DNA of 64,000 bases, from assembly GCA_026983835.1 (NCBI GenBank), contig JALSTH010000104.1, forward strand, positions 3,862-67,861. Reading direction: 5' to 3'. The DNA is from Candidatus Zixiibacteriota bacterium. Its GTDB lineage: Bacteria > Zixibacteria > MSB-5A5 > UM-FILTER-46-8. Of the stretch, positions 1 to 64,000 are shown in pieces. The first letter of the stretch is position 1. Every line of letters begins with the position of its first letter. The notes beneath the pieces are model-generated. The model made no database searches and was not told where the DNA came from. It saw only the letters and a list, made by a program, of their open reading frames with translations. Position numbers and translations under genes: made by a program.

Positions 1-541
1 TAACAGTATCCAAATCCACCTCGAGCTGGTTAGTCACCTGAAGATATAGTTTCCCCTCGCTTATCGTCGCCCAAGAAAACTCATCTATGGTTGTTAGCTG
101 GCTGGTAAAAGCAAACGATGAGGGAGGGACCATTCCTTGATTAACGGGGAGAAAGTCATCCAACTGAGTCTCGATTGTTTCTTCGGGAGGGGATGATATA
201 CTGACTTCCCCTAATTCCTCCGAGAATGTTTCGGTAATACCGTCTATCATAAGGCTATCACCGACTTCAAAAGTATCGACCGTTTGACGGGTCTCAATCC
301 TGGGGTCGCCGTTTTCATCGAAGATTATATTATTCTCATTCAATTCATCGATAATATCGGTAATACTATATGTTTTGCTGCTCAAAGGGATAGACCATTG
401 TGTGTCCCATTCGGGAGCTTGGGGTTTTTTGGGAGAGCATCCCGTTAATCCCAATAAGAGAAAGGTAAACAAAATTAAAGCGGATAATTGCAATAAGAGC
501 TTTATTGCTTTAATACGCTTGGATGAATTAATGATAATCAT
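1..541 (-). CDS. Lipoprotein, N-terminal part only (gene runs off the window edge). Signal peptide with lipobox-like LTGC.
   Basis: Reverse-strand translation from ATG at ~541 gives MIIINSSKRIKAIKLLLQLSALILFTFLLLGLTGCSPKK..., open to position 1. GGAGG Shine-Dalgarno sits just upstream on the minus strand. It is absent from the ORF track because it is truncated. Confidence 0.45.
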   Translation of the reverse strand, partial: MIIINSSKRIKAIKLLLQLSALILFTFLLLGLTGCSPKKPQAPEWDTQWSIPLSSKTYSITDIIDELNENNIIFDENGDPRIETRQTVDTFEVGDSLMIDGITETFSEELGEVSISSPPEETIETQLDDFLPVNQGMVPPSSFAFTSQLTTIDEFSWATISEGKLYLQVTNQLEVDLDTV

Positions 542-808
542 CGCCCCCTCCTTAAAATAAATGTCAGTTTAAAAATTCCTTTTGACAGTTAATTAAGCAA
601 TTGGCAGGCCGATACGGCAAAATTTTCGGGAATTGTATTTTATTGAATGTCAATCAGTTATTGGGTACACAATATCAGATAGGCAACAAACTATTACTTC
701 TTTTTGTGAAAGCGCTATAAGGTATTGGGATAATCCGATATATTTTTCTTTTCATTGGCGGGGAAATTATATATATTGTTTTAGGAGAATATATAATATA
801 GGGTTGGA

Positions 809-1756
809 ATGGATAAATTCAGCCGTTTGCTTTATATCATCAATACATTGAGATACAAACGCGGGATGCGTGCTAGGGAAATAGCGGACGATTGTAATGT
901 CTCTCTTAGAACCATATATCGGGATTTAAGCAGCTTATCATCAGCTGGCGTTCCCATTTATTATGAAAATGGTTATAAGATACTTAATGGCGGATTCCTG
1001 CCTCCGCTCAATTTTGAAGAGGAGGAAGCATTTTATATTATATGCGCTCTTTCAAACAATGTTGTCCCGGATGGGAGCTACAATAAGGAAATTAGAAAAA
1101 GCATTTTAGCCAAGTTAAGGGGAAGCCTTTCGGAAAGTATCGGAACTCTCGACACTCCCGAAGCCATCGCAATCTATGCGCGAGTAACCGCAAAGCCCAA
1201 TATTAAGGGTGAGATTTTTGAAACGATAAGGGAGGGTATAAATAATAATTGCGAAACCGAAATAGAATACGATTCTCTGAATTCCGGCGTATCTGGTAGG
1301 ATTGTGGATCCTTACTCCGTCGTCTTTCGGGGGCATTCTTGGTACCTGATAGCTTATTGTCATACAAGGAATGAACTCAGAACTTTCAGGCTTAGCAGGA
1401 TAATTAAAGCAAAAGGGACGGAAAGGAGATTTCGAAGAAAAGACAATTATTCCATAAAGGATTATTTTAAGGACTCATGGGAACTTTATAAAGGGAAATT
1501 GGTTGAGTTTTCAGCGGAATTTCGAGGAAAGGCGAGTAAAGTTATCTTATCGGGTATCCATCACCCCAGCGAAAGCATAAAACTTGAAAGCGGCGGCAGA
1601 GTTATATATTCGGCTAAAGCATCGGGGAGAGAAGAGATTATCAGATGGCTTATCGGGTTTGGAGAGGATGTTAAAATCCTTTCTCCTCCGGATTTAATCG
1701 AGGATGTAAAAAAGCATCTACAATCGACGCTGAATGTTTATCGGGACCCTTCATAA
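809..1756 (+). CDS. WYL-domain transcriptional regulator (N-terminal HTH, central WYL, C-terminal WCX-like; YafY/PafBC-like architecture)
   Basis: N-terminal HTH (LLYIINTLRYKRGMRAREIADDCNVSLRTIYRDL) and WYL core (DPYSVVFRGHSWYLIAYCHTRNELRTFRLSRI). Length 315 aa. Confidence 0.8.
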   Translation: MDKFSRLLYIINTLRYKRGMRAREIADDCNVSLRTIYRDLSSLSSAGVPIYYENGYKILNGGFLPPLNFEEEEAFYIICALSNNVVPDGSYNKEIRKSILAKLRGSLSESIGTLDTPEAIAIYARVTAKPNIKGEIFETIREGINNNCETEIEYDSLNSGVSGRIVDPYSVVFRGHSWYLIAYCHTRNELRTFRLSRIIKAKGTERRFRRKDNYSIKDYFKDSWELYKGKLVEFSAEFRGKASKVILSGIHHPSESIKLESGGRVIYSAKASGREEIIRWLIGFGEDVKILSPPDLIEDVKKHLQSTLNVYRDPS

Positions 1757-1960
1757 AGCACCTAAAATAGCAATTTAGAAATAATATATGGGTGGGCTGC
1801 GATGTAATATTAACTTCTCGACTCGTTTAATAAAGCGAACCAATAGTTTTCCGATAAGTCATATATAATCGCTGGTCAAACAACCGACATTGAAAATCGG
1901 GTTAGAAACTACGGATGAGCGTGTTATTATCATCCATATTAAAATAAGGTAGATGAAAAT

Positions 1961-3271
1961 ATGTTTAAGACCACATATAGACAAGATGGCGAGATCAAAG
2001 AGGTTCGCTCCCTGATAGATGAAATTGACAGCCTAAAAATCCAATTGGATAATATAAAGCATTTGGGGGCGATGATAACCTCCATATTGGATTTCGATAC
2101 AATTCTATCGGTTTTAATGGAAGCTTCCTTGGAGATGGTTAATGGGGAAGTGGGAGGGATATTGATAAACGAGGAGGGGAATTGGGTTCCAAAAATTGCG
2201 ATGGGCTTACAACCCGAATATATAAAATCATGGGAGATTAAAGGGAAAGGTAACATCTTAGATGTTCTTTTATCCACAAAACAGGTTATGCGGATGGATA
2301 ACCCTCGTGAGGCGTTGCTAATACATAGTAAAAAGATGAATGTTGAGTCTCTAATGATTGCACCGGTCCATTCTAAAGGAGAAATTATTGGAGCTGTTAT
2401 AATAGCTAATCGTACCGATGGACTTAACTTCGACGATAAGGATGTATCCAATCTTAAGATGTTGGTGCATTTTACAGCGGTAGCTATTAACAACGCAAAA
2501 CTGCTTCAGCTGACATTGGAAAAACAGCAACTTGACCATGAGCTTTCCGTTGCGAAACTTGTGCAAAGCGCATTATTACCCAGCAGAAAATTAACGATCC
2601 CGGGTGTTATCATTGATGCTTCATATATCCCCGCCAAAGAAGTTGGAGGGGATTATTATGATGTAATAATCAGGGACGATAAGCATTTCGCTGTTGTCGT
2701 CGGTGATGTAACCAACAAGGGTGTTCCCGCGGCTTTGATGATGAGTGCGGCAAGGAGTTTAATAAGGGCGGAATATCGCAATGGGAAAGATGCCGCCTCT
2801 GTTATAAATTCAATCAATCAGCTTCTCTGCGAGGATACCGAGAGGAATTCCGATATGTTTATTACGCTTTTTTATGCGCATATCGATTTAGAGACTAAAA
2901 CGATGGAATATATCAATGGCGGACATCCACCCGGTTTCCTTATACGAAAGGGAGAGGATAATATGGAGATGCTCGGTACTTCGGGGACGATTGTGGGACA
3001 ATTTCCCGAATTTCAATACAGCAGCAAGATGATTAAAATCGAAGAGGAAGATAGAATTGTATTATACACCGATGGCGCTTTTGAATGTTTCGATTCCGAA
3101 GGTCAAATGCTTGGCCTTAACGGGCTTAAAAAAATCGTCAATGAAATCAAAGATTATAAATCTCCGATGTTTTTGGAAGAGATCAATGAGCTTCTGAAAG
3201 ATTATATGGTGGACAAAAGCAAGATAGATGATTTCACAATGCTGGTTTTGGACTTTAAACAAATTCAATAA
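1961..3271 (+). CDS. GAF-domain PP2C-family serine phosphatase (RsbU/SpoIIE-like), input phosphatase of a partner-switching module
   Basis: N-terminal GAF-like region followed by a PP2C/SpoIIE core (GGDYYDV, FAVVVGDVTNKGVPAALMMS, FITLFYAHID, YINGGHPP, VLYTDG). Confidence 0.85.
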   Translation: MFKTTYRQDGEIKEVRSLIDEIDSLKIQLDNIKHLGAMITSILDFDTILSVLMEASLEMVNGEVGGILINEEGNWVPKIAMGLQPEYIKSWEIKGKGNILDVLLSTKQVMRMDNPREALLIHSKKMNVESLMIAPVHSKGEIIGAVIIANRTDGLNFDDKDVSNLKMLVHFTAVAINNAKLLQLTLEKQQLDHELSVAKLVQSALLPSRKLTIPGVIIDASYIPAKEVGGDYYDVIIRDDKHFAVVVGDVTNKGVPAALMMSAARSLIRAEYRNGKDAASVINSINQLLCEDTERNSDMFITLFYAHIDLETKTMEYINGGHPPGFLIRKGEDNMEMLGTSGTIVGQFPEFQYSSKMIKIEEEDRIVLYTDGAFECFDSEGQMLGLNGLKKIVNEIKDYKSPMFLEEINELLKDYMVDKSKIDDFTMLVLDFKQIQ

Positions 3272-3282
3272 GTGGGAAAACT

Positions 3283-3750
3283 ATGGAAAAACATCCTTTA
3301 CATTATGCCTCCCTTGAGTTGAATAACTCGGGACTTTGTATCAAAATTACCGATGATATATTAAAAGCCTTTTTGGAGTTGACATCTTTGGATGATAGAG
3401 AGAAGTATCGGCTGAGGGTGGCTGTTTCCGAAATAGTTACCAACGGTTATTTTCATGGAAATAAACAAAACGCTCAAAAACGGATGTTTTTCAGCTGCAA
3501 TGTATTTAATAACCGTATAGAGATATCGGTTGAAGACGAAGGGGATGGATTTAATGATGATGAGGTAGAAGAAAAATACGGAGCTGCCGGAGAGTATGCA
3601 ACTGGGGGAAGAGGATTAAAAATTGTCGAGAAGGTAGCCGATAGGGTAAAATGTGGAAAGACGGACAACGGGCGCTTTAGGGTATCGCTCTTAAAGTATG
3701 TGAATGCGGAGCCGGTGGAGGCAATAGGCCAAAGTATTGAAAGCTATTAA
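3283..3750 (+). CDS. RsbW/SpoIIAB-like anti-sigma-factor-type serine kinase (GHKL ATPase, HATPase_c_2)
   Basis: N-box-like VAVSEIVTNGYFHG and G-boxes EDEGDGF, GGRGLKIV. It is 155 aa and immediately follows the PP2C gene (11-nt gap). Confidence 0.75.
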   Translation: MEKHPLHYASLELNNSGLCIKITDDILKAFLELTSLDDREKYRLRVAVSEIVTNGYFHGNKQNAQKRMFFSCNVFNNRIEISVEDEGDGFNDDEVEEKYGAAGEYATGGRGLKIVEKVADRVKCGKTDNGRFRVSLLKYVNAEPVEAIGQSIESY

Positions 3751-3788
3751 TCCGAACTATTTGAGCACAAAATACAAGGAGAGCACAG

Positions 3789-4145
3789 ATGAACATTAGC
3801 AAATCAATGGTTGGAGACATTGCCGTAATTAAACTTAATGGGAGACTGGATCTTGAAACCTCAAAGACACTAAAAGGGTTGACCAAAGAGCTTATGGCTG
3901 ACAATCATAATAAAATGATTTTCGATTTAACCGATGTAGATTTTATTAATAGTTCCGGTTTGGGGACACTCGTTTCCATTCTTCGCGATGTGAATTCAAA
4001 AAAAGGGAATTTGGAGCTTTGCTCTCTTGCCCCCTACATCCAAGAGATTTTTGAAATTACACACCTTTCGTCGATATTTCGCATTTATGAGAATGAGGAG
4101 GAAGCTTTATCGAGTTTCGCGGTAACGGAAAATAAAACGGAATAA
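3789..4145 (+). CDS. STAS-domain anti-sigma-factor antagonist (RsbV/SpoIIAA-like)
   Basis: 118 aa. Contains DLTDVDFINSSGLGTLVSI, with the conserved phosphorylatable Ser in a DFINSSG context. Confidence 0.8.
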   Translation: MNISKSMVGDIAVIKLNGRLDLETSKTLKGLTKELMADNHNKMIFDLTDVDFINSSGLGTLVSILRDVNSKKGNLELCSLAPYIQEIFEITHLSSIFRIYENEEEALSSFAVTENKTE

Positions 4146-4244
4146 AAAATAAGTTAAGACGAGGTAAATCGGATGTTTCGGCTATGTTTACGCTTTCGAA
4201 TATTACAAAATTGTTAACGGCTAATCTTATTAGGGGCTAATATA

Positions 4245-4646
4245 ATGAGATATGGAATCCTGGTAATTGATGCGGATATTTTATTGAGAGATATGCTTTA
4301 CGACTTCCTTTACGATAAAGGGTATAATGTGTTCACGGCGGAAGATACGGATTCAGGTAGAGAGGCTGTGCATAAACACAAATTTGATGCCTTAATTATA
4401 AATTTGGATCTCCCCGATGGAGGAGGAATAGAACTTTTATCCGAAATAAAAAAGTCGCATCCGAAAATACCAATTATAGTTATTGCTTCGAAATTAGATG
4501 ACAATGAAAGAAAAATAGTTTATGAATTGGGCATTATCTCCTATATGGAAAAACCCTTGAAAATTTCCAAAATTGCGGCAATCCTCAAAAACTCGCTAAT
4601 GCAAAAAGACGAAACTAACCCCGTTAATTACGGTAATGATAAATGA
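4245..4646 (+). CDS. Single-domain response regulator receiver (CheY-like)
   Basis: Has VIDAD, INLDLPDGGG, VIAS and EKP motifs, which are the canonical receiver Asp/Asp/Thr/Lys positions. Confidence 0.8.
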   Translation: MRYGILVIDADILLRDMLYDFLYDKGYNVFTAEDTDSGREAVHKHKFDALIINLDLPDGGGIELLSEIKKSHPKIPIIVIASKLDDNERKIVYELGIISYMEKPLKISKIAAILKNSLMQKDETNPVNYGNDK

Positions 4647-4814
4647 AATAATTGACCCATAAATTATATGAGAAAAACTTGAATTACCGAACCGAATGAA
4701 TTATTGAAAGCAGATATTAAATAATACAATACAAAGACTCCCTTTTTAATAAGATATTCAACAAGAAGTTATTGAATTTTTCAATTTGCCGTTTTATATT
4801 GAAACAGAAAATAG

Positions 4815-5339
4815 GTGGAGAAGTATATGCCAACTTATAAAATTTTAATCGTTGATGACGAAGCTTTTGTGCGGGAATTGTTAGAAGAATTTTTAGCCAA
4901 ACAGGATTTTGAGATTTTTCTTGCCGATTGCGGAGAAGCCGGCATCAAAATAGCCGGCGAGAATGATATCGATGTGGCTTTGGTGGATTTGAAAATGCCT
5001 GGTATTGATGGACTGGAAACCCTAAAACGGCTCAGAAATATACGCCCCAACATACCGATAATTATTTTGACGGGCTATCCTACTATTGAAACCTCTATCA
5101 AAGCTTTAAGGCTTGGGGCATCTGATTATATAATTAAGCCATTTAAACTTAACGAACTAAAAGCAGTGGTGGAGAAAGCTCTCAAAGAGCGGGAATTGAA
5201 GATGGAAATAAATTTGCTTAGGGATAAAATTAAATCAATCGAAAGCAAATTAAAAAAATACGAGTTGGAAACCGAAGTCTCTTACAATCCGACAATAGAC
5301 ACCGAAAAGGACCCCGAGGATAAAAATAATCAAGAATAA
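4815..5339 (+). CDS. Response regulator receiver domain with a C-terminal coiled-coil/charged tail
   Basis: Has ILIVDDE, VDLKMPGIDG, ILTGY and IKPF. The C-terminal ~50 aa are K/E-rich and helical. Confidence 0.8.
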   Translation: MEKYMPTYKILIVDDEAFVRELLEEFLAKQDFEIFLADCGEAGIKIAGENDIDVALVDLKMPGIDGLETLKRLRNIRPNIPIIILTGYPTIETSIKALRLGASDYIIKPFKLNELKAVVEKALKERELKMEINLLRDKIKSIESKLKKYELETEVSYNPTIDTEKDPEDKNNQE

Positions 5340-5511
5340 GCAAAAACACCTTTTCTCATCAAGCAATGCCAACTATCTTCAGGAAAAAACAGATAACCCG
5401 ATAATATAACTATGCGGCGATATGGATGTCTGCCCCTTTGGGTTGAATGACCTAAATATTCTCAAAAGATTGACTTGAAATTTCTTCAACTATAGTTTAT
5501 TATTTTCCCTG

Positions 5512-5871
5512 ATGAGCGGTAAAGAAAAGGAACTTCAATATATCAATAAACTATACGGGCAAATTCTCAATGTTTACGCCCAATTGGGATATCTAATCGA
5601 CAAATCGGCTGCGGTTTTTAATGATTCATCCGCGCGGCAAATTAAATCTATTCTTTTATCCATAAATACTATTGCCAACGAAATAGGCGAATTGAAGGAT
5701 AAAATTTCGATTCGAAGAAAAATCTACTTTGAATCCGGTTGGGATATCGGGGAATTGGAAAATATTACAAAAGATTTTATAAGGGAATTCAATCCCCTAT
5801 TTGCCGAAGTATTGCGGGCGCAGTCGAGGCTCGAATCAGCAGTTAAACAAAGCGGAGTTAAAATATCGTAG
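5512..5871 (+). CDS. Hypothetical small helical protein (no His residues, so not an HPt)
   Basis: 119-aa ORF sitting between the receivers and the histidine kinase. It overlaps the extended N-terminus of ORF 5801, and its coding status is uncertain. Confidence 0.35.
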   Translation: MSGKEKELQYINKLYGQILNVYAQLGYLIDKSAAVFNDSSARQIKSILLSINTIANEIGELKDKISIRRKIYFESGWDIGELENITKDFIREFNPLFAEVLRAQSRLESAVKQSGVKIS

Positions 5872-5884
5872 GCGTAAGTATCCA

Positions 5885-7147
5885 ATGGAAGGGAAAGACG
5901 GTAATTCATTGATATCCAAGGATCGGTTGCAAGCATTCAGCGAATCGTTCGTCTCCTTTACCGAGATGACTCGACAGCTACAGGAGGCTTATCGCGAATT
6001 AGAACAAAGGTATGAGACGCTTAATAAAAAACTGAGCGAAACCAATATCGAACTGCGGCAATCATTGGCGGAAAAAGACAGACTAAGTTCATATCTAAAC
6101 GATATTCTGGAGAATCTGAACTCGGGTGTTGTTGTTATCGACACGAAGGGAGTAGTCCGTCTTTTTAACAGGGCGGCGGAGCGCATATTAAAATATAATA
6201 ATGATAATGTTATCGGCCGCAAGTGGGGCGATATTATAGATTCCCCCAATACTCCATCCGGTTGTTTGGAGACCCTCACAAAAGGAGCGGTGTTCACCGA
6301 GGAGGAGAAAGTAGTAGCTGATGGTGAAGGAGGATTGATTAACATAGGCTTTTCGACTTCCCTTTTGAAATCCCCTGATGGAGAAGTTATAGGGGCGGTG
6401 GAGGTGTTTTACGATTTAACAAAGATGAAAAATTTGGAAAGGGAAATGACTCGGGTTTCGACGCTTGCCGCTTTGGGGAGGATGGCGGCGACTATTGCTC
6501 ATGAGGTCCGCAATCCTTTGGGTGCCATAGCCGGTTTTGCAGCCTTATTGGATAAGGATACTCCCAAAGATGACGACCGTAAAAAGTTAATCGCAAAAAT
6601 AACAACCGGTATAGGAAGGCTAAATAGGATTGTAAACGGATTACTGGACTTTACGCGGGAACCGAATTTGAATATAACCGATGTCGACCTTGAATCGGTC
6701 ATTTCCGAAGTGATTGAGGAAATCGCAGCAAGGAATAATAAAAGGGGAATAATAATCGAGAGCAAAATAAACGCAAGTCTTGGCAAATATCCGCTCGATA
6801 AAGAGAGTTTTCGATTAGTAATGAATAATTTGATAGATAACGCTATCCAAGCCTCACCCGAAGGGGAGAAGGTAAAAGTGATTCTTAGCCGCAAAGGCTC
6901 TCAGGTAAGGGTGGAAGTAATCGATAAGGGAAAAGGAATTACCGAAGATGTAATAAATAGAATATTCGATCCTTTTTTTACCACTCGGGAGAAGGGAACC
7001 GGTTTGGGTTTACCGGTTGTGAAAAAACTAATCAAAGCACACAACGGAACTATTTTTGCAGAAAGCGGCGGTATAAATAAAGGGGCGAGATTTGTTATTT
7101 GTCTTCCGTTGTTAAACCCCGAACATCCTGATTACAATAAGGAATAA
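5885..7147 (+). CDS. Cytoplasmic PAS sensor histidine kinase, NtrB family (FlrB/FleS/FlgS-like)
   Basis: Coiled coil, then PAS (VVVIDTKGVVRLFNRAAERIL), HisKA H-box (HEVRNPLGAIAGFAALL) and HATPase_c (DKGKGI, GTGLGL). The start was trimmed from ORF 5801 to the internal ATG at ~5885 to avoid overlapping the upstream ORF. Confidence 0.8.
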   Translation: MEGKDGNSLISKDRLQAFSESFVSFTEMTRQLQEAYRELEQRYETLNKKLSETNIELRQSLAEKDRLSSYLNDILENLNSGVVVIDTKGVVRLFNRAAERILKYNNDNVIGRKWGDIIDSPNTPSGCLETLTKGAVFTEEEKVVADGEGGLINIGFSTSLLKSPDGEVIGAVEVFYDLTKMKNLEREMTRVSTLAALGRMAATIAHEVRNPLGAIAGFAALLDKDTPKDDDRKKLIAKITTGIGRLNRIVNGLLDFTREPNLNITDVDLESVISEVIEEIAARNNKRGIIIESKINASLGKYPLDKESFRLVMNNLIDNAIQASPEGEKVKVILSRKGSQVRVEVIDKGKGITEDVINRIFDPFFTTREKGTGLGLPVVKKLIKAHNGTIFAESGGINKGARFVICLPLLNPEHPDYNKE

Positions 7148-7151
7148 AGCT

Positions 7152-8546
7152 ATGCGGAACGATTTTAATAAAGGGATAAAGATTTTAGTAGCCGATGATG
7201 ATTCTTTAATGCGGGATTTCCTGATGGAGGTTTTATCCCGTTCGGGATATCAAGCTTTAAGTGTTCCAGACGGGAAAAGTGCTGTTGAGGCGATTAATCG
7301 GGATGACTTTAACATTATCATAACCGATGTCAAAATGCCGGGTTATGATGGGATGAAGGTCTTAAAAGCGGCATTGAGTAAAAATCCGCAATCTAAGGTT
7401 ATTCTGATTACGGGTTATGGGACAATTGAAAATGCCGTAGCCGCAATGAAGGAAGGTGCCTTTGATTATTTGACAAAAGGCGAGAAAACCTCGCCCGATG
7501 AAATAGAAATAGTGCTGAAACGGGCTATTAATTATCAAAAGCTCGAAACGGAAAACAAACGGCTGAAAAATGAGTTATCGAATAAATATTCTTTTTCCAA
7601 TATGATAGGCAAAAGTCCACAGATGTTGCGTATTTACGATATGATCAAGACGGTTGCCGACAGCAGCGCCACGGTTTTAATCACCGGAAAGTCAGGAACG
7701 GGGAAAGAATTAGTTGCCAAAGCGATACATTTTAACTCAAAGAGAAAAGATTATCCATTTATAAAACTTAACTGTGCCGCCCTGCCGGATGGATTGGTCG
7801 AATCCGAATTGTTCGGCCATGAAAAGGGCGCTTTCACCGGAGCGATAAAAACTGTGAAAGGCAGATTTGAGTTAGCTAATGGGGGCACGGTTTTATTGGA
7901 TGAAATCTCGGAAATGTCGGTTAATATGCAGGCTAAACTGTTGAGGGTTTTGCAGGAGCGGGAGTTTGAACGGATAGGTTCGAGCCGTACCATACAAGCA
8001 GATGTAAGAATCATCGCTACTTCCAATCGGAATTTGAAAGAGGAATACCGTAAAGGGCGCTTTCGGGAAGATCTATATTATAGATTAAATGTAATTCCCA
8101 TTGAGATACCCGAATTATCCGAACGCCGAGAGGATATTCCTCTTTTAATAGAACATTTTATCGAAAAATATTCTTCCAAGAACAATAAACCGATAAAAGC
8201 AATTTCGGAGACGGCAATGAAAGTTCTCTCCGATTATAGTTGGCCCGGAAATGTCCGTGAACTGGAAAATTGTATCGAAAGAGCGGTGGTCGTAAATAAA
8301 TCGGGGACAATAGAAAAAGATGACCTGCCCGGAAATATCTTTGATATTGCAAAAAACGATTTGCCGGAAAGAATCAAACCGGGTATGTCTATAAAAGAGA
8401 TGGAGAAGACTCTCATCCTGAAGACCCTCAAAAAAAGCGGGGGCAACCGAACGCATGCCGCTGAGACTTTGGGCATAACTACAAGAACCTTAAGGAACAA
8501 ACTTGCCGAGTATGGTTTGCATAGCCGTCAGATCGACTCGGAATAA
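7152..8546 (+). CDS. Sigma-54-dependent response regulator, NtrC family (receiver + AAA+ with GAFTGA + Fis-type HTH; FlrC/FleR/FlgR-like)
   Basis: Receiver (ILVADDD, ITDVKMPG), Walker A GKSGTGKE, the ESELFGHEKGAFTGA sigma-54 contact motif, and a C-terminal HTH (RTHAAETLGITTRTLRNKL). It is 4 nt downstream of the kinase. Confidence 0.9.
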   Translation: MRNDFNKGIKILVADDDSLMRDFLMEVLSRSGYQALSVPDGKSAVEAINRDDFNIIITDVKMPGYDGMKVLKAALSKNPQSKVILITGYGTIENAVAAMKEGAFDYLTKGEKTSPDEIEIVLKRAINYQKLETENKRLKNELSNKYSFSNMIGKSPQMLRIYDMIKTVADSSATVLITGKSGTGKELVAKAIHFNSKRKDYPFIKLNCAALPDGLVESELFGHEKGAFTGAIKTVKGRFELANGGTVLLDEISEMSVNMQAKLLRVLQEREFERIGSSRTIQADVRIIATSNRNLKEEYRKGRFREDLYYRLNVIPIEIPELSERREDIPLLIEHFIEKYSSKNNKPIKAISETAMKVLSDYSWPGNVRELENCIERAVVVNKSGTIEKDDLPGNIFDIAKNDLPERIKPGMSIKEMEKTLILKTLKKSGGNRTHAAETLGITTRTLRNKLAEYGLHSRQIDSE

Positions 8547-8683
8547 TCTATTGTTCCTTTCCATAATAGGGCATAATGTGGGATTGATTCGATTCTTCAC
8601 CTGAGGGTTTAATCTATTCTAAAATTGCCGATATTTTAAGTAATTATTGGTTTTTAGACGACAATCTTAAAAAAAGAGCTTAT

Positions 8684-9441
8684 ATGGATATTACTACCAT
8701 AGGGGGGTTGATTTTAGGTATCGGCGCCGTATTGTTTTCCTTTTTTATGGAGGGTGGGCATATTTCCGCAATTATCAGAATTCCCGCAATGATAATTGTT
8801 ATATTCGGAGCCATAGGCGCTACTATAATTACTACTTCCTTCGATAGCATAAAAAGTTTTCCGAAGCTAATCAAAATAGCCTTTTTCCCGGAAAAGCAAA
8901 ACGCTCCCGAGATAATTAAACAAATCGTAAATATGGCACGAAGTGCAAGGCGCGACGGTATTCTTGGGCTTGAACCATATTTAAATGAAATAAAAAATCC
9001 CTTTTATAATAGGGCCGTCCAGCTACTAATAGACGGGACGGAAATGACTGAGCTCAGGGATTTGCTTGAGATGGAGTTGGATAATATTACCAAACGGCAT
9101 AAAGCCGGGATATCGTTGTTTCAAAAATTGGGGGGGTTTTCCCCGACAATGGGAATAATCGGAACTGTCTTGGGATTCATTCCCTAGCTAACACCGATGA
9201 TGCCGGCAAAATGGCTTCCTCTATCGCCTCAGCCTTTATCGCCACTTTATGGGGCGTTGCTTTGGCAAATTTGGTTTACCTTCCCATCGGAGATAAACTC
9301 AGGCGCAGACATGAGGAAGAGATAAGGCTTTTGAATATAATATTAGAGGGAGTAGTCTCCATACAATCGGGAGAAAATCCCCGCATTATCAAAACCAAGC
9401 TATTATCCTTTATCGAACCAGAAAACCGTAAGGTCCGTTGA
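8684..9441 (+). pseudogene. motA: motA flagellar stator protein MotA/PomA family, split into two ORFs (8684..9187 and 9211..9441) by an apparent frameshift near 9180
   Basis: ORF1 ends ...GGFSPTMGIIGTVLGFIP*. An overlapping frame then continues (H)SLANTDDAGKMASSIASAFIATLWGVALANLVYLPIGDKL..., matching the MotA TM3-TM4 region. Both halves are MotA-like, and a -1 slip at ATT_CCC restores one protein. Confidence 0.7.
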
Positions 9442-10136
9442 TTATGCGAAAAACGGATAGAGATGATGACAACGAAAACCTTGATCGTTGGCTATTGACC
9501 TATGCGGATTTAATTACGCTGTTATTGGCACTGTTTATCGTAATGTATTCGATATCGCGCATAGATACAAAGAAATTCGGGAAAGTTTCTGAGGCTTTTA
9601 ATACGGCTTTGAGTGGTACCAACGGGACATTGAAAAACGCTGAAGCCATTCTTCAGAAAGACAATTTAGATAAACTGGTAAAAATAGATAAGCTCCTTAA
9701 TATACAAACTCAAATTAGAGGATTTGTGGCTTCACAGGGTATGGAAAAGGATATCGATGTTATTTTAGAAAAAAATGATTTAACGGTTCATGTAACGGAA
9801 TCGGCATTTTTCGAATCCGGGAAAGCGGACATAAAACCAAAGGCTAAGAAATTCCTAAGATCCCTATCCTCGGTTCTCAAACAAATTCCCAACGAGATAA
9901 GAGTAGAAGGGCATACTGATAACATCCCGATAAGCACTCCTCAGTTTCCATCTAACTGGGAGCTATCGGTTATGAGGGCAACGAAGGTCGTTCGATTTCT
10001 GACAGAGCGGTGTGGAATAAAACCAAAAAGGATCTCAGCCCTCGGTTTCGGCGAATATAAACCGAGATTCCCCAATGATACCCCGGATAACCGTCGACGA
10101 AATAGACGAGTGGATATTGTGATACTTCGGGAATAA
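9438..10136 (+). CDS. motB: Flagellar motor protein MotB (single TM + OmpA-like peptidoglycan-binding C-terminus)
   Basis: N-terminal LTYADLITLLLALFIVMY plug/TM region and OmpA-like FESGKADIKPKAKKFL...GHTDNIPI...LSVMRATKV. It overlaps the motA end by 4 nt (ATGA). Confidence 0.85.
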   Translation: MIMRKTDRDDDNENLDRWLLTYADLITLLLALFIVMYSISRIDTKKFGKVSEAFNTALSGTNGTLKNAEAILQKDNLDKLVKIDKLLNIQTQIRGFVASQGMEKDIDVILEKNDLTVHVTESAFFESGKADIKPKAKKFLRSLSSVLKQIPNEIRVEGHTDNIPISTPQFPSNWELSVMRATKVVRFLTERCGIKPKRISALGFGEYKPRFPNDTPDNRRRNRRVDIVILRE

Positions 10137-10189
10137 TATTTTTGGCATCGCCTGATTGCCCCATATTAAATTTTTTAAATTACGATGGG

Positions 10190-10783
10190 TTATAAGGGTT
10201 TTCTGTCTTTAAGAGCCTTTGATAAGGTTACGATATCTGCGAATTCCAAATCGCCCCCTATTGGTAAACCTCTTGATATACGGGTTACTTTCACCTTAAA
10301 TGGTTTTAACAATTCCATTATATATTCCGCTGTTGCCTCGCCCTCAGTATTCGGATTGGTCGCCAATATTATCTCGGCCGCACCCTCGGAAACTCTATTT
10401 AACAGTGACCTTATCCTCAAATCGTCAGGTCCTATTCCATCAAGAGGGGAAAGCGCCCCCCCTAAAATATGGAATACTCCTTTATACTCATTGGTTTTCT
10501 CAAGAGCAAAAACATCCGAGGGCTTTTCAACTACACATATTATATTTTTGTCCCTGTCGGGATTACTGCATATAGCGCAGGGGTCTGTCTCGGTGATGTT
10601 TCCGCAGATGGAGCATTCGATAACTTTACTTTTTACTTCGATAATCGTTTCCGCTAATTCTTTTGCTTTATCATCGGGAAGTTTAAGAATATAGAAAGCC
10701 AACCTTCGGGCGGTTTTATAGCCGATGCCGGGCATTCCGGCGAATTGCCTTATAAGTTTTTCAAGCAGGGGAGAGGTAAACAT
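10190..10783 (-). CDS. recR: Recombination protein RecR
   Basis: LIRQFAGMPGIGYKTARRLAFYIL HhH motif, Cys4 zinc finger (CSICGNITETDPCAIC) and Toprim region. Length 197 aa. Confidence 0.95.
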   Translation of the reverse strand: MFTSPLLEKLIRQFAGMPGIGYKTARRLAFYILKLPDDKAKELAETIIEVKSKVIECSICGNITETDPCAICSNPDRDKNIICVVEKPSDVFALEKTNEYKGVFHILGGALSPLDGIGPDDLRIRSLLNRVSEGAAEIILATNPNTEGEATAEYIMELLKPFKVKVTRISRGLPIGGDLEFADIVTLSKALKDRKPL

Positions 10784-10784
10784 C

Positions 10785-11102
10785 TTAAAACGGCATACCC
10801 GGGATATTCAATCCTCCGGTTAATTTAGACATTTCTTCCTGCTGCAACTTCGCGGATTCCTCTTTAGCTTGATTAACGGCGGCTAAAACTAAATCCTCCA
10901 ACATTTCGATATCATCGGGATCAACAGCTTGAGGATCTATTTTGATCTCCATCAAATCGCCCTTCCCGTTCATCACAACCTTTACCATGCCGCCTCCGGA
11001 ACTTCCCTCAACGGTTAAATTTTCAAGCTCCTCCTGAAGTTCCGCTAATTTACGCTGCATTTTTTGAACCTGCTTCATCATATCGCCCATACCTTTTGCC
11101 AT
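10785..11102 (-). CDS. ybaB: Nucleoid-associated protein YbaB/EbfC
   Basis: 105 aa. MAKGMGDMMKQVQKMQRKLAELQEELENL... is typical YbaB. It ends 2 nt from recR. Confidence 0.9.
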   Translation of the reverse strand: MAKGMGDMMKQVQKMQRKLAELQEELENLTVEGSSGGGMVKVVMNGKGDLMEIKIDPQAVDPDDIEMLEDLVLAAVNQAKEESAKLQQEEMSKLTGGLNIPGMPF

Positions 11103-11141
11103 AAGAACTCCTCTATTCCTCTTAATTCATTAGAATTATTG

Positions 11142-12830
11142 TCAATTGCCCTCTTTATCTTTGGGTTTCCAGTCCACTAAATGCCCCCCGAATTTCTTTA
11201 GCGCCGAATCTATTATCTTATCGCCGGTAGGACCGGCAAACATAGGTTTATTTTGTTTTTCAGGATTACTCTTCTCAGTTAAAGCATCGGATTTACTATC
11301 GAAATTAAACTCCAAACGGATCGGGGTACCGAAAATTTTCTCGGTTAATAAATTTAGGGCTTTGATATTGTTCGGGGTATTTATTAAATTCGGAATTCCG
11401 GAATTGGTAACCTTTAATGTTAAGGTATTATTATCGAGGGCTTTTGGGATAGCTCCATTTAACAAAGCCCATAAGGTTTTCCTTTTCTTGCTCATTTCCT
11501 CAACAACAAGCTTCCAACCGCTTAAAACGGATCCCCAATCATTTCTATCGATTTTAATCGGGATTTTTCCTTTTATGCTTTCTTCTTTTGGTATTATTTT
11601 CAGTTCGGGGTGGTTATTAGGTATGGATGTTGGCTGTTGCGCTTTTTGGGGAAAATCAAAAATATCAGGTTCCTTAAAATCGGCGGCTATATTGGCATTG
11701 GAATATTCCATTTTTAACAGTTTCTCCAAATCGATGGTTTTTTCGAGGTTTGCCATCTTAATAAGGGCTAATTCGATGGAGATTATCGGTTCTATCGTCT
11801 TACGCCTGAAACCCGCAAAAAGCTCAGCGGATATATTCAACATCCTTAAAAGTTTACCCTCATCGAGATTTTTAAGGGCTTCTCGATATCCCTCTAAATA
11901 GTCCCCTGCAATTTCACCCAAATATTGTCCATCATTATCTAATTTTATAACCAAAAGGTCTCTAAAATGCTTGTTTAAGCTTTCGAGGAAGTATTCGATA
12001 TTGCCTCCCGAATTGATAAAAGTACGAAATAATTTAATAACTTCTAAAGGTTTTGAACGGCTAATGGATATGGATATTTCCAATAATACTTTTTTATCAA
12101 CCAATCCCAATATTTCGGAGACTTTCTCCGAATTGATTTTTTCATCACTCGAAGCAATAACCTGATCCAGTAACGATAATGCATCCCTTAAACTGCCGGA
12201 AGCCTTTGTGCAAATCAGTTCCATTCCCTCCTCATCAAGGACAACCCCTTCTTTATCACATATTGATTTGACCGCATTAATCAATTTTGGAAGGGGTATA
12301 AGTCTAAAATCGAACTTAAGACAGCGGGACATAATTGTGGCCGGAACCTTCTGGGGTTCGGTAGTCGCCATAATAAATATGCCATGTTTGGGTGGTTCTT
12401 CGAGAGTTTTCAGCAAAGCGTTGAAAGCCTCCGAGGTGAGCTGGTGGACCTCATCAATGATGTAAATTTTATACTTGGATCTGATGGGAGTATATCTTAT
12501 CGCCTCGCGCAGGTCGCGTATATCATCGATACCACGATTGGAAGCCGCGTCGATTTCAATTACATCGGGACTGTTCCCGGAGGCGATTTCCAAACAGGAA
12601 TTACAGATGGAGCAAGGTTCACCATCTGTAGGATTTTCACAATTAAGCGCTTTGGATAAAACGCGGGCGGTTGTTGTTTTTCCGGTTCCGCGGGGTCCCG
12701 AAAAAAGATAACCGTGGTGTATTTTACCAAAGGCGACCGCATTTTTTAGCGTCAGGGTAATATGTTCCTGCGCTATTATTTCGGAAAAGTTCTGCGGCCT
12801 ATGTTTGAGGGCGATTACTTTATAGGTCAT
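11142..12830 (-). CDS. dnaX: DNA polymerase III subunit gamma/tau
   Basis: Walker A GPRGTGKTT, zinc module (CENPTDGEPCSICNSC) and the SRC motif. The start was trimmed to MTYKVIALKHRPQNF at ~12830, because the track ORF extension (to 12917) would overlap the SRP RNA gene. Confidence 0.9.
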   Translation of the reverse strand: MTYKVIALKHRPQNFSEIIAQEHITLTLKNAVAFGKIHHGYLFSGPRGTGKTTTARVLSKALNCENPTDGEPCSICNSCLEIASGNSPDVIEIDAASNRGIDDIRDLREAIRYTPIRSKYKIYIIDEVHQLTSEAFNALLKTLEEPPKHGIFIMATTEPQKVPATIMSRCLKFDFRLIPLPKLINAVKSICDKEGVVLDEEGMELICTKASGSLRDALSLLDQVIASSDEKINSEKVSEILGLVDKKVLLEISISISRSKPLEVIKLFRTFINSGGNIEYFLESLNKHFRDLLVIKLDNDGQYLGEIAGDYLEGYREALKNLDEGKLLRMLNISAELFAGFRRKTIEPIISIELALIKMANLEKTIDLEKLLKMEYSNANIAADFKEPDIFDFPQKAQQPTSIPNNHPELKIIPKEESIKGKIPIKIDRNDWGSVLSGWKLVVEEMSKKRKTLWALLNGAIPKALDNNTLTLKVTNSGIPNLINTPNNIKALNLLTEKIFGTPIRLEFNFDSKSDALTEKSNPEKQNKPMFAGPTGDKIIDSALKKFGGHLVDWKPKDKEGN

Positions 12831-12840
12831 AATAATTTTT

Positions 12841-13104
12841 GTGTGCACCCACCTCCGACCCTCTGCACAAATGCGCATCGGGGTAGTTAACTCAGACCGA
12901 GCCACCCCGCAACACACCGAGTGTTCGCTTACCGCTGCTACCTTCCGGTCCTGACGGGGTTCGGCGATCTTCAGTTGTGCGGGACCCGATCCTCAACGCC
13001 ACTTGCACCGATAACGCAAATGGCTTTAGGCCTCGGGTGGGAATTCGACCCCGGTATAGCGGATTCCGGGTTACAGGGCACCGCTAGCTCCCCGTCTAGC
13101 ACAT
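12841..13104 (-). ncRNA. ffs: Signal recognition particle RNA, long (Bacillus-type, Alu-domain-containing) form, about 264 nt
   Basis: Minus-strand sequence contains the domain IV core GUCAGGACCGGAAGGUAGCAGC. The 5' part (GUGCUAGACGGGGAGCUAGCGGUGCCCUGUAACCCGGAAUCCGCU...) closely parallels the Alu domain of B. subtilis scRNA, and the 3' end (...GGUGGGUGCACAC) pairs back with the 5' end. It lies between tRNA-Ala and dnaX, as in the scr-dnaX-yaaK-recR arrangement. Confidence 0.85.
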
Positions 13105-13113
13105 AAATTCTAA

Positions 13114-13186
13114 TGGAGTTGAGGAGATTCGAACTCCCGGCCTCCTGAGTGCGATTCAGGCGCTCTCCCAGCTGAGCTACAACCCC
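13114..13186 (-). tRNA. tRNA-Ala (anticodon CGC); CCA not encoded
   Basis: Minus strand reads GGGGTTGTAGCTCAGCTGGGAGAGCGCCTGAATCGCACTCAGGAGGCCGGGAGTTCGAATCTCCTCAACTCCA. It folds as a cloverleaf and carries the G3:U70 Ala identity pair. The anticodon loop is AUCGCAC. Confidence 0.85.
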
Positions 13187-13399
13187 ATTCCTTTCACTAA
13201 AAATCAAACAATAATATAAAAAATCAATAATTATTGCAAATGAAAATTTGTAAAGGTTAATTTCAAGCGGAATATTCAATATTGGAACTCATCGGATATT
13301 TTTGTAAATAAAAACCGCAAGTGTTCCGATAACATATATAACCACAAATAGTTGTGGAAAGCGGTCTAATCTTACATTTAAGCATCCGGAGATTATTTA

Positions 13400-15226
13400 A
13401 TGAATCTGGGTTCAACCCGTAAAATCCTAAAATGGATATCAGGAATAATCCTTATCGTTGCTGTTATACTTATAATCCAATCCGAATCATCAATTAAGAC
13501 AAAATTGGATGATTTAAATCGGAAGGATCTACTAACACAAAACCAATATTCGGGGATGGAGCAACAGCTTTTTCAAATATCCTCTTTGTTGGAAAGGATA
13601 TCGGGGTTATTAAATAAGCACATTCTCGCACTATCCGCCAATGATAAAAGTAATTTTTCAAACCGCATTAATTCCTATCAAAATAAACTCCTAAATACAA
13701 TTTACGATCTTGAGGGAAAATTGGATGAGGATCAAATTCAAATAATGGATGAAATCAAAAATGATGTGGCGTTATATATAACTAACGATATGATAGTGCA
13801 GGATTATAGCAATAGGGGATTAAAAAAGAAGGCTTGGGGATTTATACAGGATAGTTTGGAACAAAATTTCAATAGCGCTTTAACAAATATCGACAAATTG
13901 AACCAACAGCTTTCGGATAGCAAAGATAGAGAATTAGCGAAATTGAAGGGTGATATAGCAGGAGTGGAAGCTAAAGCCGACTTTACACTTAAAGTGGCTT
14001 ATATGCTAATACTATTTTCTATTGCGGGGTTTCTTTTTTCCTTCTTTATGCCGTCAAGGGGTAAGGCAAACCAAAGACAACGGGATAATAAAAGAATTAA
14101 AACTAAAAACAGGGTAGATAGTACGGAAAGGAATTCGCAAACTATTGAGGGGTCCGCAACCGTCGAAACAAATTATTCCAAAAGTAATAAGATTGCCGCA
14201 AATGTAATCAACAAACCCTCCCAAGATTCAATACAGGAAGAGCTCAGACAACAAAATGAAATTGCGAAACAAAGGAAAAAAATGCTGAATGAGGTCGATA
14301 AATTGACTTCTTATGATACGAAACGAGATAAACCATCATTGGATTTCGGAACCTATTTCAAGAATTCCAATAAAGTATCGGAATTGCTTAAATCGGCGGG
14401 AGAACTGTCATCCTCATCAATTGTCGAAGCTCAAGATATAGCCCTAAAAATTGCGAAAATGGGGGAGTACGAAATAAGGAAATTAGCTTCATATACAATT
14501 AAGATGTCAAGGGATGTGCAGAAGATTATTGATAAAAACAACAGCGCACTGCTTAACAACCTTAAAAACGCCGAAAACACAAGCGCAGAACTCCAAAACA
14601 TTGTCAAGAATATCGGTCGAATTGAAAATCTGCTTACAGGAATCGAGGGTACTGAAGATATTATAAATTCATTGGATAATATGACGGTGAAAATAGGGGG
14701 CTTAAACCAAATAAAGAAAAAGCATTCTTTTGAAGGATTAACAAATGAACTTAAAGCCACCTTCCAAGATATTGAAAATGGAGAATTGGAAGGCGAAGAA
14801 ACATCGTTAAATAATTATGAAGAGGAATCGATACAGCCAAGCATACCCGATGATATCGATATAGTTACGGCGAATACTTCATTGGAATCTTTAAGTGAAG
14901 AAGATGTTTCCGAGAATAGTACGGGCGAAGAAGAAACCATAGAGAATACTAAGTCCGATAATGCATCCGATGATTTAGAGCAGGACAAAGCATCTTCAAA
15001 TGATGGAAATATCGGGGACACTCCAAAGAATGCCGAGCCGCAAAAAGATCAGGAAAATGATGTGCAAATCCTTTCTGACAAAGAACTTGAGGAAGCACTG
15101 AATGGAATCGAACCTCCGAATGGTATTACCGACAAAGTTCCCGATAACGAGGGAAATAATATAAAGGATATAACAGATAATATCGATAAACAAGCCGATG
15201 AAGAATTGATGGCCGATAAAGATTAA
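13400..15226 (+). CDS. Hypothetical membrane-anchored coiled-coil protein with a strongly acidic low-complexity C-terminal tail
   Basis: 608 aa. N-terminal TM (ILKWISGIILIVAVILII), second hydrophobic segment (VAYMLILFSIAGFLFSFFMP), long heptad-like helical regions, and a D/E-rich last ~150 aa. No recognisable catalytic motif. Confidence 0.5.
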   Translation: MNLGSTRKILKWISGIILIVAVILIIQSESSIKTKLDDLNRKDLLTQNQYSGMEQQLFQISSLLERISGLLNKHILALSANDKSNFSNRINSYQNKLLNTIYDLEGKLDEDQIQIMDEIKNDVALYITNDMIVQDYSNRGLKKKAWGFIQDSLEQNFNSALTNIDKLNQQLSDSKDRELAKLKGDIAGVEAKADFTLKVAYMLILFSIAGFLFSFFMPSRGKANQRQRDNKRIKTKNRVDSTERNSQTIEGSATVETNYSKSNKIAANVINKPSQDSIQEELRQQNEIAKQRKKMLNEVDKLTSYDTKRDKPSLDFGTYFKNSNKVSELLKSAGELSSSSIVEAQDIALKIAKMGEYEIRKLASYTIKMSRDVQKIIDKNNSALLNNLKNAENTSAELQNIVKNIGRIENLLTGIEGTEDIINSLDNMTVKIGGLNQIKKKHSFEGLTNELKATFQDIENGELEGEETSLNNYEEESIQPSIPDDIDIVTANTSLESLSEEDVSENSTGEEETIENTKSDNASDDLEQDKASSNDGNIGDTPKNAEPQKDQENDVQILSDKELEEALNGIEPPNGITDKVPDNEGNNIKDITDNIDKQADEELMADKD

Positions 15227-15428
15227 TCGATAAACACGCATAAACCTCATCAATCCCCCCTTGAAAGCAAAAAGACAATTTTATAATATGTGAAAGGATA
15301 TACACTATCCCTGCAAGCTACTGCATATAGTTGATATGACAATATTATATTATCTTAATTACACTTAGTTAATCCATTATGGGACAGCGGATAATATTTC
15401 GGTAGGTGATGATTCAAACAGCGGGGAT

Positions 15429-15443
15429 TGGCACATAATTTGC
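15429..15443 (+). promoter_or_regulatory. Sigma-54 (RpoN) -24/-12 promoter element, TGGCAC-N5-TTGC
   Basis: Sequence tTGGCACataatTTGCt matches the canonical consensus exactly, about 70 nt upstream of ATG 15514. A good Shine-Dalgarno (AAGGGAG) precedes the start. Confidence 0.55.
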
Positions 15444-15513
15444 TTGATTAATAAGGCGATAGTAGTAGGTTAGGAATTATTCTGAGCTCACAGGAAGTTA
15501 TAAGGGAGCATTT

Positions 15514-16338
15514 ATGAAGAAATATTTGATAGTATTGTTATTTATTTTCGCAATTGTGTGGGCACCACAGATTTATTCGCAGGAACGGCCTGCTGTTCAT
15601 ACTACATATCCTGAAAATGGTTTGTCGGGATCGATTATAATTACTCCCAATGATTCAACCTGTGAGATAGGAACTGATGGAGGATATTTCCGCTATGATG
15701 TTTTGATTAGTAATAATTATAGCCATTTGGCAAACGGTTATATATGGGGGAAGGTGCATAGTGTCGAAACTGGTCAGGAATGGGGTCCCCTGCTTTTGAC
15801 ATCGCTAACCTTAGGCCCTTATGAAACTCTATTGATAGAGGATGCGGATTTATATGTTCCTTATTGTATAAGTGAGGGGTCCTATTTATTTGTCGTCAGT
15901 ATTGGATGCTATCCGATTATAGTCGATAGTGATACAGCCGAGTTCTTTAAGGATGGTGAATCTGAAATAGATTGTCCTCCCAACCTTCTTGTTGATGAAA
16001 ATACTAACATTCCGCCGGGATCGGTTGAGTCTTCGTGTAATGGTGGTAGTATCGATGATAGCGGAATTATCCCTATGGCATTCAACATAAATAAAATTTA
16101 TCCTAATCCTTTTAATGCGTCGGTTAAAATAGATTTCAGCTTGTTCCAACCCAATGAAGTAAGAGTTAAAATTATAAATCTTGCGGGGGAGGTAATCGAA
16201 ACTCTTGAAAACAATTATATGGATGCCGGTGAACACGAGCTGATTTGGAAGGCATCTTCGAAGTCGTCAGGAATATATTTTATAGAATTAGAAGTTTCCG
16301 GGAAAAAGGAAATACGGAAGATATCTTTAATAAAATAA
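15514..16338 (+). CDS. Secreted protein with a type IX secretion system C-terminal sorting domain (Por_Secre_tail / type A CTD); the passenger domain has no known function
   Basis: N-terminal signal peptide MKKYLIVLLFIFAIVWAPQIYSQ. The C-terminal ~80 aa carry the canonical CTD motifs KIYPNPFNASVKIDF, SGIYFIELEV and a terminal KEIRKISLIK. Confidence 0.85.
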   Translation: MKKYLIVLLFIFAIVWAPQIYSQERPAVHTTYPENGLSGSIIITPNDSTCEIGTDGGYFRYDVLISNNYSHLANGYIWGKVHSVETGQEWGPLLLTSLTLGPYETLLIEDADLYVPYCISEGSYLFVVSIGCYPIIVDSDTAEFFKDGESEIDCPPNLLVDENTNIPPGSVESSCNGGSIDDSGIIPMAFNINKIYPNPFNASVKIDFSLFQPNEVRVKIINLAGEVIETLENNYMDAGEHELIWKASSKSSGIYFIELEVSGKKEIRKISLIK

Positions 16339-16368
16339 CTATCTTCGCACAAAAGCTATTCGCTTATA

Positions 16369-16396
16369 AGCCGGGATATTTATCTCGGCTTTTTTA
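16369..16396 (+). terminator. Rho-independent terminator (10-bp stem with one G.U, 2-nt loop, U-tract)
   Basis: AGCCGGGATA tt TATCTCGGCT followed by TTTTTTAATTT, 30 nt after the stop of the T9SS cargo gene. Confidence 0.6.
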
Positions 16397-16587
16397 ATTT
16401 CGTACATTCCCATTTTAAAATAATATCTTTACTACCGGTTCTATCCCGCAACTCGGCATTACAATCGAAAATTCCGGAAAATATCATATAAACTATTTTC
16501 ATATCGCATAATCAATCAAGCATCACCCCCTTGATGCCGATAATAATATTACTGTTTTGAAAAATAATAATCCTTCGATTAGATGAT

Positions 16588-17922
16588 TTGTATGAATATC
16601 CGGCGTTAACGAGCAAGGACACAAATTACGGAATGGAATCCATAAAACAATCGTTAGAACATCAAAAAAAACAATATGACAAAGGAAGCAATGTTAGCAG
16701 TGCTATACGAAAACTATGGTCATATTGTTCCGATAGAAATTTTTCCGGCTATGACCCTCACGATGCTCTCAACTCCCCTGTTTTGAGGTTGTCGGGCAAG
16801 CTCCCCCGACAATTGGCGATACAGTTTCTAAAAAGGTCCCCCATAAATTTTAGGAGTTTGTTTGGCATTCCGAAGGGGGAGAATCCCAAGGGGTTGGGTT
16901 TGTTTTTATCGGCGGCAACTAAACTTTATAAAATGATAGGTGATGATGTATATAAATCGACTGCATATAAACTCGCCGAAAAGCTTGCTCTATTACGGAG
17001 TGAAGGCTATTCATCATATTGCTGGGGTTATAATTTTGATTGGCAGTCGAGGGCATTTTTCCTCCCCAAATATACTCCGACAATCGTCGCCACGACATTT
17101 ATTGCAAATAGTTTTATTGAAGCGGCGCAGGTTTTTGGAGATGATGAGTTTTTGAAGATTGGGATTTCAGCTGCGGGTTTTGTTGCCGGCGATTTGAATC
17201 GGAGTAACCTTGATGATTCAATATGCTTCTCCTATTCTCCAAAAGATAAAAGCTGTGTTCATAACGCTAATATGTTAGGGGCGGCATTTTTGGCAAAGGT
17301 TTCCAATCTTGCTGATAATGATGAATATATGGAATTAGCATATCGCTCCGCCGAATTTTCCTTGAGATATCAGAACCCCGATGGTAGCTGGTATTATGGT
17401 GTATCTCCATCTCAAAATTGGATAGATAACTTTCATACCGGTTATATGATAGATACGCTTTCCGAATATATACGCTATTCTAATCGCTGGGAATTGGAGA
17501 ACAGCTTAAACAGAGCGATAGATTTTTATGTGAATAATTTATTTACAATCGATGGAGTTCCCAAATATTACCCGAATAAGTTATTCCCGATAGACATACA
17601 TAGTTGCTCGCAAGCGATAATCACCTTGAGCGACTTATCCCGAAAGTCGGCTTCATTTCAGGGATTATTGGAAAAATGCGTAAATTGGATATTGGAAAAT
17701 ATGGTTGATGCTCGGGGATATTTTTATTTCCAAAAGCATAAATTCTACATCAACAAAATTCCTTATATGCGATGGGGACAGGCATGGATGCTTAAAGCAT
17801 TGGTTGAATACTATTGGTATCTGCTGAAAACAGGTAAAATATCGGGAGCTGAAAATATATCCGACGGATACAGCATTATTTTCGGAGAGGAAGGATTTTC
17901 ATTTGAGAAGGTGGAAAGATGA
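16588..17922 (+). CDS. Hypothetical protein of a polysaccharide-biosynthesis cluster, possibly an (alpha/alpha)6-toroid glycosyl hydrolase/epimerase-like enzyme
   Basis: 444 aa and W/Y-rich with repeated aromatic-Gly motifs (SYCWGYNFDW, NPDGSWYYG, YMRWGQAWMLKAL). The family assignment was not verified. The true start may be the internal Met (MESIKQ...). Confidence 0.35.
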   Translation: MYEYPALTSKDTNYGMESIKQSLEHQKKQYDKGSNVSSAIRKLWSYCSDRNFSGYDPHDALNSPVLRLSGKLPRQLAIQFLKRSPINFRSLFGIPKGENPKGLGLFLSAATKLYKMIGDDVYKSTAYKLAEKLALLRSEGYSSYCWGYNFDWQSRAFFLPKYTPTIVATTFIANSFIEAAQVFGDDEFLKIGISAAGFVAGDLNRSNLDDSICFSYSPKDKSCVHNANMLGAAFLAKVSNLADNDEYMELAYRSAEFSLRYQNPDGSWYYGVSPSQNWIDNFHTGYMIDTLSEYIRYSNRWELENSLNRAIDFYVNNLFTIDGVPKYYPNKLFPIDIHSCSQAIITLSDLSRKSASFQGLLEKCVNWILENMVDARGYFYFQKHKFYINKIPYMRWGQAWMLKALVEYYWYLLKTGKISGAENISDGYSIIFGEEGFSFEKVER

Positions 17923-18680
17923 AAAGATATCAATTTTTAGGTTATCCGGTTGACAGTTTAACCACTACCGAAGCGCTTTCGAGGATAGATGATTTTATTA
18001 GGGAAAAGAAACCGCACAGGATAACCCCCATAAACGCATCGAAACTATGCAAGGTCGATAAAGACCGGAGATTAGCGGATATAATTAAAGAATCGGACCT
18101 TGTTATCCCGGAATATGCGGTTGTATGGGGCGCTAACAGACTTAAAATAAAACTCGATGAGCATATAGGCGGGATTATGCTGATGAGACGCATCCTCGCA
18201 ATTGCTCCAAAGAAGAATTATCGGATTTATTTCTTAGGAACGAGGCAGGAGATTATCTCCGAAATGATAAGGCGATTGAGAAACGAATATCAAAACCTGA
18301 AAATAGCGGGTTATCATAACGGTTATTTTACTGAGGATGAGGAGGCTTCCATAATCGAAGAAATTAGATCCTCCAATGCCGATATACTCTTTGTGGCGAT
18401 GGGTACTCCGAGACAGGAAGTGTGGATAGATAAGCATCTTTCCGAATTGAATGTTTCGGTGATTATGGGCGTTGGCGGCAGTTTCGATGTTTTTGCGGGA
18501 GTGAAAAAAGAAACTCCGGCTTATTTAAGATGTGGTTTTGAATGGTTATACAGGCTTGCCCAAGAACCAGGTAGATTATGGAAGCGGTATTTGACCACGA
18601 ACACAAATTTTGTTTGGAAAGTATTAAAGGCGAAGTGGGGTTTAAGAGGGGACAAAGCAAACACGAAAAGGGCGGTATGA
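17919..18680 (+). CDS. WecB/TagA/CpsF-family glycosyltransferase (GT26; N-acetylmannosaminyl/glucosyl transferase to a lipid-linked acceptor)
   Basis: Has ITPINASKL, ADIIKESDLVIPEYAVVWGA, ILFVAMGTPRQEVWI and VIMGVGGSFDVFAG. It overlaps the upstream gene by 4 nt. Confidence 0.85.
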   Translation: MKRYQFLGYPVDSLTTTEALSRIDDFIREKKPHRITPINASKLCKVDKDRRLADIIKESDLVIPEYAVVWGANRLKIKLDEHIGGIMLMRRILAIAPKKNYRIYFLGTRQEIISEMIRRLRNEYQNLKIAGYHNGYFTEDEEASIIEEIRSSNADILFVAMGTPRQEVWIDKHLSELNVSVIMGVGGSFDVFAGVKKETPAYLRCGFEWLYRLAQEPGRLWKRYLTTNTNFVWKVLKAKWGLRGDKANTKRAV

Positions 18681-20095
18681 TTAAACAAAATTTACAGTTG
18701 TTAAAAATAATGCATATTGCTTTGGATCTAATATTAACGGCAATAGCTTTTACCTCCGCTTTTTTATTGATTTATATCTTTGGCGGCGATCCTTACGGAA
18801 CTGCAATAAAATTTCACCGGTATATTTCATTGCTAAAAGTTATCCTGCCTCTTTGGTTGGTAATATTCCTGAATTCCCCAAATTCTTATTCCTATAGAAT
18901 GAAATCGGGACCCTTCCTCATAACACAGATATTAAAACCTATACTTACCGGTGCGGGGATATTGATAGCTTATCTGACCATTTCAAGCAATCTGATGGTA
19001 ATCCGTAGCGAAATATTCGTATTTATAGTCTTGGATATGGTTATGCTTTATCTCTTAAGGCGCTCCATTCAAAGGGTACTACGATACTATCGCGCAAAGG
19101 GAAAAGATCAGAAGAATATCCTCATTGTCGGAAGCGGGAAACAGGCCTGTGAGTTTTACGATAAAGCTAAATCGAATTCCCAATGGGGAATCAATATATT
19201 GGGTTTCCTGTCGGAAGACGGAAACCGCCTGTATAATGGAATGTCGGACTTGCTAATAGGTAAGATTAAAGATTTACCATATATACTGAATCATAATCAG
19301 GTGGACGAAGTATTTATTTCCCTGCCGCTTTCATCATTTCACAAAGTAGAGGATTTACTCTCTCAATGCCAGGAGCAAGGAGTTACCGTACACATTGCAG
19401 CGGAATTTCTTAAGGCAAATGCGCGGAATTTTTCCGCCAACGATATATTTGGTTCTCCCGTATTAAGCTTTACCTCGGCGCCGCGCAGGTTGGATATGGT
19501 TTTCATTAAACGGGTTGTTGATATAGTTGTTTCGGGGATAATGTTGATTATGCTGTCTCCCGTATTCCTGATTTTGGCAATTGCGATTCGTTTGGATTCA
19601 AAGGGACCCGTATTCTACCGATGGAAAGTAGTCGGGAAAAACCGCAAAGAATTCACGGGATACAAATTCAGAAGTATGGTAGTTTCTGCCGATAAGCTCA
19701 AAATAAAATTGCTCAACAAGAATGAAATGAAGGGCGTTGTATTCAAAATGAAAAACGACCCCCGTATTACCAGAGTCGGAAAGTTTATCAGGAAATATTC
19801 GCTTGATGAGCTTCCGCAGCTTTATAATGTATTCAAGGGTGATATGTCCTTGGTCGGACCTCGTCCTCCCCTGCAAACGGAAGTGGGAAGTTTTGCGAAT
19901 TGGCATAGGCGGAAACTATCGGTAAAACCGGGAATCACCTGTTTGTGGCAGGTCTCAGGCAGAAATAATATAAACGATTTCGATGAGTGGGTCAAAATGG
20001 ATTTGGATTATATAGACCGCTGGTCACTATGGATGGATTTGAAGATATTAGCCCGCACCATACCAACCGTAATAAGCGGCAAGGGGGCAAGCTAA
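18677..20095 (+). CDS. Polyprenyl-phosphate sugar phosphotransferase (bacterial sugar transferase, WbaP/EpsL-like initiating enzyme)
   Basis: N-terminal TM helices and C-terminal catalytic domain (VGKNRKEFTGYKFRSM...DELPQLYNVFKGDMSLVGPRPP). The start is set at ATG 18677, overlapping the TagA-like stop (ATGA); the track ORF 18578 is an overextension. Confidence 0.85.
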   Translation: MIKQNLQLLKIMHIALDLILTAIAFTSAFLLIYIFGGDPYGTAIKFHRYISLLKVILPLWLVIFLNSPNSYSYRMKSGPFLITQILKPILTGAGILIAYLTISSNLMVIRSEIFVFIVLDMVMLYLLRRSIQRVLRYYRAKGKDQKNILIVGSGKQACEFYDKAKSNSQWGINILGFLSEDGNRLYNGMSDLLIGKIKDLPYILNHNQVDEVFISLPLSSFHKVEDLLSQCQEQGVTVHIAAEFLKANARNFSANDIFGSPVLSFTSAPRRLDMVFIKRVVDIVVSGIMLIMLSPVFLILAIAIRLDSKGPVFYRWKVVGKNRKEFTGYKFRSMVVSADKLKIKLLNKNEMKGVVFKMKNDPRITRVGKFIRKYSLDELPQLYNVFKGDMSLVGPRPPLQTEVGSFANWHRRKLSVKPGITCLWQVSGRNNINDFDEWVKMDLDYIDRWSLWMDLKILARTIPTVISGKGAS

Positions 20096-20112
20096 AATCG
20101 AGTAATAAAAAA

Positions 20113-20179
20113 GTGAGGAGAATGTTATGGAGCAACAGAGGGGGGTAAAACTATTACCCCAAAGAACCATTCTCCTCAC
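20113..20179. terminator. Nested inverted repeat between convergent genes, likely a bidirectional terminator
   Basis: The outer 12-bp arms are GTGAGGAGAATG and CATTCTCCTCAC. They enclose an inner hairpin GGGGTAA-aacta-TTACCCC. The element lies between the stop of the + strand sugar transferase (20095) and the stop of the - strand M28 gene (20229). Confidence 0.5.
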
Positions 20180-20228
20180 AAAACCACCGCTATCAATAAC
20201 AATACCATTTCAAATACAGTTCCACAAT

Positions 20229-21152
20229 TCAAAAAGACTTTATGGGATTGTAAATCAGCGATACCAAAAGTTCACCAATTTGCTTAAGACTTTTTGGCGA
20301 ACATTTATCCGGCGTGTCAGATAGAGTGTGCCAATATGGATAATCAAAATCAATTATATCCACCATCGGGATACCTGCTTTTATCAGGGGTATATGGTCA
20401 TCGTAAACTTGATATTTAAGACGAGGGACAAAGCTTACTAACCCCAGCTCAGCAATAGCCCTACTGATCCATATCGATTCAACCAACGCTGGATTTGTGT
20501 AATAGGAATACTCCTCCATATATATTTGTAAATCCTTATCTCCGATCATATCCAAAAGTATCCCGTAGTCGGGGTAAGGGTAGGACTTTTGCGAAGCATA
20601 GTATTTGGAACCGAGGGAGAAATGCTCCAAGTCTCCCGCTTTTCCCCAATCCTCCCCGTCAAACAAAACAATTGTAATGCCAATCGGCGGCGGATATGTC
20701 GAAACCAAGCGAGCTATCTCCAAGAGAACTGCCACCCCAGAGGCACCATCGTTTGCTCCCAAAATAGGTTTTAACGCCTTTGTGGAATCACTTTCCTTGT
20801 CGGCACGAGGCCTAGTATCCCAGTGGGCACACAGAAGGATTCTATTTTGTTTCAACAAATCGAAAGAGGTAATTATGTTATACATTGGGATTGTGTTGTT
20901 CGGCAATTCGGGAGTGAAGTTTTGTTTTTCAACCGAATTGGAGTATTTTTTCAGATATGATACCAAAAATTCCCCGCATAGTCGATGTCCTTCTCCGCCG
21001 GGATTTCGGGTGCCAAAAGAGCATTGTTTCTCCAAAAGTCTAAAAGCATTCTTCTCATCGAAAAAGGGATATCCTTCGGGTTGGTTTTGAGCGAATCCAT
21101 CAATGCCGCAAAAGAGAACAGCAATTATAATTACCGAAAGTATTTTATTCAT
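20229..21152 (-). CDS. M28-family zinc peptidase-fold protein, glutaminyl-peptide cyclotransferase-like (secreted/lipoprotein)
   Basis: Signal peptide MNKILSVIIIAVLFCGIDGFAQ. Metal-site motifs CAHWDTRP, GANDGASGVAVLLEIA and VLFDGEDWG. Its start codon overlaps the sprA-like stop by 1 nt (translational coupling). Confidence 0.6.
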   Translation of the reverse strand: MNKILSVIIIAVLFCGIDGFAQNQPEGYPFFDEKNAFRLLEKQCSFGTRNPGGEGHRLCGEFLVSYLKKYSNSVEKQNFTPELPNNTIPMYNIITSFDLLKQNRILLCAHWDTRPRADKESDSTKALKPILGANDGASGVAVLLEIARLVSTYPPPIGITIVLFDGEDWGKAGDLEHFSLGSKYYASQKSYPYPDYGILLDMIGDKDLQIYMEEYSYYTNPALVESIWISRAIAELGLVSFVPRLKYQVYDDHIPLIKAGIPMVDIIDFDYPYWHTLSDTPDKCSPKSLKQIGELLVSLIYNPIKSF

Positions 21153-24100
21153 TAGAATCTTATCTCAGTCCATAATCCGATTTCGCGGGAATGTTGTTTC
21201 CTCCCCAATTTTTTATCATTGGTGTCCGACCAGCCTAACTTAAACCCACCGCTTATCTGACTGGAGAACGAATAGCTGGCATTGAAATCGAAGCTAAAGC
21301 TTTTTCTATCGGTCTCGGTTGTGTACGGATATCCGGGTTTGGCGTTCTCAGATTTATCATACTGTTGATTCGCCGTAATTCCAAGCGTTAAATTTGAATC
21401 GAATTTAATCCTTTTTAAGAAAGGCAGGTTTATTCCCTGAGGTGCCTTAAAGGAATAATTCAACGAAAGGGATATCGATGAACTCTTCGATCGAGTTGTG
21501 CTCTCACTTCCGCTTCTCAAATTTTCTTTCTTTGATTTGGAGGTCTCCATCTTCAAACTGGTCCTAATTCCATTTTTCCAATTAAGAGACCAAGAGAATA
21601 GAGGAGAGAACGATTTGGTAATATCTTTATTGGTTAATTCACCCGTGTTTGGATTTTCCTTTGTATCGGTTTTTACAGAATAGCCGGATTGCAATGAGGA
21701 AGATGAAGCAATTTTTTTCAGTAGCTTAATTTTTTCCAGGCCAGTTAAGTTTGCGGATATATCGGGAAATGTAGTCGAGACGGATTTAGTCGGTTCGGAT
21801 GTAGATCGGGTTATGGAGATACGCTGGGTATATGACCCATCCAATTTAAGAGAACTGAACGGCGCTATCCCCGATTTAAGGCTATAACTGTCGGTAAGCG
21901 ACTTGCTGTCGCCGGTTTGGATACGGATAGTGTCTGCTTTTGTTGAAACCCCCGGATCCTCGGTAAAGCCAAACCTGTAAAGGAAAGACGGCTGACCTAC
22001 TAACCCCGTTCTGCCGAAATTCTTAGAGCGTGTAAGAGAGCCGCGGATCGGGTCGAGAGAGGTAAAAATATCTTTAAACCTCTGCCATAACCATACTGGG
22101 CTTCCGGGCATAGGGGATTTTTTTATCTCTTCCTCAATTTGCTTTCCCTTTTCCCCCTCCGATTGATTGCTATTCTTTGGTGGCGCACCGATTCTTGGGA
22201 GTTTACTGCCCCTGGATTTTTTATAACCAAATAGCTTCTGTAGATTAAGCGATGTATCAAAAGAAATACTGTTGCTGCTACTCAATGATAATGTCGAATC
22301 GGGATGCTGTTTCGGATCTGAATTCTGATGGTAATTAGACGAGAAATTCATCCTCGTATCTAAAAAACTCAATATCTGAGGCCTCCAACCGGAACCGAAC
22401 CTTTGAGTGTAATCTATTTCCTCTCCCAATTTCAATTTCTCCGGCTTGAATGATATATTTAATTGGTCACTCCTGCGGATATCTCGTATAGATGTAAAAT
22501 TGAAAGAGTAATCCATCGCATTAAAGGGGGAGTATTGTGTATTACCGCTTAATGTCAAATCACGGGTGAATGTGTCCGGAAGCCAACCGGTGCTTGAAAG
22601 CTTCTTACTTTTTAGCGAGCTCATATCTCCTTGAAAATATGTGGAAGCAGGGAAGAGGTAAAAGTCGGATTTGGAGAGTTTATTCAAAAGAAATATGTTT
22701 TTTGTCCAACCGAAAATGGAAAGCTTTGGTTTGGATTTTATCGACATATCATATTTACCGGAAAAGTTCCATCTATCGGTAGATGAAAAAGGAATAGTCG
22801 AGGTTTTAGATTCGGTGTATGAAGACGAAAAAGAACCCGAAAGACGGTTTAGTGTGGCATTGATAAACCAATTCCCCGTCTTCATATTCATCCGTTCGGA
22901 AACATTAAATTGAGTCGAAGTGTTCTTCGATGCTTCTTCGCTCCTCAACTCATCAGGTAAGACAACATCCGACCCCGGTTTTAATCGAGGTAAACTCAGC
23001 GTGCTTTGCCAAGACGCGGTAACAGGGATATTCAACCCTAATTCCGGAGGGAACAGTTTGTGCAATGATACACCCCCGCTTACACTGTTTGTTGTTTGAA
23101 TTGAACCCGGACCTTTTTTCTCCAATAGGGTAACAAAGTCTGCTCCTTTTCGCTGATACGATGCCGAGAAATTAACGAAATCCGCGAAATGCGCATCAAC
23201 ACTCATCCTTCCCGCCCAATCGGATTTATTGCGAGGGTTGGTTAAACGAAGTTCATCCACCCAGATCTCACCGCTGACAGGACCATCGGCCGAATTATCT
23301 ACCTCCAATCCTAAATCAAACCATCGGATTGTCGTCAAGGTTGGACGCCCTTTAACCGAATAATTGCCGTCAGTCGTGTCGGGAGTACCGCCGGTACTAT
23401 CGTTCCAATTCATAAGCATATAATTTTTCAGCGCTGTAATGTTTGCAAAATCAACAATCATATCATTGGAGGTTGCCCAACCGGGCGAAATATGATTATG
23501 ATATTCATAATAGTTTAACGAATCACTTCCGAACCTGAAAAAGAATTTTATTTCCCCCGAAGGGACGCCCGAAGCTATGTCCGGATCCCCATAGACAAAC
23601 ATCTGCATATTCTCGTAGTTGGAATAATCTTCCGCCGAATACGGTATCATAAAAGCATCAGCCCCACGACCCGGCCATAAATTATCATATTGGAGAACAA
23701 GCGATTGCTCTTTTTTGCGTAAACCGGTACTTCTGTCCCGTTCGCCGGATACTCCCGGAGGCGAAAAGTAATCGGTATTCTCCTGAGTATTTTTAACCGT
23801 CACTTCAAATTTCTCACCGGGATACTGCGGTATTGGATGAAATTGCGGAATAGCATCCGAAGAATCGGAAACGGAAAATATCTTCCCAACTTCCCATTTA
23901 TTACCTACCAGTTGGAATTGAGCTATTTGCAGAGTTATTGTGTCTTCCCCGGTAAACCAAAAACGTGCAAATTCTATTTGATTCCAATCGGGGAATCCCG
24001 TCTTGGAGAACATTGTAGAATCCTTAATCGGAATCCGATATAATTTCCAACCGGTCGGGGTACCATCTTTTAGAGTTGAATCGGCAATAAAACTGGTACT

Positions 24101-27082
24101 GTCCAAATCGAAACTAAATGAGAAATAACTATTGTTTCTGTCCAATCCACCGTTATTGTTTATATCCTCAGTATCGGGCTTCCATCCCCTATCGGGGTCT
24201 TCACGGTTGTTCTCAGTCCCGTTTATATGACTATAATCATACCTGTCGGAATAATTCCAATCATCCCCGTGAGGATCCCCCGGTTCCCAAAATTTTGTTG
24301 AATCCTCATTGGCATCGAAAACGCCATCTAGACCGGTATCCTCATCCTCTTCCAAAACGCCATCGCTGATACCATTCTTACGATCCTCAGTGTCAAGGAC
24401 ACCATCCCCATCTATATCCTCATCTATCCTGCCCAAATCGATATGCATCACCGCATCGGCATTATCGGATTTGCGCATCCATATCTCAAGGAACTTACTT
24501 CTTGTTTGATCGTAAAGCCCGGGCGGTAAGGACCTCATTACTCCAGCCCACGCCGAATCGCTATCGGGGAAATATCGAACTTCAAGTATATTTGTTCTAT
24601 CCTCAGATTTTTTAACCTCTCTTTCGGGCCAGATATCGGTGAGTTTTAGCTGGTCGTAAGGATTGTACCACCACAAGCGCGAACGCTCGGGATCCATTGG
24701 CGTTAGAGAATCCTCTACCGGTTTGGAGCATAATGTCCAGGACCCTCGCAATATCGAAAGATCGGTGTATTCCCTGCTTGATTCGAAATCATCTATGAAC
24801 GCCTCCCCTTTGGTGTTCATATTCGGTACCGACTGGGCAAACTCCGCTTGGAAATCTAATGACGAATTAGATTCGGTTTCTATTAACGGTAGAGCGTCGA
24901 CAACAGAAGTCATAAATTTAGGCTCAAAATTAAGTGTTAAATCCGTATCCCAAACGAAATTGCGAGTAGGCTCCCTGCCCACACGGGGCCTTTGCTCATT
25001 TGATGTTTCACCCTTATAAAGAGCGGTCATTCCCAATTTGCTGTTATCGTTAAAGTGATAGTCGAGCCGGGTTCCAAAAAGCGATTTTTTCTCCGGCATA
25101 AAAAAGGGAGCAAACTCGTAATCGATAGTGATATTCGCATTCGGATCCGTTGCATCCTGCGTCAAAAAAGTAACCTGTCCCAATTCATATATTATATTAT
25201 AATCTTTCCCCCTTTGTAATGTCCTTCCATTTAGTTTCACCACCTCAGAACCTTTGATTATATTAGCGTGTCCCAGTGAAAAAGTGGCTTGCCGATTCAT
25301 TGTCTTAACTTTAAGATAATATTTTGATTTTTGATTTATAACGACGGAATTGGTCGAATTATATATTTCGGGTACCCTGTCCTCAGAATCCAAAGAATCG
25401 CTGTCAAATGGATGCATTATGGGAAATATCAATACTCCCGAAGACAAATAGACATAATCGAGGTCTACGATGTTATCCGGGGTTGGATTACCCGACAGAT
25501 CCTTTTGGTCTAATCCCAAAACTTGGATATAAGGTTTTCCCTTGTATTCCCACGGGTCGGTGTCAGGTTGCTCCCCACCCTTCGGCCCCTTATATATACT
25601 TATTTCCAAACCATCTTGACTAATATTGGTTCCTCCCAGACTATAAACATTCCTCCATTGATTTTCCCAAGTCGAGAAAGTGCTATCAGCATTGCTGCGC
25701 CATATTAATTTCAAAACCAAAGTGGTATCCTGCAAAACCGAATCGGAAGGGGGAGGACGGAAATAATCTTTTGTCCCTATGGTATCTGTTTGTCCACTAC
25801 CCCTAATTATCTCAATAAATGCTCCCAGAGTTGCGGTAGTAGATAATGAACGGTTGAGGATTACATAAAATTGCCTTCGATTCAATTCGTATTCGTCGCT
25901 GTCCATACGCCGAAATAAATCGTATTTATACTCATTGCGCTGCTCTTCATCCTCAGGTAATACAGGCGGTATTGTAGGGGAGACCATAACCATCGCATGT
26001 GGATCCGTTTGGTTATTTGTTTGTTCGTTTACATAGAGGTCAAAAGCTCCTATCGAATCACCGGAATTCGGATTGTACGGTATTCCCAAGAAAAAATATT
26101 TTCGGGGGACATAATCGTAATCACGAATGATAAGGTCGTTGCTTTCGGCTCCGGCGTTGAAAGTGGTTTTTTCCGTGGAACCGCGTTCCTGGCTGGCTAT
26201 CATTGTAATATCGAGTTTTCCCACCTGCGCCAAAGCCTTTATGCCGAATAATCCCTGCACACTTCCGGAATATCCCACAAATTGAGACCCGCCAATCGAC
26301 AAATTGGTGTTCCCTGCTTCAATCGATTTAATTATTTCATCCTCTTCACCGGTATATTTCAAATGAATACGATTCTCCAAATCGGACATAGCTTTTGAGT
26401 CCTGATCGACTTCCACGGATATTTTTGAGCCGATGGTACCGGTGATTTTGAATTTCGATTCCTGCTCCATATGAAGGTTGGGGAATTTGGATTGCTTATA
26501 GGTGGCTGTACTTTTTACACCCGAATCCCAGTCAGACTTACCCGAAAGCGATATTTTTCTATACCCCGTTACCCTCAGCGCTGGACCGCCTTCACCGATT
26601 ATGCTTCTCACCACCTTTGGAAACTTGATTGGTATCTCGTATCGAATGCCTTCGCTTTCTGTTCCTTTTTCCTTTTCGAAAAGATTCTTTTTTAATTCAT
26701 CCTTCCATGCATTTTTCATTACCATATCAATATCCTGCTTGAGATAAGAATCCCAAGGGACATATAGAGGCTTCAGGGTTTGATAACCACCTTCTGAATA
26801 ACTTATTTTCACCCAGCTTTCTTTATAAAAAAATTGAATATCCCTATTTATCTTGAATTTTGTTGAAAGTAGAGGCTGTCTTCTTTTGGTAATGGACAAA
26901 CCATAAACCGGGGCTTGATGATAAAAATCCAAATACTGGATTTTCGACTTATTCAAAGAAATTTTTAATTGTTGGGCAGTGGAAAAACCAAATGCAAAAA
27001 CAACAGCTATTAAACCTAATAATAGCCTTTGTGGAGTTAAAAGATTGGATATGAATTTTAGATGTGCCTTTAGGGACATCAA
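21152..27082 (-). CDS. sprA: Giant outer-membrane beta-barrel protein, SprA/Sov-like candidate T9SS translocon (1976 aa)
   Basis: N-terminal signal peptide (LLLGLIAVVFAFGFSTAQ), then beta-rich sequence throughout with aromatic-terminated strands. Size and composition are typical of the SprA family. It contains internal thrombospondin-type-3-like Asp-rich Ca-binding repeats. The identification is by recognition, not by an HMM hit. Confidence 0.65.
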   Translation of the reverse strand: MMSLKAHLKFISNLLTPQRLLLGLIAVVFAFGFSTAQQLKISLNKSKIQYLDFYHQAPVYGLSITKRRQPLLSTKFKINRDIQFFYKESWVKISYSEGGYQTLKPLYVPWDSYLKQDIDMVMKNAWKDELKKNLFEKEKGTESEGIRYEIPIKFPKVVRSIIGEGGPALRVTGYRKISLSGKSDWDSGVKSTATYKQSKFPNLHMEQESKFKITGTIGSKISVEVDQDSKAMSDLENRIHLKYTGEEDEIIKSIEAGNTNLSIGGSQFVGYSGSVQGLFGIKALAQVGKLDITMIASQERGSTEKTTFNAGAESNDLIIRDYDYVPRKYFFLGIPYNPNSGDSIGAFDLYVNEQTNNQTDPHAMVMVSPTIPPVLPEDEEQRNEYKYDLFRRMDSDEYELNRRQFYVILNRSLSTTATLGAFIEIIRGSGQTDTIGTKDYFRPPPSDSVLQDTTLVLKLIWRSNADSTFSTWENQWRNVYSLGGTNISQDGLEISIYKGPKGGEQPDTDPWEYKGKPYIQVLGLDQKDLSGNPTPDNIVDLDYVYLSSGVLIFPIMHPFDSDSLDSEDRVPEIYNSTNSVVINQKSKYYLKVKTMNRQATFSLGHANIIKGSEVVKLNGRTLQRGKDYNIIYELGQVTFLTQDATDPNANITIDYEFAPFFMPEKKSLFGTRLDYHFNDNSKLGMTALYKGETSNEQRPRVGREPTRNFVWDTDLTLNFEPKFMTSVVDALPLIETESNSSLDFQAEFAQSVPNMNTKGEAFIDDFESSREYTDLSILRGSWTLCSKPVEDSLTPMDPERSRLWWYNPYDQLKLTDIWPEREVKKSEDRTNILEVRYFPDSDSAWAGVMRSLPPGLYDQTRSKFLEIWMRKSDNADAVMHIDLGRIDEDIDGDGVLDTEDRKNGISDGVLEEDEDTGLDGVFDANEDSTKFWEPGDPHGDDWNYSDRYDYSHINGTENNREDPDRGWKPDTEDINNNGGLDRNNSYFSFSFDLDSTSFIADSTLKDGTPTGWKLYRIPIKDSTMFSKTGFPDWNQIEFARFWFTGEDTITLQIAQFQLVGNKWEVGKIFSVSDSSDAIPQFHPIPQYPGEKFEVTVKNTQENTDYFSPPGVSGERDRSTGLRKKEQSLVLQYDNLWPGRGADAFMIPYSAEDYSNYENMQMFVYGDPDIASGVPSGEIKFFFRFGSDSLNYYEYHNHISPGWATSNDMIVDFANITALKNYMLMNWNDSTGGTPDTTDGNYSVKGRPTLTTIRWFDLGLEVDNSADGPVSGEIWVDELRLTNPRNKSDWAGRMSVDAHFADFVNFSASYQRKGADFVTLLEKKGPGSIQTTNSVSGGVSLHKLFPPELGLNIPVTASWQSTLSLPRLKPGSDVVLPDELRSEEASKNTSTQFNVSERMNMKTGNWFINATLNRLSGSFSSSYTESKTSTIPFSSTDRWNFSGKYDMSIKSKPKLSIFGWTKNIFLLNKLSKSDFYLFPASTYFQGDMSSLKSKKLSSTGWLPDTFTRDLTLSGNTQYSPFNAMDYSFNFTSIRDIRRSDQLNISFKPEKLKLGEEIDYTQRFGSGWRPQILSFLDTRMNFSSNYHQNSDPKQHPDSTLSLSSSNSISFDTSLNLQKLFGYKKSRGSKLPRIGAPPKNSNQSEGEKGKQIEEEIKKSPMPGSPVWLWQRFKDIFTSLDPIRGSLTRSKNFGRTGLVGQPSFLYRFGFTEDPGVSTKADTIRIQTGDSKSLTDSYSLKSGIAPFSSLKLDGSYTQRISITRSTSEPTKSVSTTFPDISANLTGLEKIKLLKKIASSSSLQSGYSVKTDTKENPNTGELTNKDITKSFSPLFSWSLNWKNGIRTSLKMETSKSKKENLRSGSESTTRSKSSSISLSLNYSFKAPQGINLPFLKRIKFDSNLTLGITANQQYDKSENAKPGYPYTTETDRKSFSFDFNASYSFSSQISGGFKLGWSDTNDKKLGRKQHSREIGLWTEIRF

Positions 27083-27147
27083 TTCAAATTACCGTTTGAA
27101 TTGTTTTTATTACCTTTACATTGTCCCGATAGGCTCCTCCTATTTAT

Positions 27148-28131
27148 TTATAATCGAATGAATTTCAAAAGTTCCGTATATTCCCCAAAATCGCCAACAG
27201 GCATAACTTCCATCTGCAAATTCAAACCGAATTTATCCAAAACCCGACGCTTAAGTTCCGCCGCCAAGCGGATTACATCCGAAGCCTTTGCATTTCCGTG
27301 ATTAACGAACATATTCGAATGCTTTTTAAATACTCCCGCATCTCCTACCCTAAAATCACGAGCACCTATCTGTTCCAAATACCAACCCGCTGCAGTTTTC
27401 ATACCACTTACTGCCGGATTTTTAAAATTCTTAAAGAAACTGCCAGCCGAAGGAATATCAATCGGATGCCGTTCGGTTCTAATTGAGCGATGTCTATCTA
27501 TTAGCCCTTTTATCTCCGAACGATTACCCTTCCTTAGTTTAAGTGTTACCGACAACAACAGCTCCTTACTTTCTTTTAGGGCTGAACGACGATATCCGAA
27601 ATGAAAATAATCTTTATCAACTATGCTTATATCGCCTTTAATATCATAAACAACTGCTTTGCCGAGCAACTCGGATATAGAACCGCCAAAAGCCCCGGCA
27701 TTACCGCAGATCGCCCCCCCCATAGTTCCCCATATCCCGGCGGCAAATTCTAAACCGCTCAAAGAATGCTCCGCCGATAAATCCACAATATCATTAAGAA
27801 GTGCTCCACTTTGGGCGGTTATATATTCATCCTCACAAAAGTATTCCTTGCATTCGTTTTTAATTACTAATCCTCTAAATCCATTATCGCCCACAAGGAT
27901 ATTCGAACCACCGCCCAATACAAAATAGCCCAAGCCAAGTTTTTTTGCTCGGTTTATTCCTCCAATTAATTTATCCGGTGTGTTGGCAATCAAAAAATAA
28001 TCTGCAACTCCACCTATCCTGAATGAAGTATGCTTGGATAAGGGTTCATTTTCAAGCAGGTTTTCACCGAAATAATCTTCCAATTGCCATTTAACTTTAG
28101 ATGGCTTCATTCTTTTGGTGCCTTTATCCAT
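27148..28131 (-). CDS. murB: UDP-N-acetylenolpyruvoylglucosamine reductase
   Basis: FAD-binding domain FRIGGVADYFLIANTPDKL...GGGSNILV and the C-terminal MurB domain. Length 327 aa. Confidence 0.9.
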   Translation of the reverse strand: MDKGTKRMKPSKVKWQLEDYFGENLLENEPLSKHTSFRIGGVADYFLIANTPDKLIGGINRAKKLGLGYFVLGGGSNILVGDNGFRGLVIKNECKEYFCEDEYITAQSGALLNDIVDLSAEHSLSGLEFAAGIWGTMGGAICGNAGAFGGSISELLGKAVVYDIKGDISIVDKDYFHFGYRRSALKESKELLLSVTLKLRKGNRSEIKGLIDRHRSIRTERHPIDIPSAGSFFKNFKNPAVSGMKTAAGWYLEQIGARDFRVGDAGVFKKHSNMFVNHGNAKASDVIRLAAELKRRVLDKFGLNLQMEVMPVGDFGEYTELLKFIRL

Positions 28132-28298
28132 ATGGACGGTATTTTTTATGCTCCGATAATTCTAACATATAAATTATAACAGAAATCAATACACGGAATA
28201 TTATAATTTTAAAAGTTTCTATTATCATTAATAAGTTATGATAAAACCCCTAAAAATCAAGCATATATTTATATTATCGGTAAAAACCCTAATGTAAT

Positions 28299-28568
28299 CT
28301 ATGGTTCTCGGGTATTATCACTAATTTCTTCAATGGAGTAATAATTGACACCATCTTTCTTTGGAATACTTTTTTGCGGTATATCGAGAACCGTTATCAA
28401 ATAATAACCACGGCGAAGACTAATCCCTATCTTATCATTTATTCTAATTTCTTTTCCGGGCTTGGCTCGATTATCATTTATTTTAACCTTTCCCGCATCG
28501 CATAACTGGCGCGCAATTGTCCGCCTTTTAACCAAACCAACCGTTGAAAGAAATAAATCAATTCTCAT
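28299..28568 (-). CDS. S4-domain RNA-binding protein (Hsp15/YlmH-like)
   Basis: 89 aa. [41 protein letters not shown] is a canonical S4 fold signature. Confidence 0.7.
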   Translation of the reverse strand: MRIDLFLSTVGLVKRRTIARQLCDAGKVKINDNRAKPGKEIRINDKIGISLRRGYYLITVLDIPQKSIPKKDGVNYYSIEEISDNTREP

Positions 28569-29854
28569 TAATCGATATTACGAATCTGTACGAAATATGT
28601 TTTTCGAGCCTCTCTTATCATCTCCTGAAGCTTATCGTTTGCTTTCTGACGCCTTGCCATTTCCTTGAGTTCATCCCAATCCAGCTTTAGATTTACAGGC
28701 CTTTTAGGTTGGCGGTCTAATATTTTGATTATATGAATACCGGAGCTACTCACTATAGGCGGTATTATTGTCCCCGCTTTTTTATCGCCGACAGCCTTCT
28801 TAAAATCCGAGGATAACTCATCAGCCGCATACCAGCCAAGTTCACCGCCAAAAACACGCGAATCCTCATCGTCGGAGTATTTCTTGGCTAACTCTTCAAA
28901 AGGAGTGCCGGAAACAGCCATCTGATAAATGCTGTCCGCTTTTGCCATAGCCCGAGAGGTATCGGTGGATGTTGGGATTGTGGAGATGAGAATATGACTG
29001 CATCTTATTTGCTCTCCGTCGCGATCGGTACATTTTATAATGTGATAACCGAAATCGGTCTTGACAACTTTCGAAATTTGTCCTGACACGAGGGAGTAAG
29101 CTGCTTTTTCAAATTCCGGAACCATATCGCCGCGCCCGAAAAATCCCAAATCTCCACCGCGGGTTGCGGTAGGATCATCGGAATATTCTTTGGCTAATTG
29201 AGAAAACTCAGCCCCGTTCAGCAATTCGGTATGAAGCGAATCAGCCAGTCTTTTCTTCTCATTCAGCGTTTCTTCTCCGGGTTTAATCGAAATAAGTATA
29301 TGAGCCAATTTTACGCTGGCGGGTCTTTCGGGAAGGCTATCCTTGTATGTATTATAAAAATCTTTGACTTCCTGATTATTAACCGTTGTCTGACTCAGCT
29401 CCTTATTTAAAAAACGATCCTTCAGAAGTTGATTGGCAACCTCATCTCTGTATTTTATGCGGAGATCCTTTAATGTCAATCCTTCGGCTTTTAATTGTTG
29501 CTTAAAGGATTCTTCCGAGGGAAATTTTGAGCGCACATCCTTTATATGTTTTTCCAATGCCTTGTCGATTTCATCTTTCGTAATACTTATGGTTGTGTCC
29601 TCTCGCGCAAGTGCCAAAAGTAGTTTGTCATCTACCATTTTATTCAATATTTCCATTTTTGCGCTATCTATTTCCGTTGGAGACATTTCCTTAAACGCCC
29701 TCTGAGAGGCAAGCAATTGATATTGAGATATAAACTCACTATACAAAATTATATCCGAGTCAACTACCGCGACAATTTTATCAACTGTCTTGGAATTAAC
29801 TGTCATCGAAAAACATAATATGAATATTACTATAAATAAATGTTTTTTCCACAT
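28568..29854 (-). CDS. Periplasmic peptidyl-prolyl isomerase/chaperone, SurA/PrsA-like with two parvulin domains
   Basis: Signal peptide plus a SurA N-domain. Two parvulin cores ([20 protein letters not shown]...FGYHIIK and [20 protein letters not shown]...GIHIIKI). Confidence 0.8.
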
Positions 29855-29967
29855 AAAAACTCCGAAGCCGAAATTAATTCAGCATAAAGTATCCTTTTAG
29901 GTTCGGAATATCAAGTTTAATTATTTGCCAAAGCCTAAATAACTCTGTTTGAAAAACAATATTCTCT

Positions 29968-31677
29968 CTATTGAATTATTTTACGGTTTGAAATAATCAG
30001 CGTTTCCAAGAGTTTGTAATTTATTTTTGCATTATATCGCTTTCTTAATTCTTTTAGAATATCTTCCTTGGCTTTCCTTCTTGCCTCAGCAAGTAAATCA
30101 GATCTAATATCATATTTTACATCATCAAACTTTTTGACTTTGGGCTTGACGATATTTTCCACCTTAATAATCCCGAACCCTTTGCTTGTCTTGATAGGAC
30201 CGATTATATCCCCGATTTCGGCGCTTTGCGTTTCCTTATAATATTTCGGAAATTCACCCGCTGTAATCCAACCTAAATCGCCTTTCTTTACAGCCGAATA
30301 ACGCCTTTTACTAAATTTATACGCTAATTCGCCGAAACTGCCTCCATTATTTACCATCTTCAAAACCCGTTCAGCATCATCTTTATTATCCAAAAGAATC
30401 TCTCGAACACGAGCCTTTCCCTCAACTGTATATTTGGTTTTGTTTCGATTGTATTCCCCCAAAATATCATTATCCGTTATTTTGATGTTCCCATTAATTC
30501 GAATCATCATATAATCGGAGAGCGTTTTAATATAAATAAGCCTCCATTGTAATTTGAACCTTGAATCATTATAATATCCATCCTCCTCCGCCTTTTTGTA
30601 CAACATCTTATCGAATAGCAATCTTTTTAAAAAATAGATATAGCTGCCATCATCCCCAGCTATCGGGTATAGCGCAGGTCTAAGCTTTGAAAAACCATCC
30701 AAGAACCCGGAAAAGGACAAAGTATCATCATCGAATATCACAAATGGTGTATTAAGTTCATCCTCGGTGAAATAGGAAAGCTTGAAAGGAATTACACTGT
30801 TGTTTAGGTGGGGGAGAGCTTTAAGCCTTTTTTCATAAAGGGCGATTATTTTTCTATCGATTAAAGGGTTGTATCTTTCCCATAAAGAATCGCTCAGTTC
30901 CTGAGATAATTTTGCCTCTGTGAGCTTTCGAGCCTTTACAGACAGTTTAGCATAATCCTTATTATTCGGCTTATTGCCCTTTCTAAACCCTTCAATCTTT
31001 ATTATCCAATATGAATCAGCCGCCAAAAAGGGTCGGGAATAAGTTCCCACCTTCAATGTGTCAATGACCGTTCTTACCTTTGCGGGATAGTAAACTTTGG
31101 GGACAAAGTCGGTGATGCCGTCTGTCGATTTTGAAAATAAGTCGATGGAGTAATTTATCACCAATAGCTTAAAATTCACTCCGTTCATCAAGCGCTTATA
31201 AACACTCAATGCCGTATCAGGGGGGGCATTTAGACGGATTATCGAAAGCTTTACCTCATCGCTAAAGTTTTGCTTTAAGGTATCGAGTTTGTCCTCATAA
31301 TATTTGGATTTCGAAGTTATATTGTCAATATAATATAATTGCGCTTCTAGTTTTTGGCGTTCGGTCTTAAGCCTTCTTTTAATCTTCGCCATCTTATCGA
31401 ACCCGGAGTCGATTGCAGCAAAGGCAAGCAGTTGTTTATCGATGATATTTTCTAAAATATTCTTTTTAATTTCATATTCCTGCTCCACTGATAGATAGCC
31501 GCGCGGTTTTGATTCATCAAAAATATTATTAATCAAATCCGCGCTAATAGTGCTATCGCCGACCGTCGCTAAAATGGCGCCATCTGAATCATCAAAAGAT
31601 TTACTACACCCCCAAAAACATAAAAAGAATACAGAAATTGATATGAAAACAAGAAAACTTATTTTATTACTCAACAT
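29968..31677 (-). CDS. Periplasmic chaperone with a single C-terminal parvulin PPIase domain (PpiD/SurA-like)
   Basis: N-terminal TM/signal, long chaperone-like region, and C-terminal GDLGWITAGEFPKYYKETQSAEIGDIIGPIKTSKGFGIIKV. Confidence 0.7.
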   Translation of the reverse strand: MLSNKISFLVFISISVFFLCFWGCSKSFDDSDGAILATVGDSTISADLINNIFDESKPRGYLSVEQEYEIKKNILENIIDKQLLAFAAIDSGFDKMAKIKRRLKTERQKLEAQLYYIDNITSKSKYYEDKLDTLKQNFSDEVKLSIIRLNAPPDTALSVYKRLMNGVNFKLLVINYSIDLFSKSTDGITDFVPKVYYPAKVRTVIDTLKVGTYSRPFLAADSYWIIKIEGFRKGNKPNNKDYAKLSVKARKLTEAKLSQELSDSLWERYNPLIDRKIIALYEKRLKALPHLNNSVIPFKLSYFTEDELNTPFVIFDDDTLSFSGFLDGFSKLRPALYPIAGDDGSYIYFLKRLLFDKMLYKKAEEDGYYNDSRFKLQWRLIYIKTLSDYMMIRINGNIKITDNDILGEYNRNKTKYTVEGKARVREILLDNKDDAERVLKMVNNGGSFGELAYKFSKRRYSAVKKGDLGWITAGEFPKYYKETQSAEIGDIIGPIKTSKGFGIIKVENIVKPKVKKFDDVKYDIRSDLLAEARRKAKEDILKELRKRYNAKINYKLLETLIISNRKIIQ

Positions 31678-31692
31678 AAATTGGTTGATTCC

Positions 31693-34600
31693 CTACCGAT
31701 TTACCATTTCCAAAATGTGCGGATTCGCTTCTTTTTCCACCTTCTTCATAATATCCAAAACCGCTTCCAACCCTCGCCGTTGTCTTTCACCTCCAAGCAG
31801 TATAATCATTTGGAATCTTTTTGAATGGAAAAACTCAATTCGGCTTTTTATGGATTGAACAAAACCTTCCACCATTTCCCTTGTCGGCATGGAGCTTTCA
31901 GCGAATTCTACAATTAGTTTTTCCCCGTTGAGGGTCAGGCGGGACACTCCCGAATTTTCCGAGGTTATTTTTATTTTGATCATATTGAAAAGATTTTTGA
32001 CCGATTCGGGGAAAGAACCAAACCTGTCAAGTGTTTCGCTTGATATTTCATCAATCTTTTCATAATCTCTAACCGCCGATAACCGTCTATATAATTCCAC
32101 CCGCAGATCGTTTTCATAAATATATGTTTCGGGGATATAAAGGTCACAATCGATAGTAATTTTCGTCTCTATTCCACCTTTAGGTTCTTCTCCTTTGAGT
32201 TCAGCAATAGCCTCGTCCAACAATCTACAATATAAATCGAAACCGACCTCCTCTATAAAGCCGTGCTGTTGGATCCCTAACAGATTTCCCGCACCCCGTA
32301 TTTCCAAATCCCGCATAGCCAAATGAAAACCGGAACCCAAAGCCGTAAATTCCTCCATAGCCTTCAACCTTCTCTTGGCGGTTTCGGATAAAAGATGATA
32401 TGGGGGAATTAAAAAGTAAGCGTAGGCTTGACGGTCCGACCTGCCAACCCTACCTCTTAATTGATAAAGCTGTGCCAATCCAAGTTTATCCGCCCGGTTG
32501 ATTATAATCGTATTGACAGCGGAAATATCCAATCCGGACTCGATTATTGTAGTGGAAATCAAACATTGGAAATCACCCCGCGAAAAGCGGTGCATTATCC
32601 TTTCCAATTCGCGCTCTCTCATTTGACCGTGAGCTACCGCAAAACTGACTGAAGGGAGGATTTTCTTAAGGTATCGATACATCGCCTCAATGGACTGAAC
32701 TCGATTGTGAACGAAATATACCTGTCCGTTACGATCTATTTCCCGGATTACGGCTTCGATAATGACTTTCTCCCTAAAAGGGGAGACTTCGGTAATTATC
32801 GGGCGCCTATCCTTCGGGGGGGTATTGATTATCGACATATCCTTCGCTCCCGACAAAGCTAACCGCATCGTTCTGGGAATCGGAGTCGCCGTAAGGGTTA
32901 AAACATCAACTATGGTTCTCCATCTTTTTAGTTTCTCTTTATGAGCAACCCCGAACCGCTGTTCCTCATCAATTATAAGTAATCCGATATCCTTGAATTC
33001 GACATCCTTTCCTAAAAGGCGGTGTGTCCCGATAACAATATCAACAATCCCTTCTTTAATCGCTTTGATTGTCTCCTTCTGTTTGCTTTTGCTCACAAAT
33101 CGTGATAACATCTCAATCCTGATAGGAAAAGCCGCCATACGCTTCTTGAATGTATCGTAATGCTGTTGTGCTAAAATAGTGGTGGGAGCTATAATTGCGA
33201 CCTGTTTGCCTGAATCCACAGACTTGAATGCGGCCCGTACAGCCAATTCGGTTTTTCCATAACCGACATCCCCACAGATTAACCTGTCCATCGGGAAATC
33301 GCTTTGCATATCCGATTTTATCTCTTCAAGGGCCCTTATTTGATCCGGGGTTTCCTCAAATGCGAAGCTCATCTCCAATTGCTTTTGCCAATCGCTGTCG
33401 GGTTGGTGAGAATAACCAATGGAAATTTTACGGCGGGCATATATGGATATCAATTCCTGCGCCATTTCCAAGATCGCCTTCTTGGCGCGGCGGACCGATT
33501 TCTCCCAAGTTTTTGTTCCGAGTTTAGACAACTTCGGTTTGCTATCGCTTCCCGAATATTTTTGGATACGGTTGAATTGCTCTATCGGCACATAAATCTT
33601 ATCATCATCCCTGTATTCGATATGAAGACAATCGCGCCTCCTCCCATCGACAGTCAATGAGGTTAAACCTTTATATCTTCCTATTCCAAAATCAATATGG
33701 ACAACATAATCACCCGGATTCAAACTATTATAATCGGGCAACGAAACCCCTTCCTTATATCTTTTCGGCCTTCTCCTTATGTGGTGTCCGAACAATTCGT
33801 GGTCCGTCAAAACCGCCAATTCACCGTGGGGATAAACAAATCCTTGCTCCAAACGAGCCGTAAAAAATTTTAATCTCGATCTGTCGCTATCGAAAAAATT
33901 TTCCACCCGCATAGTCTGCATATCATTATCACAAGCGATATAGACCGAATAACCATTATTAAGCAAATCATCAATTTGATTTTTCATAAAATCGATTCGC
34001 AGAGCGGATATGGTGGGCGAATATGAATTGAAATCGATATGGTTAACACCCGACATCTTAAGGGGATATATTTGGAGATTAATATTATCGGAAATTTTAT
34101 TTTTGATAACCCCATAATCGTCGATAAGATTACTTAAATCGCAAGTTGGCAAACCCAAATCAGCGGCATTGCCTTTATATTCGGATGACCGAGAAAGGAA
34201 TTCTTCAATTTTATCTTTTATCGTCTCCGGTTCGAAAAGAATTACGATCGCATCCTTCGAAATATAATCAAGCACGGATGATGTCGTCGCACCTGTTGAA
34301 GGAATAATCCATTCCAAACCGGGCATCGGATCGTTGACTAATGATTCCTTATGGAGCGCATCGATTTGATCGGATGGTAATTTTTCCAATTGCTTTACAA
34401 GTTTATCTTCCGAGATCTGGAATTCACGGCGCGGCAGAACGGTAATTTTCTTTCGATTCACCAATGACCCTTGAGTCGCCACAGAAAATTCCCTGATGGA
34501 TTCGATTTCGTCTCCGAAAAATTCTATCCTGATCGGATGTTCAGTTGTCGGCGGAAATAAATCCATTATCCCACCCCGTACCGCAAAATCTCCCACTTCT

Positions 34601-35130
34601 TCAACCATTGTAACTCTCTTATAGCCGGAGTTATGGAGAAATTTGCTTAACTTGTCCATTTCTAACTCATCCCCCTCCGTGATTTCGAGAATGGAATTGG
34701 CTAATCGGTTCGGTGGAATTGTTCTCTCGGCGATTGAAGTGGCGGAAGCAACCACAACTGAGTGATTTCGGTTTAAGTGGTAAAGAGCTTCTAATCTACA
34801 GCCGGTTGTTTCGAAATATGTAGCTTTCATTTGGAAAGGATATATTCCGCGAGCGCATAAATGGAAAATCTCATTGGGCAATAAAAAAGTTTTAAGGTCA
34901 TAATATAAGGCGGAAGCGGAGTTCTCATCGGGAGCAATGATTAACATCGGTCTCCGAATATTCTCGTAAAGAGCGCTTATTAATGCGGAAGAGAAAGAAC
35001 CCGACAATCCTGTTAATGCCCCCTGTTTGTCAATCGGATGCGATAGATAATCGCTCCCCCCCGAAATCAAGTTTATCAGGGAAATGAATTCCGAAGTTTC
35101 TATGATATGGCGTTTTATTTCATTTATCAT
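31693..35130 (-). CDS. mfd: Transcription-repair coupling factor Mfd
   Basis: 1145 aa. UvrB-homology N-terminus, RNAP-interacting domain, DEAD/DExH helicase motifs (GDVGYGKTE, DEEQRFG) and TRG motif. Confidence 0.95.
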   Translation of the reverse strand: MINEIKRHIIETSEFISLINLISGGSDYLSHPIDKQGALTGLSGSFSSALISALYENIRRPMLIIAPDENSASALYYDLKTFLLPNEIFHLCARGIYPFQMKATYFETTGCRLEALYHLNRNHSVVVASATSIAERTIPPNRLANSILEITEGDELEMDKLSKFLHNSGYKRVTMVEEVGDFAVRGGIMDLFPPTTEHPIRIEFFGDEIESIREFSVATQGSLVNRKKITVLPRREFQISEDKLVKQLEKLPSDQIDALHKESLVNDPMPGLEWIIPSTGATTSSVLDYISKDAIVILFEPETIKDKIEEFLSRSSEYKGNAADLGLPTCDLSNLIDDYGVIKNKISDNINLQIYPLKMSGVNHIDFNSYSPTISALRIDFMKNQIDDLLNNGYSVYIACDNDMQTMRVENFFDSDRSRLKFFTARLEQGFVYPHGELAVLTDHELFGHHIRRRPKRYKEGVSLPDYNSLNPGDYVVHIDFGIGRYKGLTSLTVDGRRRDCLHIEYRDDDKIYVPIEQFNRIQKYSGSDSKPKLSKLGTKTWEKSVRRAKKAILEMAQELISIYARRKISIGYSHQPDSDWQKQLEMSFAFEETPDQIRALEEIKSDMQSDFPMDRLICGDVGYGKTELAVRAAFKSVDSGKQVAIIAPTTILAQQHYDTFKKRMAAFPIRIEMLSRFVSKSKQKETIKAIKEGIVDIVIGTHRLLGKDVEFKDIGLLIIDEEQRFGVAHKEKLKRWRTIVDVLTLTATPIPRTMRLALSGAKDMSIINTPPKDRRPIITEVSPFREKVIIEAVIREIDRNGQVYFVHNRVQSIEAMYRYLKKILPSVSFAVAHGQMRERELERIMHRFSRGDFQCLISTTIIESGLDISAVNTIIINRADKLGLAQLYQLRGRVGRSDRQAYAYFLIPPYHLLSETAKRRLKAMEEFTALGSGFHLAMRDLEIRGAGNLLGIQQHGFIEEVGFDLYCRLLDEAIAELKGEEPKGGIETKITIDCDLYIPETYIYENDLRVELYRRLSAVRDYEKIDEISSETLDRFGSFPESVKNLFNMIKIKITSENSGVSRLTLNGEKLIVEFAESSMPTREMVEGFVQSIKSRIEFFHSKRFQMIILLGGERQRRGLEAVLDIMKKVEKEANPHILEMVNR

Positions 35131-35228
35131 CTTGTTAAAGCTTATTAAAACAAACTTGAAAATCCCACCTTAATTTGTATGGGGTGGGTTATTAAAAGTG
35201 TAGCTCGGTTTTTATACCGTTTGCTAAT

Positions 35229-35981
35229 TTATGTTATCGGCTTCTGCGCAAGTATAATCATTCTGCGGCTGTCAACGGAATATTGTTTCATATCAAAATC
35301 GCCGTATATGGCGGATGTCGATAAACCCGCTTTATTAATCATCGCTAACATTTCGTGCAGTGAATATAATCTTATGGAAAAATTGGAGATCTCGCGACTG
35401 TCATCTTTGCCGATATATGTTCTTTTGGTTTCCAGGCGGCTCGAAAAGAAATCAAAAATATTTTCTTCCAAAACAATATAGTCCCCATAAGTGAACCATT
35501 GTCGACGCTTGAAATTCTTTAGGATGTTTTCTCGATTAGCCAAATCAATAAGGAAATTTCCTCCCGGTTTCAATACTTTGGCAACTTCATTCAGCGCCTT
35601 CTGGTTATCGGAATCCTTTGTATAAAATCCGAAGGAAGTAAAGATATTAATCACCGCATCGAAATCGCCATCTACCTTTTTTGAAAGTTTACGCATATCA
35701 CCGAAAACGAAATCCACTTCTACACTTGATTGCTTTGCCTGTTGCTTGGCTTTTTCCAACAGGGATTCGGATATTTCAAAACCGACTACCTTATATCCCA
35801 TATTGGACAGGGGGATAGAGTGCCTCCCATAACCGCAACACAAATCCAAAAGTTTCGCTTTGGGCTTGAGACCCAATATCTCAACAATGGACATTATCTC
35901 ATTTGGGGCACGCTCGGTGATTTGCACAAATTCTTTTAAGGAGTTTTTATCCATCAATTTATTAATCGGAATGTATCTCAA
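35229..35981 (-). CDS. Class I SAM-dependent methyltransferase
   Basis: Motif I LLDLCCGYGRHSIPL, post-I VVGFEISE, and motif II/III region. Length 250 aa. Confidence 0.8.
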   Translation of the reverse strand: MRYIPINKLMDKNSLKEFVQITERAPNEIMSIVEILGLKPKAKLLDLCCGYGRHSIPLSNMGYKVVGFEISESLLEKAKQQAKQSSVEVDFVFGDMRKLSKKVDGDFDAVINIFTSFGFYTKDSDNQKALNEVAKVLKPGGNFLIDLANRENILKNFKRRQWFTYGDYIVLEENIFDFFSSRLETKRTYIGKDDSREISNFSIRLYSLHEMLAMINKAGLSTSAIYGDFDMKQYSVDSRRMIILAQKPIT

Positions 35982-36234
35982 TTTTCTAAATTAGGTTGTA
36001 TAATTTAAGCTTCTATTTTATTACAAATAAACATAGAATTATTTTAGTTTATAAATTATAGAATGGAAAGTCAAGCATTTTACGATGCCCATAACTTGAA
36101 GTAGCAATATCCTCGAAATTCTATCACATTGCCTAAAACACTTGACAATCAAGAGATATTTGCTTATGGATTTTACTTGTTTCGTTAGAACTTGTTATAC
36201 GATAAAACAATTAAGGTTAAAGGATTAATAATTC

Positions 36235-36307
<73 letters not shown>

Positions 36308-36332
36308 TAAATAATTGTAAGCGGTATTTTTT

Positions 36333-38054
36333 ATGAGATGGACAAATAGCTATATTCCTACACTTCGTGAGGACCCGGCGGAAGCGGAGTTGATTTCTCA
36401 CAAACTTTTGATGAGGGGCGGGTATATAAGGAAAGTAACAGCAGGGGTCTATAACTATCTCCCCTTAATGCAGAGGGTTCTGCTGAAAATTACGAGGATT
36501 GTGCGGGAGGAGATGGATAAGGCAGGAGCCTTGGAAATTACAATGCCGGTTCTACATCCTGCGGAGCTTTGGCAAGCTTCGGGAAGATGGGATGTCGTCG
36601 GAAAAGAGCAAATGCGCTTCAAGGATAGACATGGGAGGGATTTATGTTTGGGAGGAACTCATGAGGAAGTTATAACCGATCTCGTTAAAGGCGAGTTAAA
36701 ATCATATCGTCAATTCCCGAAGAATCTATATCAAATCCAAGTAAAATTCCGCGATGAGATAAGGCCTCGCTTCGGGTTAATCCGAGGCCGCGAATTTATA
36801 ATGAAAGATGCTTATTCCTTTGATGTTGATGAAGACGGTTTGGACAAAAGTTATAACAAAATGGTCGATGCCTACTTCAAGGTTTTCGATCGGTGCGGTT
36901 TTAATGTCCGCAAAGTCGAGGGTGACACCGGCGCAATGGGAGGTACGGGTGCTCATGAATTTATGGTTATCGTCGATACGCAAGGAGGCGAAGGCGTAAT
37001 TTATTATTGTGATAAATGCGATTATGCTGCCACCGATGAGAGAGCCGAATTCTATGAATCTTCGAACGACACCAAAATTGAACCTTTGAAGGAAAAGGAA
37101 TTGGTGCATACGCCAAACGCCAAAACGATAGCTGAAGTTACGGCATTTTTAAATACACCCTCGAAAAAACTAATTAAAACGCTTTTATATTTGGTAGATG
37201 GGGAACCTGTCGCCGCTTTAATCCGCGGCGATAGAATGATAAATGAAATAAAGCTCAAAAATTATTTGAAGGCTAATGAGTTGGAATTGGCAGATGCCGA
37301 TACCATTATGCGATTGACAGGTGCGGAAGTTGGATTTACCGGTCCCTGCGGACTAAAAAATATAAGATTGGTGGTGGATACGGAAATTTATGGGATGCGC
37401 AACTTCATTACGGGCGCCAATAAAACTAATTATCATTTCATAAATGTAAATCACCCCCGTGACTTTACATTCGAGGATATAATTGATATTAAGATGGCTG
37501 AGGAAGGGGAGAGGTGCCCAAGATGCAAGCAGGGAATATTAAAGTCGGACAGGGGAATAGAAGTCGGAAATACATTTAAGCTCGGTACTAAATACTCTCA
37601 AGCTATTGGGGCGAAGTTTATCGATAAGGATGGGAAGGAAAAGCCGATCGTTATGGGTTCTTATGGGATAGGGATTACTCGCACCGCTCAAGCGGCGGTG
37701 GAAAGATTCCACGATAAGAACGGTATAATTTGGCCGAAACCTATTGCGCCTTATGGGATTCATATCATATATACCAATTCTTCGGATAAAAATCAGGTCG
37801 AAACCGCTTTCGATATCTACAATGAATTAAAGGAGAAAGGTATAGAGGTTTTAATCGATGATAGGGATGAGCGTGCGGGCGTTAAATTTAAGGATGCGGA
37901 TCTAATCGGCATCCCGTTGAGGATAGTGGTAGGGGAGAGGGGACTCAAAGATAAGACCGCCGAAATAAAAATTAGGAAATCGGGGGAGAATATCAAGATT
38001 CCGCTTGCTGAAATCGTGCCTAATGCTTTAAAAATATACGAGGAGATTTGTTGA
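36333..38054 (+). CDS. proS: Prolyl-tRNA synthetase (bacterial type with INS editing domain)
   Basis: Class II motifs, insertion/editing domain and anticodon-binding domain. Length 573 aa. The N-terminus MRWTNSYIPTLREDPAEAE is typical of ProS. Confidence 0.95.
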   Translation: MRWTNSYIPTLREDPAEAELISHKLLMRGGYIRKVTAGVYNYLPLMQRVLLKITRIVREEMDKAGALEITMPVLHPAELWQASGRWDVVGKEQMRFKDRHGRDLCLGGTHEEVITDLVKGELKSYRQFPKNLYQIQVKFRDEIRPRFGLIRGREFIMKDAYSFDVDEDGLDKSYNKMVDAYFKVFDRCGFNVRKVEGDTGAMGGTGAHEFMVIVDTQGGEGVIYYCDKCDYAATDERAEFYESSNDTKIEPLKEKELVHTPNAKTIAEVTAFLNTPSKKLIKTLLYLVDGEPVAALIRGDRMINEIKLKNYLKANELELADADTIMRLTGAEVGFTGPCGLKNIRLVVDTEIYGMRNFITGANKTNYHFINVNHPRDFTFEDIIDIKMAEEGERCPRCKQGILKSDRGIEVGNTFKLGTKYSQAIGAKFIDKDGKEKPIVMGSYGIGITRTAQAAVERFHDKNGIIWPKPIAPYGIHIIYTNSSDKNQVETAFDIYNELKEKGIEVLIDDRDERAGVKFKDADLIGIPLRIVVGERGLKDKTAEIKIRKSGENIKIPLAEIVPNALKIYEEIC

Positions 38055-38206
38055 TTTTAATATCAGGTTTTTAAAAATAAAACTTGCAAAAAAATATCGC
38101 TAATGATAAATTCAAAATTGTTGTGTTTTTTACGCAACCGTAAGGAAAATACTTTTTGAGACGAGATGGGAGCGAAGATTAAAGAATTAATTCAAGGAGA
38201 TATATT

Positions 38207-39658
38207 GTGATGAGATTTTTGCGATTGATTATTTTAACCGCTGTAGTTTTATCAGTTCCTTCTTTACTTTGGGCGCAATGGTTTTGGCAGCAGCCAATGT
38301 TTGACCCAACGGGTATTAACCTTAATTTACATGGAACATCCACCAGAGCTCGCGGTATGGGTAATGCTTATTTGGCGATCTCCGATGATGTCGGCGGGGC
38401 AACATGGAATCCTGCCGGTGCCGCTTATTTGGAGAATGGAGAAGGTGTCGTTGAATTTCTTTCCAATGCATCTGATTACGATAATAACATAGGCAGGAAT
38501 TATAGTTTTAAATACAACACCAACGATAATATTTTCAGCAGTTTCGGCTACTTATCGCCCTTGAGGTTTTATAATCGCGACTATACGGTCGGAATAAATT
38601 ATTATAGATTATTCGATTTCAGCAGGGATTACGATGTAAATGTTCCCGATCGAAGGGAAAAATATTACAATAAATTTGGAGTCGAGGTCGTAAAACTTAC
38701 CGCCGCCACGAAAATTCTGCCAAATGTTTCCTTCGGCATAAATGGAAACATTTATATCCGCGGTTTTTCTGAAGATTACATCCAACATAACCCTCCTTTT
38801 TATTGGATTATCGGGAATGACACCACTTTTGTGCCATACCATTATCATAGCGGTACTTCTTTCAGGGGTATTAATTTTGATTTTGGTTTACAGGGACGCT
38901 TTGGTGGATTAAATATTGGGGCGGTTGTTTCAACCCCGTTTAAACTTAGACAAGAAAGTACTATAAAAAATACTGTAGTCGTCCCAGATTATGGGGAACA
39001 AGGTAATATAATAACTCAATCTTTTATGAAATATGATTTCCCGTTTGGTTATAGCGGAGGGGCATCTTATACTTTGAATAAACTGACCTTATCGGCGGAT
39101 ATTTCCTATTACCAATTCTCGAAATCTCGAAATTCAATGAATCCCTACTTCGCCGATGCTTTTTATCCCTATTCTTGGGACCCCTCGGTTCCCAATGAGG
39201 ATTACAATCCTTACTGGGCTGATATAATGCAGTATCGATTTGGAGCGGAGTATTTAATCGATGTAAGCAATTTGACCATCCCTATCAGAGCAGGTTATCG
39301 CAACGATCCCAAAATATACAGCGATGGAGATCAATTTTATGCAAGTGTTAGCAACAACCCTCTCCTGCCTCTTCCGCCGGGGACAATAACTCCTTATGGA
39401 GGAACGGAGTTTAATACTGATAATCAAGTGGTGGGATATGTAGTTTCGTTCGGTTCCGGTTTGAAATATAAAATCTACCGCCTTGATGTGGCTTATGAAT
39501 ATGGTCATGCCGAAAGAAATGTGCGAAATGTGGTTGTTGCTTTGGATGACATAGATAATGACTACAACCCGGTTTGGGGAGACAAACTATCCGATTACAC
39601 GCGGAAAATCAATGAGAATTTAAGCAAGCTATATATTTCGCTGACGGTGCAATTTTAA
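38207..39658 (+). CDS. FadL/TodX-family outer-membrane beta-barrel protein; in the T9SS context it could be a PorV-type shuttle
   Basis: Signal peptide ending LLWA. N-terminal family motif RARGMGNAYLAISDDVGGATWNPAG (compare FadL [24 protein letters not shown]). Beta-strand-rich throughout, with C-terminal aromatic residues. Confidence 0.6.
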   Translation: MMRFLRLIILTAVVLSVPSLLWAQWFWQQPMFDPTGINLNLHGTSTRARGMGNAYLAISDDVGGATWNPAGAAYLENGEGVVEFLSNASDYDNNIGRNYSFKYNTNDNIFSSFGYLSPLRFYNRDYTVGINYYRLFDFSRDYDVNVPDRREKYYNKFGVEVVKLTAATKILPNVSFGINGNIYIRGFSEDYIQHNPPFYWIIGNDTTFVPYHYHSGTSFRGINFDFGLQGRFGGLNIGAVVSTPFKLRQESTIKNTVVVPDYGEQGNIITQSFMKYDFPFGYSGGASYTLNKLTLSADISYYQFSKSRNSMNPYFADAFYPYSWDPSVPNEDYNPYWADIMQYRFGAEYLIDVSNLTIPIRAGYRNDPKIYSDGDQFYASVSNNPLLPLPPGTITPYGGTEFNTDNQVVGYVVSFGSGLKYKIYRLDVAYEYGHAERNVRNVVVALDDIDNDYNPVWGDKLSDYTRKINENLSKLYISLTVQF

Positions 39659-39689
39659 CTTGAAATAATACCGACAATGTATTATTTAT

Positions 39690-39720
39690 GAGGCGGAACT
39701 GATGTTTCGCCTCTTTTAAT
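39690..39720 (+). terminator. Candidate rho-independent terminator (6-bp GC stem, 12-nt loop, U-tract)
   Basis: GAGGCG gaactgatgttt CGCCTC TTTTAAT, 32 nt after the stop of the FadL-like gene. Confidence 0.4.
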
Positions 39721-39762
39721 GGGCTTAATTTAATGAAAAAGAAGGGAGAATTAAAAAAATAA

Positions 39763-40440
39763 ATGAGTGCTGAGAAAAGAATTACTCGTAAAGATATGAA
39801 GCAGGATAAACTTGTAACAACTACCTTTAAGGCAACCGATTATATTCAAAAGCATAAGCAACTTTTTTTAATTGCCGTAGTGGCAGTCGTAGCGGTCGGT
39901 ATTATCGCCTATTATTTTTCGGCATACGGTACCAAAAAAGAAACGGAATCAATGGTACAGTTGGGTAAAGGCGATATCGCCCTTTTGGGCGGCGATTATA
40001 ATGCGGCAGTAACCGAATATCAAATGACAATAGAAAAATACGGATCGACCTTAAATGGCAGAAAGGCATATATCCTATTGGGCAGAGCTTATTATGGGCT
40101 TGGAGACTATAAAAATGCAAAAAAAACTTACGAGGAATATTTAGACAAATTCGATGGAAAAAAACCTACTCTTTTATATAGGGCGGCTCTCGTGGGCCTT
40201 GCCGCTTCTCTTCGGAATTTGGGCGATAAAGCTCTGGCTGCGGATTATTATCTAAAGGCAGCTGCAGATAATCCTTCCGATGATGAGAAGGCGTATCTAT
40301 TGCTTGATGCTGCAAGATGCTTAGCGGAAGCAAAGGAATATAAAAAGGCTTCGGATATATTCAAGCAAATCAAGGAAGAGTATAAATTCTCATTATATTC
40401 TTCCTGGGCCGATAGGGAATTAGCGGGAATCCCCGATTAA
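39763..40440 (+). CDS. Membrane-anchored tetratricopeptide-repeat protein (YfgM-like architecture)
   Basis: Single N-terminal TM (LFLIAVVAVVAVGIIAYYF) followed by TPR-like helical repeats (AYILLGRAYYGLGDYKNAKKTYEEYL...). Confidence 0.65.
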   Translation: MSAEKRITRKDMKQDKLVTTTFKATDYIQKHKQLFLIAVVAVVAVGIIAYYFSAYGTKKETESMVQLGKGDIALLGGDYNAAVTEYQMTIEKYGSTLNGRKAYILLGRAYYGLGDYKNAKKTYEEYLDKFDGKKPTLLYRAALVGLAASLRNLGDKALAADYYLKAAADNPSDDEKAYLLLDAARCLAEAKEYKKASDIFKQIKEEYKFSLYSSWADRELAGIPD

Positions 40441-40469
40441 ACGGGTTTTTGAGATAGAGCTTTTCCATT

Positions 40470-42644
40470 GTGAATGATAATAAATTGCATATCGCCTTTC
40501 TCTGGCATATGCACCAACCATATTATAAAACCCTTAAGGAAAATCGCTTCCAAATGCCGTGGGTGCGACTTCATGGTATAAAAGATTATTATGATATGGT
40601 TGCCATATTGGATGATTTTCCAAAAATAAAACAAACATTTAATCTGGTCCCCTCGCTTGTAGAGCAAATTGAGGAATATACCGAGAGGGGATGCTCAGAT
40701 AGACATTTGGAACTAAGCCGAAAATCGGTGGAAGATTTGACTCCTCATGAGAAAACCGAAATTCTGTCGAGCTTCTTCTCCGCTCATTTTCCCACAATGA
40801 TTCAGCCGTTTACTCGTTATCGAAGTTTGCGGGAAAAATCTGCCCGAAAAGGCGTTAAATCCTTCTCCAAACAGGATATCCTTGACCTTCAGGTTTGGTC
40901 GAATCTCGTTTGGTTTGATCCTATTTTTCGAAATGACGGGATAGTATCCCAACTTTTTGCAAAGGGGGAGGGTTTTAGTGAAGGTGAAAAGCAGGAGCTT
41001 TTAAATAAGCAAATTGAAATAATGAGGATGATAGTTCCTAAGTATAAAGAAGTTCAGGATAGAGGGCAAATAGAAGTTTCCATCAGCCCGTATTATCATC
41101 CCATATTGCCATTACTTTATGATACAAATATCGCAAAAGAATCGAATCCCAACATAAATTTGCCGAAAAATAGATTTCGACATCCTGAGGATGCAGAACA
41201 ACATATAAAAGCAGCTATCGAATTTTACAGGAAAAGGTTTGGCAAACTACCCAAAGGGATGTGGCCATCCGAGGGGTCCGTCTCCGAGGATATAATACCT
41301 CTAATTTCAAAAGCGGGGATAAAATGGGTTGCCAGCGATGAGGAAATATTGGCTTTAAGTCTTGGTCGTTCGGCAGACCGAAGGGAGGCTAACAATGTTT
41401 CTGCGACCACCGAATTATACCAACCTTACTTGGTAGGGGAGAGAGAAAATCAGATTTCGATAATATTCAGGGACCATACCTTATCGGATAGGATTGGTTT
41501 TGTTTACGCCAATTGGGACCCCCAAAAAGCTGCCGATGACTTTGTTGACAAGCTGTTGGGGTTAAAGCTTCATTTGGGTAAAACAAACCCCAAAAACAAT
41601 TTTATTCCTATTATTCTCGATGGCGAAAATGCATGGGAATATTATCACAACGACGGTAGGGACTTCCTGAAAGCCTTATACGCCAAACTAAGCGCTCAGC
41701 CGGATATCGAGACTACCACTGTCTCGGAATATCTTGAATCATTCCCCCCAAATAAAAAGATACAAAAGCTTTTTCCCGGCTCTTGGATTAATCATAATTT
41801 CGATATATGGATAGGGCATTCCGAAGATAATCACGCGTGGGATTCTCTATTTGCCGCCCGATCGGCATTGCTGGAGTTTCAAAATTCGGCAAAAGGCAGA
41901 GGATATGATAAGGATAAAATCGCTCAGGCTTGGAATGAAATTTATATCGCCGAAGGTTCCGATTGGTGCTGGTGGTTCGGTGATGAACATCAAAGCCCCA
42001 ATAATGATAAATTCGATTCACTATTCCGCTCGAATCTCACCTATATTTATGAACTTTTAGAACTATCCCCTCCAACAGACCTTCTCAAACCGATTAGGAC
42101 CATTCCCTATCGAACAAATATAATCTATCCCACTGGATATTTAACACCTGTAATTGACGGCAGGAATACAAATTTCTACGAATGGTATTCCGCGGGGTAC
42201 TATGATTGTGCTAAGGCTGGCAACACGATGCATCGCTCCATATATTATATAAGAAAGATTTATTTTGGCTTCGATAAGAATAATCTTTATATAAGAATCG
42301 ATCCTGACCCTTCATTGGCTAAAAATATATTTCTTGAAATAGTTTTTAATATAGAATTTTTTACACCAGTCAAATCTACCATAACCCTTAATTATAAAAA
42401 TAAATCTATTGAAATCAACCCTCCCTCTCCTATGAAGCCTAATGTAAAAATCACCGCTGAGATAGATTCTTTTTTGGAGATGGCAATCCCTATGGAGTTT
42501 TTTCCGACCGATGATTTTCTTGCATTACAATTTGATTTTCGTGTGATAATCTCACATAATGGTAAGGAATTGGAGATTTGGCCCCCTGTCGATCTAATTT
42601 CGTTTAAACTACCCAAGGCGTCTCCCGATTCCATATTTTGGTGA
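40470..42644 (+). CDS. Glycoside hydrolase family 57 enzyme (alpha-amylase/amylopullulanase/branching-enzyme-like)
   Basis: All five GH57 conserved regions are present: HMHQPYY, GQIEVSISPYYHPI, WPSEGSVS (nucleophile Glu), HTLSDRIGF, and ILDGENAWEYY (acid/base Asp). Length 724 aa. Confidence 0.85.
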   Translation: MNDNKLHIAFLWHMHQPYYKTLKENRFQMPWVRLHGIKDYYDMVAILDDFPKIKQTFNLVPSLVEQIEEYTERGCSDRHLELSRKSVEDLTPHEKTEILSSFFSAHFPTMIQPFTRYRSLREKSARKGVKSFSKQDILDLQVWSNLVWFDPIFRNDGIVSQLFAKGEGFSEGEKQELLNKQIEIMRMIVPKYKEVQDRGQIEVSISPYYHPILPLLYDTNIAKESNPNINLPKNRFRHPEDAEQHIKAAIEFYRKRFGKLPKGMWPSEGSVSEDIIPLISKAGIKWVASDEEILALSLGRSADRREANNVSATTELYQPYLVGERENQISIIFRDHTLSDRIGFVYANWDPQKAADDFVDKLLGLKLHLGKTNPKNNFIPIILDGENAWEYYHNDGRDFLKALYAKLSAQPDIETTTVSEYLESFPPNKKIQKLFPGSWINHNFDIWIGHSEDNHAWDSLFAARSALLEFQNSAKGRGYDKDKIAQAWNEIYIAEGSDWCWWFGDEHQSPNNDKFDSLFRSNLTYIYELLELSPPTDLLKPIRTIPYRTNIIYPTGYLTPVIDGRNTNFYEWYSAGYYDCAKAGNTMHRSIYYIRKIYFGFDKNNLYIRIDPDPSLAKNIFLEIVFNIEFFTPVKSTITLNYKNKSIEINPPSPMKPNVKITAEIDSFLEMAIPMEFFPTDDFLALQFDFRVIISHNGKELEIWPPVDLISFKLPKASPDSIFW

Positions 42645-42672
42645 CTCATTTATTGCAATAAAGGCGTTATTT

Positions 42673-43050
42673 ATGAAATCAGATGAAAATCCTCACGAGA
42701 GCTTAAAATCTATTACCGATGAAAAAGAAAAAGATTATGAATCTTATCGCGATATCGAAGAGGGTAAATCCGGCGCAGTATTAGCCTATATACCATTCTT
42801 ATGCTTTATCCCTCTCGTTATGATGAAAGATAATGAATTCGCCCTTAAACATGGCAAGCAAGGTTTATTATTGCTTTTAATTGAAATTGTCGCCGTTATA
42901 TTTCTATTTCCCGGAATTTCAGATTTCTTTTGGAAAATTATCCTTATATTTTGTTTCATAACTGCTATACTGGGTATTATCTATAGCCTTCAGGGAAAAG
43001 AACTTAAGATACCTTATTTAAGTAAATTTGTTAATAAATTTCAGATTTAA
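42673..43050 (+). CDS. Small integral membrane protein (DUF4870-like), hypothetical
   Basis: 125 aa with an acidic N-terminus followed by two hydrophobic helices (AVLAYIPFLCFIPLVMM, LLLLLIEIVAVIFLF). Confidence 0.45.
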   Translation: MKSDENPHESLKSITDEKEKDYESYRDIEEGKSGAVLAYIPFLCFIPLVMMKDNEFALKHGKQGLLLLLIEIVAVIFLFPGISDFFWKIILIFCFITAILGIIYSLQGKELKIPYLSKFVNKFQI

Positions 43051-43190
43051 ATCCGACATTATTATTTAAGTATTTTCGATAGGGGAGAGGGGAATTATTC
43101 TGAATTTAATAAAGACAATAACATCCCATAAGAAATATTATGTATAATAATACGAATATTCTTATTTTCTTATCTTCACTTATATTGACC

Positions 43191-44192
43191 CTATCCCCTT
43201 AAATTTTGTTCTAATATCTCGGAAATAGCCTTTATGACAACCTGAGGTTTGAGATCTTCCATACAAATACGGCTTTCCCTTCGGCATTTTTTTTCGCCGT
43301 GAAGGCTGCAGGGTGAACATTCCGCATCTATCATAACAACTTTATCTTTTTCGCCCAATGGATAAAACCCCAATATGGGATGAGTAGGCCCAAAAATCGC
43401 AACAACCGGTATTGAAAGCGCCTCCGCTATATGCATAGGACCGGAATCGCCGGAAACAACTAAACGACATAAAGATATTTCCTCTATTAATATTGATAGG
43501 TCAGGTTGCACAAAAACTTCTACGGATTCTAAATTGTTGAATCGTGTAAAATATTCTTTATCATAATCATCGCATATAATCTTGATCCTGAAATTATTAT
43601 CAAGTAATACATTAACTAATTCGAGGAAGTATCGGGGCAGCCATCTCTTAGCAAGATGTTTAGTTGGGGTAATAATGCCGATGGTGATGGAAACGGTTAT
43701 GTCTATATTATTAGGATATAATAGAATAGGATGTTTTGTTGATGTATCGGGTGAGATAAATGACGCAATGGCCGAAAGGTATAAATCTGTTGTATGCCTA
43801 TAGGGTTCCTTTACTTCTGTTTTATGACTAAGATATGATTTGCGTCTAACTCTTTCGCTGTCATAGATTAACAATTTCCTGTATCGCAAGAATTTGATAA
43901 TAATACGACTTCTTAAACTATTATGAAGATCTACAATCAAATCAAACTTTATTTTACGCAATTCACCTATATACTTTATAAAAGAAACTAAATTTCCGTT
44001 CTCCGGAAACAATATATATCGGCTGATACCGGGAAAATATTTTATAGCGGATTCATATTGTTGTTTTGTTGTCAAGATTATATTGGCATCGGGGAAGGCT
44101 TTTCCTAATGCTTGAATAGGTCCCGATGTTAAAATAACATCCCCCAGTGAGCTATACCTTATAATAAGGACATCGTGTGGATTATATTTCAT
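43191..44192 (-). CDS. Glycosyltransferase family 9 (LPS heptosyltransferase-like)
   Basis: ILIIRYSSLGDVILTSGPIQAL N-terminal motif and C-terminal GDSGPMHIAEALSIPVVAIFGPTHP. Confidence 0.8.
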   Translation of the reverse strand: MKYNPHDVLIIRYSSLGDVILTSGPIQALGKAFPDANIILTTKQQYESAIKYFPGISRYILFPENGNLVSFIKYIGELRKIKFDLIVDLHNSLRSRIIIKFLRYRKLLIYDSERVRRKSYLSHKTEVKEPYRHTTDLYLSAIASFISPDTSTKHPILLYPNNIDITVSITIGIITPTKHLAKRWLPRYFLELVNVLLDNNFRIKIICDDYDKEYFTRFNNLESVEVFVQPDLSILIEEISLCRLVVSGDSGPMHIAEALSIPVVAIFGPTHPILGFYPLGEKDKVVMIDAECSPCSLHGEKKCRRESRICMEDLKPQVVIKAISEILEQNLRG

Positions 44193-45005
44193 TTAGGAAA
44201 GGAACAATAGTGACAACAAGCCAATGGCGATACAATAGATGCCGAAATAGGAAAACTTGCCTTTTTTAACAATGTTCAAAACGATTATAATGCTTATATA
44301 ACCAACAATAAATGAGGTTATTCCTCCAACTAAATATGTGGTTATTTGGGCTGTTGTCGGCGGAGAAGAAACAACCTCTTTTAATTTTAAGATTGTAGCT
44401 CCAGCAACTGCAGGAATAGATAAAAGGAATGAAAAATCAGCAGCACGAGTAGGCTCGATTTTCAAAAATAAGCCGGTGGAAATAGTCATCCCCGAGCGGG
44501 ATAAACCAGGGGTAATGGCCAACGACTGCGCAATTCCAACGAGAAATGAGGATAATATGCCAAATCGCCTTTGTCCCCTTAAAACCCATCTGGTGGATAT
44601 AAGTATTATCCCGCAAAAGACCAAGACGATACCAACCAATTTTACATTATTAAATGCTTGAGTTACATAATCTTCAAACAACAAACCTATTATTCCCGCC
44701 GGAATAGTTCCGATTATTATATACCAGAACCACGATGCGGGAACTTTATTATTAGCCTCTCCCCTACCGCTTGATTCGGAAGGGGATTTACGCAAAAAGT
44801 AAAGGGTCAGATCGATTAGTTGTCGGCGGTAATAAATCAAAACAGCCAATAGTGTTCCAGTGTGAACGAAAACATCAAAATTGATATTTTCCAATCTAAC
44901 ATTCAAGAGGTGTTCGAAAATCACCAAATGGCCGGAACTGGACACGGGTAGAAATTCCGTTAGCCCTTGAACAATTCCCAAAAATAAAGCCTGTAGTATA
45001 GTCAC
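44193..45005 (-). CDS. uppP: Undecaprenyl-diphosphatase
   Basis: LQALFLGIVQGLTEFLPVSSSGHLVI and the later PGLSRSGMTI motif. Length 270 aa with 8 TM helices. The start abuts the GT9 stop. Confidence 0.9.
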   Translation of the reverse strand: MTILQALFLGIVQGLTEFLPVSSSGHLVIFEHLLNVRLENINFDVFVHTGTLLAVLIYYRRQLIDLTLYFLRKSPSESSGRGEANNKVPASWFWYIIIGTIPAGIIGLLFEDYVTQAFNNVKLVGIVLVFCGIILISTRWVLRGQRRFGILSSFLVGIAQSLAITPGLSRSGMTISTGLFLKIEPTRAADFSFLLSIPAVAGATILKLKEVVSSPPTTAQITTYLVGGITSFIVGYISIIIVLNIVKKGKFSYFGIYCIAIGLLSLLFLS

Positions 45006-45192
45006 TTGGACCTCGAATTTTGTATATCTATATTCAATGACGGAACCAAAAATCGGGATGTTGCAACCCTCGGGTAGTTTTTAGGGATGTATGATTTAGG
45101 AATGATTTGCTTTGTATCATTTTATATTCCAATTGGCAAAATATATCCATAGCGTTGCGGGTAGGATAAATCTTACCCCTATTCCCATTTTT

Positions 45193-45798
45193 CTACGGAA
45201 GATTAAATGTAGCACCTGCTAATATAGTACTAAATTTAGTCGCCTTGTCGGTGGTATTTATATAGGTATATCGATATTGAGCAAAGAACTCCAACGGGAA
45301 AAGCGGTGGGTGAACTTTTGCCCCTAAAATCCCATGATAACCAAGTTTGGTAACATTATCAATTGGGAAAGGGATGATTGCCCCACTTGGTTCGTCTAGT
45401 GAATAAACCAACTTATGGGTTCCAATTCCTGCCCCGAAATATGGAGTTATCATCGGAGTGGGGACCAATTTCAAATTATATATCGCGGTTGCCAAAAGGG
45501 AAAAATCGGAGAATTTCAATTTGTACCCCTCACCCAAATCCATATTCTTCCAAGAGTATTCCGCAGCTATTTCAAAATCAATAATAGGCAATGTACCTAC
45601 TTTTATATGTCCACCTATCATTGTCATCTTATCTTCAAGGCTTGCATTGAAATTTAAACCGCCAGCCCAGTTTTCAACGGGTCCCATATTTAATCCGGTA
45701 ATATAACCACCCCTGACGCCAAAACCAAGGCCAGTAATTCCAAATGAACTCCCGGCGATCAAAATCACTGATAAAACAGTTAAAGTAAAAATCCTCAT
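45193..45798 (-). CDS. Small outer-membrane beta-barrel protein (OmpW/porin-family-like)
   Basis: Signal peptide and alternating hydrophobic beta-strand pattern, with Gly/aromatic-rich strands. Length 201 aa. Confidence 0.5.
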   Translation of the reverse strand: MRIFTLTVLSVILIAGSSFGITGLGFGVRGGYITGLNMGPVENWAGGLNFNASLEDKMTMIGGHIKVGTLPIIDFEIAAEYSWKNMDLGEGYKLKFSDFSLLATAIYNLKLVPTPMITPYFGAGIGTHKLVYSLDEPSGAIIPFPIDNVTKLGYHGILGAKVHPPLFPLEFFAQYRYTYINTTDKATKFSTILAGATFNLP

Positions 45799-45904
45799 CG
45801 GTTATCCTCCTTGTTAATTTATTGCGATGATATGACGCATACTCCAATATTGAATGAAAGTCAAGTTTTAGTTGAAGCCATTAAGTTTTTAAGGAAGCCT
45901 ATTC

Positions 45905-46396
45905 TTAAATAATTTCTAAATCGAAATGCTCTCCCCATATCCCCCCGTTTTCGACAAACAGCTCGCCATAAGAGGGCGATTCGTTCCAACTTCCGGCTAC
46001 GGCTCCGGGATTAAAAAGTAATGTCTCTTTTATTTTTTTGCTCATTTTGCTATGCGAATGGCCAAAAAGAATGACATCGGGCTTTGGCGAAAATGCTTCG
46101 TAAACCCTATTGTCCAAGCCTACGGGAGATCCCCAGCCATGTATTAATCCAATCGTAATCCCTTTTATTTTAACAAACTGTTGTTTAGGTAATTCGGAGC
46201 GTAGCGCATAATCGTCCATATTCCCGTAAACACCATAAAAACGGCACATTTGCCCTAAACGCCGATATACATCTATTGAAGTAAAATCACCACAGTGAAA
46301 AAGAATATCTTCGCTTTTTATTTTTTTAATTATTTCTTTTGGAAATGACCCGATACGACCAGGGATATGCGTGTCAGAGATTACAAAAATCCGCAT
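45905..46396 (-). CDS. Metallophosphoesterase, YfcE/MJ0936 family
   Basis: MRIFVISDTHIP, HCGDF, GNMD, GHSH motifs. Length 163 aa. Confidence 0.85.
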   Translation of the reverse strand: MRIFVISDTHIPGRIGSFPKEIIKKIKSEDILFHCGDFTSIDVYRRLGQMCRFYGVYGNMDDYALRSELPKQQFVKIKGITIGLIHGWGSPVGLDNRVYEAFSPKPDVILFGHSHSKMSKKIKETLLFNPGAVAGSWNESPSYGELFVENGGIWGEHFDLEII

Positions 46397-46500
46397 TTAG
46401 CGATTTTTCTTTTTATGGCGATCTTTTCTTAGCCTTTTTTTCCTTTTATGCGTTTTAATTTTATGCAGTTTTTTCTTTTTACCGCTTGGCATTATTCTCC

Positions 46501-46842
46501 TTAATTGGAAAAAGTGTTATGTTCTTCGATGGAATTCTCCTCGGCCGTTTTCTTTTCCACAGGATTGGCGTTCATTACCGAATTCTTAAAATCGTTTGAT
46601 GGTTTAAAAACGGGTACATTTCTATCCGGCACCGGTACTACCTCGCCCGTTCTCGGATTACGGGCTTTCCGTGCTTTTCGAGCCTTTACCTTGAAGGTTC
46701 CAAACCCCCGAATCTCGATATTTTTACCTTCCTCCAAAGCCTTCCTTATTGCCGTGAGCATTGAGTCAATAGTTACCGCAACATCCGTTCTTGTTAACCC
46801 CGTTTTATCAGCTACAATTTCAACCAAATCAGCCTTGGTCAT
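46501..46842 (-). CDS. HU/IHF-family nucleoid-associated DNA-binding protein
   Basis: MTKADLVEIVADKTGLTRTDVAVTIDSMLTAIRKALEEGKNIEIRGFGTFKVKARKARKARNPRTGE. Canonical beta-arm motif. Confidence 0.85.
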   Translation of the reverse strand: MTKADLVEIVADKTGLTRTDVAVTIDSMLTAIRKALEEGKNIEIRGFGTFKVKARKARKARNPRTGEVVPVPDRNVPVFKPSNDFKNSVMNANPVEKKTAEENSIEEHNTFSN

Positions 46843-47131
46843 CCTATACCTCCAAATCTATTCCCATCAACAAAATATTTACAAATTTCATTTTCATTTC
46901 GATGAAAATCCTTTAGGTTGGAAAAATAAACCTTTTTTCTCAAGTAGCGCAAGCCTTTTTTCAAATTAATTATTTAACAATCAGATTAAGTTATATACTG
47001 ATTGGGAGTTAGGTTAGAAGGAATTGTTATATGTTCGATATCTGCGGGGATTCATTTTATATATTGTTGTGTATTGTTGCGAATAATAGCTTAGCTGGCT
47101 TGAGCGATCTAATTTGATGGTTAATCATATC

Positions 47132-47665
47132 TTATATTGTACCAATCAGTTGCGTTTCATTTTCCTCAATCTCATCTTTAGTAATTTCGGCAGGGTTATC
47201 CCTGAACAAATAGTATTTTGTCGAGTAATCGCTATCGGTCAATGGGATCTGGACTGCCTTTTTGTTTTCTAGATTTACGATAATTGGCCCAAGAAGATTG
47301 ATGCTTATCTCCTCAGGTTCTTTCGGAGGAATGGTTACTACTACGAATATTCTTGCATTAGATGGATTTACTGTCCCGATTCCTGCTAAATCACCTGCGT
47401 GAACCCGTACTTCATAGTCGGGCTTGAAATATAAAGGGTCCACTATCGGGAAGGCGATGGATGGATTCTTAACGGATTGAAGCCAGAGAAAAGGCATCGT
47501 GGATTCTCGTTCAATAAGCACATATTCATGCAAACTCTCAAATCCTAATAATCCTTTGGGAAATAATATAATGTCCCGTTCATTGAACCGAATTTCTCCA
47601 AAGCGGGTGGACTTGACTTTTCGCACAACCGATTTAGCGATTTTTTCCGTAATTATTGTTTCCAT
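47132..47665 (-). CDS. fliW: Flagellar assembly factor FliW (CsrA antagonist)
   Basis: ILFPKGLLGFESLHEYVLIE, the FliW signature. Length 177 aa. Directly downstream of flgL. Confidence 0.85.
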   Translation of the reverse strand: METIITEKIAKSVVRKVKSTRFGEIRFNERDIILFPKGLLGFESLHEYVLIERESTMPFLWLQSVKNPSIAFPIVDPLYFKPDYEVRVHAGDLAGIGTVNPSNARIFVVVTIPPKEPEEISINLLGPIIVNLENKKAVQIPLTDSDYSTKYYLFRDNPAEITKDEIEENETQLIGTI

Positions 47666-47669
47666 AATT

Positions 47670-49580
47670 TTAGCTCAAAAAGTTAACTAATGATGGTTGA
47701 ATTACTTTAGCGACCGTAGCCAATGCCGCCTGATAAACTACTTCTTGGTTGGCTAGGTTGCTGACCGCATTTAGCATATCAGCATCCTCTACATCGGAAA
47801 GCAATTTGGTTATATACACCTGATAATCGAGATTTTTGGAATCCACGCTATCAAGCCGATTTATTCTGCTACCGACAACAGATCTTAATGAAAGTATTTG
47901 ATTTTGGGCTAATTGAAAACGGTCAATTGTTTCCTGAGCGGTTGATACCCAATTATTTTCCAACCCCTTTTGCAAATAAAGTAAACTCCCGACTAAATCC
48001 GGGCTACCCGCTATGCCCAATTGACTTGCCGACCCATTTTCGTCGGTATCATAAACAATTAACGATTGGCCGCTTACCGTAGATTCCAAGATAACTCCGG
48101 TTTTATCGTCGTTCAGACGCATCTTAACTTGAGCCCCCGACCCCTCAATCATATCCATCAAGTCCTTGATGGTTGCATCGGGATTATCATCGAGTGATGA
48201 TAAATCGATATTAACTGAATTATGACCGTTTACAATGTTTATAAGCGAATTGGTAATCCCCAAATTATTGCGTAAATTTGTAAGCTTGGTATTATAGGTC
48301 AAACGCGGATCGACATCATCCCCATCATAAACCATTTGCGATGTGCTGAATAGGATTCCCAAATCCGAGGCAGTTGATTCGCCATCGGCGGATTCCTCAA
48401 TCGATATCATTAGGGGATTTAAATCGCTCCCCACAAATTCACCATTAATAGGCTCGGAGGTTAATAATCCCAAGTCTTCCGCCACACTCCCGCCATCCTC
48501 CTCAACCGTGTAATCCAACCCTAACGAATCGTTTAAGGTTATGGAATTGCCCTCATTCGTTATCGATGCGCTCAAGCCCGGTATTGCGGCATTATTTATG
48601 GCGTCTATTACATCACCCAAATCCTCCGCACCTGTGAGATCTATCGTATATTCGGTTCCGGTGCCGTCTTTAATCGTAAAGGTTGGAATGGAAAGATCCA
48701 CCCCCGAACCGCTATTGAGCATAGATAACGAAGTGTTAACGGTAATATATGGGTCGGATGTATCCTCAAAATGAAAGGAATTTCCCGCATCGGAGATAGA
48801 TACAGTAAAATTGGACAAACCTTGAGAGGCGGCTTGGGAATTAATCGCATCGAGGGCATCACCGATAGAAACAACTCCCGTTAAATCGATATCCGCAGTT
48901 CCGTTCAATGTTTCGATCGTAAAATGATTATCGCCTAAATTTACACCATTTCCACCATTGAGGTTGATAAGTAATGTGTCTCTCGAAAGACCGGGATTCA
49001 AATCATATCCATCACCGAGAACCGTAACCGGTTTTAATAAGAAATCGGAGCCGGGTATGTTGGCGGTAATCATCATATTCCTGTCTATTTCATAGCTCAG
49101 ATCGCCGTTGTCACCTCGATATACAACCCCCATTCCATTGAAATCATACGGGGCTGTTTGAGTCATATGTCCGGCAAAAATATATTTATTCTGATAGGAA
49201 TTATTCCCCGTGGATATTATTTGTTTAATTATATCGCCAATTTGCTGGGAGGCGGCTATTCTCGCATTATCATCATAGGTACCGTTCGATAATTGTAAGG
49301 CTACATCCTGAGCTTGGATAACAAAATCGTTAATAGCCGAAAATGACGAATCGGAATAATTCAACATCGTCCGCGCCGTCCCGATGTTCCGTTGGAATTG
49401 ATCGAGCTCATTCAGATAAGTACGGTAACCGAGCGCTTTGGTGATGCCGATAGGATCGTCCGAGGGCTTATTGATTCTTCTTCCGCTTGAGACAATTGTC
49501 TGCAGTTCCATATAGCGGGAGAATGAGGTCGTTAGATCCCGAACGGCGCGGTCTATAATCATTTGATTGGTAATTCTCAT
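47670..49580 (-). CDS. flgL: Flagellar hook-associated protein 3 FlgL (long form with large variable central domain)
   Basis: Flagellin-like N-terminal helix (MRITNQMIIDRAVRDLTTSFSRYMELQ...) and C-terminal helix (...AALATVAKVIQPSLVNFLS). The central ~400 aa are hypervariable and Gly/Asp/Ser-rich. Confidence 0.8.
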   Translation of the reverse strand: MRITNQMIIDRAVRDLTTSFSRYMELQTIVSSGRRINKPSDDPIGITKALGYRTYLNELDQFQRNIGTARTMLNYSDSSFSAINDFVIQAQDVALQLSNGTYDDNARIAASQQIGDIIKQIISTGNNSYQNKYIFAGHMTQTAPYDFNGMGVVYRGDNGDLSYEIDRNMMITANIPGSDFLLKPVTVLGDGYDLNPGLSRDTLLINLNGGNGVNLGDNHFTIETLNGTADIDLTGVVSIGDALDAINSQAASQGLSNFTVSISDAGNSFHFEDTSDPYITVNTSLSMLNSGSGVDLSIPTFTIKDGTGTEYTIDLTGAEDLGDVIDAINNAAIPGLSASITNEGNSITLNDSLGLDYTVEEDGGSVAEDLGLLTSEPINGEFVGSDLNPLMISIEESADGESTASDLGILFSTSQMVYDGDDVDPRLTYNTKLTNLRNNLGITNSLINIVNGHNSVNIDLSSLDDNPDATIKDLMDMIEGSGAQVKMRLNDDKTGVILESTVSGQSLIVYDTDENGSASQLGIAGSPDLVGSLLYLQKGLENNWVSTAQETIDRFQLAQNQILSLRSVVGSRINRLDSVDSKNLDYQVYITKLLSDVEDADMLNAVSNLANQEVVYQAALATVAKVIQPSLVNFLS

Positions 49581-49626
49581 TTACATCTCCCCTTCTTGGC
49601 TATACAAAACCTGAAAAAAGAATAAA

Positions 49627-49896
49627 TCATTTTTCACCATTATCTTTTTTATTCTCGCCGTTTCTTTTATGCTTTCGCAACAGATCGCTCATCCTTTCAA
49701 TATCCGCACCTTGAGCTTTGGCGGCATCAATATTTTCCTTTAGAATTTTTTTATAGATTTCCTCACGGTGAACTGAGATTTCCGGAGGCGCGATAATGCC
49801 TAAACGAACCTGCCTCCCTTGAATTCCAAGCACCCTGACGGTTACATCATCTCCTATTGCTATTGACTCACCAATCCTCCTTGTCAATATTAACAT
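49627..49896 (-). CDS. csrA: Carbon storage regulator CsrA (post-transcriptional regulator)
   Basis: [48 protein letters not shown] is near-identical in pattern to E. coli CsrA. Confidence 0.9.
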
Positions 49897-49951
49897 TTTA
49901 CCCTCCCTGGCAATTTCAATGTAAAGGTTAGAAACCCTTTTCCATAACTTC

Positions 49952-51334
49952 CTAAACCGTATTTAAAAGTGTATCTATCATCGAATCCATCGTATCTATT
50001 ATCTTTGCGGCCGCATTATATGCATTTTGGTAAGAGATCATATTAGCCATTTCTTCATCCAAAGAAACGCCGGATACCGCTTGTTGTCGATATTGAATTT
50101 GGCTAACCAAGAGGTCGTGATTGTCTTTCAAATTGGATGCTTCCTGCGCCCGAGAACCTATTTCACCTATAAGCGAATTGTAATAATCATCGAAAGTGGA
50201 TGTCCCGTTATCCATTAATTTCTCGTCTTTGAGAGCAAGTATTGCTAAAATATTCGAGTTATCCCCTTCGGAACCATCTTGTGAGATGGCTATATTATCG
50301 GCATTCTCCTTAATCTCATCCGATAATTGGATGGTATCCGCCGTAATGCCCAATGGGTTAAAGAAATTAATTCCCGTGGAACCATCGCTTGTATATCCTG
50401 CAGAGTGAACGGCATTTATAGAACTCACTAATTCGGCGGCATAATCGTTCAATTGCTGGAGTTTCTCCGGGATTATTTCATCGCGAGCTTCAATTAATCC
50501 CTTTAATTTCCCATCGGTAACATTTATCTCAACGGAATGTGCTGTGGACAATACTATTTTGGTTTTAACAGAATCGCCATCACTTGTAATTTTCGTTTCC
50601 CACGGAACATAATCACCCTGATTTATAATGGATACCGAACCCGCATAAACCGTAATAGCTCCATTATCCTCTTCCTGAGTTCTGACATTAACGAGCCCTG
50701 AGAGCTCATCCACTAAATAGTCCCGTTTATCCCGGAGGTCATTGGCGGTCTCCCCCCCAACCTCATATTTAACTATATCCGAATTTAAATCCGCTATTTG
50801 TTGAAGGTAGCCATTAATCTGGAATACGGTGCTGTTGATATCGGAATTAAGCGTATCCTTAAGATCCGTTAATTGACCGCTTATACTATGGAAAGTATCG
50901 ATGACTGTCGATGCTTTTTCTTTTACGGCGGTTTTGGCAGACATACTTTCCGGATCATCGGCGAGATCCTGCCAGGCGCTCCAAAAATCGCTCATCATTT
51001 GGGACAGCCCGGAATCCGACGGCTCATTGAATATCATCTCTATTTGACTCCATGTTTGGTCAAGATTCTCCCATCGTCCCAAACCTTGATTTTCCTTCCT
51101 AAACTGTGTGTCGAGGAATAGCGATCTCATTCTGCGTATACCGGTTGCTTCAACCCCGGTTCCACCATAAGCGTTTGCGATTTTTATCGGGTATGTACTC
51201 GCCATTTTGATATTCTGGCGGGTGTATCCCGGGGTATTTACATTTGCGATATTATGACCCGTGACATTAATAGCAAATTGCTGGGCCAACAACGCCCGCT
51301 TGGCAATCTCAAATCCTATATTAATTCCATACAT
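49952..51334 (-). CDS. flgK: Flagellar hook-associated protein 1 FlgK
   Basis: [39 protein letters not shown]-terminus and C-terminal [17 protein letters not shown]. Confidence 0.9.
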
Positions 51335-51343
51335 AATTTTAGC

Positions 51344-51850
51344 CTATACAACCCTATTAAGTGCCAAATTCGATTCCGTATTAAATGATGGCCTGACACC
51401 CGCGGCATCGTATGAAGGTTTACCACGGTCGTCGGTATAATAAAATATCTTCATCGTATCGTTGACGATTTCCATCGATCGTTTTATCAGCGCCTCATTT
51501 TGATTTCGTAGTTCCTTTAATTTTTCCAACGAATTTATTAAGTCCCCGCGGAGCTCCATTAAACGCTTCGAATATGCCGGCCCCACACTATTACAAATAT
51601 CGATCAAGCGTAATTCATTGTCTTCCAATCCAAGTTCATTACTTATATTTTTCAATAATGAAATCCTGTCTTTTTCGAGATTCTTTGTTCTCGTAATCAA
51701 ACGATTTTGTAAATTCATATTTTCCTTTAATGAATTCACATCATCATAAACCAAACTCTTTCGTTGGGCGGTCAGCAGTTGTTGTAGCTCCTCAAGGTTC
51801 TTGATCTGTTTATCGAGATTATTTATAAGTGTTTCCAAAATATCGCCCAA
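51344..51850 (-). CDS. FlgN-like flagellar export chaperone (candidate)
   Basis: 168 aa. All-helical, sits immediately upstream of flgK, with FlgN-like size and heptad pattern. Confidence 0.5.
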   Translation of the reverse strand: MGDILETLINNLDKQIKNLEELQQLLTAQRKSLVYDDVNSLKENMNLQNRLITRTKNLEKDRISLLKNISNELGLEDNELRLIDICNSVGPAYSKRLMELRGDLINSLEKLKELRNQNEALIKRSMEIVNDTMKIFYYTDDRGKPSYDAAGVRPSFNTESNLALNRVV

Positions 51851-51863
51851 TTAAACCTCCTAT

Positions 51864-52724
51864 CTAAAAATCGGCATTTTTACCAATATCCTTAACCGAA
51901 TATTCCTCCGAATTTCTTGAATAGCTGATATTTAACCGTTTTAATATGTCTGCCACATAATCCATAGTTTCTTTATATGGAGGGATGCCATTATATCTAT
52001 CCACGGACGATGGTCCGGCATTGTAAGCCGCTAATGCCAATGCTATATTGCCTTTGTACTTGTCAAGCATAAGGCGGAGATATTTGGCACCACCATTTAT
52101 GTTTTGATAAGGATTGAACGGATCCGAGACACCCATTTGTGCAGCCGTTGAATCCGCTAACTGCATTAACCCCTTTGCCCCTTGCGGAGAAACGGCTTTC
52201 GTATCCCCGCTGGATTCAACCTCAATAACAGCTGATAGAAGTTTCGGTGATAGGTTATATTTATGAGCTACTTCACGAATAATATGGGAATATTCACCGT
52301 TTTTATAATTATCTCCAACAGGGTTGCTTCCATCAAGAAGTTTAATCATTTTTGCATTTTGTGGGATAACATCCTCGCTAAAGGCGTCCTTCCAGCTATC
52401 CCCTAAAGCCGCCGGTGCGAGCTGCCTAAAGAGCATCTCATCCAATCCCAACTTGGAATCACCGCTGATTTCTTCGGCTAATTTCGTATCGAATAAGTCT
52501 GTGAACATTTCCCCCCCATATCCTTTGCCCAATAAACCTGATTTGGAAATCGTCCGCCTCATCGTTTTCAAGATATACCCTAAAAATATCGCTTGAAAAT
52601 CACGGCATGTTTTCCGCAGTTCGGCAGCCTTTTGTTTTGTCGATTTCTCACCTTTATTAATTGAATTACTTTGTTTAATGGATATTTGAGGGTTGGACGA
52701 ATCAATTGACGAGGTGTTTATCAT
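51864..52724 (-). CDS. flgJ: FlgJ-type rod-assembly protein: N-terminal rod-binding domain fused to a C-terminal SLT lytic transglycosylase domain
   Basis: Rod_binding motif KTCRDFQAIFLGYILKTMRR. SLT motif AVIEVESSGDTKAVSPQGAKGLMQL...AYNAGP with a catalytic Glu. Confidence 0.8.
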   Translation of the reverse strand: MINTSSIDSSNPQISIKQSNSINKGEKSTKQKAAELRKTCRDFQAIFLGYILKTMRRTISKSGLLGKGYGGEMFTDLFDTKLAEEISGDSKLGLDEMLFRQLAPAALGDSWKDAFSEDVIPQNAKMIKLLDGSNPVGDNYKNGEYSHIIREVAHKYNLSPKLLSAVIEVESSGDTKAVSPQGAKGLMQLADSTAAQMGVSDPFNPYQNINGGAKYLRLMLDKYKGNIALALAAYNAGPSSVDRYNGIPPYKETMDYVADILKRLNISYSRNSEEYSVKDIGKNADF

Positions 52725-52730
52725 ATCTTT

Positions 52731-53837
52731 CTATAGAATTATCAATTCGGCGTGAAGTGCGCCCGCAGATTTTAAAGCTTGGAATATGGCAATAATATCC
52801 CGAGGCGTCGCACCGATAGCATTTAGCGCCCGGGAAAGCTCACTGACATCGGTTTGTTCGTTTAAATAAATCATCCGAGCTGTTTCTTCTTTCGCATTTA
52901 TCTCCGTCTCCGCAGTCTTAACTGTTTTCCCCTGAGAAAATGATTCGGGTTGTGAAATAATCGGTGTAGATTTTATTTTAACCGTTAGATTGCCGTGAGA
53001 AAGCGCCACTGCATCGATGCTTACCCCCGCCCCAGCAACTATTGTCCCCGTTCTTTCGTTTATAACTACCCTCGCGGGAGAACTTGGTTCTATATCGATA
53101 TTTTCCAATTCGGCGATGATCGAAACCATCTCGCCCGAAGTGATATCATCCTTTTGAGGGATGACATTTATGGTCTTTTCACTAATTGCTTCCGCACTAC
53201 AGTATTTAATCTTTTCCTTTATTTTATCGGATAATAATGAAGCGGTTGTATAATCTGGAGTATCCAATTGAATTTTAATTATCTTATTATCTTGTAGGAA
53301 CTCGAAGCGCTTTTCAATCAATCCTCCACCCGGAACACGCCCAACAAGGGTATAATTTTTTGAGATCTTATTGCCCCCCGCCGCTTGAGCATTAAACCCG
53401 CCGGTTGATACTGCTCCCTGTGCCCAGACCATCACATCTCCGTTTGGCGCTGACAGAGGAGTAAGCAACAACATCCCTCCCTCGAGACTGGACGCATCGC
53501 CCATCGAGGAAACGGTTACATCGATTCTACCTCCAACAGGGTCAAGCGGGGTTATCTCAGCGGTAACCATCACGGCGGCAATGTTTTTAACCTTAACCTT
53601 ATTGGGAGGAAGAGATATTCCCATCCTCTGCATCATATTATTCAAGGATTGAAGTGTAAATATCGTTCCCTTACTATCGCCGGATCCGTTTAAGCCAACA
53701 ACCAATCCATAACCGATTAAGGGAACTTTTACCTTAGATTGAATTTCGGCGATATTTTTCAGTTTTACACCGAAAGCAATATTTACGCTGAATAGAATTG
53801 ATATCAGGATTAAAATTATAATAGTTTTTGGTTTCAT
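52731..53837 (-). CDS. flgI: Flagellar P-ring protein FlgI
   Basis: Signal peptide and KLKNIAEIQSKVKVPLIGYGLVVGLNGSGD N-terminus. Length 368 aa. Confidence 0.9.
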   Translation of the reverse strand: MKPKTIIILILISILFSVNIAFGVKLKNIAEIQSKVKVPLIGYGLVVGLNGSGDSKGTIFTLQSLNNMMQRMGISLPPNKVKVKNIAAVMVTAEITPLDPVGGRIDVTVSSMGDASSLEGGMLLLTPLSAPNGDVMVWAQGAVSTGGFNAQAAGGNKISKNYTLVGRVPGGGLIEKRFEFLQDNKIIKIQLDTPDYTTASLLSDKIKEKIKYCSAEAISEKTINVIPQKDDITSGEMVSIIAELENIDIEPSSPARVVINERTGTIVAGAGVSIDAVALSHGNLTVKIKSTPIISQPESFSQGKTVKTAETEINAKEETARMIYLNEQTDVSELSRALNAIGATPRDIIAIFQALKSAGALHAELIIL

Positions 53838-53847
53838 TTTGCCCTGT

Positions 53848-54444
53848 TTAAAATAACCAGTTTAAAAATTTAGCGATTATGCCCGGCTTACCACCGGTGT
53901 TTGCAACCCCTTTTCCTTTATAGGATATTTCCGCATTTGCGATATTATATGAATAAACCGTATTTTTTCCCTCTATATCTTGAGGCCTAATTTCACCTTT
54001 AAGAGTTATCGCTTCCTTATCGTCATTGACGCCGATTACACGGGTTCCTTTAATCAAAAAGTTACCGTTTTCCTTAACCCCCACAATAGTTGCTGTCATC
54101 TTTGCCTTAAGGGATCCCGACTTAATAGTTGAGCCCTGTCCGTCGTATTCATTTTTGCCCTCTCCGGAAAAATTAAATAAGGGAATAAAACCCAATGCGC
54201 CTGTTCCCGGACCTCCTTTGGCTTCGGTTTTTTGTTTCTTCTTGGTTACGGTTTTAGCCGAATGAGAAGCTTCGGCGTTTTCCACTATGAGAACCGTAAG
54301 CAAATCCCCGACTTTCCTTGCTTTATGGTCGGAGAACAAACTATTGTTTGCAGCTTCGGTGAAATTCAGCCCGGATCCTGTTGCGATTTGAAAAGACACT
54401 CCAATATAAAATATCAGAATTATGAAATTCTTTAGAGCCTTCAT
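53848..54444 (-). CDS. flgH: Flagellar L-ring protein FlgH
   Basis: SLFSDHKARKVGDLLTVLIVENAEAS...VGVKENGNFLIKGTRVIGVNDDKEAITLKGEIRP. The L-ring implies an outer membrane. Confidence 0.85.
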   Translation of the reverse strand: MKALKNFIILIFYIGVSFQIATGSGLNFTEAANNSLFSDHKARKVGDLLTVLIVENAEASHSAKTVTKKKQKTEAKGGPGTGALGFIPLFNFSGEGKNEYDGQGSTIKSGSLKAKMTATIVGVKENGNFLIKGTRVIGVNDDKEAITLKGEIRPQDIEGKNTVYSYNIANAEISYKGKGVANTGGKPGIIAKFLNWLF

Positions 54445-55184
54445 CTGAGTATTGATACCTCCACTTCGCCATTATCGGACAACCGGCCTTTAATAGTTTT
54501 TCTGGAAGCCAAATTTTTAACTCTTATAAATTTACCCGGATTACCATCCTCCTTAGCGATACCTTCGGCAAATACCTCAAGGTTATCGATTTTAGAGACG
54601 ATTTTTACCCTATCCCCTTTTTTTATTCTTGGAATTATTTCAGTTGCCGAAGAACCAATTATGGCACCATCACCGAAGTTTCTCTTCGAACGCATACCTT
54701 TCAATTTAGACACATCATATATCGGCTTCCCGTTAAAACCCAATATATCCCTTTCAACCAATCGGCAATTTTCCTTATTAAAAGTATCTCCCTTTTTTAT
54801 AACACCTCTTGAACAAATCACTTTCTTTTTCTCCGAAATTCTAAGCGTTATATAAGAGAATACCGGTTCTCCTTTTATCTTCCCATATAATCCATTTTTG
54901 ACCTTGAAAGAATGTATTATCAGCGTCAAAGTCTTTCGAAGCTTTTTAGGAATCTTGCCCTCTATGAAAAGAGGTTGGCTGTTCGGTAAATGCAAGATGG
55001 TCTGTGGATATTTAGTAACCTTAAAACTGATATCATTCATTTTATCGGGAATGTTTTTTAGCAAATAATCGCTTACAGCTTTATCTATATTGCTTTTGTC
55101 CATTCCAAAGGCGGCGGAAACAAGGAACAATACGCTAAGTATCGGTAGAAATCTTTTCATATTATCTTCGTAATTGATTGACAA
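54441..55184 (-). CDS. flgA: Flagellar P-ring assembly chaperone FlgA (SAF domain)
   Basis: Signal peptide. C-terminal SAF-like segment GDRVKIVSKIDNLEVFAEGIAKEDGNPGKFIRVKNLASRKTIKG. Confidence 0.75.
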   Translation of the reverse strand: MSINYEDNMKRFLPILSVLFLVSAAFGMDKSNIDKAVSDYLLKNIPDKMNDISFKVTKYPQTILHLPNSQPLFIEGKIPKKLRKTLTLIIHSFKVKNGLYGKIKGEPVFSYITLRISEKKKVICSRGVIKKGDTFNKENCRLVERDILGFNGKPIYDVSKLKGMRSKRNFGDGAIIGSSATEIIPRIKKGDRVKIVSKIDNLEVFAEGIAKEDGNPGKFIRVKNLASRKTIKGRLSDNGEVEVSILR

Positions 55185-55950
55185 TGGCAGCCATATCGTC
55201 AGAGGTCTGAATTGCCTTCGAATTTATTTCATACGACCGTTGAGCCACAATCATATTAACCATTTCATTTATGACATCCACATTCGATAATTCGAGATAT
55301 CCCTGAACGATTCTCCCAAACCCTTCCTCCGAAGGCGTACCGCTAATCGGTGTTCCGGAAGATGCGGATTCCGTGAAAAGGTTGTGTCCCTTAGCATCCA
55401 ATCCTTGGGGATTAATAAATTTTGTAAGCTCGATTTGGCCTATATCGGTAGGATCGCTCTCCCCGGGCATCATTACCGAAACAATGCCGTCCATAGATAT
55501 GCTAATTGATTCCGCCTCGGCCGGTATTGTTATTTCGGGATCAATTATAAAACCATCGCTGGTTACAATTCGTCCATCATCCGATATTTTCAAGGCACCA
55601 TCGCGAGTATAAGCATAACTTCCATCGGGCATCACGACCCTAAAAAATCCTTGTCCCTCTATGCATAAATCGAGGGGATTTTCCGTGGAGGTCATATTCC
55701 CTTGATTGAAATTACGGGCGGTAGCCGACGGTCTCACGCCATAGCCTAATTCGATATTAACAGGGACTTTCGATTCCGAACTTGATGCTGTACCCGCCAA
55801 ACGCAATTTTTGATAAAGTATGTCCTGAAACTCTATTCTCCCTTTCTTAAATCCGGTTGTATTAACATTGGCTAAATTGTTGGCGATATTATCGACATTC
55901 ATCTGTTGAGCTTCCATTCCGGAAGCCGCCGTTCGCATAGCTTTTATCAT
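55162..55950 (-). CDS. flgG: Flagellar distal rod protein FlgG
   Basis: MIKAMRTAASGMEAQQMNVDNIANNLANVNTTGFKK N-terminus and C-terminal LELSNVDVINEMVNMIVAQRSYEINSKAIQTSDDM. Confidence 0.9.
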   Translation of the reverse strand: MIKAMRTAASGMEAQQMNVDNIANNLANVNTTGFKKGRIEFQDILYQKLRLAGTASSSESKVPVNIELGYGVRPSATARNFNQGNMTSTENPLDLCIEGQGFFRVVMPDGSYAYTRDGALKISDDGRIVTSDGFIIDPEITIPAEAESISISMDGIVSVMMPGESDPTDIGQIELTKFINPQGLDAKGHNLFTESASSGTPISGTPSEEGFGRIVQGYLELSNVDVINEMVNMIVAQRSYEINSKAIQTSDDMAAIVNQLRR

Positions 55951-55975
55951 AATTACCCTCTTCGATTATTCCCCA

Positions 55976-56704
55976 TTATCTAATATTGCCGAGATTATTG
56001 ATGGAGCGTTGAGCAACTCCGTCAAGTATCTGAACCATTTTTTGTTTAATTTCAAATTCCCGAAAACTTGTTATCATATCCACCATTTGATTTAAAGCCG
56101 AGCTGTTTGATTCCTCCAAATATCCCTGCCGAACATTATAATCGGTTGCCGTTTGAGGTTCTATCCCGTCCGGAGCCGTAAATTCGGTATTCCCCGCTTT
56201 GACAAGGTTTTCCGGATTATTAAATTTTACAATTTTTATTTTGGCGAGCGTTTCGCCATTTGTTTCAATATTCCCTTCGACATCGATGGAAGGATTGTTC
56301 GTATCCAGAATAATCGGACCTGAATCCGATAATACTTTATCACCATTGGCGGTAACCAAGGCTCCCGACGGATCAAGGCGAAAACTTCCATCACGAGTAT
56401 ATTTAATTCCATTTTCGGTTTCGATGGTAAAGAAGCCCTCACCTTCTATGGACAAATCCAAAGGCATATCCGTTTTACGGAAGGATGATTGTGTCATATC
56501 AATTATATGTCTTTCTTTTATCGGCGCTTCCCAATCGTAATCTTTGGGGAGATATTTCTGCTCCGCCTTCGAAACAGCCTCCGCGAATATCCCATCCTTT
56601 TTATATCCTATGGTGCCGCTATTCGCGAGATTGTTAGCAATGGCTTCCTGCTTAAAAGCATTGGTGAACATACTGGTCGCAGCCTCATACAATCCTTTAA
56701 TCAT
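55976..56704 (-). CDS. flgF: Flagellar proximal rod protein FlgF
   Basis: MIKGLYEAATSMFTNAFKQEAIANNLANSGTIGYKKD N-terminus and C-terminal rod-family helix LEESNSSALNQMVDMITSFREFEI. Confidence 0.8.
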   Translation of the reverse strand: MIKGLYEAATSMFTNAFKQEAIANNLANSGTIGYKKDGIFAEAVSKAEQKYLPKDYDWEAPIKERHIIDMTQSSFRKTDMPLDLSIEGEGFFTIETENGIKYTRDGSFRLDPSGALVTANGDKVLSDSGPIILDTNNPSIDVEGNIETNGETLAKIKIVKFNNPENLVKAGNTEFTAPDGIEPQTATDYNVRQGYLEESNSSALNQMVDMITSFREFEIKQKMVQILDGVAQRSINNLGNIR

Positions 56705-56751
56705 CTATATATCCTTCCTTGACTTTTCGATTGTAGCCGATATATATCAAA

Positions 56752-56766
56752 GCAATTATTGTGCCG
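56752..56766 (-). promoter_or_regulatory. Sigma-54 (RpoN) -24/-12 element upstream of the flgF operon
   Basis: Minus strand reads cGGCACaataaTTGCt, with invariant GG and GC at correct spacing. The -12 element is about 48 nt upstream of the flgF ATG, which has a strong Shine-Dalgarno (AAGGAAGG). Confidence 0.55.
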
Positions 56767-56987
56767 TGATAAAAGATGATATTGGAAACAATTTATTTTA
56801 TGTAATCAGTTGGTGCTTATGGGGAATCTTAATGGGCAAATTAATTTTTTCTCACTTAACGGAATTAAATTTAATACATAAGGAAAAAAGTTTTTATGAC
56901 TATGAATCTTTTTCCCCCCGATACAAAAACATTTATTGGCATATATTTTTGGTTCGTTTGCCCCAAAATGCAAGGGGGTCAATAAAA

Positions 56988-57428
56988 TTATTTACCTGTC
57001 GATTGTTCCTTTTTGTTGGTGGAATTCAATCGCCAAATGGTCTTCTCAACAACCAGGGATATCTCGTGAGTTTTGAAGGGTTTTGTTATATACTCATCTG
57101 CACCCAACAGTAGAGCATCTTTTACCGTAAATATTTCCCCATAGCCGGTCATAATAATCACGCCGATTTTTGGATTCTCGGCTTTAAGTCTTTTTAGAAG
57201 CTCGAACCCGTTCATTTTAGGCATCTTGATATCAGAGATTACCAAATCTATTCTTTCGGTTTTGACTATCTCGAGGGCATCAAATCCGTTTTGCGCTTTT
57301 ATGACATCATAGCCATCTTTTTTTAATATCGTCTCCAAAAGTTTTAGCATTGGAGCTTCATCGTCAACCACCAGTATTCTCATTTTATATTCCACAATTT
57401 CCTCTAAGTTAAAATAATTCCATTTCAT
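56988..57428 (-). CDS. Single-domain response regulator receiver (CheY-like)
   Basis: ILVVDDE, VISDIKMPKMNG, IIMTGY, TKPF. Confidence 0.8.
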   Translation of the reverse strand: MKWNYFNLEEIVEYKMRILVVDDEAPMLKLLETILKKDGYDVIKAQNGFDALEIVKTERIDLVISDIKMPKMNGFELLKRLKAENPKIGVIIMTGYGEIFTVKDALLLGADEYITKPFKTHEISLVVEKTIWRLNSTNKKEQSTGK

Positions 57429-57470
57429 AGATGTAAAATTCGATAAACAATTAATCCATAATGTATCACC

Positions 57471-57866
57471 TCAAGACTGCTTCTCGGGATTCAATCGTTT
57501 TAAAAGATTAACGACCCGTTTGATATCAGCCATCATCAAAGAAAATGAATTTTCTATTTCTCTTAAAGTTTTCAAATCGAATTCATATCTCTTTTTAAAG
57601 GAGCTATAATCGAAGGAGTTTAATCCCTCCGTTGCTAATTTGGACAGCTCTTCTATTTTAGAGGTGGCATCTGATGATTTGGTTGCCAGATCATTCAACG
57701 CCTTTCCAAGCTCACTTTGTCTGCCATAATTTTTCCCAATCATCTTAGCGGCTATCGATATATTGATGGCGGAGAATTGAGCTTGCTGCATAATTTCACG
57801 CAGATATTCGATTACATTCTTCAGCTCCTGCCCTTCCGGCGGTTTATCGATGGTTTTATTACTCAC
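57471..57866 (-). CDS. Hypothetical helical protein; faint resemblance to an MCP signalling-hairpin segment
   Basis: 131 aa. AINISIAAKMIGKNYGRQSELGKALNDLA loosely parallels the MCP motif [27 protein letters not shown]. The similarity is weak. Confidence 0.35.
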   Translation of the reverse strand: MSNKTIDKPPEGQELKNVIEYLREIMQQAQFSAINISIAAKMIGKNYGRQSELGKALNDLATKSSDATSKIEELSKLATEGLNSFDYSSFKKRYEFDLKTLREIENSFSLMMADIKRVVNLLKRLNPEKQS

Positions 57867-57879
57867 CGTTCCCCCCTTG

Positions 57880-58233
57880 TTATATTTTAAGCAATTCGCT
57901 TATTTTCTCTTTTAATTGTGCCAGATCGCTCGATTTAACAATGTATGCGTCCGCCAACCAAGAGGAAAAGTCATCCTTGTAAATTGAATATGCCGAATTG
58001 AGAATAACCGGAGTATCGGTATGTTTCCTGCGGAATTCATTCAAAACCTCCAATCCATCCATATCATCCATTTTGATATCAAGCACCATAAGGTCTATTT
58101 GATTATCTTGAGCGACCCTTAATGCTTCTGTACCGCTGTTTGCGATTAGGACATTATATCCTTCTTCGACCAACTCGTGCTCATAAAGTTTGCTTAGCAC
58201 TTTCTCGTCATCGACAACTAAAACATTATGCAT
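57880..58233 (-). CDS. Single-domain response regulator receiver
   Basis: VLVVDDE, LMVLDIKMDDMDG, ILNSAY, VKSS (receiver Lys present). 5 nt downstream of the kinase gene. Confidence 0.8.
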   Translation of the reverse strand: MHNVLVVDDEKVLSKLYEHELVEEGYNVLIANSGTEALRVAQDNQIDLMVLDIKMDDMDGLEVLNEFRRKHTDTPVILNSAYSIYKDDFSSWLADAYIVKSSDLAQLKEKISELLKI

Positions 58234-58238
58234 CCTTT

Positions 58239-59978
58239 TTACTCCTTGTATAATGGTAGTTTTATATAAACCGATAATGGTTTATCTTTCCCTTGCTCTA
58301 TTCCAATCATTCCAAGGTGTCTATTTATTATCTCATTGGCAATTGTCAGCACCGTATCGCGTTTCAGGGGGCTATTTCCATAAAGAGCTTCAAATATCGT
58401 ATTCGGATGTTTTTTACCCGTATCGGATATTTGGGGAATAAAATTAAGCAATACCGCTTCTCCCTCTATTTTTGTTGAGACTGAAATAGGAAAAGATTCC
58501 TTGTCATCTTTTATAAATTGTTTTGCCACAGATAAGATAGCGTTTCGTAATTGTGCCTCGCCGCCAAAGATTTTTGCATTACCTTCCATTTTGTTTATCT
58601 CAAATATCCTCATACCCGAAGAAGAATTGTTCTCGGCGATATTTATTACTCCCTTAACTAATTCCGAGAAGTTTATAATTGTTTTTTCCTCCGGAGCCGT
58701 TTTGGATAAACTGTCAAAAGTTTCGAGGACTTTTTCTATCCTCTCTACTTCCTTGATTATTATTTCCATAAATTCGGAGAATTTGTCATCATCATCCATT
58801 TTCCTTTTAATATTTTTGGCATACCCCCCGATTACCGATAAAGGATTACGGATTTCGTGTGCGACTTGAGAGGCCATCTTTCCTATAGCGGTCAACTTTT
58901 CGCTCTCGATTAATTTCTTCTGGCTCTCCCTAATTTTTTCATTCGCCGATGAAAGCTCATTTATCTTCTCCGCCAACTCTTCATACAAACGGGAACGCTG
59001 GATAGCCGTACCGGCATGGTTGGCAAAAATCCCCAATACTTCCAAATCGGAATCATCGACCGGTCTACGGGTTATCATATTATCCGCCAATAGTAAGCCT
59101 ACGATATTTCCCTCAACCATTAGTGGAGCTGCTGCAAAACAATCAATCCCCAAGATCTTGAACAAGGACCATCCATTTTCGGTCGAATCATTACAGGAGC
59201 CTTCTTTTATTATGCGCGGTTTTTTGTTGCGAATTACCTTTGATAGCTGCTCACATAAATTATCAATGGGGATAAATATTTCCCGCACCAACTCGTTTAC
59301 CTTAACATCCCTTTTTAGGGTAGCGTTCTTATAATTATTAATTAATTCATCCAACGATTTCGGCGATCCATCCAATTCCATCCAGATTGCAGCTGCTTCT
59401 TCCCCATCGGAGGGACCTATTGCGACCTCCCCCCTAAAAGCTTTATTCTCCGCATCGTAAAGTAGCAGGAATGCCCTATTGAAACCCAACCCCTCACCGG
59501 CGGTTGCTCCAATAAGGATTATTTTAAATGTATCTTCCAGCCTATACGAATGATCGAGCTTCCTCCCCAATTCATTTATAACCGCAGTAATATTATAATT
59601 CCTTATGGAATTGTCTGCGTTTTTACGGTTTGGCGATTGTGAGATCTGATATATTGCTGTTTCACCAAAACCAAAAGAATCGGAAGGTAAATGTGTTATA
59701 TAATACGGAGGCTCATCCTTCCCAATTGAGATTCGACATACTTTACTCCCGTCCTCCGAATTATTCCATTCGCCATCCTTAAATATACCGATTATATTAT
59801 CAATTAGTGTGGGCGAAATCTCATTCGAGGAATATTTATCGTTCAAGAGCCAAAACTCTTTGTTAGCCCATAAGAGATTATCGTTGCGAATAATCAATAT
59901 GGGATTTCGAACGCATTCCTTATCGCTGTCTGAGTAATTTCGGTCCTTTTCCTTTTTTTCCACAATAGCTTTAATCAT
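58239..59978 (-). CDS. GAF-domain sensor histidine kinase (cytoplasmic; ATP-lid motifs somewhat degenerate)
   Basis: Central GAF region, HisKA H-box MASQVAHEIRNPLSVIGGY, and N-box LRNAILSVAKQF. The G-boxes are weak. Confidence 0.7.
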   Translation of the reverse strand: MIKAIVEKKEKDRNYSDSDKECVRNPILIIRNDNLLWANKEFWLLNDKYSSNEISPTLIDNIIGIFKDGEWNNSEDGSKVCRISIGKDEPPYYITHLPSDSFGFGETAIYQISQSPNRKNADNSIRNYNITAVINELGRKLDHSYRLEDTFKIILIGATAGEGLGFNRAFLLLYDAENKAFRGEVAIGPSDGEEAAAIWMELDGSPKSLDELINNYKNATLKRDVKVNELVREIFIPIDNLCEQLSKVIRNKKPRIIKEGSCNDSTENGWSLFKILGIDCFAAAPLMVEGNIVGLLLADNMITRRPVDDSDLEVLGIFANHAGTAIQRSRLYEELAEKINELSSANEKIRESQKKLIESEKLTAIGKMASQVAHEIRNPLSVIGGYAKNIKRKMDDDDKFSEFMEIIIKEVERIEKVLETFDSLSKTAPEEKTIINFSELVKGVINIAENNSSSGMRIFEINKMEGNAKIFGGEAQLRNAILSVAKQFIKDDKESFPISVSTKIEGEAVLLNFIPQISDTGKKHPNTIFEALYGNSPLKRDTVLTIANEIINRHLGMIGIEQGKDKPLSVYIKLPLYKE

Positions 59979-60017
59979 TGGAAATCTTTTCCTCTAATAG
60001 CTTCTATGCAATTAGGA

Positions 60018-60623
60018 TTAACTGTTCTTTCCGGTAAATGATAAAATAACTCTCCCGCCCTTCCTTATTGAATCTCCATCGGAAAACCTGCTTCGGCGGT
60101 TCCCGATTTCGCTTCTGGTATATTGCCATCCCAACAATGATGATATTTGGCTTGCTATTATCTTTATTATATCAAGATCCAATTTTCCGAATGAATCGGG
60201 CTCTTCGTTGCTGACATTAATAACACCCATCAAGTCATCACTTATAATAATAGGAACAGACATAAAGGAATGAATATGATTATCAACCGATTCCCTATAT
60301 CGCTTGATGTTAGGCATAAATATCGGCTTACGATATTTTGCTACCCACGACGAAAAGCCTAAACCGAGATCGAATTTAACAAATGATATCAGATCGTTTT
60401 TCCTCCCTATTTTCACTACCTCCTCAAGTTTATTTTCTCTCGGGTTTAATGCAAATATGCAAGCGGAGGAATAACTTATCGCTCCGCCCATTGTTTCGAG
60501 AATTTCTAAAAAGGTCTCCTTTCCTTTGGTTTCTTTCTGGATTAACTCTCCGATTCGCTGCAGCGTTTTGAACTGTTGTATTACACGCTCCACATCATAG
60601 AGATCGCGTTTCCCTTTCGGCAT
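60018..60623 (-). CDS. Stand-alone GAF-domain protein
   Basis: 201 aa with a GAF-like fold pattern (ISYSSACIFALNPRENKLEEV...MSVPIIISDDLMGVINV). Confidence 0.65.
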   Translation of the reverse strand: MPKGKRDLYDVERVIQQFKTLQRIGELIQKETKGKETFLEILETMGGAISYSSACIFALNPRENKLEEVVKIGRKNDLISFVKFDLGLGFSSWVAKYRKPIFMPNIKRYRESVDNHIHSFMSVPIIISDDLMGVINVSNEEPDSFGKLDLDIIKIIASQISSLLGWQYTRSEIGNRRSRFSDGDSIRKGGRVILSFTGKNS

Positions 60624-60682
60624 ATTTTCCCATCCTTGGTTGTTTGTGATCCTCTAAGGAACTGCTGCTCGTTAATTAATCC

Positions 60683-61306
60683 TTAAAATAGTATATAGTA
60701 TCCTCCCTTTTTTATTTTTTCGAGTTGTGTCGAAATAGTATCGGCTATACTATGCGCTAATTCATTATAAATCATTTCATTATCCACCGCGTTCAATAGA
60801 TTGTCCGTCCTATTCGGCTCATATTCAAAAAATTGAGCGCTTTTATTTATATTTATCCGAAACTCAAATTTGCCGCTTTTCGGACGAACAATCGATTTTG
60901 GATCCATAATCTTGTAATCCAATTCCGCATATAAATACTTCGAAAAACGATTCATCAGATAAGGGATCGAGAGGTTCTTTTTAATTTCCCGTTCGAGGCG
61001 GGAGATCCTGTATTCTACTATGTAATCGGAATTAGGATCGACACGCGCAAGCGGGTCCAAACGGGATTTGATAAATATCCCCTTGTTCTTTGATGTTCCG
61101 TAAAGGGTATCCGTATTTAACCATTGGGTATAATTGTCCGCCTTCGATCTATTCGAAAGAATATTATTTACGATATGGGATATTTCGGCACCATTGTCGG
61201 AATGAATGATATATGCTTCTATCCTTTTATCATCCCCCGCATAAGAATTTATGGCCGATAATAGAGTCAAATAAATGAGAGATATAATTAATAAACTTTT
61301 CATCAT
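60683..61306 (-). CDS. Hypothetical secreted protein
   Basis: Signal peptide MMKSLLIISLIYLTLLSAINSYA. No recognisable domain. Confidence 0.45.
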   Translation of the reverse strand: MMKSLLIISLIYLTLLSAINSYAGDDKRIEAYIIHSDNGAEISHIVNNILSNRSKADNYTQWLNTDTLYGTSKNKGIFIKSRLDPLARVDPNSDYIVEYRISRLEREIKKNLSIPYLMNRFSKYLYAELDYKIMDPKSIVRPKSGKFEFRININKSAQFFEYEPNRTDNLLNAVDNEMIYNELAHSIADTISTQLEKIKKGGYYILF

Positions 61307-61821
61307 TACCTCAATTCAGTAATGGCTTCCTGTTTTAATCGTTTTGCCAATACATATTTTGATATTACTCTATTGACGCTTTCATTGAAATTCGATAACT
61401 CGTCTGTTATAATTTCTTTGTCCGTCAGTTGAAATCGTCCGACAAGCTCGCCTTGTTCAACGAATTCTATTCCGGTTAGATATTCGGAATGTTCTATTTT
61501 TTCGACCCGTTTCGCTTTCCCAATTACATTTTCGATAGATTCAAGTCCCCTCAAATCGAGCTTTAATGCCACATACGAATCAACTTTTAGTTTTGTATCG
61601 ATCGCCGCCAAAATGCCGCTTCCCGATATATTTAAAATCATACCGTGAATTATTTTCTTGTTTATTAATCCCCTATTTTTATTAAATGGCAGGTTTAATT
61701 TCCTTAAAGTAAACGGTGAAGCTATATCTATCCTTACGGAATTACGCTTTTTCCCTTTCTCTTTTTGCGGCGTGATTTTTTTCTTGGTTTTCTGTTTTAT
61801 CTCTGTTTTGTTCTTGTCCAT
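61306..61821 (-). CDS. PilZ-domain protein (c-di-GMP receptor candidate)
   Basis: RNSVRIDIA (RxxxR) and ILNISGSGI (D/NxSxxG) motifs about 25 aa apart. The start is set at MDKNKTEIK (~61821) because the longer track ORF would overlap the upstream gene. Confidence 0.6.
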   Translation of the reverse strand: MDKNKTEIKQKTKKKITPQKEKGKKRNSVRIDIASPFTLRKLNLPFNKNRGLINKKIIHGMILNISGSGILAAIDTKLKVDSYVALKLDLRGLESIENVIGKAKRVEKIEHSEYLTGIEFVEQGELVGRFQLTDKEIITDELSNFNESVNRVISKYVLAKRLKQEAITELR

Positions 61822-61831
61822 TTTTCCCTCT

Positions 61832-63025
61832 TTACTTCTTTTTAATAGACTTAGCCGATTTTTCCATTTCAAAAACTTTTTTCGCTTGAGTCGTGGCTTT
61901 TTCAACAATGCTCTTGACCCGTTGGATATCGGCGATCGCATTGGCCCTATTCATTATAAAGGTACGCCCGCCATTTATCGTGGAATTAAAATACTTTTTC
62001 GATTCCTCAAAATCCCCGACCCTTCTTGCTAATTCACCTATCAAGTAAAACGCCTGCAACGATTGAGAGCCATCCTTAAGTTCCCTCCCCCCTTCCGAGC
62101 ATTTTTTGTAATACTCTTTGGCATATTTTAATGCTTCTTCTTCATTGGTAGGTAATTCAGGCATCAATTTCTTGACTTTCTCAAGAAAATAACGAAAGTC
62201 CGGGAAATTTTTAAACCCAATTAATTGTTGTTCCCCGTTCATATCGATGGAGGTAATCTCTTTAGCGGCAAAATCCCTTAATAAGTCTATTCGCGATATT
62301 GATTCCTTGGAGTAATGTAATAAATCATTTAGCAAATTCAATTGCTTTGATACTTCAACATTTGGAGTTTTATCGTTTTTATTCCCGAAAAGTGTATCGG
62401 AATTTTCATTATAAAACAAAGCGAGTTCTTTTATGGAATCCTTAAAAGCATACAAATTAGATTCCAAGCTATTGATTTTACCGTTTAATTCGGAAACTAA
62501 CCCTCCCCTTTTCCCCGTTGTCTGTGATTTTACTATCCCCAATTCCCGAAATAGCCATCCAATCCTTAAATAAAATCTGCCAATTGATAAAAAACTGGGA
62601 TGTGAATTTAGCCTCTCATCATAAATCGCCAATATTATTTTGCATATCGCAGTCTCGTAGGGATAATTTTTCGGATCCAAAACCCCGCCAATTAATTGTA
62701 GCAAACTATCATCAGTATCGAGAGCGGCTAAATGTTTTTCTTTTAGTGCGGGAAGTTTATAAGTTCGAAAATGTGTATTTTTTGTCCATTCCTTTAATTT
62801 ATCGTTAAATTCCGCGGAATAAAAACAGTTTGGACAAGTAGCGATAAAATATAATAGAGGGTTGATCCCCGTCATTTCATTACTCGACCATACAATACCC
62901 AACGGCATAAAATCCGTATCCACTCCGGAAATTCTATATGCTCCCTTTTTCAGGTTCTCGAATTTATTATCCGAACCACAAATCGGACATTTTACACTGC
63001 TGTAAAATAAAGGCGCTTTGTCCAT
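61832..63025 (-). CDS. Hypothetical protein with an N-terminal zinc ribbon and C-terminal helical/TPR-like region (DUF2225-like)
   Basis: CPICGSDNKF...CPNCFYSAEF has four Cys in a zinc-ribbon arrangement. The remainder is helical. Confidence 0.45.
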   Translation of the reverse strand: MDKAPLFYSSVKCPICGSDNKFENLKKGAYRISGVDTDFMPLGIVWSSNEMTGINPLLYFIATCPNCFYSAEFNDKLKEWTKNTHFRTYKLPALKEKHLAALDTDDSLLQLIGGVLDPKNYPYETAICKIILAIYDERLNSHPSFLSIGRFYLRIGWLFRELGIVKSQTTGKRGGLVSELNGKINSLESNLYAFKDSIKELALFYNENSDTLFGNKNDKTPNVEVSKQLNLLNDLLHYSKESISRIDLLRDFAAKEITSIDMNGEQQLIGFKNFPDFRYFLEKVKKLMPELPTNEEEALKYAKEYYKKCSEGGRELKDGSQSLQAFYLIGELARRVGDFEESKKYFNSTINGGRTFIMNRANAIADIQRVKSIVEKATTQAKKVFEMEKSAKSIKKK

Positions 63026-63137
63026 AGGAATCCCACCTTGAAAAGGTTCTTTTTATTATTGTATCGGCAGAATAATGATTTTTCTCCATATATCGCTTCG
63101 CTAAAGTAATACTTAATATAAATGCCTTACCCCCATG

Positions 63138-63608
63138 CTATCCCCGTAAATCCGTAAGCATTTCTTCTTCTGCCGTTGATAATTTCTTAAATGTTGCGGC
63201 CGAATGTCTCCTTTTGATTTTTCGGGGTTTTATAGAATTTCTTTTGGTTGCTGAAGGATGTTTAACGGTTGACCTTTGGTTGTTTCTGTTTATCGGCTTG
63301 GCGTCGATATTAGCCTGCTTCCCATTTGATAAAACAGGAGTAATTCGGGTTTGGTCGGCAGATGTAGATGTTCGTTTATTATTGCTATCCTTTTTCTTCT
63401 GCATCTCGGCTTCTTTCAACAATCGGGTAAGCATTGAAGTATCGATCGATTTTGGAGAGCCAATAGCCTTATCCAATCGAGATTTGATATCCGCGGTCAG
63501 CCTCTTTTGACGCTGAATGATATTATAAAAGATTGCAAAAAAACCTAACCCCATAAAGAAATTTGCCAATGAAACAATTATTAGCAGATTATCCATTTTT
63601 AACAACAT
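63138..63608 (-). CDS. Hypothetical membrane-anchored basic protein
   Basis: N-terminal TM (LLIIVSLANFFMGLGFFAIF) followed by a K/R/S/T-rich tail. Confidence 0.4.
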   Translation of the reverse strand: MLLKMDNLLIIVSLANFFMGLGFFAIFYNIIQRQKRLTADIKSRLDKAIGSPKSIDTSMLTRLLKEAEMQKKKDSNNKRTSTSADQTRITPVLSNGKQANIDAKPINRNNQRSTVKHPSATKRNSIKPRKIKRRHSAATFKKLSTAEEEMLTDLRG

Positions 63609-63620
63609 TTAACAGCTCCT

Positions 63621-63950
63621 CTAAATATGTATATCTATATGTTTCTTCTCGGCTTCTGTCTTTTGACTCTTTTCAACCGAAGTATCCGATGAGTTCAAAT
63701 CTTCCCCTTGATTTTCGTCCTGCTTCTTTTTGTCTTTCTTATCATCCTTTTTCTTATCCTCACGGTGGATGACGACTTCATCCGCTTTATCGGAATGTTG
63801 GATTTTTTTGTGGCGTGCTTTATTTTTTTCTCGGATTGCGGCTTCGAATTGTTGTTGGGTTATGTCGGGTTGTGCTTTTTCGAGTTTCGCTATTTTTTCG
63901 GCGGCTTGGGTTTTCGCCAATACATTTTGAAGGTCAACCGGTTGTGCCAT
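63621..63950 (-). CDS. Hypothetical Lys/Glu-rich helical protein
   Basis: 109 aa. It is the first gene of the minus-strand signalling operon. No motif recognised. Confidence 0.35.
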   Translation of the reverse strand: MAQPVDLQNVLAKTQAAEKIAKLEKAQPDITQQQFEAAIREKNKARHKKIQHSDKADEVVIHREDKKKDDKKDKKKQDENQGEDLNSSDTSVEKSQKTEAEKKHIDIHI

Positions 63951-64000
63951 AACCCCCCCTATTTATTAAACTTATCCTTAATCATATTTCGCAACCTTAA

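What the first reader, a model, noticed from the sequence alone, without database searches (positions are those of the whole stretch)
20229..27147. sprA-like giant beta-barrel translationally coupled to a glutaminyl-cyclase-like M28 gene; Gln(+1) pattern on neighbouring exported proteins
The 1976-aa SprA-like gene stop and the M28/QC-like gene start share one nucleotide. In Porphyromonas, a periplasmic glutaminyl cyclase converts the N-terminal Gln left by signal peptidase I into pyroglutamate on most exported proteins. Reading predicted signal peptides in this window, the likely SPI sites leave Gln at +1 on four proteins. These are the SprA-like protein (FSTA|QQLK), the QC-like protein (DGFA|QNQP), the T9SS cargo (QIYS|QERP) and the FadL-like barrel (LLWA|QWFW). 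This suggests the Bacteroidota Q-rule extends to this lineage, and that QC is genetically tied to the translocon.
Basis: partly seen in the sequence, partly recalled or inferred. Interest (0 to 1): 0.6.

Follow-up and report, generated by a model that had tools for sequence, protein, structure and literature searches.

The report
T9SS translocon and glutaminyl cyclase operon
[quoted passage not shown] This gene pair turns out to be conserved across at least seven related phyla, which links two systems previously connected only by co-occurrence.

Summary
sprA (21152-27082, minus strand) and an M28 gene (20229-21152, minus strand) overlap by one base (TAATG).

- **Gene identities.** SprA scores 713 bits on TIGR04189, whose cutoff is 200. 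The M28 protein is a bacteroidal-type type II glutaminyl cyclase (QC), not a di-zinc aminopeptidase. It hits solved QCs at 1e-47 to 1e-51 and aminopeptidases only at about 1e-9. It carries the D-G, E-D and W-H discriminator motifs. All 50 best Foldseek hits in the PDB are QCs.
- **Lineage.** The lineage is probably Zixibacteria, not Bacteroidota.
- **Gln at +1.** The tally is 4 of 13 here and 33-49% across Zixibacteria loci. That is enriched but weaker than the 71% Bacteroidetes Q-rule, and non-Bacteroidetes values up to 77% were already published.
- **Gene linkage, the new part.** Searching from QC, 37 of 80 species loci have sprA immediately upstream. These come from Marinimicrobia, Ignavibacteria, Zixibacteria, Eisenbacteria, Gemmatimonadota, KSB1 and Calditrichaeota. 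Searching from SprA, 44 of 54 assessable metagenome loci have QC immediately downstream. About two-thirds of pairs have gaps of 20 nt or less, or overlap.
- **Where the link is absent.** It is absent in Bacteroidota-labelled genomes and in phyla with no SprA hit next to QC.
- **Prior reports.** I found no earlier report of this linkage.

A T9SS-specific role for QC is inferred, not shown.

The parts
21152..27082 (-). [quoted passage not shown] It is 1976 aa from the TTG at 27082, or 1975 aa from the ATG at 27079.
   Evidence: NCBIfam TIGR04189 surface_SprA scores 713 bits against a cutoff of 200. Pfam SprA_N (PF14349) scores 98 bits against a cutoff of 27. tblastn finds full-length relatives in more than 100 loci.
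26975..27082 (-). Predicted Sec signal peptide of SprA (residues 1-36). The predicted signal peptidase I (SPI) site is FSTA|QQLK, which leaves Gln37 as the N-terminus.
   Evidence: Reading of the translation plus the -3/-1 heuristic. Gln is the commonest predicted +1 residue in SprA homologues, at 21 of 71. No cleavage or pyroglutamate has been shown.
21150..21154 (-). TAATG stop/start overlap. The sprA stop is 21154-21152 and the QC start is 21152-21150, so one base is shared. This is the hallmark of co-transcription and possible translational coupling.
   Evidence: Sequence. No terminator-like site lies between the genes. Overlaps of -1 or -4 nt recur in 21 of 76 sprA-QC pairs elsewhere, and 27 more have gaps of 0-20 nt.
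20229..21152 (-). A 307-aa M28-fold protein, identified as a type II (bacteroidal/animal-type) glutaminyl cyclase. The predicted Zn ligands are D135, D168 and H275, and the catalytic residue is E167.
   Evidence: PDB sequence hits: 3gux 1.2e-51, TfQC 6qro 6e-49, PgQC 6qql 1e-47. The best aminopeptidase hit is 6hc6 at 7e-10. The QC-versus-aminopeptidase discriminators from PMC7948796 are all present and invariant in 20 homologues: D135-G136, E167-D168 and W274-H275. The AlphaFold2 model has pLDDT 89, and all 50 top Foldseek PDB hits are QCs, with TM 0.82-0.90 to bacteroidal QCs.
21090..21152 (-). Signal peptide of QC (residues 1-21). The predicted SPI site is DGFA|QNQP. C15 aligns with the lipobox Cys of homologues, but F at -1 makes signal peptidase II cleavage unlikely.
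   Evidence: Other QCs that lack a lipobox also show [ASG]|Q: L003 AYG|Q, L018 IYS|Q, L019 VAG|Q, L061 SYA|Q.
15514..16338 (+). T9SS cargo protein (274 aa) with a C-terminal type A sorting domain. The predicted SPI site is QIYS|QERP.
   Evidence: Pfam Por_Secre_tail scores 42.3 bits (cutoff 27). TIGR04183 scores 35.9 bits (cutoff 23).
38207..39658 (+). A FadL/PorV-like outer-membrane barrel (483 aa). The predicted SPI site is LLWA|QWFW.
   Evidence: The hits are sub-threshold only: PorV_fam 42.9 bits (cutoff 90) and Toluene_X 21.7 bits (cutoff 29.7). The A|QW site is kept in two orthologues beside ProRS: L096 VVWA|QWWW and L097 NALS|QWFN.
27148..28131 (-). murB lies 65 nt upstream of sprA on the same strand. 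It may belong to the same transcription unit, but it is not part of the conserved core.
   Evidence: Pfam MurB_C and FAD_binding_4. murB lies upstream of sprA in only 6 of 27 genome contigs sprA-QC loci, labelled Ignavibacteria or Zixibacteria. It also lies upstream in the Zixibacteria loci L093 and L099.

Best explanation
This is a two-gene core operon, sprA-qc, in a probable Zixibacteria genome.

**Shown**
- sprA encodes the T9SS outer-membrane translocon.
- The overlapping downstream gene encodes a Sec-exported M28-fold enzyme. It carries every sequence and fold hallmark of the mono-zinc bacteroidal type II glutaminyl cyclases.
- The gene pair, with the same order, the same strand and usually a gap of 20 nt or less or an overlap, is conserved across at least seven FCB phyla. 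The flanking genes are not conserved.

**Inferred**
- The two genes are co-transcribed and qc translation is coupled to sprA, so QC is made whenever the translocon is made.
- In the periplasm, QC cyclises the N-terminal Gln that signal peptidase I exposes on a substantial minority (about one third to one half) of exported proteins.
- In this window those proteins include SprA itself, a CTD-bearing T9SS cargo and a PorV/FadL-like barrel.
- As shown for P. gingivalis, the pyroglutamate cap would protect such proteins from aminopeptidase trimming.
- The conserved pairing suggests that in these lineages the T9SS machinery and its surface-exposed or secreted cargo are a principal clientele of QC.
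- The looser genetic arrangement in Bacteroidota sensu stricto (QC unlinked, Q-rule near-universal) would then be a derived state.
For: **Gene identities.**

**Overlap.**

**Lineage.** The best named ProRS hits, at 74-76% identity, are Zixibacteria. Flagellar genes are present in the window.

**Synteny searched from QC** (80 species loci). sprA is adjacent on the same strand in:
- Marinimicrobia 7/7
- Ignavibacteria 6/7
- Zixibacteria 3/3, plus the window, L003, L093 and L099
- Eisenbacteria 3/3
- Gemmatimonadota 3/3
- KSB1 2/2
- Calditrichaeota 2/3

**Synteny searched from SprA.** 44 of 54 assessable metagenome loci have QC immediately downstream.

**Tight spacing.** 21 of 76 pairs overlap by 1 or 4 nt, and 27 of 76 have gaps of 0-20 nt.

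**Flanks are not conserved.** murB is present upstream in only 6 of 27 loci, and other neighbours in 3 or fewer.

**Depth of the association.** QCs adjacent to sprA are only 40-55% identical to one another and are spread over deep branches of the QC tree.

**Gln at +1.**
- 4 of 13 in this genome.
- 9 of 27 in pooled Zixibacteria loci, scored without looking at +1, P=4e-4 against a 9% baseline.
- Gln is the top +1 residue in SprA homologues, 21 of 71.
- In Zixibacteria loci several CTD cargoes and PorV-like barrels have A|Q sites.

**Published context.** PgQC cyclises N-terminal Gln of SPI substrates, and the cap stabilises them. OM-related and T9SS proteins have the highest Q-values, 88% and 86% (PMC5837995, PMC10653852).
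Against: - No experiment bears on this locus. Co-transcription, QC activity, zinc stoichiometry and pyroglutamate are all unmeasured.
- The Q(+1) frequency here is well below Bacteroidetes levels. With only 13-35 proteins it is not significantly different from my small E. coli control (2 of 15, Fisher P=0.27).
- In the Zixibacteria sample, T9SS-associated proteins are only non-significantly richer in Gln(+1) than other exported proteins (about 61% against 35%, my manual tally).
- QC homologues at 40-47% identity occur in Armatimonadota and Poribacteria loci with no SprA hit nearby. They also occur unlinked to sprA in Bacteroidota-labelled, Kryptonia and Fibrobacteres loci. QC does not therefore need sprA as a neighbour.
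- Two Zixibacteria chromosomes keep the pair but with 165-238 nt gaps, so translational coupling is not universal.
Confidence: 0.6

Rival explanations
1. General housekeeping QC. The enzyme serves all Gln(+1) exported proteins and has no special relation to the T9SS. The pairing with sprA would be a conserved envelope-biogenesis operon kept for convenience of co-expression or by inheritance.
For: - QC occurs without a SprA neighbour in Armatimonadota (0/12), Poribacteria (0/5) and Fibrobacteres (0/3) loci. It is unlinked in 11 of 11 Bacteroidota-labelled loci, where it sits among uvrB, prmA, ppx and rsmB.
- PgQC is in an operon with PG_2158 and hemG (PMC10653852).
- Non-T9SS proteins in Zixibacteria loci also carry Gln(+1).
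Against: - Gene order is rarely kept across seven or more phyla at 40-55% protein identity without a functional reason.
- Here only the pair survives while all flanks change.
- 81% of assessable SprA loci have QC downstream.
- In a second SprA clade the downstream gene is PorX-like, a T9SS regulator. The slot after sprA therefore tends to hold T9SS-related genes.
Confidence: 0.3
2. The Gln(+1) pattern in the window is a chance cluster and this organism has no Q-rule-like bias. QC would then act on few proteins or on other substrates.
For: - Only 4 of 13 signal peptides have Gln at +1.
- My heuristic gives 2 of 15 in E. coli, and Fisher tests are not significant.
- The flagellar ring proteins, SurA and three outer-membrane or secreted proteins nearby lack Gln.
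Against: - Gln makes up 2.8% of residues but is the commonest +1 residue in the window.
- It is also the commonest in pooled Zixibacteria loci, at 9 of 27 when scored without looking at +1 (P=4e-4 against 9%).
- The same holds in Marinimicrobia (7 of 17) and in SprA homologues (21 of 71).
- The A|QW site of the PorV/FadL-like barrel is conserved in three orthologues.
- Non-lipoprotein QCs repeatedly show [ASG]|Q.
Confidence: 0.1
3. The M28 protein is a di-zinc aminopeptidase that processes exported proteins, not a cyclase.
For: - Pfam assigns only the generic Peptidase_M28 family.
- All five canonical M28 metal-ligand positions are occupied: H110, D135, D168, D201 and H275.
- Several homologues are annotated as aminopeptidases in databases.
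Against: - Ligand conservation is also true of mono-zinc hQC (PMC11312887).
- The discriminating residues are of the QC type. Gly follows the ligand Asp, where aminopeptidases have Asp or Asn. The motif is E-D, where aminopeptidases have E-E. Trp precedes the ligand His, where aminopeptidases have Tyr (PMC7948796).
- E-values are about 40 orders of magnitude better to solved QCs than to aminopeptidases.
- No aminopeptidase appears among the top 50 structural matches.
Confidence: 0.03

Closest known systems
Bacteroidal type II glutaminyl cyclases (PgQC PG2157, PDB 6qql/7cje; TfQC 6qro; BtQC 4fuu/7d1e; PdQC 3tc8)
   Same: - Same M28 alpha/beta fold, with TM 0.82-0.90 and rmsd 1.8-2.0 A to the model.
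- 34-36% identity in the structural alignments, and sequence E-values of 1e-44 to 1e-52.
- Same Zn ligand triad Asp/Asp/His, including the Asp that is specific to bacteroidal QCs.
- Same D-G and W-H motifs.
- Exported to the periplasm.
   Different: - PgQC is an inner-membrane lipoprotein, and most homologues have a lipobox. The window protein appears to be a soluble SPI substrate whose own N-terminus would be Gln.
- PgQC lies in an operon with PG_2158 and hemG (PMC10653852). This one overlaps sprA.
- The host is probably Zixibacteria, not Bacteroidota.
SprA/Sov, the T9SS translocon of Flavobacterium johnsoniae and Porphyromonas gingivalis
   Same: It matches the equivalog model TIGR04189 well above its cutoff, and Pfam SprA_N. 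It has an N-terminal signal peptide. A CTD-bearing cargo is encoded nearby.
   Different: - It is about 350 residues shorter than the 2319-position model.
- It comes from a flagellated, non-Bacteroidota FCB lineage.
- It is followed by QC. I know of no such neighbour in the model organisms, but that rests on my own knowledge and on PMC10653852 for P. gingivalis only.
The Bacteroidetes Q-rule (Bochtler et al. 2018, PMC5837995; Mizgalska et al. 2023, PMC10653852)
   Same: Gln is the commonest residue after predicted SPI sites. A type II QC is present. Gln(+1) proteins in these loci include several outer-membrane and T9SS proteins, the categories with the highest Q-values in P. gingivalis.
   Different: The frequency is 31% here, and 33-49% across Zixibacteria loci. 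Bacteroidetes average 71%, with more than 48% in 99% of species. Periplasmic flagellar proteins and SurA do not follow it. No pyroglutamate data exist for this lineage.
Di-zinc M28 aminopeptidases (Aeromonas/Vibrio proteolytica AAP, Streptomyces griseus SGAP, Bacillus YwaD 6hc6)
   Same: Same fold family (Pfam PF04389), and the same five metal-ligand positions are occupied.
   Different: Similarity is only about 1e-9. The second-shell and motif residues are of the QC type, not the aminopeptidase type.
sprA-porX arrangement in a second SprA clade (metagenome loci L159, L162, L165-L167, L169-L171, L176)
   Same: sprA is followed on the same strand, after a short gap, by a conserved partner gene.
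   Different: The partner is a Response_reg+PglZ protein (PorX-like), followed by tsaE and tsaB, not QC.

Membership tests
Type II glutaminyl cyclase (mono-zinc M28 fold, bacteroidal subtype) | Closer in sequence to characterised QCs than to M28 aminopeptidases | tested here: met
   QCs hit at 1.2e-51 to 1.5e-43, and the best aminopeptidase (6hc6) at 7e-10.
Type II glutaminyl cyclase (mono-zinc M28 fold, bacteroidal subtype) | Zn1 ligands Asp, Asp (Glu in animal QCs) and His, plus the adjacent catalytic Glu | tested here: met
   D135, D168, H275 and E167 align with PgQC D149, D183, H299 and E182 (alignment; PMC7948796). They are invariant in 20 homologues.
Type II glutaminyl cyclase (mono-zinc M28 fold, bacteroidal subtype) | Second-shell discriminators: Gly after the ligand Asp (aminopeptidases have Asp/Asn) and Trp before the ligand His (aminopeptidases have Tyr) | tested here: met
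   D135-G136 and W274-H275. The criteria come from PMC7948796 and PMC11312887.
Type II glutaminyl cyclase (mono-zinc M28 fold, bacteroidal subtype) | QC fold | tested here: met
   AlphaFold2 pLDDT 89.2, pTM 0.88. The Foldseek PDB top 50 are all QCs.
Type II glutaminyl cyclase (mono-zinc M28 fold, bacteroidal subtype) | One zinc per active site, and Gln-cyclising activity | not testable with these tools
   This needs metal analysis and an H-Gln-AMC assay.
SprA/Sov T9SS translocon | Match to the curated equivalog model above its cutoff | tested here: met
   TIGR04189 scores 713 bits against a cutoff of 200. PF14349 scores 98.3 against 27.
SprA/Sov T9SS translocon | Other T9SS parts in the genome (CTD cargo, PorV) | tested here: inconclusive
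   The CTD cargo is above cutoff. The PorV-like barrels are below cutoff. Only about 80 kb of the genome was seen.
SprA/Sov T9SS translocon | Giant 36-strand beta-barrel | not tested
   The protein exceeds the 1200-residue limit of the structure tool.
Bacteroidetes Q-rule | Gln at +1 in most SPI substrates (more than 48% in 99% of species, mean 71%) | tested here: inconclusive
   4 of 13 (31%) in this genome. Across Zixibacteria loci, 9 of 27 automated and about 17 of 35 manual. The samples are small and my heuristic also under-calls Bacteroidota-labelled loci (8 of 17). The whole proteome is not available.
Bacteroidetes Q-rule | N-terminal Gln actually converted to pyroglutamate | not testable with these tools
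   This needs N-terminal proteomics.
Di-zinc M28 aminopeptidase | Asp/Asn after the bridging Asp, an E-E motif, and Tyr-His at the C-terminal ligand | tested here: not met
   The window protein has D-G, E-D and W-H instead.

The most novel reading that the evidence does not exclude
[quoted passage not shown] It would be made stoichiometrically with SprA and would act on the translocon and on cargo in transit, possibly in physical association with the translocon. The near-universal Q-rule of Bacteroidota would then have evolved by generalising this T9SS-linked N-terminal capping after the genes became unlinked.
Probability: 0.25. Interest if true: 0.8.

Novelty: new variant of a known kind. Interest (0 to 1): 0.6.

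Why it matters
The phylogenetic coincidence of T9SS and high Q-values was noticed in 2018. It was then set aside, because pyroglutamate does not gate secretion in P. gingivalis.

A tightly spaced, often overlapping sprA-qc gene pair, kept across at least seven phyla while everything around it changes, is independent genomic evidence that the two systems are functionally connected. It gives concrete experiments:

- Does QC stabilise SprA or cargo?
- Does QC bind the translocon?

It also shows that T9SS and type II QC occur together well outside Bacteroidota. Finally, it suggests a simple genomic marker, sprA followed by an M28 gene, for annotating both genes in uncultured FCB lineages, where the QC is usually mislabelled as 'M28 family peptidase'.

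Tried and rejected
- **Taxon name by exact lookup.** The lineage was inferred from ProRS hits instead.
- **Window species in the genome set.** The window's own species was not among the kept hits of the genome-contig scan. The best QC hit was 51% identical.
- **Rfam scan.** It found only SRP RNA and two tRNAs, and nothing in the sprA-QC region.
- **Promoter and terminator scans.** Both were at chance level and uninformative.
- **Type I (beta-propeller) QC as a replacement.** I looked for one downstream of SprA genes that lack the M28 gene. None was found. The neighbours are PorX-like/TsaE/TsaB, an HD-GAF protein, a T2SS ATPase, an OEP protein or unknowns.
- **T9SS genes beside unlinked QCs.** In Bacteroidota and Kryptonia loci only housekeeping genes turned up.
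- **E. coli control.** It was underpowered, with 15 signal peptides.
- **Judging the second metal site from ligand residues.** I rejected this after reading PMC11312887.
- **Literature searches.** Six searches for any report of sprA-QC or M28 linkage found none. The library lacks most subscription-journal papers, so the absence is not proof.
- **SprA C-terminus as a search probe.** I abandoned it because mean column identity was only 30%. The full-length alignment was used instead.


Full report
**Observation.** The ORF list and the sequence confirm two minus-strand genes, 21152-27082 (1976 aa from TTG, or 1975 aa from the next-codon ATG) and 20229-21152 (307 aa). The junction reads AGATTC-TAA-TG-AAT. 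The stop is 21154-21152 and the start is 21152-21150, so one base is shared. No terminator-like site lies between them, and promoter-like matches are at chance level.

**SprA identity.** The large protein is SprA/Sov. NCBIfam TIGR04189 scores 713 bits against a cutoff of 200, and Pfam SprA_N scores 98 bits.

**QC identity.** The small protein hits only the generic Pfam Peptidase_M28 family. Against solved structures, its best sequence matches are the bacteroidal type II glutaminyl cyclases: 3gux 1.2e-51, TfQC 6qro 6e-49, PgQC 6qql 1e-47 and 7cje 1.2e-47. Animal QCs hit at about 1e-8 to 1e-11, and the first di-zinc aminopeptidase only at 7e-10.

Taudte et al. (PMC7948796) list what separates bacteroidal QCs from aminopeptidases:
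- Zn ligands Asp149, Asp183 and His299, where Asp183 is specific to bacteroidal QCs.
- Gly after Asp149, where aminopeptidases have Asn or Asp.
- Trp298 before the His ligand, where aminopeptidases have Tyr.

The window protein has D135-G136, E167-D168 and W274-H275. All are invariant in an alignment of 20 homologues. An AlphaFold2 model (pLDDT 89, pTM 0.88) finds only glutaminyl cyclases among its 50 best PDB matches. The bacteroidal enzymes come first, at TM 0.82-0.90 and rmsd 1.8-2.0 A.

Human QC keeps the Zn2 residues H140, D159 and D248, yet that site is empty (PMC11312887). The equivalents here (H110, D135, D201) are likewise conserved.

**Lineage.** The window carries flagellar rod, ring and hook-associated genes plus MotA/MotB, so it is not a classical Bacteroidota genome. 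Its prolyl-tRNA synthetase has best named hits at 74-76% identity, all labelled Zixibacteria. QC homologues at 50-55% identity come from Zixibacteria, KSB1, Kryptonia and Calditrichaeota. The window is positions 63499-127498 of the 179-kb contig ERZ27262647 k141_524001.

**Gln at +1, in this genome.** The four quoted sites exist and obey the -3/-1 rule. The window plus a further 9.3 kb of the contig also encode nine SPI-type signal peptides without Gln. These are SurA, a small OMP barrel, FlgI, FlgH, FlgA, the 60683 protein, a LamG protein, a CitMHS transporter and a DUF5723 barrel. There are two lipoproteins as well. A heuristic that chooses the cleavage site without looking at +1 gives the same total, 4 of 13. 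This is far above the 2.8% Gln content (P=3.6e-4). It is modestly above a 7-9% baseline (P=0.01-0.02). The same heuristic gives 2 of 15 on 200 kb of E. coli.

**Gln at +1, in other Zixibacteria loci.** Adding L003, L027, L071, L075 and L093-L096 gives 9 of 27 by the blind heuristic (P=4e-4 against 9%). Manual reading that also includes L097-L099 gives about 17 of 35. That count includes several CTD cargoes, a PorV-like barrel, and three orthologues of the barrel beside ProRS that all keep A|QW or S|QW. Gln is also the commonest predicted +1 residue of SprA homologues, at 21 of 71.

The lineage therefore shows a real but relaxed bias, not the 71% rule of Bacteroidetes. Bochtler et al. (PMC5837995) already reported a continuum of Q-values outside Bacteroidetes, from 2% to 77%, with the maximum in Ignavibacterium album.

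**QC's own N-terminus.** Most QC homologues are lipoproteins, and their lipobox Cys aligns with C15 here. Phe at -1 makes a lipobox unlikely in this protein. Other non-lipoprotein QCs also show [ASG]|Q. DGFA|Q is therefore the better reading, but it is not certain.

**Gene linkage, searched from QC.** A scan of one genome per species with a QC alignment returned 80 loci. In 37 of them a full-length SprA homologue ends just upstream on the same strand:
- Marinimicrobia 7/7
- Ignavibacteria 6/7
- Zixibacteria 3/3
- Eisenbacteria 3/3
- Gemmatimonadota 3/3
- KSB1 2/2, plus Zhuqueibacter
- Calditrichaeota 2/3
- Several unclassified MAGs

The closest relative (65% identical QC) and the Zixibacteria loci L093 (chromosome CP070839.1) and L099 have it too. 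It is absent from 11 Bacteroidota-labelled loci, 2 Kryptonia, 3 Fibrobacteres, 12 Armatimonadota, 5 Poribacteria and single Sumerlaeota, Cloacimonadota and Chlorobi loci.

**Gene linkage, searched from SprA.** A metagenome scan with a SprA alignment gave 80 loci. Of 54 with a complete, C-terminally alignable SprA and at least 700 bp downstream, 44 have QC immediately downstream. Twelve more divergent SprA genes lack QC downstream. Eight of these, plus L176 from the assessable set, are followed by a ~522-aa ORF and two short ORFs. In the one locus scanned (L165) these are a PorX-like response regulator (Response_reg+PglZ), TsaE and TsaB.

**Spacing, flanks and depth.** Among 76 pairs with a recognisable QC signal peptide, 21 overlap by 1 or 4 nt and 27 have gaps of 0-20 nt. 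The flanks are not conserved. murB precedes sprA in only 6 of 27 loci and nothing else recurs. Adjacent pairs lie on deep, separate branches of a QC tree. Where QC is unlinked in the Bacteroidota/Kryptonia clade, it sits among uvrB, comF-like, prmA, ppx and rsmB.

**What is known.** Published work establishes that:
- PgQC is an essential inner-membrane lipoprotein.
- It cyclises N-terminal Gln of SPI substrates.
- The cap stabilises the substrates.
- OM-related (88%) and T9SS (86%) proteins have the highest Q-values.
- PgQC lies in an operon with PG_2158 and hemG (PMC10653852).

Bochtler et al. noted the 'striking phylogenetic coincidence' of T9SS and high Q-values. [quoted passage not shown] Six full-text searches found no report of an sprA-QC operon. 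The library is incomplete, so this is not proof of novelty.

**Mechanism.** The shown parts are the two identities, the overlap and the cross-phylum conservation of the pair. The inferred parts are as follows:
- Co-transcription and, in this genome, translational coupling would tie QC synthesis to SprA synthesis.
- QC would act in the periplasm on Gln exposed by signal peptidase I.
- Its clients would include SprA, a PorV/FadL-like barrel and CTD cargo.
- The cap would protect them from aminopeptidases, as in P. gingivalis.

The main rival is that QC is a general housekeeping enzyme whose position next to sprA has no T9SS-specific meaning. That rival is supported by QC in loci with no SprA hit, and by unlinked QC in Bacteroidota. 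It is weakened by the survival of the pair alone across phyla. The aminopeptidase reading is effectively excluded by sequence and fold, pending biochemistry.

**Verdict.** The components are known families. The Q(+1) bias is a weaker form of a published phenomenon. The conserved sprA-qc operon appears to be unreported. It turns an old co-occurrence into a testable functional hypothesis.

Noticed in passing
L159, L162, L165-L167, L169-L171, L176 (downstream of SprA; e.g. L165:16361-19010): A second, more divergent SprA clade has a different conserved downstream block. By ORF sizes it recurs in all nine loci. In the one locus scanned with Pfam (L165) it is a PorX-like response regulator (Response_reg+PglZ) followed by TsaE and TsaB.
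   Followed up: partly
L029:6794-14216, and similar gene sizes in L012, L023, L028, L030, L039, L074: In Bacteroidota-labelled and Kryptonia loci, QC sits in a different co-directional cluster. In L029 this is uvrB, a ComF-like gene, QC, prmA, ppx/gppA and rsmB. The other loci share only the downstream gene sizes. There are no T9SS genes.
   Followed up: partly
L016, L017, L020, L025, L026, L035, L043, L057, L059, L061-L063, L065, L066, L072, L076, L084: Armatimonadota and Poribacteria encode QC homologues at 40-47% identity with no SprA hit nearby. Gln was still the top predicted +1 residue in the Armatimonadota loci, at 4 of 17. Whether those phyla have a Q bias is open.
   Followed up: no
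window 27148-35130 (-): sprA-QC is the 3' end of a long co-directional run: mfd, a PpiD-like lipoprotein PPIase, SurA, an S4-domain protein, murB, sprA and QC. The PPIase genes are kept only in the closest relative, L003.
   Followed up: partly
window 47132-57113 (-) and L088: A flagellar cluster (by N-terminal sequence: FlgK/FlgL-type hook-associated proteins, FlgI, FlgH, FlgA and rod proteins; in L088: FlhA, an FlhF-like protein and a sigma-70-family factor) sits in the same genome as a T9SS. The periplasmic P-ring, L-ring and FlgA proteins all lack Gln at +1.
   Followed up: partly
window 12841-13104 (-), 13114-13186 (-), 36235-36307 (+): A large bacterial SRP RNA (178 bits) and two tRNAs. 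The mechanical 591-aa ORF for DnaX (11142-12917) runs into the SRP RNA. The public gene call is 578 aa.
   Followed up: no
L094:15569-20207 (-) and 14198-15559 (-): A Zixibacteria chromosome has a run of beta-helix T9SS cargo paralogues. Their predicted sites are A|TQVSG or A|TIINI, so Gln is at +2 or absent. This shows that T9SS cargo in this phylum do not uniformly follow the Gln(+1) pattern.
   Followed up: partly
L041, L046, L052, L118, L130, L140 (QC N-termini): Many lipoprotein QCs have Gln directly after the lipobox Cys (GC|QT, GC|QS, NC|QN). No explanation was sought.
   Followed up: no
L021:6151-9942: In one unclassified MAG, QC is preceded by a 1263-aa TPR/YfiO-like protein instead of SprA. 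It might be PorW/SprE-like, but this was not tested.
   Followed up: no
window 1961-4646 (+); L087:11153-13838: A partner-switching module: a GAF-SpoIIE phosphatase, an HATPase_c_2 anti-sigma-type kinase and a STAS protein. It is followed by response regulators and a sigma-54 activator upstream of motA/motB.
   Followed up: no
L087:6407-9733 (-): Just left of the window lie a DUF5723 barrel with a weak PorV_fam hit (26.5 bits, cutoff 90) and a 676-aa lipoprotein of unknown family.
   Followed up: no

What the first reader, a model, noticed from the sequence alone, without database searches (positions are those of the whole stretch)
56705..56990. Sigma-54 -24/-12 element in front of a 9.5-kb flgF..fliW operon, with a cognate NtrC-type activator in the same window
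cGGCACaataaTTGCt lies on the minus strand at 56752..56766, about 48 nt upstream of flgF. Eleven genes (flgF, flgG, flgA, flgH, flgI, flgJ, flgN-like, flgK, csrA, flgL, fliW) follow with gaps of 55 nt or less. The FlrC/FlgR-like bEBP at 7152..8546 is the obvious activator candidate. RpoN-dependent rod/hook regulation is established in Vibrio, Pseudomonas and Campylobacter, but its presence in a T9SS-bearing FCB-type genome is less documented.
Basis: partly seen in the sequence, partly recalled or inferred. Interest (0 to 1): 0.55.

Follow-up and report, generated by a model that had tools for sequence, protein, structure and literature searches.

The report
Sigma-54 promoter of flagellar rod operon

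Summary
cGGCACaataaTTGCt lies on the minus strand at 56766..56751, with GG and GC exactly 10 nt apart and the GC 48 nt before the flgF ATG. It sits in a 283-nt intergenic gap. Eleven Pfam-verified genes (flgF-G-A-H-I-J-N-K, csrA, flgL, fliW) follow with gaps of 55 nt or less.

It is not chance. The exact core occurs twice in the window against 0.19 expected. A matching GG-N10-GC element lies within 100 nt upstream of flgF in 22 of 24 Zixibacteria/Ignavibacteria-like genomes. The figures are 0 of 24 on the opposite strand and 0 of 22 Firmicutes loci.

Two more conserved sigma-54 elements fill the only other large gaps of the same flagellar supercluster, before fliK-flgD-flgE and before fliR-flhBAFG-fliA. 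Both lie outside the window.

The REC-AAA+(GAFTGA)-HTH activator at 7152..8546 is generic NtrC/AtoC-like by sequence. Its closest orthologues keep the PAS-kinase partner and motAB. In one of them flgB-flgC-fliE-fliF follows, itself behind a sigma-54 element. The activator is therefore a good but unproven candidate.

rpoN could not be looked for in this genome.

Verdict: a new member of a known kind, the polar-flagellate sigma-54 rod/hook programme. Interest is modest.

The parts
56751..56766 (-). Sigma-54 -24/-12 promoter element CGGCACaataaTTGCT. GG is at 56765-56764 (-25/-24) and GC at 56753-56752 (-13/-12). The predicted transcription start is near 56740, giving a leader of about 36 nt.
   Evidence: An orthologous element is present in 22/24 related loci. 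The TSS position is inferred from the canonical -12 spacing and is not measured.
56705..56987 (-). 283-nt AT-rich intergenic region carrying the promoter, the leader and the Shine-Dalgarno AAGGAAGGA (56720-56712). An imperfect inverted repeat at 56882-56893 / 56905-56916, about 135 nt upstream of -24, is the only candidate enhancer site and is unverified.
   Evidence: The simple scan finds no sigma-70-like hit on the minus strand in this gap. There is no Rfam family match and the leader is unstructured.
55976..56704 (-). flgF (proximal rod), first gene behind the promoter
   Evidence: Pfam LlgE_F_G_D1 + Flg_bbr_C. NCBIfam flgF TIGR02490 scores 172.9 bits against a cutoff of 178.5, and the FlgEFG subfamily model is above its cutoff.
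55162..55950 (-). flgG (distal rod)
54441..55160 (-). flgA (P-ring chaperone)
   Evidence: The start is taken from the called gene.
53848..54444 (-). flgH (L-ring)
52731..53837 (-). flgI (P-ring)
51864..52724 (-). flgJ-like (rod-binding domain fused to an SLT lytic transglycosylase)
51344..51850 (-). flgN (chaperone of FlgK/FlgL)
49952..51334 (-). flgK (hook-filament junction 1)
49627..49896 (-). csrA
   Evidence: above the NCBIfam cutoff
47670..49580 (-). flgL (hook-filament junction 3), unusually long at 636 aa
   Evidence: NCBIfam flgL TIGR02550 scores 233.7 bits against a cutoff of 127.2. Pfam result.
47132..47665 (-). fliW, last gene of the run. A 289-nt gap follows.
7152..8546 (+). NtrC-family sigma-54 activator (REC, AAA+ with GAFTGA, HTH_8). 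It is the candidate activator of the flagellar sigma-54 promoters.
   Evidence: Synteny with motAB and flgB-fliF in close orthologues is shown.
5801..7147 (+). Kinase with a coiled-coil, PAS, HisKA and HATPase_c domains and no evident membrane segment, so probably cytoplasmic (the likely start is the ATG at 5885). It is the partner of the activator and has an FlrB/FleS-like architecture.
   Evidence: The pairing is conserved in L083, L085, L087, L090 and L091.
8608..8634 (+). Sigma-28-like element TTTAA-N14-GCCGATAT, 49 nt before motA. It suggests that motAB is a separate, FliA-dependent unit.
   Evidence: The same element lies before motA in L090 and L091. Consensus scans for it are noisy.
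8684..10136 (+). motA (split into two ORFs, 8684-9187 and 9211-9441) and motB (9438-10136)
15429..15444 (+). Second sigma-54 element in the window, a perfect TGGCACataatTTGCT 69 nt before a T9SS-CTD cargo gene (15514-16338). It shows that the sigma-54 regulon here is not only flagellar.

Best explanation
The element at 56766..56751 is a genuine sigma-54 (RpoN) -24/-12 promoter. It starts transcription about 36 nt upstream of flgF and drives the co-directional, tightly packed run flgF-flgG-flgA-flgH-flgI-flgJ-flgN-flgK-csrA-flgL-fliW.

Sigma-54 holoenzyme would bind the GG/GC boxes as a closed complex. It would need ATP-dependent remodelling by a bacterial enhancer-binding protein. The best candidate is the two-component pair encoded at 5801..8546, a PAS kinase without evident membrane segments plus a REC-AAA+-HTH activator. 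This pair sits next to motAB here and next to flgB-flgC-fliE-fliF in a close relative.

The promoter is one of at least three sigma-54 promoters that cut a Bacillus-like flagellar supercluster into rod/hook-stage units. The organism also encodes FlhF/FlhG and FliA. In other words it follows the 'polar flagellate' hierarchy known from Vibrio, Pseudomonas and Campylobacter, with sigma-28 taking over for motAB.

Shown here: the motif, its position, the gene content and the cross-genome conservation. Inferred: sigma-54 binding, the transcription start, the extent of the transcript and the identity of the activator.
For: Motif and position: the match is exact, in an intergenic gap and co-oriented with flgF.

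Conservation at flgF: a GG-N10-GC element fitting TGGCAC-N5-TTGCW (2 mismatches or fewer) lies within 100 nt upstream of flgF in 22/24 Zixibacteria/Ignavibacteria-like loci, and the other two carry 3-mismatch versions. It is found on the opposite strand in 0/24. The background is 0.01 per 100 nt. In these sites GG, A5, T13 and GC are invariant (GG and GC were required by the scan) while the spacer varies. By taxon the counts are 5/5 Fibrobacterota, 7/11 Desulfobacterota and 0/22 Firmicutes.

Other promoters on the same contig: TGGCATacagcTTGCT lies in the fliJ/fliK-operon gap and TGGAACtaaacTTGCT in the fliQ/fliR gap. Both gaps and both elements are conserved in two relatives. In the 84 kb of the contig that is held there are 4 hits with 1 mismatch or fewer, all intergenic and co-oriented. 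Random sequences give a mean of 0.77, and only 0.5% of them reach 4.

Alternatives not found: the simple scan shows no sigma-70-like site on the minus strand in the gap and no credible terminator inside the run. There is no Rfam match.

Activator: GAFTGA is intact. PAS-HK + bEBP + motAB is kept in L090 and L091, and in L091 it is followed by flgB-like, flgC, fliE and fliF behind CGGCATttcctTTGCT.

Context: FlgH, FlhF, FlhG and FliA are all present. Burnham et al. 2020 (PMC7064773) found this combination to co-occur with a flagellum-associated TCS in 19 of 21 Gram-negative polar flagellates.
Against: rpoN was not found in the window or in the 1.1 Mb of related sequence held. The rest of this genome could not be searched.

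There are no expression data and no mapped transcription start.

The -24 box begins with C instead of the consensus T.

The activator has no equivalog-level match to FlgR or FlbD (341 and 385 bits against a cutoff of 750). Its best hits are AtoC/NtrC and Aquifex NtrC1/NtrC4 structures. Orthologues at 57-60% identity have no motility neighbours. No convincing shared enhancer site was found.

Internal promoters within the 9.5-kb run cannot be excluded.
Confidence: 0.85

Rival explanations
1. The promoter is sigma-54-dependent, but the activator is a different bEBP encoded elsewhere in the genome. This could be a FleQ/FlrA-like master regulator or a FlbD-like protein. The HK/bEBP pair at 5801..8546 would then control something else, and its position next to motAB would be incidental.
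For: By sequence the bEBP is generic AtoC/NtrC-like.

The conserved upstream module is a partner-switching set plus response regulators, not flagellar genes. Orthologues at 57-60% identity are flanked by ruvB/queA or by other TCS genes.

The bEBP lies 48 kb from flgF. Related genomes carry several bEBPs (two within 7 kb in L087).
Against: HK-bEBP-motA-motB is kept in the three closest genomes. In L091 it abuts flgB-flgC-fliE-fliF, the same placement as flrBC/fleSR next to fliEF in Vibrio and Pseudomonas.

The kinase has no evident membrane segment and has the coiled-coil + PAS build described for FleS/FlrB.

No other bEBP is present in the 84 kb around the flagellar genes.
Confidence: 0.35
2. 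The motif is a chance match. flgF would then be transcribed by read-through from the upstream signalling genes, or from an unrecognised housekeeping or sigma-28 promoter.
For: If one mismatch is allowed in the 14-nt pattern GGCAC-N5-TTGC, without requiring GG and GC to be intact, the window as a whole shows no enrichment (5 found, 5.9 expected).

All genes from fliG to fliW are on one strand, so read-through is physically possible.

The housekeeping promoter consensus of this phylum is unknown.
Against: The orthologous position carries the same GG-N10-GC element in 22-24 of 24 related genomes, despite flgF protein identity of only 38-54% and unalignable flanks.

The element is never on the opposite strand, and it is absent from 22 Firmicutes loci.

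The exact core is about tenfold above expectation.
Confidence: 0.05
3. The conserved sequence is not a promoter. It would instead be a binding site for another regulator, or part of a conserved 5'-UTR RNA element, for example a CsrA target.
For: csrA and fliW are in the operon. The conserved block lies close to the start codon (22-48 nt) in the relatives.
Against: Only two dinucleotides 10 nt apart and their immediate flanks are conserved, while the spacer varies freely. That is the signature of sigma-54 binding, not of a hairpin or a GGA-type CsrA site.

There is no Rfam hit. The leader folds no better than shuffles (z = -0.38).
Confidence: 0.03

Closest known systems
Vibrio cholerae FlrBC / Pseudomonas aeruginosa FleSR class III sigma-54 promoters (rod, ring, hook and hook-junction genes)
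   Same: A -24/-12 promoter lies in front of flgF-G-H-I-J-K-L-type genes. FlhF/FlhG and FliA are present. The kinase contains a PAS domain and has no evident membrane segment, and it is paired with a REC-AAA+-HTH activator. In a close relative the TCS lies next to fliE-fliF (background from PMC7064773 and PMC3930126).
   Different: The phylum is different (Zixibacteria, FCB superphylum). No FlrA/FleQ master regulator was seen in the 84 kb held. The gene order is a Bacillus/spirochaete-like supercluster cut by internal sigma-54 promoters. csrA and fliW are embedded in the operon. The activator is not an equivalog of any named flagellar bEBP.
Campylobacter jejuni / Helicobacter pylori FlgSR-RpoN regulon
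   Same: Rod, hook and hook-junction genes are sigma-54-dependent. A CsrA-FliW module is associated with flagellar genes. The hook protein is large (FlgE 755 aa).
   Different: The FlgS kinase lacks PAS. The NCBIfam FlgR model scores 341 bits against a cutoff of 750, and FlgS scores 104 against 600. Flagellar genes are scattered in epsilonproteobacteria but clustered here.
Cross-phylum association of sigma-54 with flagellar biosynthesis (Francke et al. 2011, PMC3162934)
   Same: That study predicts that motile diderm lineages with sigma-54 place it in front of flagellar genes. The data here fit this.
   Different: A text search of that paper found no mention of Bacteroidetes, Chlorobi or Fibrobacter, and no paper was found that combines sigma-54 or rpoN with Zixibacteria or Ignavibacteria. 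The conservation upstream of flgF shown here appears to be undocumented in the searchable literature.

Membership tests
Sigma-54 (RpoN)-dependent promoter | GG and GC dinucleotides exactly 10 nt apart within TGGCAC-N5-TTGCW | tested here: met
   CGGCAC-aataa-TTGCT has 1 mismatch. The exact core is found 2 times against 0.19 expected.
Sigma-54 (RpoN)-dependent promoter | Intergenic, co-oriented, and a short distance upstream of the regulated gene | tested here: met
   It lies in a 283-nt gap, 48 nt from the GC to the ATG, on the same strand as flgF.
Sigma-54 (RpoN)-dependent promoter | Element conserved at the orthologous position, with an invariant GG/GC and a variable spacer | tested here: met
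   Present in 22/24 related loci (24/24 at 3 mismatches or fewer), 0/24 on the opposite strand and 0/22 Firmicutes.
Sigma-54 (RpoN)-dependent promoter | rpoN gene present in the same genome | not testable with these tools
   No RpoN box was found in the window or in 1.1 Mb of held loci. The rest of the 179-kb contig and of the MAG cannot be read. Indirect support: an intact GAFTGA bEBP and four well-placed elements.
Sigma-54 (RpoN)-dependent promoter | Transcription start about 12 nt downstream of the GC, dependent on rpoN and on a bEBP | not testable with these tools
   This needs dRNA-seq, 5'-RACE or in vitro transcription.
Flagellum-associated two-component system (FlrBC / FleSR / FlgSR type) | Response regulator with REC + sigma-54-interaction AAA+ (GAFTGA) + DNA-binding domain | tested here: met
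   Pfam finds REC, Sigma54_activat, AAA_lid_14 and HTH_8. GAFTGA is seen.
Flagellum-associated two-component system (FlrBC / FleSR / FlgSR type) | Adjacent cytoplasmic sensor kinase (PAS and/or coiled-coil, no membrane segments) | tested here: met
   PAS + HisKA + HATPase_c. The translation shows a charged, coiled-coil-like N-terminus and no hydrophobic segment; this was judged by eye and no topology predictor was run. The architecture is as described for FleS/FlrB.
Flagellum-associated two-component system (FlrBC / FleSR / FlgSR type) | Conserved genomic association with flagellar genes | tested here: inconclusive
   The pair is next to motAB in the window, L090 and L091, and next to flgB-fliF in L091. 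This is not so in the 57-60% orthologues L085 and L087. L083 is cut by the contig end.
Flagellum-associated two-component system (FlrBC / FleSR / FlgSR type) | Equivalog-level sequence match to a characterised flagellar bEBP (FlgR, FlbD, FlrC) | tested here: not met
   NCBIfam FlgR scores 341 bits and FlbD 385 bits, each against a cutoff of 750. The best hit is AtoC at 516 bits against 714, also below its cutoff. In the PDB search the FlrC AAA+ domain ranks below Aquifex NtrC1/NtrC4.
Polar-flagellate transcriptional programme (FlhF/FlhG + sigma-54 rod/hook class + sigma-28 late class) | FlgH, FlhF, FlhG and FliA encoded | tested here: met
   FlgH. flhF (SRP54-type), flhG (CbiA/MinD-type) and fliA (sigma-70 regions r2-r4) lie downstream of flhA.
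Polar-flagellate transcriptional programme (FlhF/FlhG + sigma-54 rod/hook class + sigma-28 late class) | Rod and hook genes behind sigma-54 promoters, late genes behind sigma-28 promoters | tested here: met
   Sigma-54 elements lie before the flgF run, before the fliK-flgD-flgE run and before the fliR-flhBAFG-fliA run. A sigma-28-like element before motA is conserved in 3 genomes. All of this is motif-level evidence only.
Polar-flagellate transcriptional programme (FlhF/FlhG + sigma-54 rod/hook class + sigma-28 late class) | [quoted passage not shown] | not testable with these tools
   This needs genetics in a cultivated representative.

The most novel reading that the evidence does not exclude
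Sigma-54 control of the rod/hook stage of flagellar assembly is not a proteobacterial speciality. It would be an ancient, widely inherited trait of flagellated diderm lineages: Zixibacteria, Ignavibacteria-like lineages, Fibrobacterota, and also some Verrucomicrobia, Nitrospinota, Deferribacteres and Desulfobacterota. The flgF-proximal -24/-12 element would be kept in place across phyla.

In this Zixibacteria lineage the same sigma factor also drives at least one type IX secretion cargo gene. That would link swimming and T9SS-dependent surface functions in one regulon.
Probability: 0.45. Interest if true: 0.45.

Novelty: new member of a known kind. Interest (0 to 1): 0.3.

Why it matters
It extends a textbook regulatory design, sigma-54 plus a two-component activator switching on rod, ring and hook genes in FlhF/FlhG polar flagellates. 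The extension is to an uncultured FCB-superphylum lineage, and the promoter in front of flgF turns out to be one of the best-conserved non-coding features of these flagellar loci.

In practice it gives annotators a reliable landmark for operon starts in Zixibacteria/Ignavibacteria-like MAGs. It also yields a three-promoter sigma-54 plus sigma-28 model of the flagellar hierarchy that can be tested by metatranscriptomics. Finally, it supplies comparative data for the question of how old sigma-54 control of flagella is.

It does not reveal a new mechanism.

Tried and rejected
1. rpoN. A RpoN-box regex over six-frame translations of the window and all 95 held sequences (1.1 Mb) found nothing.

2. 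Enhancer (UAS) search. Inverted repeats in the gap, shared 11-mers between the three promoter regions and a G-rich GGGGGGAAA motif gave nothing above chance. The repeat at 56882-56916 is kept only as an unverified candidate.

3. Sigma-28 scan of the window. TAAA-N15-GCCGATAW and GCCGATAW are enriched everywhere, mostly inside genes, so the scan is uninformative. Only the motA-proximal site is kept, because it is conserved in L090 and L091. No sigma-28-like site was seen in the flgK-csrA or csrA-flgL gaps.

4. Specific naming of the bEBP. Neither NCBIfam nor PDB sequence searches place it with FlgR, FlrC or FleR rather than NtrC/AtoC.

5. bEBP near flgF in relatives. tblastn of the bEBP against 80 flgF loci found only REC-domain matches.

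6. Other motif hits in relatives. The 41 further hits with 2 mismatches or fewer in the 31 FCB-type loci scanned were nearly all 2-mismatch matches without a consistent, well-placed downstream gene, many of them inside ORFs. They were treated as background.

7. RNA-element reading. There is no Rfam hit above noise and no stable leader structure.

8. Literature. No paper was found that combines Zixibacteria or Ignavibacteria with sigma-54/rpoN and flagella.

Full report
**What is in the sequence**

On the minus strand the window reads ...tatcaCGGCACaataaTTGCTttgatatatatcgg....
- GGCAC is at 56765-56761 and TTGC at 56755-56752. GG and GC are therefore separated by exactly 10 nt.
- The 16-mer at 56766-56751 differs from the sigma-54 consensus TGGCAC-N5-TTGCW only at its first base.
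- The GC is 48 nt upstream of the flgF ATG at 56704. A Shine-Dalgarno sequence, AAGGAAGGA, lies at 56720-56712.
- The element sits in a 283-nt AT-rich gap (56705-56987) downstream of a single-domain response-regulator gene.

**The operon**

They are flgF, flgG, flgA, flgH, flgI, a flgJ-like rod-binding/SLT protein, flgN, flgK, csrA, flgL (636 aa) and fliW.
- All are on the minus strand, from 56704 down to 47132.
- The gaps are between -4 and 55 nt.
- A simple scan finds no sigma-70-like site on the minus strand in the gap upstream of flgF.
- It finds only one weak terminator-like hairpin on that strand, inside flgL.
- A single transcript is the natural reading, but it is inferred. Internal promoters are not excluded.

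**Chance**

The exact core GGCAC-N5-TTGC occurs twice in the 64 kb, against 0.19 expected; 2 of 100 shuffles reach two.
- The second copy is a perfect TGGCACataatTTGCT at 15429-15444. It is also intergenic and co-oriented, 69 nt before a gene for a protein with a T9SS C-terminal sorting domain.
- With one mismatch allowed in that 14-nt pattern, without requiring GG and GC to be intact, the count is at chance. The single site therefore needs further support.

**Source and taxon**

The window is part of a 179-kb metagenome contig (ENA ERZ27262647, k141_524001).
- The best homologues of FlgF (49-54% identity), of the bEBP (68-71%) and of FliM (62-68%) are from MAGs labelled Zixibacteria.
- The window also encodes SprA (21152-27082) and a Por_Secre_tail cargo protein.
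- 'T9SS-bearing FCB-type genome' is therefore correct.

**Conservation of the flgF promoter**

An alignment of FlgF homologues was used to fetch 80 loci from species-representative genomes. I scanned the 100 nt upstream of each flgF for GG-N10-GC elements with at most two mismatches to the consensus.

| Group | Loci with the element |
|---|---|
| Zixibacteria/Ignavibacteria-like | 22 of 24 |
| Fibrobacterota | 5 of 5 |
| Desulfobacterota | 7 of 11 |
| Firmicutes | 0 of 22 |

- In the Zixibacteria/Ignavibacteria-like group the element lies 22-48 nt before the start codon. The remaining two loci have three-mismatch versions at the same place.
- None of the 24 has a hit on the opposite strand of the same segment.
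- The background density over all loci is 0.01 per 100 nt.
- In the 23 aligned sites GG, A5, T13 and GC are invariant (GG and GC were required by the scan), C4 is present in 21 of 23, and the five spacer positions vary freely. This is the signature of sigma-54 recognition, not of an RNA hairpin or a palindromic operator.
- The closest species representative, L003, has TGGTATatttaTTGCT at the same distance from the start codon (48 against 47 by the same count). It also has the same upstream response-regulator gene.
- Single representatives of Deferribacteres and Nitrospinota and two Verrucomicrobia also carry the element.
- Other hits in these loci are background: nearly all are 2-mismatch matches, many inside ORFs, without a consistent, well-placed downstream gene.

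**The rest of the flagellar cluster**

Walking along the source contig shows a single co-directional supercluster:

fliG-fliH-fliI-fliJ | MgtE_N-like-fliK-flgD-flgE-flbD-fliL-fliM-fliN-fliO-fliP-fliQ | fliR-flhB-flhA-flhF-flhG-fliA-(signalling genes) | flgF...fliW

The bars mark the three largest intergenic gaps in the 37 kb of the cluster that was read (188, about 300 and 283 nt). Each holds a sigma-54-type element 34-47 nt before the next ORF.
- The first gap holds TGGCATacagcTTGCT (L092 3486-3501).
- The second gap holds TGGAACtaaacTTGCT (L089 3361-3376).
- The third gap holds the element under study.

Two relatives with the same gene order keep both outer gaps.
- In the fliJ gap both have a perfect TGGCAC-N5-TTGCT.
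- In the fliQ gap both have a GGAAT-N5-TTGCT variant.

In the 84 kb of this contig that I hold, there are four hits with at most one mismatch. All four are intergenic and co-oriented with the next gene. First-order Markov random sequences give a mean of 0.77, and 0.5% of them reach four.

**The activator**

The protein encoded at 7152-8546 has REC, Sigma54_activat, AAA_lid_14 and HTH_8 domains and an intact GAFTGA loop.
- It is preceded by a kinase with a coiled-coil-like N-terminus, PAS, HisKA and HATPase_c domains, and no evident membrane segment. This is the build described for FleS/FlrB (PMC7064773).
- It is followed by motA and motB.
- By sequence it is generic. AtoC and NtrC are the best NCBIfam models, all below their cutoffs. 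FlgR scores 341 bits against a cutoff of 750. Aquifex NtrC1/NtrC4 are the nearest solved structures.

Synteny gives more information.
- The 68-70% orthologues keep kinase-bEBP-motA-motB (L090, L091).
- In L091 motB is followed by a flgB-like gene, flgC, fliE and fliF, with CGGCATttcctTTGCT 23 nt before the flgB-like ORF. This recalls flrBC/fleSR next to fliEF.
- Orthologues at 57-60% identity keep the kinase but have unrelated neighbours.

I therefore rate this pair as the activator at roughly 0.55-0.6. The main rival is another bEBP encoded elsewhere in the genome.

A sigma-28-like TTTAA-N14/15-GCCGATA element before motA is shared by the three genomes. Together with fliA in the cluster, this suggests a sigma-28 late class.

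**What could not be done**

- rpoN is not in the window or in any held sequence, and the rest of the genome is unreachable with these tools.
- Its presence is inferred from three things. One is the intact bEBP, which by established knowledge acts only on sigma-54 holoenzyme. The second is the four well-placed elements. The third is the clade-wide conservation of the promoter.
- No enhancer site could be defined.
- There is no Rfam family match and no stable leader structure.

**Comparison and novelty**

Mechanistically this is the sigma-54 rod/hook class of FlhF/FlhG polar flagellates (PMC3930126, PMC7064773). It also fits the cross-phylum sigma-54/flagella association reported by Francke et al. 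(PMC3162934).
- It differs in phylum.
- It differs in the Bacillus-like supercluster cut by internal sigma-54 promoters.
- csrA and fliW are embedded between the hook-junction genes.
- No FleQ/FlrA-type master regulator is recognisable in the region read.
- I found no paper describing sigma-54 control of flagella in Zixibacteria or Ignavibacteria.

**Verdict**

It is a new member of a known kind, of modest interest (0.3). The broad conservation across non-proteobacterial phyla is the most interesting by-product.

Noticed in passing
window 15429-15444 (+), gene 15514-16338 (+): A perfect sigma-54 consensus, TGGCACataatTTGCT, lies 69 nt upstream of a 274-aa secreted protein with a T9SS C-terminal sorting domain (Por_Secre_tail). 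This is a possible non-flagellar member of the sigma-54 regulon. Its conservation in relatives was not checked.
   Followed up: partly
L092 3486-3501 and L089 3361-3376 (window-equivalent about 80461-80446 and 70590-70575, outside the window): Two more sigma-54-type elements lie in two of the three largest gaps of the part of the flagellar supercluster that was read. One is before MgtE_N-like-fliK-flgD-flgE...fliQ and the other before fliR-flhB-flhA-flhF-flhG-fliA. Both gaps and both elements are conserved in the relatives L093 and L094.
   Followed up: yes
window 8684-9187 and 9211-9441 (+): motA is split into two ORFs in different frames (167 aa + 76 aa). The orthologues in L090 and L091 are intact (251 and 258 aa). 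This is a frameshift, which could be an assembly error, a pseudogene or recoding.
   Followed up: partly
window 8608-8634 (+); L090 about 9460-9490; L091 about 2710-2740: A sigma-28-like TTTAA-N14/15-GCCGATA(T/C/A) element about 50 nt before motA is conserved in three genomes. It suggests a FliA-dependent motAB unit separate from the upstream bEBP gene.
   Followed up: partly
window 47132-51334 (-): The gene order is unusual: flgK-csrA-flgL-fliW, with csrA between the two hook-junction genes. FlgL is 636 aa, with a Flagellin_IN insert. No flagellin gene is present in the region read.
   Followed up: no
window 51864-52724 (-): The FlgJ-like protein combines the rod-binding domain with an SLT lytic transglycosylase domain instead of the enterobacterial glucosaminidase domain.
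   Followed up: no
window 46501-46842 (-): An HU/IHF-family gene lies 289 nt after fliW. Its best NCBIfam hits are IHF alpha/beta, below cutoff. IHF-type bending proteins often assist sigma-54 promoters, but no link was tested.
   Followed up: no
window 809-5339 (+); L090 1912-6272; L085 1736-4987: A WYL regulator, a partner-switching set and two or three single-domain response regulators are conserved upstream of the kinase-bEBP pair in relatives. The partner-switching set comprises a GAF-SpoIIE phosphatase, a HATPase_c_2 anti-sigma-type kinase and a STAS protein. Its function is unknown.
   Followed up: partly
window 56988-59978 (-); L003, L004, L006: The GAF-histidine kinase and two CheY-like regulators immediately upstream of flgF are syntenic in three Zixibacteria relatives; a 131-aa fragment resembling an MCP signalling domain lies between the regulators in the window and in L003. 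They may feed signals into flagellar expression or rotation.
   Followed up: partly
window 7045-7060 (+): A two-mismatch sigma-54-like site, CGGAACtatttTTGCA, lies inside the 3' end of the kinase gene, 92 nt before the bEBP start. A similar TGGAACggtatTCGCT occupies the equivalent place in L091 (898-913). This could be an autoregulatory internal promoter or chance.
   Followed up: no

What the first reader, a model, noticed from the sequence alone, without database searches (positions are those of the whole stretch)
56988..63950. Seven-kb sensory operon (PilZ, GAF, GAF-kinase, three small helical proteins, two receivers) feeding directly into the flagellar promoter region
Ten co-directional genes with near-zero spacing end 250 nt upstream of the sigma-54 element of the flg operon. 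Content includes a PilZ c-di-GMP receptor candidate (RxxxR / NxSxxG), a stand-alone GAF protein, a GAF histidine kinase with a partly degenerate ATP lid, two CheY-like receivers, and several unannotatable small proteins. One of these (57471..57866) weakly echoes the MCP signalling hairpin. This looks like a dedicated second-messenger/phosphorelay input to motility that does not match a named system.
Basis: partly seen in the sequence, partly recalled or inferred. Interest (0 to 1): 0.55.

Follow-up and report, generated by a model that had tools for sequence, protein, structure and literature searches.

The report
Flagellar-cluster signalling module of Zixibacteria
The ten genes are real and form a module kept next to the flagellar sigma factor gene fliA in nearly every Zixibacteria genome examined; it combines a c-di-GMP receptor, a kinase-like sensor that has lost its ATP site, two phospho-receivers and a miniature copy of a chemoreceptor tip, and probably tunes the flagellum after it is built rather than switching on the neighbouring flagellar promoter.

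Summary

The framing needs correcting in four ways:
- **Not a free-standing operon.** On the source contig the block directly continues fliR-flhB-flhA-flhF-flhG-fliA.
- **It travels with fliA, not flgF.** fliA lies just upstream in 60 of 61 evaluable Zixibacteria loci. flgF follows in only 7 of 46.
- **No transcriptional output.** No DNA-binding or sigma-54 activator domain passes a curated threshold in the block. A canonical PAS kinase and NtrC-type activator sit about 50 kb away, beside motAB.
- **No evident ATP-competent kinase.** g07 keeps its His box but has no recognisable ATP-binding boxes (HATPase_c matches 7 of 51 orthologues, not the window copy). All receivers keep invariant phospho-acceptor residues.

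Positive results:
- The PilZ protein scores below Pfam's cut-off, but 64 of 64 orthologues match PilZ and the RxxxR/NxSxxG residues are invariant.
- The 131-aa protein is a true remote homologue of the chemoreceptor signalling tip (E 6.7e-10 to TM1143). It belongs to a small unannotated family seen only in Zixibacteria.
- The missed 397-aa gene is DUF2225, a family recently tied to Leptospira motility.

Most likely this is a late-flagellar, post-translational control module. Interest is moderate: a new variant of a known kind.

The parts
63959..64000 (-). 3' end of fliA (sigma-28); the rest lies beyond the window edge
   Evidence: Source contig L001 has fliA at 5256-6020, 8 nt before g01, preceded by flhG, flhF, flhA, flhB and fliR.
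63621..63950 (-). g01: 109-aa highly charged, probably disordered protein of unknown function. It has a conserved N-terminal helix, a D-x-V-x-I-H-R motif and an H-x-D-x-K-A C-terminus.
   Evidence: No Pfam, NCBIfam or PDB match. An orthologue directly follows fliA in 67 loci. Alignment A8.
63138..63608 (-). g02: 156-aa protein with one N-terminal membrane helix and a low-complexity tail. A protein of about 140 aa holds this position in relatives.
   Evidence: Sequence. Position conserved in 51 loci. A pooled scan of g01, g02 and g05 orthologues gave four weak DUF2802 matches, best E 2.4e-4; assigning them to g02 is my inference.
63061..63069 (-). TGCCGATAC: sigma-28-type -10-like element, 36 nt before the g03 start codon
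   Evidence: TGCCGATA lies at -40 to -50 before the DUF2225 gene in L003-L006, L028, L032, L042, L054 and L062. The motif occurs 10 times in the window against 2.2 expected. One copy lies 51 nt before motA. The -35 part is unclear.
61832..63025 (-). g03: DUF2225 protein of 397 aa, with an N-terminal four-Cys zinc ribbon, TPR/MIT-like helical repeats and a long coiled-coil insert
61306..61821 (-). g04: single-domain PilZ protein of 171 aa, the candidate c-di-GMP receptor
   Evidence: RNSVR and NISGSG motifs. R26, R30, N64, S66 and G69 are invariant in 64 orthologues. All 64 match PF07238 at E<=0.01. hhalign gives 99.8% probability against the neighbouring YcgR-like paralogues of other Zixibacteria. 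The window copy scores 19.5 bits, below the gathering score of 22.5.
60683..61303 (-). g05: secreted (signal peptide, no lipobox Cys) protein of 206 aa with a PelC/FlgT/CsgG-like N-terminal domain
   Evidence: Profile A7 hits PelC 9H80_C at E 4.6e-5, and 5T10/5T11. In the pooled g01/g02/g05 scan, single members hit FlgT_M and CsgG. Present in 44 of 46 evaluable loci.
60018..60623 (-). g06: stand-alone GAF protein of 201 aa. In most other Zixibacteria the protein at this position is GAF plus HisKA with no catalytic domain.
   Evidence: GAF_2 at E 7.9e-12. L019:13804-14685 is GAF plus HisKA only.
58239..59978 (-). g07: 579-aa sensor with an N-terminal region that matches no family, then GAF, a HisKA DHp domain and a degenerate catalytic domain
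   Evidence: HisKA 48 bits and GAF 34 bits, with no HATPase_c match. Among orthologues HisKA matches 51 of 51 and HATPase_c only 7 of 51. By eye, only L060 shows all four canonical N, G1, F and G2 boxes in the alignment. H374, E375, R377, N378 and P379 are invariant or nearly so. The best PDB match is ThkA, 3A0R_A.
57880..58233 (-). g08: stand-alone receiver of 117 aa, TrrA-like
   Evidence: Response_reg at E 2e-22. The best PDB match is TrrA, 3A0R_B, at E 4e-28 over the full length; the next match is at 1e-15. D8, D9, D52, S/T80 and K100 are invariant in 46 orthologues. In the locus maps it is present where the long g07-type protein is present and absent where that protein is absent.
57471..57866 (-). 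g09: 131-aa helical protein, a homologue of the chemoreceptor signalling tip alone
   Evidence: 30 of 65 orthologues hit PF00015. The family profile against PDB returns MCP signalling domains as its top hits: 2CH7 at 6.7e-10, Tsr 1QU7 at 7e-6. An exhaustive search returned 73 representatives, nearly all 105-135 aa, plus two bona fide MCPs. The AF2 model has three helices and pLDDT 83. It has no histidine. Present in 46 of 46 evaluable loci.
56988..57395 (-). g10: stand-alone receiver of 135 aa (146 aa if the ATG at 57428 is used)
   Evidence: Response_reg at E 1.9e-33. The best PDB matches are Spo0F at 7e-26, ahead of CheY at about 1e-17. The D, D, D, T, K quintet is invariant or nearly so in 55 orthologues.
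56751..56766 (-). CGGCACAATAATTGCT: sigma-54-type -24/-12 element before flgF. It belongs to the neighbouring flgF operon, not to the module.
   Evidence: An equivalent element lies at -62 to -71 of flgF in L003, L004 and L005. The count in the window is not significant on its own: 3 found against 1.06 expected.
55976..56704 (-). flgF, first gene of the downstream flgF-G-A-H-I-J-N-K cluster
   Evidence: Pfam families listed for the source contig.

Best explanation
The ten genes are the distal part of a flagellar gene cluster conserved across Zixibacteria (fliR-flhB-flhA-flhF-flhG-fliA, then g01 to g10). They most likely encode an accessory module expressed with the late flagellar genes that adjusts motor or chemosensory behaviour after translation. 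They probably do not regulate the neighbouring flgF promoter.

Shown:
- The order and content of the block are conserved.
- The PilZ protein keeps every canonical c-di-GMP-contacting residue.
- The receivers keep every phospho-acceptor residue.
- The kinase-like sensor keeps its His box, with the H-E-x-x-N phosphatase motif, but has no recognisable ATP-binding boxes.
- g09 is homologous to the chemoreceptor signalling tip.
- DUF2225, PilZ and g09 are the invariant core. The kinase-like protein and g08 appear and disappear together across loci.

Inferred:
- g04 reads c-di-GMP and acts together with the DUF2225 zinc-ribbon/TPR scaffold. It would work as a brake, as its YcgR-like paralogues in sister lineages are thought to, or as a c-di-GMP-gated binder of chemosensory proteins, as FilZ does.
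- g07 with g08 is a ThkA/TrrA-like pair in which g07 now works as a ligand-gated (GAF) phosphatase or phosphotransfer hub for g08 and g10. The phosphoryl groups would come from a kinase encoded elsewhere, such as CheA or another histidine kinase, or from acetyl phosphate.
- The tip-only MCP homologue g09 either docks this branch to chemoreceptor-array proteins (receptor trimers, CheW, CheA) or mimics a receptor tip.
- g05 is a periplasmic ring-type accessory protein.
For: Context: the source contig shows fliA 8 nt upstream of g01.

Synteny in 80 Zixibacteria loci:
- fliA lies upstream in 60 of 61 evaluable loci.
- Of 46 loci evaluable downstream: PilZ 46, g09 46, g05 44, receivers 44, long kinase-like protein 38, flgF within 9 kb only 7.
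- FapA follows the module in the three loci tested, L009, L028 and L064.

PilZ (g04):
- 64 of 64 orthologues match PF07238, and the RxxxR and NxSxxG residues are invariant.
- hhalign gives 99.8% probability against YcgR-like paralogues that carry PilZNR plus PilZ.
- FilZ is a precedent: a single PilZ-domain protein in a flagellar cluster that binds a CheW homologue (PMC10304486).

DUF2225 (g03): a motility phenotype is reported in Leptospira.

Kinase-like sensor (g07):
- HisKA matches 51 of 51 orthologues; HATPase_c matches 7 of 51 and not the window copy.
- The motif alignment shows the N-box Asn and the G2 glycines missing.
- The His box is conserved.
- The ThkA and TrrA structures are the top PDB hits for g07 and g08.

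Receivers: the phospho-acceptor quintets are invariant or nearly so.

g09: homology to the MCP tip.

Promoters and outputs:
- A sigma-28-type -10 element lies before g03, is conserved in relatives, and also occurs before motA.
- No DNA-binding or AAA+ domain passes a curated threshold in any of the ten proteins.
- A complete PAS kinase with an NtrC-type activator lies elsewhere in the window.
Against: - There are no expression, binding or phosphorylation data. The organism is uncultured.
- Loss of ATP binding is inferred only from missing motifs and failed HMM matches. An unusual ATP site cannot be excluded, and the L060 orthologue has an intact catalytic domain.
- No cheA, cheW or full-length MCP gene and no GGDEF/EAL gene lies in the 64-kb window. 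The proposed partners and the c-di-GMP source were therefore not seen.
- The receivers resemble Spo0F and TrrA more than CheY.
- The window PilZ copy is below Pfam's gathering score, and the PilZ profile found no PDB relative.
- Foldseek on the g09 model gave only generic helical bundles.
- In the window's own clade the block does abut a conserved sigma-54-type element of flgF, so a local regulatory link cannot be ruled out.
- The -35 part of the proposed sigma-28 promoter is unclear.
Confidence: 0.5

Rival explanations
1. Transcriptional input. The PilZ, GAF and receiver proteins sense second messengers and control the sigma-54 promoter of the flgF operon immediately downstream, through a partner activator encoded elsewhere.
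For: The block ends 222 nt before a -24/-12 element that is conserved in position in L003-L005. Stand-alone receivers can modulate other regulators. An NtrC-type activator exists in the window at 7152-8546.
Against: No HTH or AAA+ domain passes a curated threshold in the block. flgF adjacency is seen in only 7 of 46 evaluable loci, whereas fliA adjacency is seen in 60 of 61. In most lineages FapA or unrelated genes follow the block. The activator in the window already has its own complete kinase next to it.
Confidence: 0.08
2. Mainly structural or assembly role. g01, g02, DUF2225 and the PelC-like g05 are lineage-specific parts or chaperones of the Zixibacterial flagellum, for example a periplasmic ring or an export-gate scaffold. 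The PilZ, GAF, kinase-like and receiver genes would then be a regulatory cassette that merely shares the transcript.
For: g05 hits the ring-forming lipoprotein PelC, and single members of the pooled g01/g02/g05 set hit FlgT_M and CsgG. g05 has a signal peptide. DUF2225 has a scaffold-like TPR fold, and the Leptospira mutant has a motility defect without a change in cell shape. The genes sit among export-apparatus genes. Reduced loci keep DUF2225, PilZ, g05 and g09 without the kinase-like protein or receivers.
Against: PilZ and g09 belong to the invariant core and are signalling-type proteins. The PelC and FlgT matches are weak. Nothing shows that any of these proteins is part of the flagellar structure.
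Confidence: 0.2
3. Ordinary working two-component system. g07 is an active kinase with a divergent nucleotide pocket that phosphorylates g08 and g10 in response to a GAF ligand, and g09 is an accessory modulator.
For: The His box is conserved, the receiver sites are invariant, and the pair resembles ThkA/TrrA. The catalytic-domain fold appears retained: the C-terminal HGG motif is conserved and NCBIfam kinase models align through to residue 576. The L060 orthologue has canonical boxes.
Against: 44 of 51 orthologues, including the window copy, fail HATPase_c at E<=0.05. The Mg-ATP Asn of the N box and the glycines of the G2 lid are replaced across the family. The second DHp protein of sister lineages has no catalytic domain at all.
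Confidence: 0.15
4. g09 is a CheZ-like helical phosphatase or an Hpt-like phosphotransfer protein sitting between the two receivers.
For: It lies between two receiver genes and is a small helical bundle.
Against: It has no histidine at all, so it cannot be an Hpt protein. I saw no CheZ D-x3-Q or CheC/CheX E-x2-N motif in the conserved core when reading alignments A2 and A5. Its sequence homology points specifically to the MCP tip. It persists in loci that have no receivers.
Confidence: 0.05

Closest known systems
YcgR / FlgZ / MotI (DgrA) flagellar-brake PilZ proteins, and FilZ of Pseudoalteromonas
   Same: g04 is a PilZ domain with intact RxxxR and (D/N)xSxxG motifs encoded inside a flagellar gene cluster. 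It is a clear paralogue (hhalign 99.8%) of the PilZNR+PilZ proteins encoded just upstream of it in most other Zixibacteria. Like FilZ, it is a single-domain PilZ protein in a flagellar cluster (PMC10304486).
   Different: g04 lacks the YcgR-type N-terminal PilZNR domain and has a roughly 45-residue C-terminal helical extension. The window's clade has lost the YcgR-like copies. Its partner proteins are unknown.
ThkA-TrrA two-component pair of Thermotoga maritima (PDB 3A0R)
   Same: g08 is most similar to TrrA (E 4e-28, full length). The g07 DHp domain is most similar to ThkA. Both are a sensor-DHp-CA protein followed by a stand-alone receiver.
   Different: g07 carries GAF, and PAS in many orthologues. 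Its catalytic domain lacks recognisable N, G1 and G2 boxes, whereas ThkA is an active kinase (my own knowledge). Orthology was not tested.
Spo0B and ChpT histidine phosphotransferases, and kinase-derived pseudokinases such as RcsD (named from my own knowledge)
   Same: A DHp domain with a conserved histidine joined to a catalytic-like domain that has lost its ATP-binding motifs, encoded beside stand-alone receivers.
   Different: No sequence relationship beyond the shared kinase fold was shown. g07 retains sensor domains and the H-E-x-x-N phosphatase motif. Phosphotransfer was not tested.
Methyl-accepting chemotaxis protein signalling domain (PF00015; Tsr, TM1143)
   Same: The g09 family aligns to the hairpin tip. 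Its core motif EEVKxLALNLAIxLAK corresponds to the receptor motif [12 protein letters not shown], including the nearly invariant Asn.
   Different: g09 is only about 120-130 aa. It has no methylation helices, HAMP, ligand-binding or membrane regions. Most members lack the GRGFAVVA turn motif. A third helix is predicted. It scores below Pfam's gathering score.
DUF2225 motility factor LEPBIa0550 of Leptospira biflexa (PMC12236494)
   Same: Same Pfam family. Both are linked to flagellar motility, genetically in Leptospira and by gene position here.
   Different: Different phylum. I did not compare the two sequences directly. The mechanism is unknown in both.
fliA-cheY-cheZ-cheA-cheB-motCD-cheW arrangement of Pseudomonas and Vibrio (from my own knowledge)
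   Same: Signalling genes are placed directly after flhF-flhG-fliA. One Zixibacteria clade even has a CheB-type domain next to g09.
   Different: There is no CheA, CheW or CheZ here. The kinase-like protein is of the HisKA class. In the one copy read (L064), the CheB-like domain lacks the catalytic Ser and His.

Membership tests
PilZ domain (PF07238) | RxxxR motif | tested here: met
   RNSVR at residues 26-30 of g04. R26 and R30 are invariant in 64 orthologues.
PilZ domain (PF07238) | (D/N)xSxxG motif | tested here: met
   NISGSG. N64, S66 and G69 are invariant.
PilZ domain (PF07238) | Profile match at the curated threshold | tested here: inconclusive
   The window copy scores 18.7-19.5 bits, below the gathering score of 22.5. 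All 64 orthologues match at E<=0.01, best 4.8e-11. hhalign gives 99.8% probability against paralogues that pass the threshold. The profile found no PDB sequence.
PilZ domain (PF07238) | Binds c-di-GMP | not testable with these tools
   Needs a binding assay.
YcgR family | N-terminal YcgR/PilZNR domain before the PilZ domain | tested here: not met
   g04 has only a Lys-rich leader before the PilZ domain. PilZNR occurs in the 245-260-aa paralogues of other Zixibacteria and not in the window.
Sensor histidine kinase (HisKA + HATPase_c) | DHp domain with a phospho-accepting His | tested here: met
   HisKA at 48 bits. H374 is nearly invariant and the HEIRNP motif is conserved.
Sensor histidine kinase (HisKA + HATPase_c) | ATP-binding catalytic domain with N, G1, F and G2 boxes | tested here: not met
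   No HATPase_c match at E<=0.1. Only 7 of 51 orthologues match. The N-box Asn and the G2 glycines are absent.
Spo0B/ChpT-type phosphotransferase | DHp with His plus a catalytic-like domain unable to bind ATP | tested here: inconclusive
   The architecture fits. Loss of ATP binding is inferred from motifs only.
Spo0B/ChpT-type phosphotransferase | Shuttles phosphoryl groups between two receivers | not testable with these tools
   Needs phosphotransfer profiling.
Receiver domain (PF00072) | Acidic pair, phospho-Asp, Thr/Ser and Lys quintet | tested here: met
   g08: D8, D9, D52, S80, K100. g10: D11, D12, D55, T83, K105. These are invariant or nearly so in 46, 55 and 44 orthologues of the three receiver types.
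CheY | Orthology to chemotaxis CheY, and binding of FliM/FliN | tested here: inconclusive
   The best PDB hits are TrrA for g08 and Spo0F for g10. CheY proteins rank lower, at about 1e-17 for g10 and 1e-9 to 1e-10 for g08. Binding is not testable.
Methyl-accepting chemotaxis protein | Signalling-tip sequence | tested here: met
   The family profile hits TM1143 at 6.7e-10, plus Tsr, PcaY and Aer. 30 of 65 members hit PF00015. The reverse check also holds: an exhaustive search with the profile recovers two MCPs. Single sequences stay below the gathering score of 34.6.
Methyl-accepting chemotaxis protein | Long four-helix bundle with methylation helices, usually with HAMP or sensor modules | tested here: not met
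   g09 has 131 aa and three predicted helices of 28-37 residues, with no other domain. It is therefore not filed as an MCP.
DUF2225 (PF09986) | Profile match above the curated threshold, with a four-Cys zinc ribbon | tested here: met
   86.6 bits against a gathering score of 21. C13, C16, C64 and C67 are invariant.
Sigma-54 promoter with its regulator in the block | GG-N10-GC element conserved in position | tested here: met
   Element at 56751-56766. Equivalents occur in L003-L005. The window-wide count is not significant on its own.
Sigma-54 promoter with its regulator in the block | An AAA+ enhancer-binding protein encoded in the block | tested here: not met
   None among the ten proteins. 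The only one in the window is at 7152-8546.
Single operon | Co-transcription of the ten genes | not testable with these tools
   Short gaps and the absence of terminator-like sites above chance are compatible with co-transcription. A sigma-28-type -10 element before g03 suggests an internal start. RNA data are needed.

The most novel reading that the evidence does not exclude
The module is a repurposed, enzymatically hollowed-out chemosensory pathway. It holds a receptor reduced to its tip, a kinase without an ATP lid and, in one clade, a CheB-type domain that lacks the catalytic Ser and His in the one copy read. The binding sites for phosphoryl groups (receivers) and c-di-GMP (PilZ) are strictly kept. 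Together with DUF2225 it would form a new kind of scaffold-based flagellar control device specific to Zixibacteria, with the tip-only receptor homologue as a new protein class that plugs into, or mimics, chemoreceptor arrays.
Probability: 0.2. Interest if true: 0.7.

Novelty: new variant of a known kind. Interest (0 to 1): 0.45.

Why it matters
Flagellar clusters that carry c-di-GMP receptors and two-component genes are well known, so the general theme is ordinary. Three things here are not described in the literature I could search.
- A family of about 120-aa proteins homologous only to the chemoreceptor signalling tip. It is invariably encoded with a PilZ protein and DUF2225 next to fliA.
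- A kinase-like sensor that has lost its ATP-binding motifs across most of a phylum, while its partner receivers stay fully phosphorylatable.
- A second, independent link between the uncharacterised DUF2225 family and flagellar motility, after the Leptospira mutant.

If the tip-only protein really engages chemoreceptor arrays or the PilZ protein, it would give a compact system for asking how c-di-GMP and phosphorylation signals converge on motility. It would also give a functional lead for DUF2225. The organisms are uncultured, so testing would have to be heterologous.

Tried and rejected
- **g09 as an Hpt protein.** Rejected: it contains no histidine.
- **g09 as a CheZ- or CheC/CheX-type phosphatase.** I saw no D-x3-Q or E-x2-N motif in the conserved core when reading the alignments.
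- **Foldseek of the g09 model against PDB.** Only generic helical bundles, best E 0.04.
- **AlphaFold database fold search.** The library was not available.
- **PilZ family profile against PDB sequences.** No hit at E<=0.01.
- **g01 profile against PDB, and g01/g02/g05 against NCBIfam.** Nothing.
- **g01 as FlgM.** No FlgM match in 21 orthologues. Kept only as a positional idea.
- **Literature on the ThkA/TrrA genomic context and on Zixibacteria flagella.** Nothing useful. A search on pseudokinases combined with flagella found no papers.
- **GGDEF/EAL motif scan of all six frames of the window.** No cyclase or phosphodiesterase; two chance E-x-L-x-R strings.
- **Counting sigma-54-type elements in the window.** Not significant on its own: 3 found against 1.06 expected. 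The flgF element rests on position and conservation.
- **Taxon labels.** 23 of the related records are titled Ignavibacteria, Ignavibacteriales or Ignavibacteriaceae, and one Deferrimicrobium. Their loci are collinear with those titled Zixibacteria. I could not check the labels.

Full report
**What is there.** The region 56988-63950 holds ten ORFs on the minus strand. The gaps between them are 12, 112, 10, 2, 59, 39, 5, 13 and 75 nt. No terminator-like site beyond chance was found on that strand.

Pfam and NCBIfam give the following:

| Gene | Coordinates | Size | Result |
|---|---|---|---|
| g01 | 63621-63950 | 109 aa | no family; highly charged |
| g02 | 63138-63608 | 156 aa | no family; one N-terminal membrane helix |
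| g03 | 61832-63025 | 397 aa | DUF2225, 86.6 bits |
| g04 | 61306-61821 | 171 aa | PilZ, 19.5 bits (gathering score 22.5) |
| g05 | 60683-61303 | 206 aa | no family; signal peptide |
| g06 | 60018-60623 | 201 aa | GAF |
| g07 | 58239-59978 | 579 aa | GAF + HisKA; no HATPase_c |
| g08 | 57880-58233 | 117 aa | receiver |
| g09 | 57471-57866 | 131 aa | MCPsignal, 22.8 bits, E 9e-5 (gathering score 34.6) |
| g10 | 56988-57395 | 135 aa | receiver |

A GG-N10-GC element (CGGCACAATAATTGCT) lies at 56751-56766. That is 222 nt after g10 and 47 nt before the flgF start codon. It missed that one of the unnamed genes is a large DUF2225 protein.

**Context beyond the window.** An exact-protein look-up found the source contig, a 179-kb ENA metagenome contig.
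- fliA ends 8 nt before g01, and fliR, flhB, flhA, flhF and flhG precede it.
- Downstream come flgF, G, A, H, I, J, N and K, then csrA and flagellin.
- The block is therefore embedded in a flagellar supercluster, and its upstream boundary is an artefact of the window edge.
- Homologues of g03 are named Zixibacteria wherever a source gives a name.

**Conservation.** I aligned g03 homologues and used the alignment to fetch 80 loci from species-level genomes. I then mapped the window's proteins onto them by tblastn and by iterated HMMs.
- fliA lies within 2.5 kb upstream of the DUF2225 gene in 60 of 61 evaluable loci.
- Of 46 loci with at least 7.5 kb downstream: PilZ 46, g09 family 46, g05 family 44, receivers 44, a long GAF-HisKA protein 38, a short GAF or GAF-HisKA protein 35.
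- flgF follows within 9 kb in only 7 of the 46.
- The usual order is fliA, g01, g02, DUF2225, one to three PilZ genes, g05, GAF-DHp, (PAS)-GAF-DHp-CA*, receiver, g09, (receiver), receiver.
- In the three loci I tested (L009, L028, L064) the protein after the last receiver is FapA. A protein of similar size holds that position in many other loci.
- Four reduced loci (L040, L046, L057, L075) keep DUF2225, PilZ and g09 (three also keep g05) without any kinase-like protein or receiver.
- The long kinase-like protein and the g08-type receiver are present or absent together.
- The module belongs with fliA. Its contact with flgF is peculiar to the window's clade and two others.

**PilZ (g04).** The family-level evidence is clear, however.
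- All 64 orthologues match PilZ at E<=0.01, best 4.8e-11.
- R26, R30, N64, S66 and G69, the RxxxR and NxSxxG residues, are invariant.
- Most other Zixibacteria carry two more PilZ genes upstream of it. In the locus tested (L019) these are YcgR-like, with PilZNR plus PilZ.
- Profile-profile comparison of g04 orthologues with those proteins gives 99.8% probability, E 6e-29, over 160 columns that include a shared C-terminal extension.
- g04 is therefore an N-terminally shortened paralogue of flagellar-brake-type proteins.
- FilZ of Pseudoalteromonas is a precedent for a single-domain PilZ protein in a flagellar cluster. In its apo form it binds a CheW homologue (PMC10304486).

**Kinase-like sensor (g07) and receivers.**
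- HisKA and GAF match all 51 orthologues, and PAS matches 28. HATPase_c matches only 7, and not the window copy.
- In the alignment only the L060 protein shows canonical N, G1, F and G2 boxes, by my reading. In the others the N-box Asn and the G2 glycines are replaced, while the terminal HGG fold motif remains.
- The His box (AHEIRNPL, H374) is invariant or nearly so, including the H-E-x-x-N pattern. From established knowledge, that pattern supports phosphatase activity in HisKA kinases.
- In sister lineages the g06 position holds a GAF-HisKA protein with no catalytic domain at all.
- The phospho-acceptor quintet is invariant or nearly so in 46 g08-type, 55 g10-type and 44 middle receivers.
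- The best solved relatives are TrrA for g08 (E 4e-28, well clear of the next hit at 1e-15), ThkA for the g07 DHp, and Spo0F for g10.
- I infer that g07 is a ThkA-like sensor that has become a ligand-gated phosphatase or phosphotransfer hub, and that the phosphoryl donor is encoded elsewhere. ATP binding itself was not tested.

**Tip-only chemoreceptor homologue (g09).**
- The family has a conserved core, EEVKxLALNLAIxLAK.
- 30 of 65 divergent orthologues hit MCPsignal independently; no other family is hit by more than three.
- The family profile against all PDB sequences returns chemoreceptor signalling domains as its top hits: TM1143 at 6.7e-10, Tsr at 7e-6, plus PcaY, Aer and tip fragments. 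The TM1143 alignment covers residues 117-239, the hairpin tip.
- An exhaustive profile search of 1.84 billion representatives found only 73 proteins at E<=1e-3. Nearly all are 105-135 aa.
- Of eight atypical hits I checked against Pfam, two are bona fide receptors and two are repeat-protein artefacts.
- Wherever a source names a database relative, it is called hypothetical, apart from one automatic 'TrmB regulator' label; the named ones are Zixibacteria or GN15.
- The AF2 model (pLDDT 83) has three helices, at 11-47, 52-83 and 98-125.
- The protein has no histidine, so it is not an Hpt.
- It is too short to be a chemoreceptor, so I do not file it as one. It is a new small family derived from the receptor tip.
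- In one clade a CheB-type methylesterase domain sits between g09 and the last receiver. In the one copy I read (L064), the catalytic Ser and His positions are replaced.

**DUF2225 and the other genes.**
- A 2025 preprint reports a motility defect, without a change in cell shape, for a DUF2225 mutant of Leptospira biflexa (PMC12236494).
- The g05 profile hits the ring-forming lipoprotein PelC at E 4.6e-5.
- A pooled Pfam scan of g01, g02 and g05 orthologues gave single weak hits to FlgT_M and CsgG, which I attribute to g05, and four weak DUF2802 matches, which I attribute to g02.
- g01 has no relatives outside its own family.

**Promoters.**
- The sigma-54-type element before flgF recurs at -62 to -71 in L003, L004 and L005. 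Its count in the window is not significant on its own.
- A TGCCGATA element lies 36 nt before g03. It recurs at -40 to -50 in every relative that has an intergenic gap of at least 50 nt there and a match to the motif (ten loci including the window).
- The motif is enriched in the window, 10 found against 2.2 expected, with no shuffle reaching 10.
- One copy lies 51 nt before motA.
- This fits a sigma-28-type -10 box and late-class expression of g03 to g10. The -35 part is unclear.
- No HTH or AAA+ domain passes a curated threshold in any of the ten proteins.
- A complete PAS-HisKA-HATPase kinase (5801-7147) and an NtrC-type activator (7152-8546) lie just upstream of motAB. They are the more natural candidates for sigma-54 control.

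**Interpretation.**
- The best reading (confidence 0.5) is a late-flagellar accessory module acting after translation.
- In this reading c-di-GMP is read by g04, working with the DUF2225 scaffold.
- Receiver phosphorylation is set by a ligand-gated g07 that no longer makes its own phosphoryl groups.
- g09 links the system to chemoreceptor-array proteins or mimics a receptor tip.
- Rivals: a transcriptional input to flgF (0.08); a mainly structural or assembly role for g01 to g05 (0.2); an ordinary active two-component system (0.15); g09 as a phosphatase or Hpt (0.05).
- The proposed partners (CheA, CheW, receptors) and any diguanylate cyclase were not seen in the window.

**Verdict.**
- It is a new variant of a known kind: flagellar clusters with PilZ and two-component genes are familiar.
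- The tip-only receptor homologue, the phylum-wide ATP-lid loss beside fully conserved receivers, and the DUF2225 linkage are new details.
- Interest 0.45.

Noticed in passing
window 5801-8546 (+) and 8626-10136 (+): A complete PAS-HisKA-HATPase_c kinase (5801-7147) and an NtrC-type sigma-54 activator with REC, AAA+ and HTH_8 domains (7152-8546) sit directly upstream of motA and motB. A TGCCGATA element lies 51 nt before motA. This looks like a FlgS/FlgR- or FleS/FleR-type pair and is a better candidate regulator of the sigma-54 element before flgF than anything in the block.
   Followed up: partly
window 8684-9441 (+): motA is split. 8684-9187 encodes the N-terminal 167 aa, and 9211-9441, in another frame, encodes what reads as the C-terminal part. 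This is a frameshift near 9190: either an assembly error or a pseudogene.
   Followed up: partly
window 63621-63950 (-): g01 is a roughly 100-aa, highly charged and probably disordered protein that directly follows fliA in 67 related loci. No canonical flgM is seen next to flgN in the cluster. It could be an anti-sigma-28 analogue, but no FlgM similarity was found.
   Followed up: partly
L064:14942-15547, and equivalent ORFs of about 200 aa in L027, L049, L052, L067 and L074: In one Zixibacteria clade an ORF lies between the g09 homologue and the last receiver. In L064, the only copy tested, it is a stand-alone CheB-type methylesterase domain (Pfam E 1.3e-16). The positions of the catalytic Ser and His read TDIGG and QP, so it is probably inactive.
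   Followed up: partly
L009:17663-19093, L028:13783-15213, L064:15990-17561: A FapA protein (FapA_N plus a beta-solenoid domain) follows the last receiver of the module in these three loci. A protein of similar size (about 470-520 aa) holds that position in many other Zixibacteria. It is absent from the window's clade, where flgF follows instead.
   Followed up: partly
window 1961-5339 (+): A GAF-SpoIIE phosphatase (1961-3271), a HATPase_c_2 anti-sigma-type kinase (3283-3750) and two stand-alone receivers (4245-4646, with a weak FleQ-domain match, and 4815-5339) form what looks like a partner-switching or receiver cluster just upstream of the kinase-activator pair.
   Followed up: no
window 15430-15444 (+) and 15514-16338 (+): A second good GG-N10-GC element (GGCACATAATTTGCT) lies 70 nt before a gene for a protein with a type IX secretion C-terminal sorting domain. 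A 1976-aa SprA-like protein is encoded at 21152-27082 (-).
   Followed up: no
window 12841-13104 (-): A full-length large-type bacterial SRP RNA (177.7 bits) lies next to a tRNA gene.
   Followed up: no
window 47132-49900 (-): csrA, a large flagellin of 636 aa and fliW are adjacent. This is the arrangement of the CsrA-FliW-flagellin partner-switch known from Bacillus (my own knowledge).
   Followed up: no
loci L005, L008, L009 and 21 others: 23 of the related genome records are titled Ignavibacteria, Ignavibacteriales or Ignavibacteriaceae, and one Deferrimicrobium. Their loci are collinear with, and as similar as, those titled Zixibacteria, so the labels may be misassignments.
   Followed up: no
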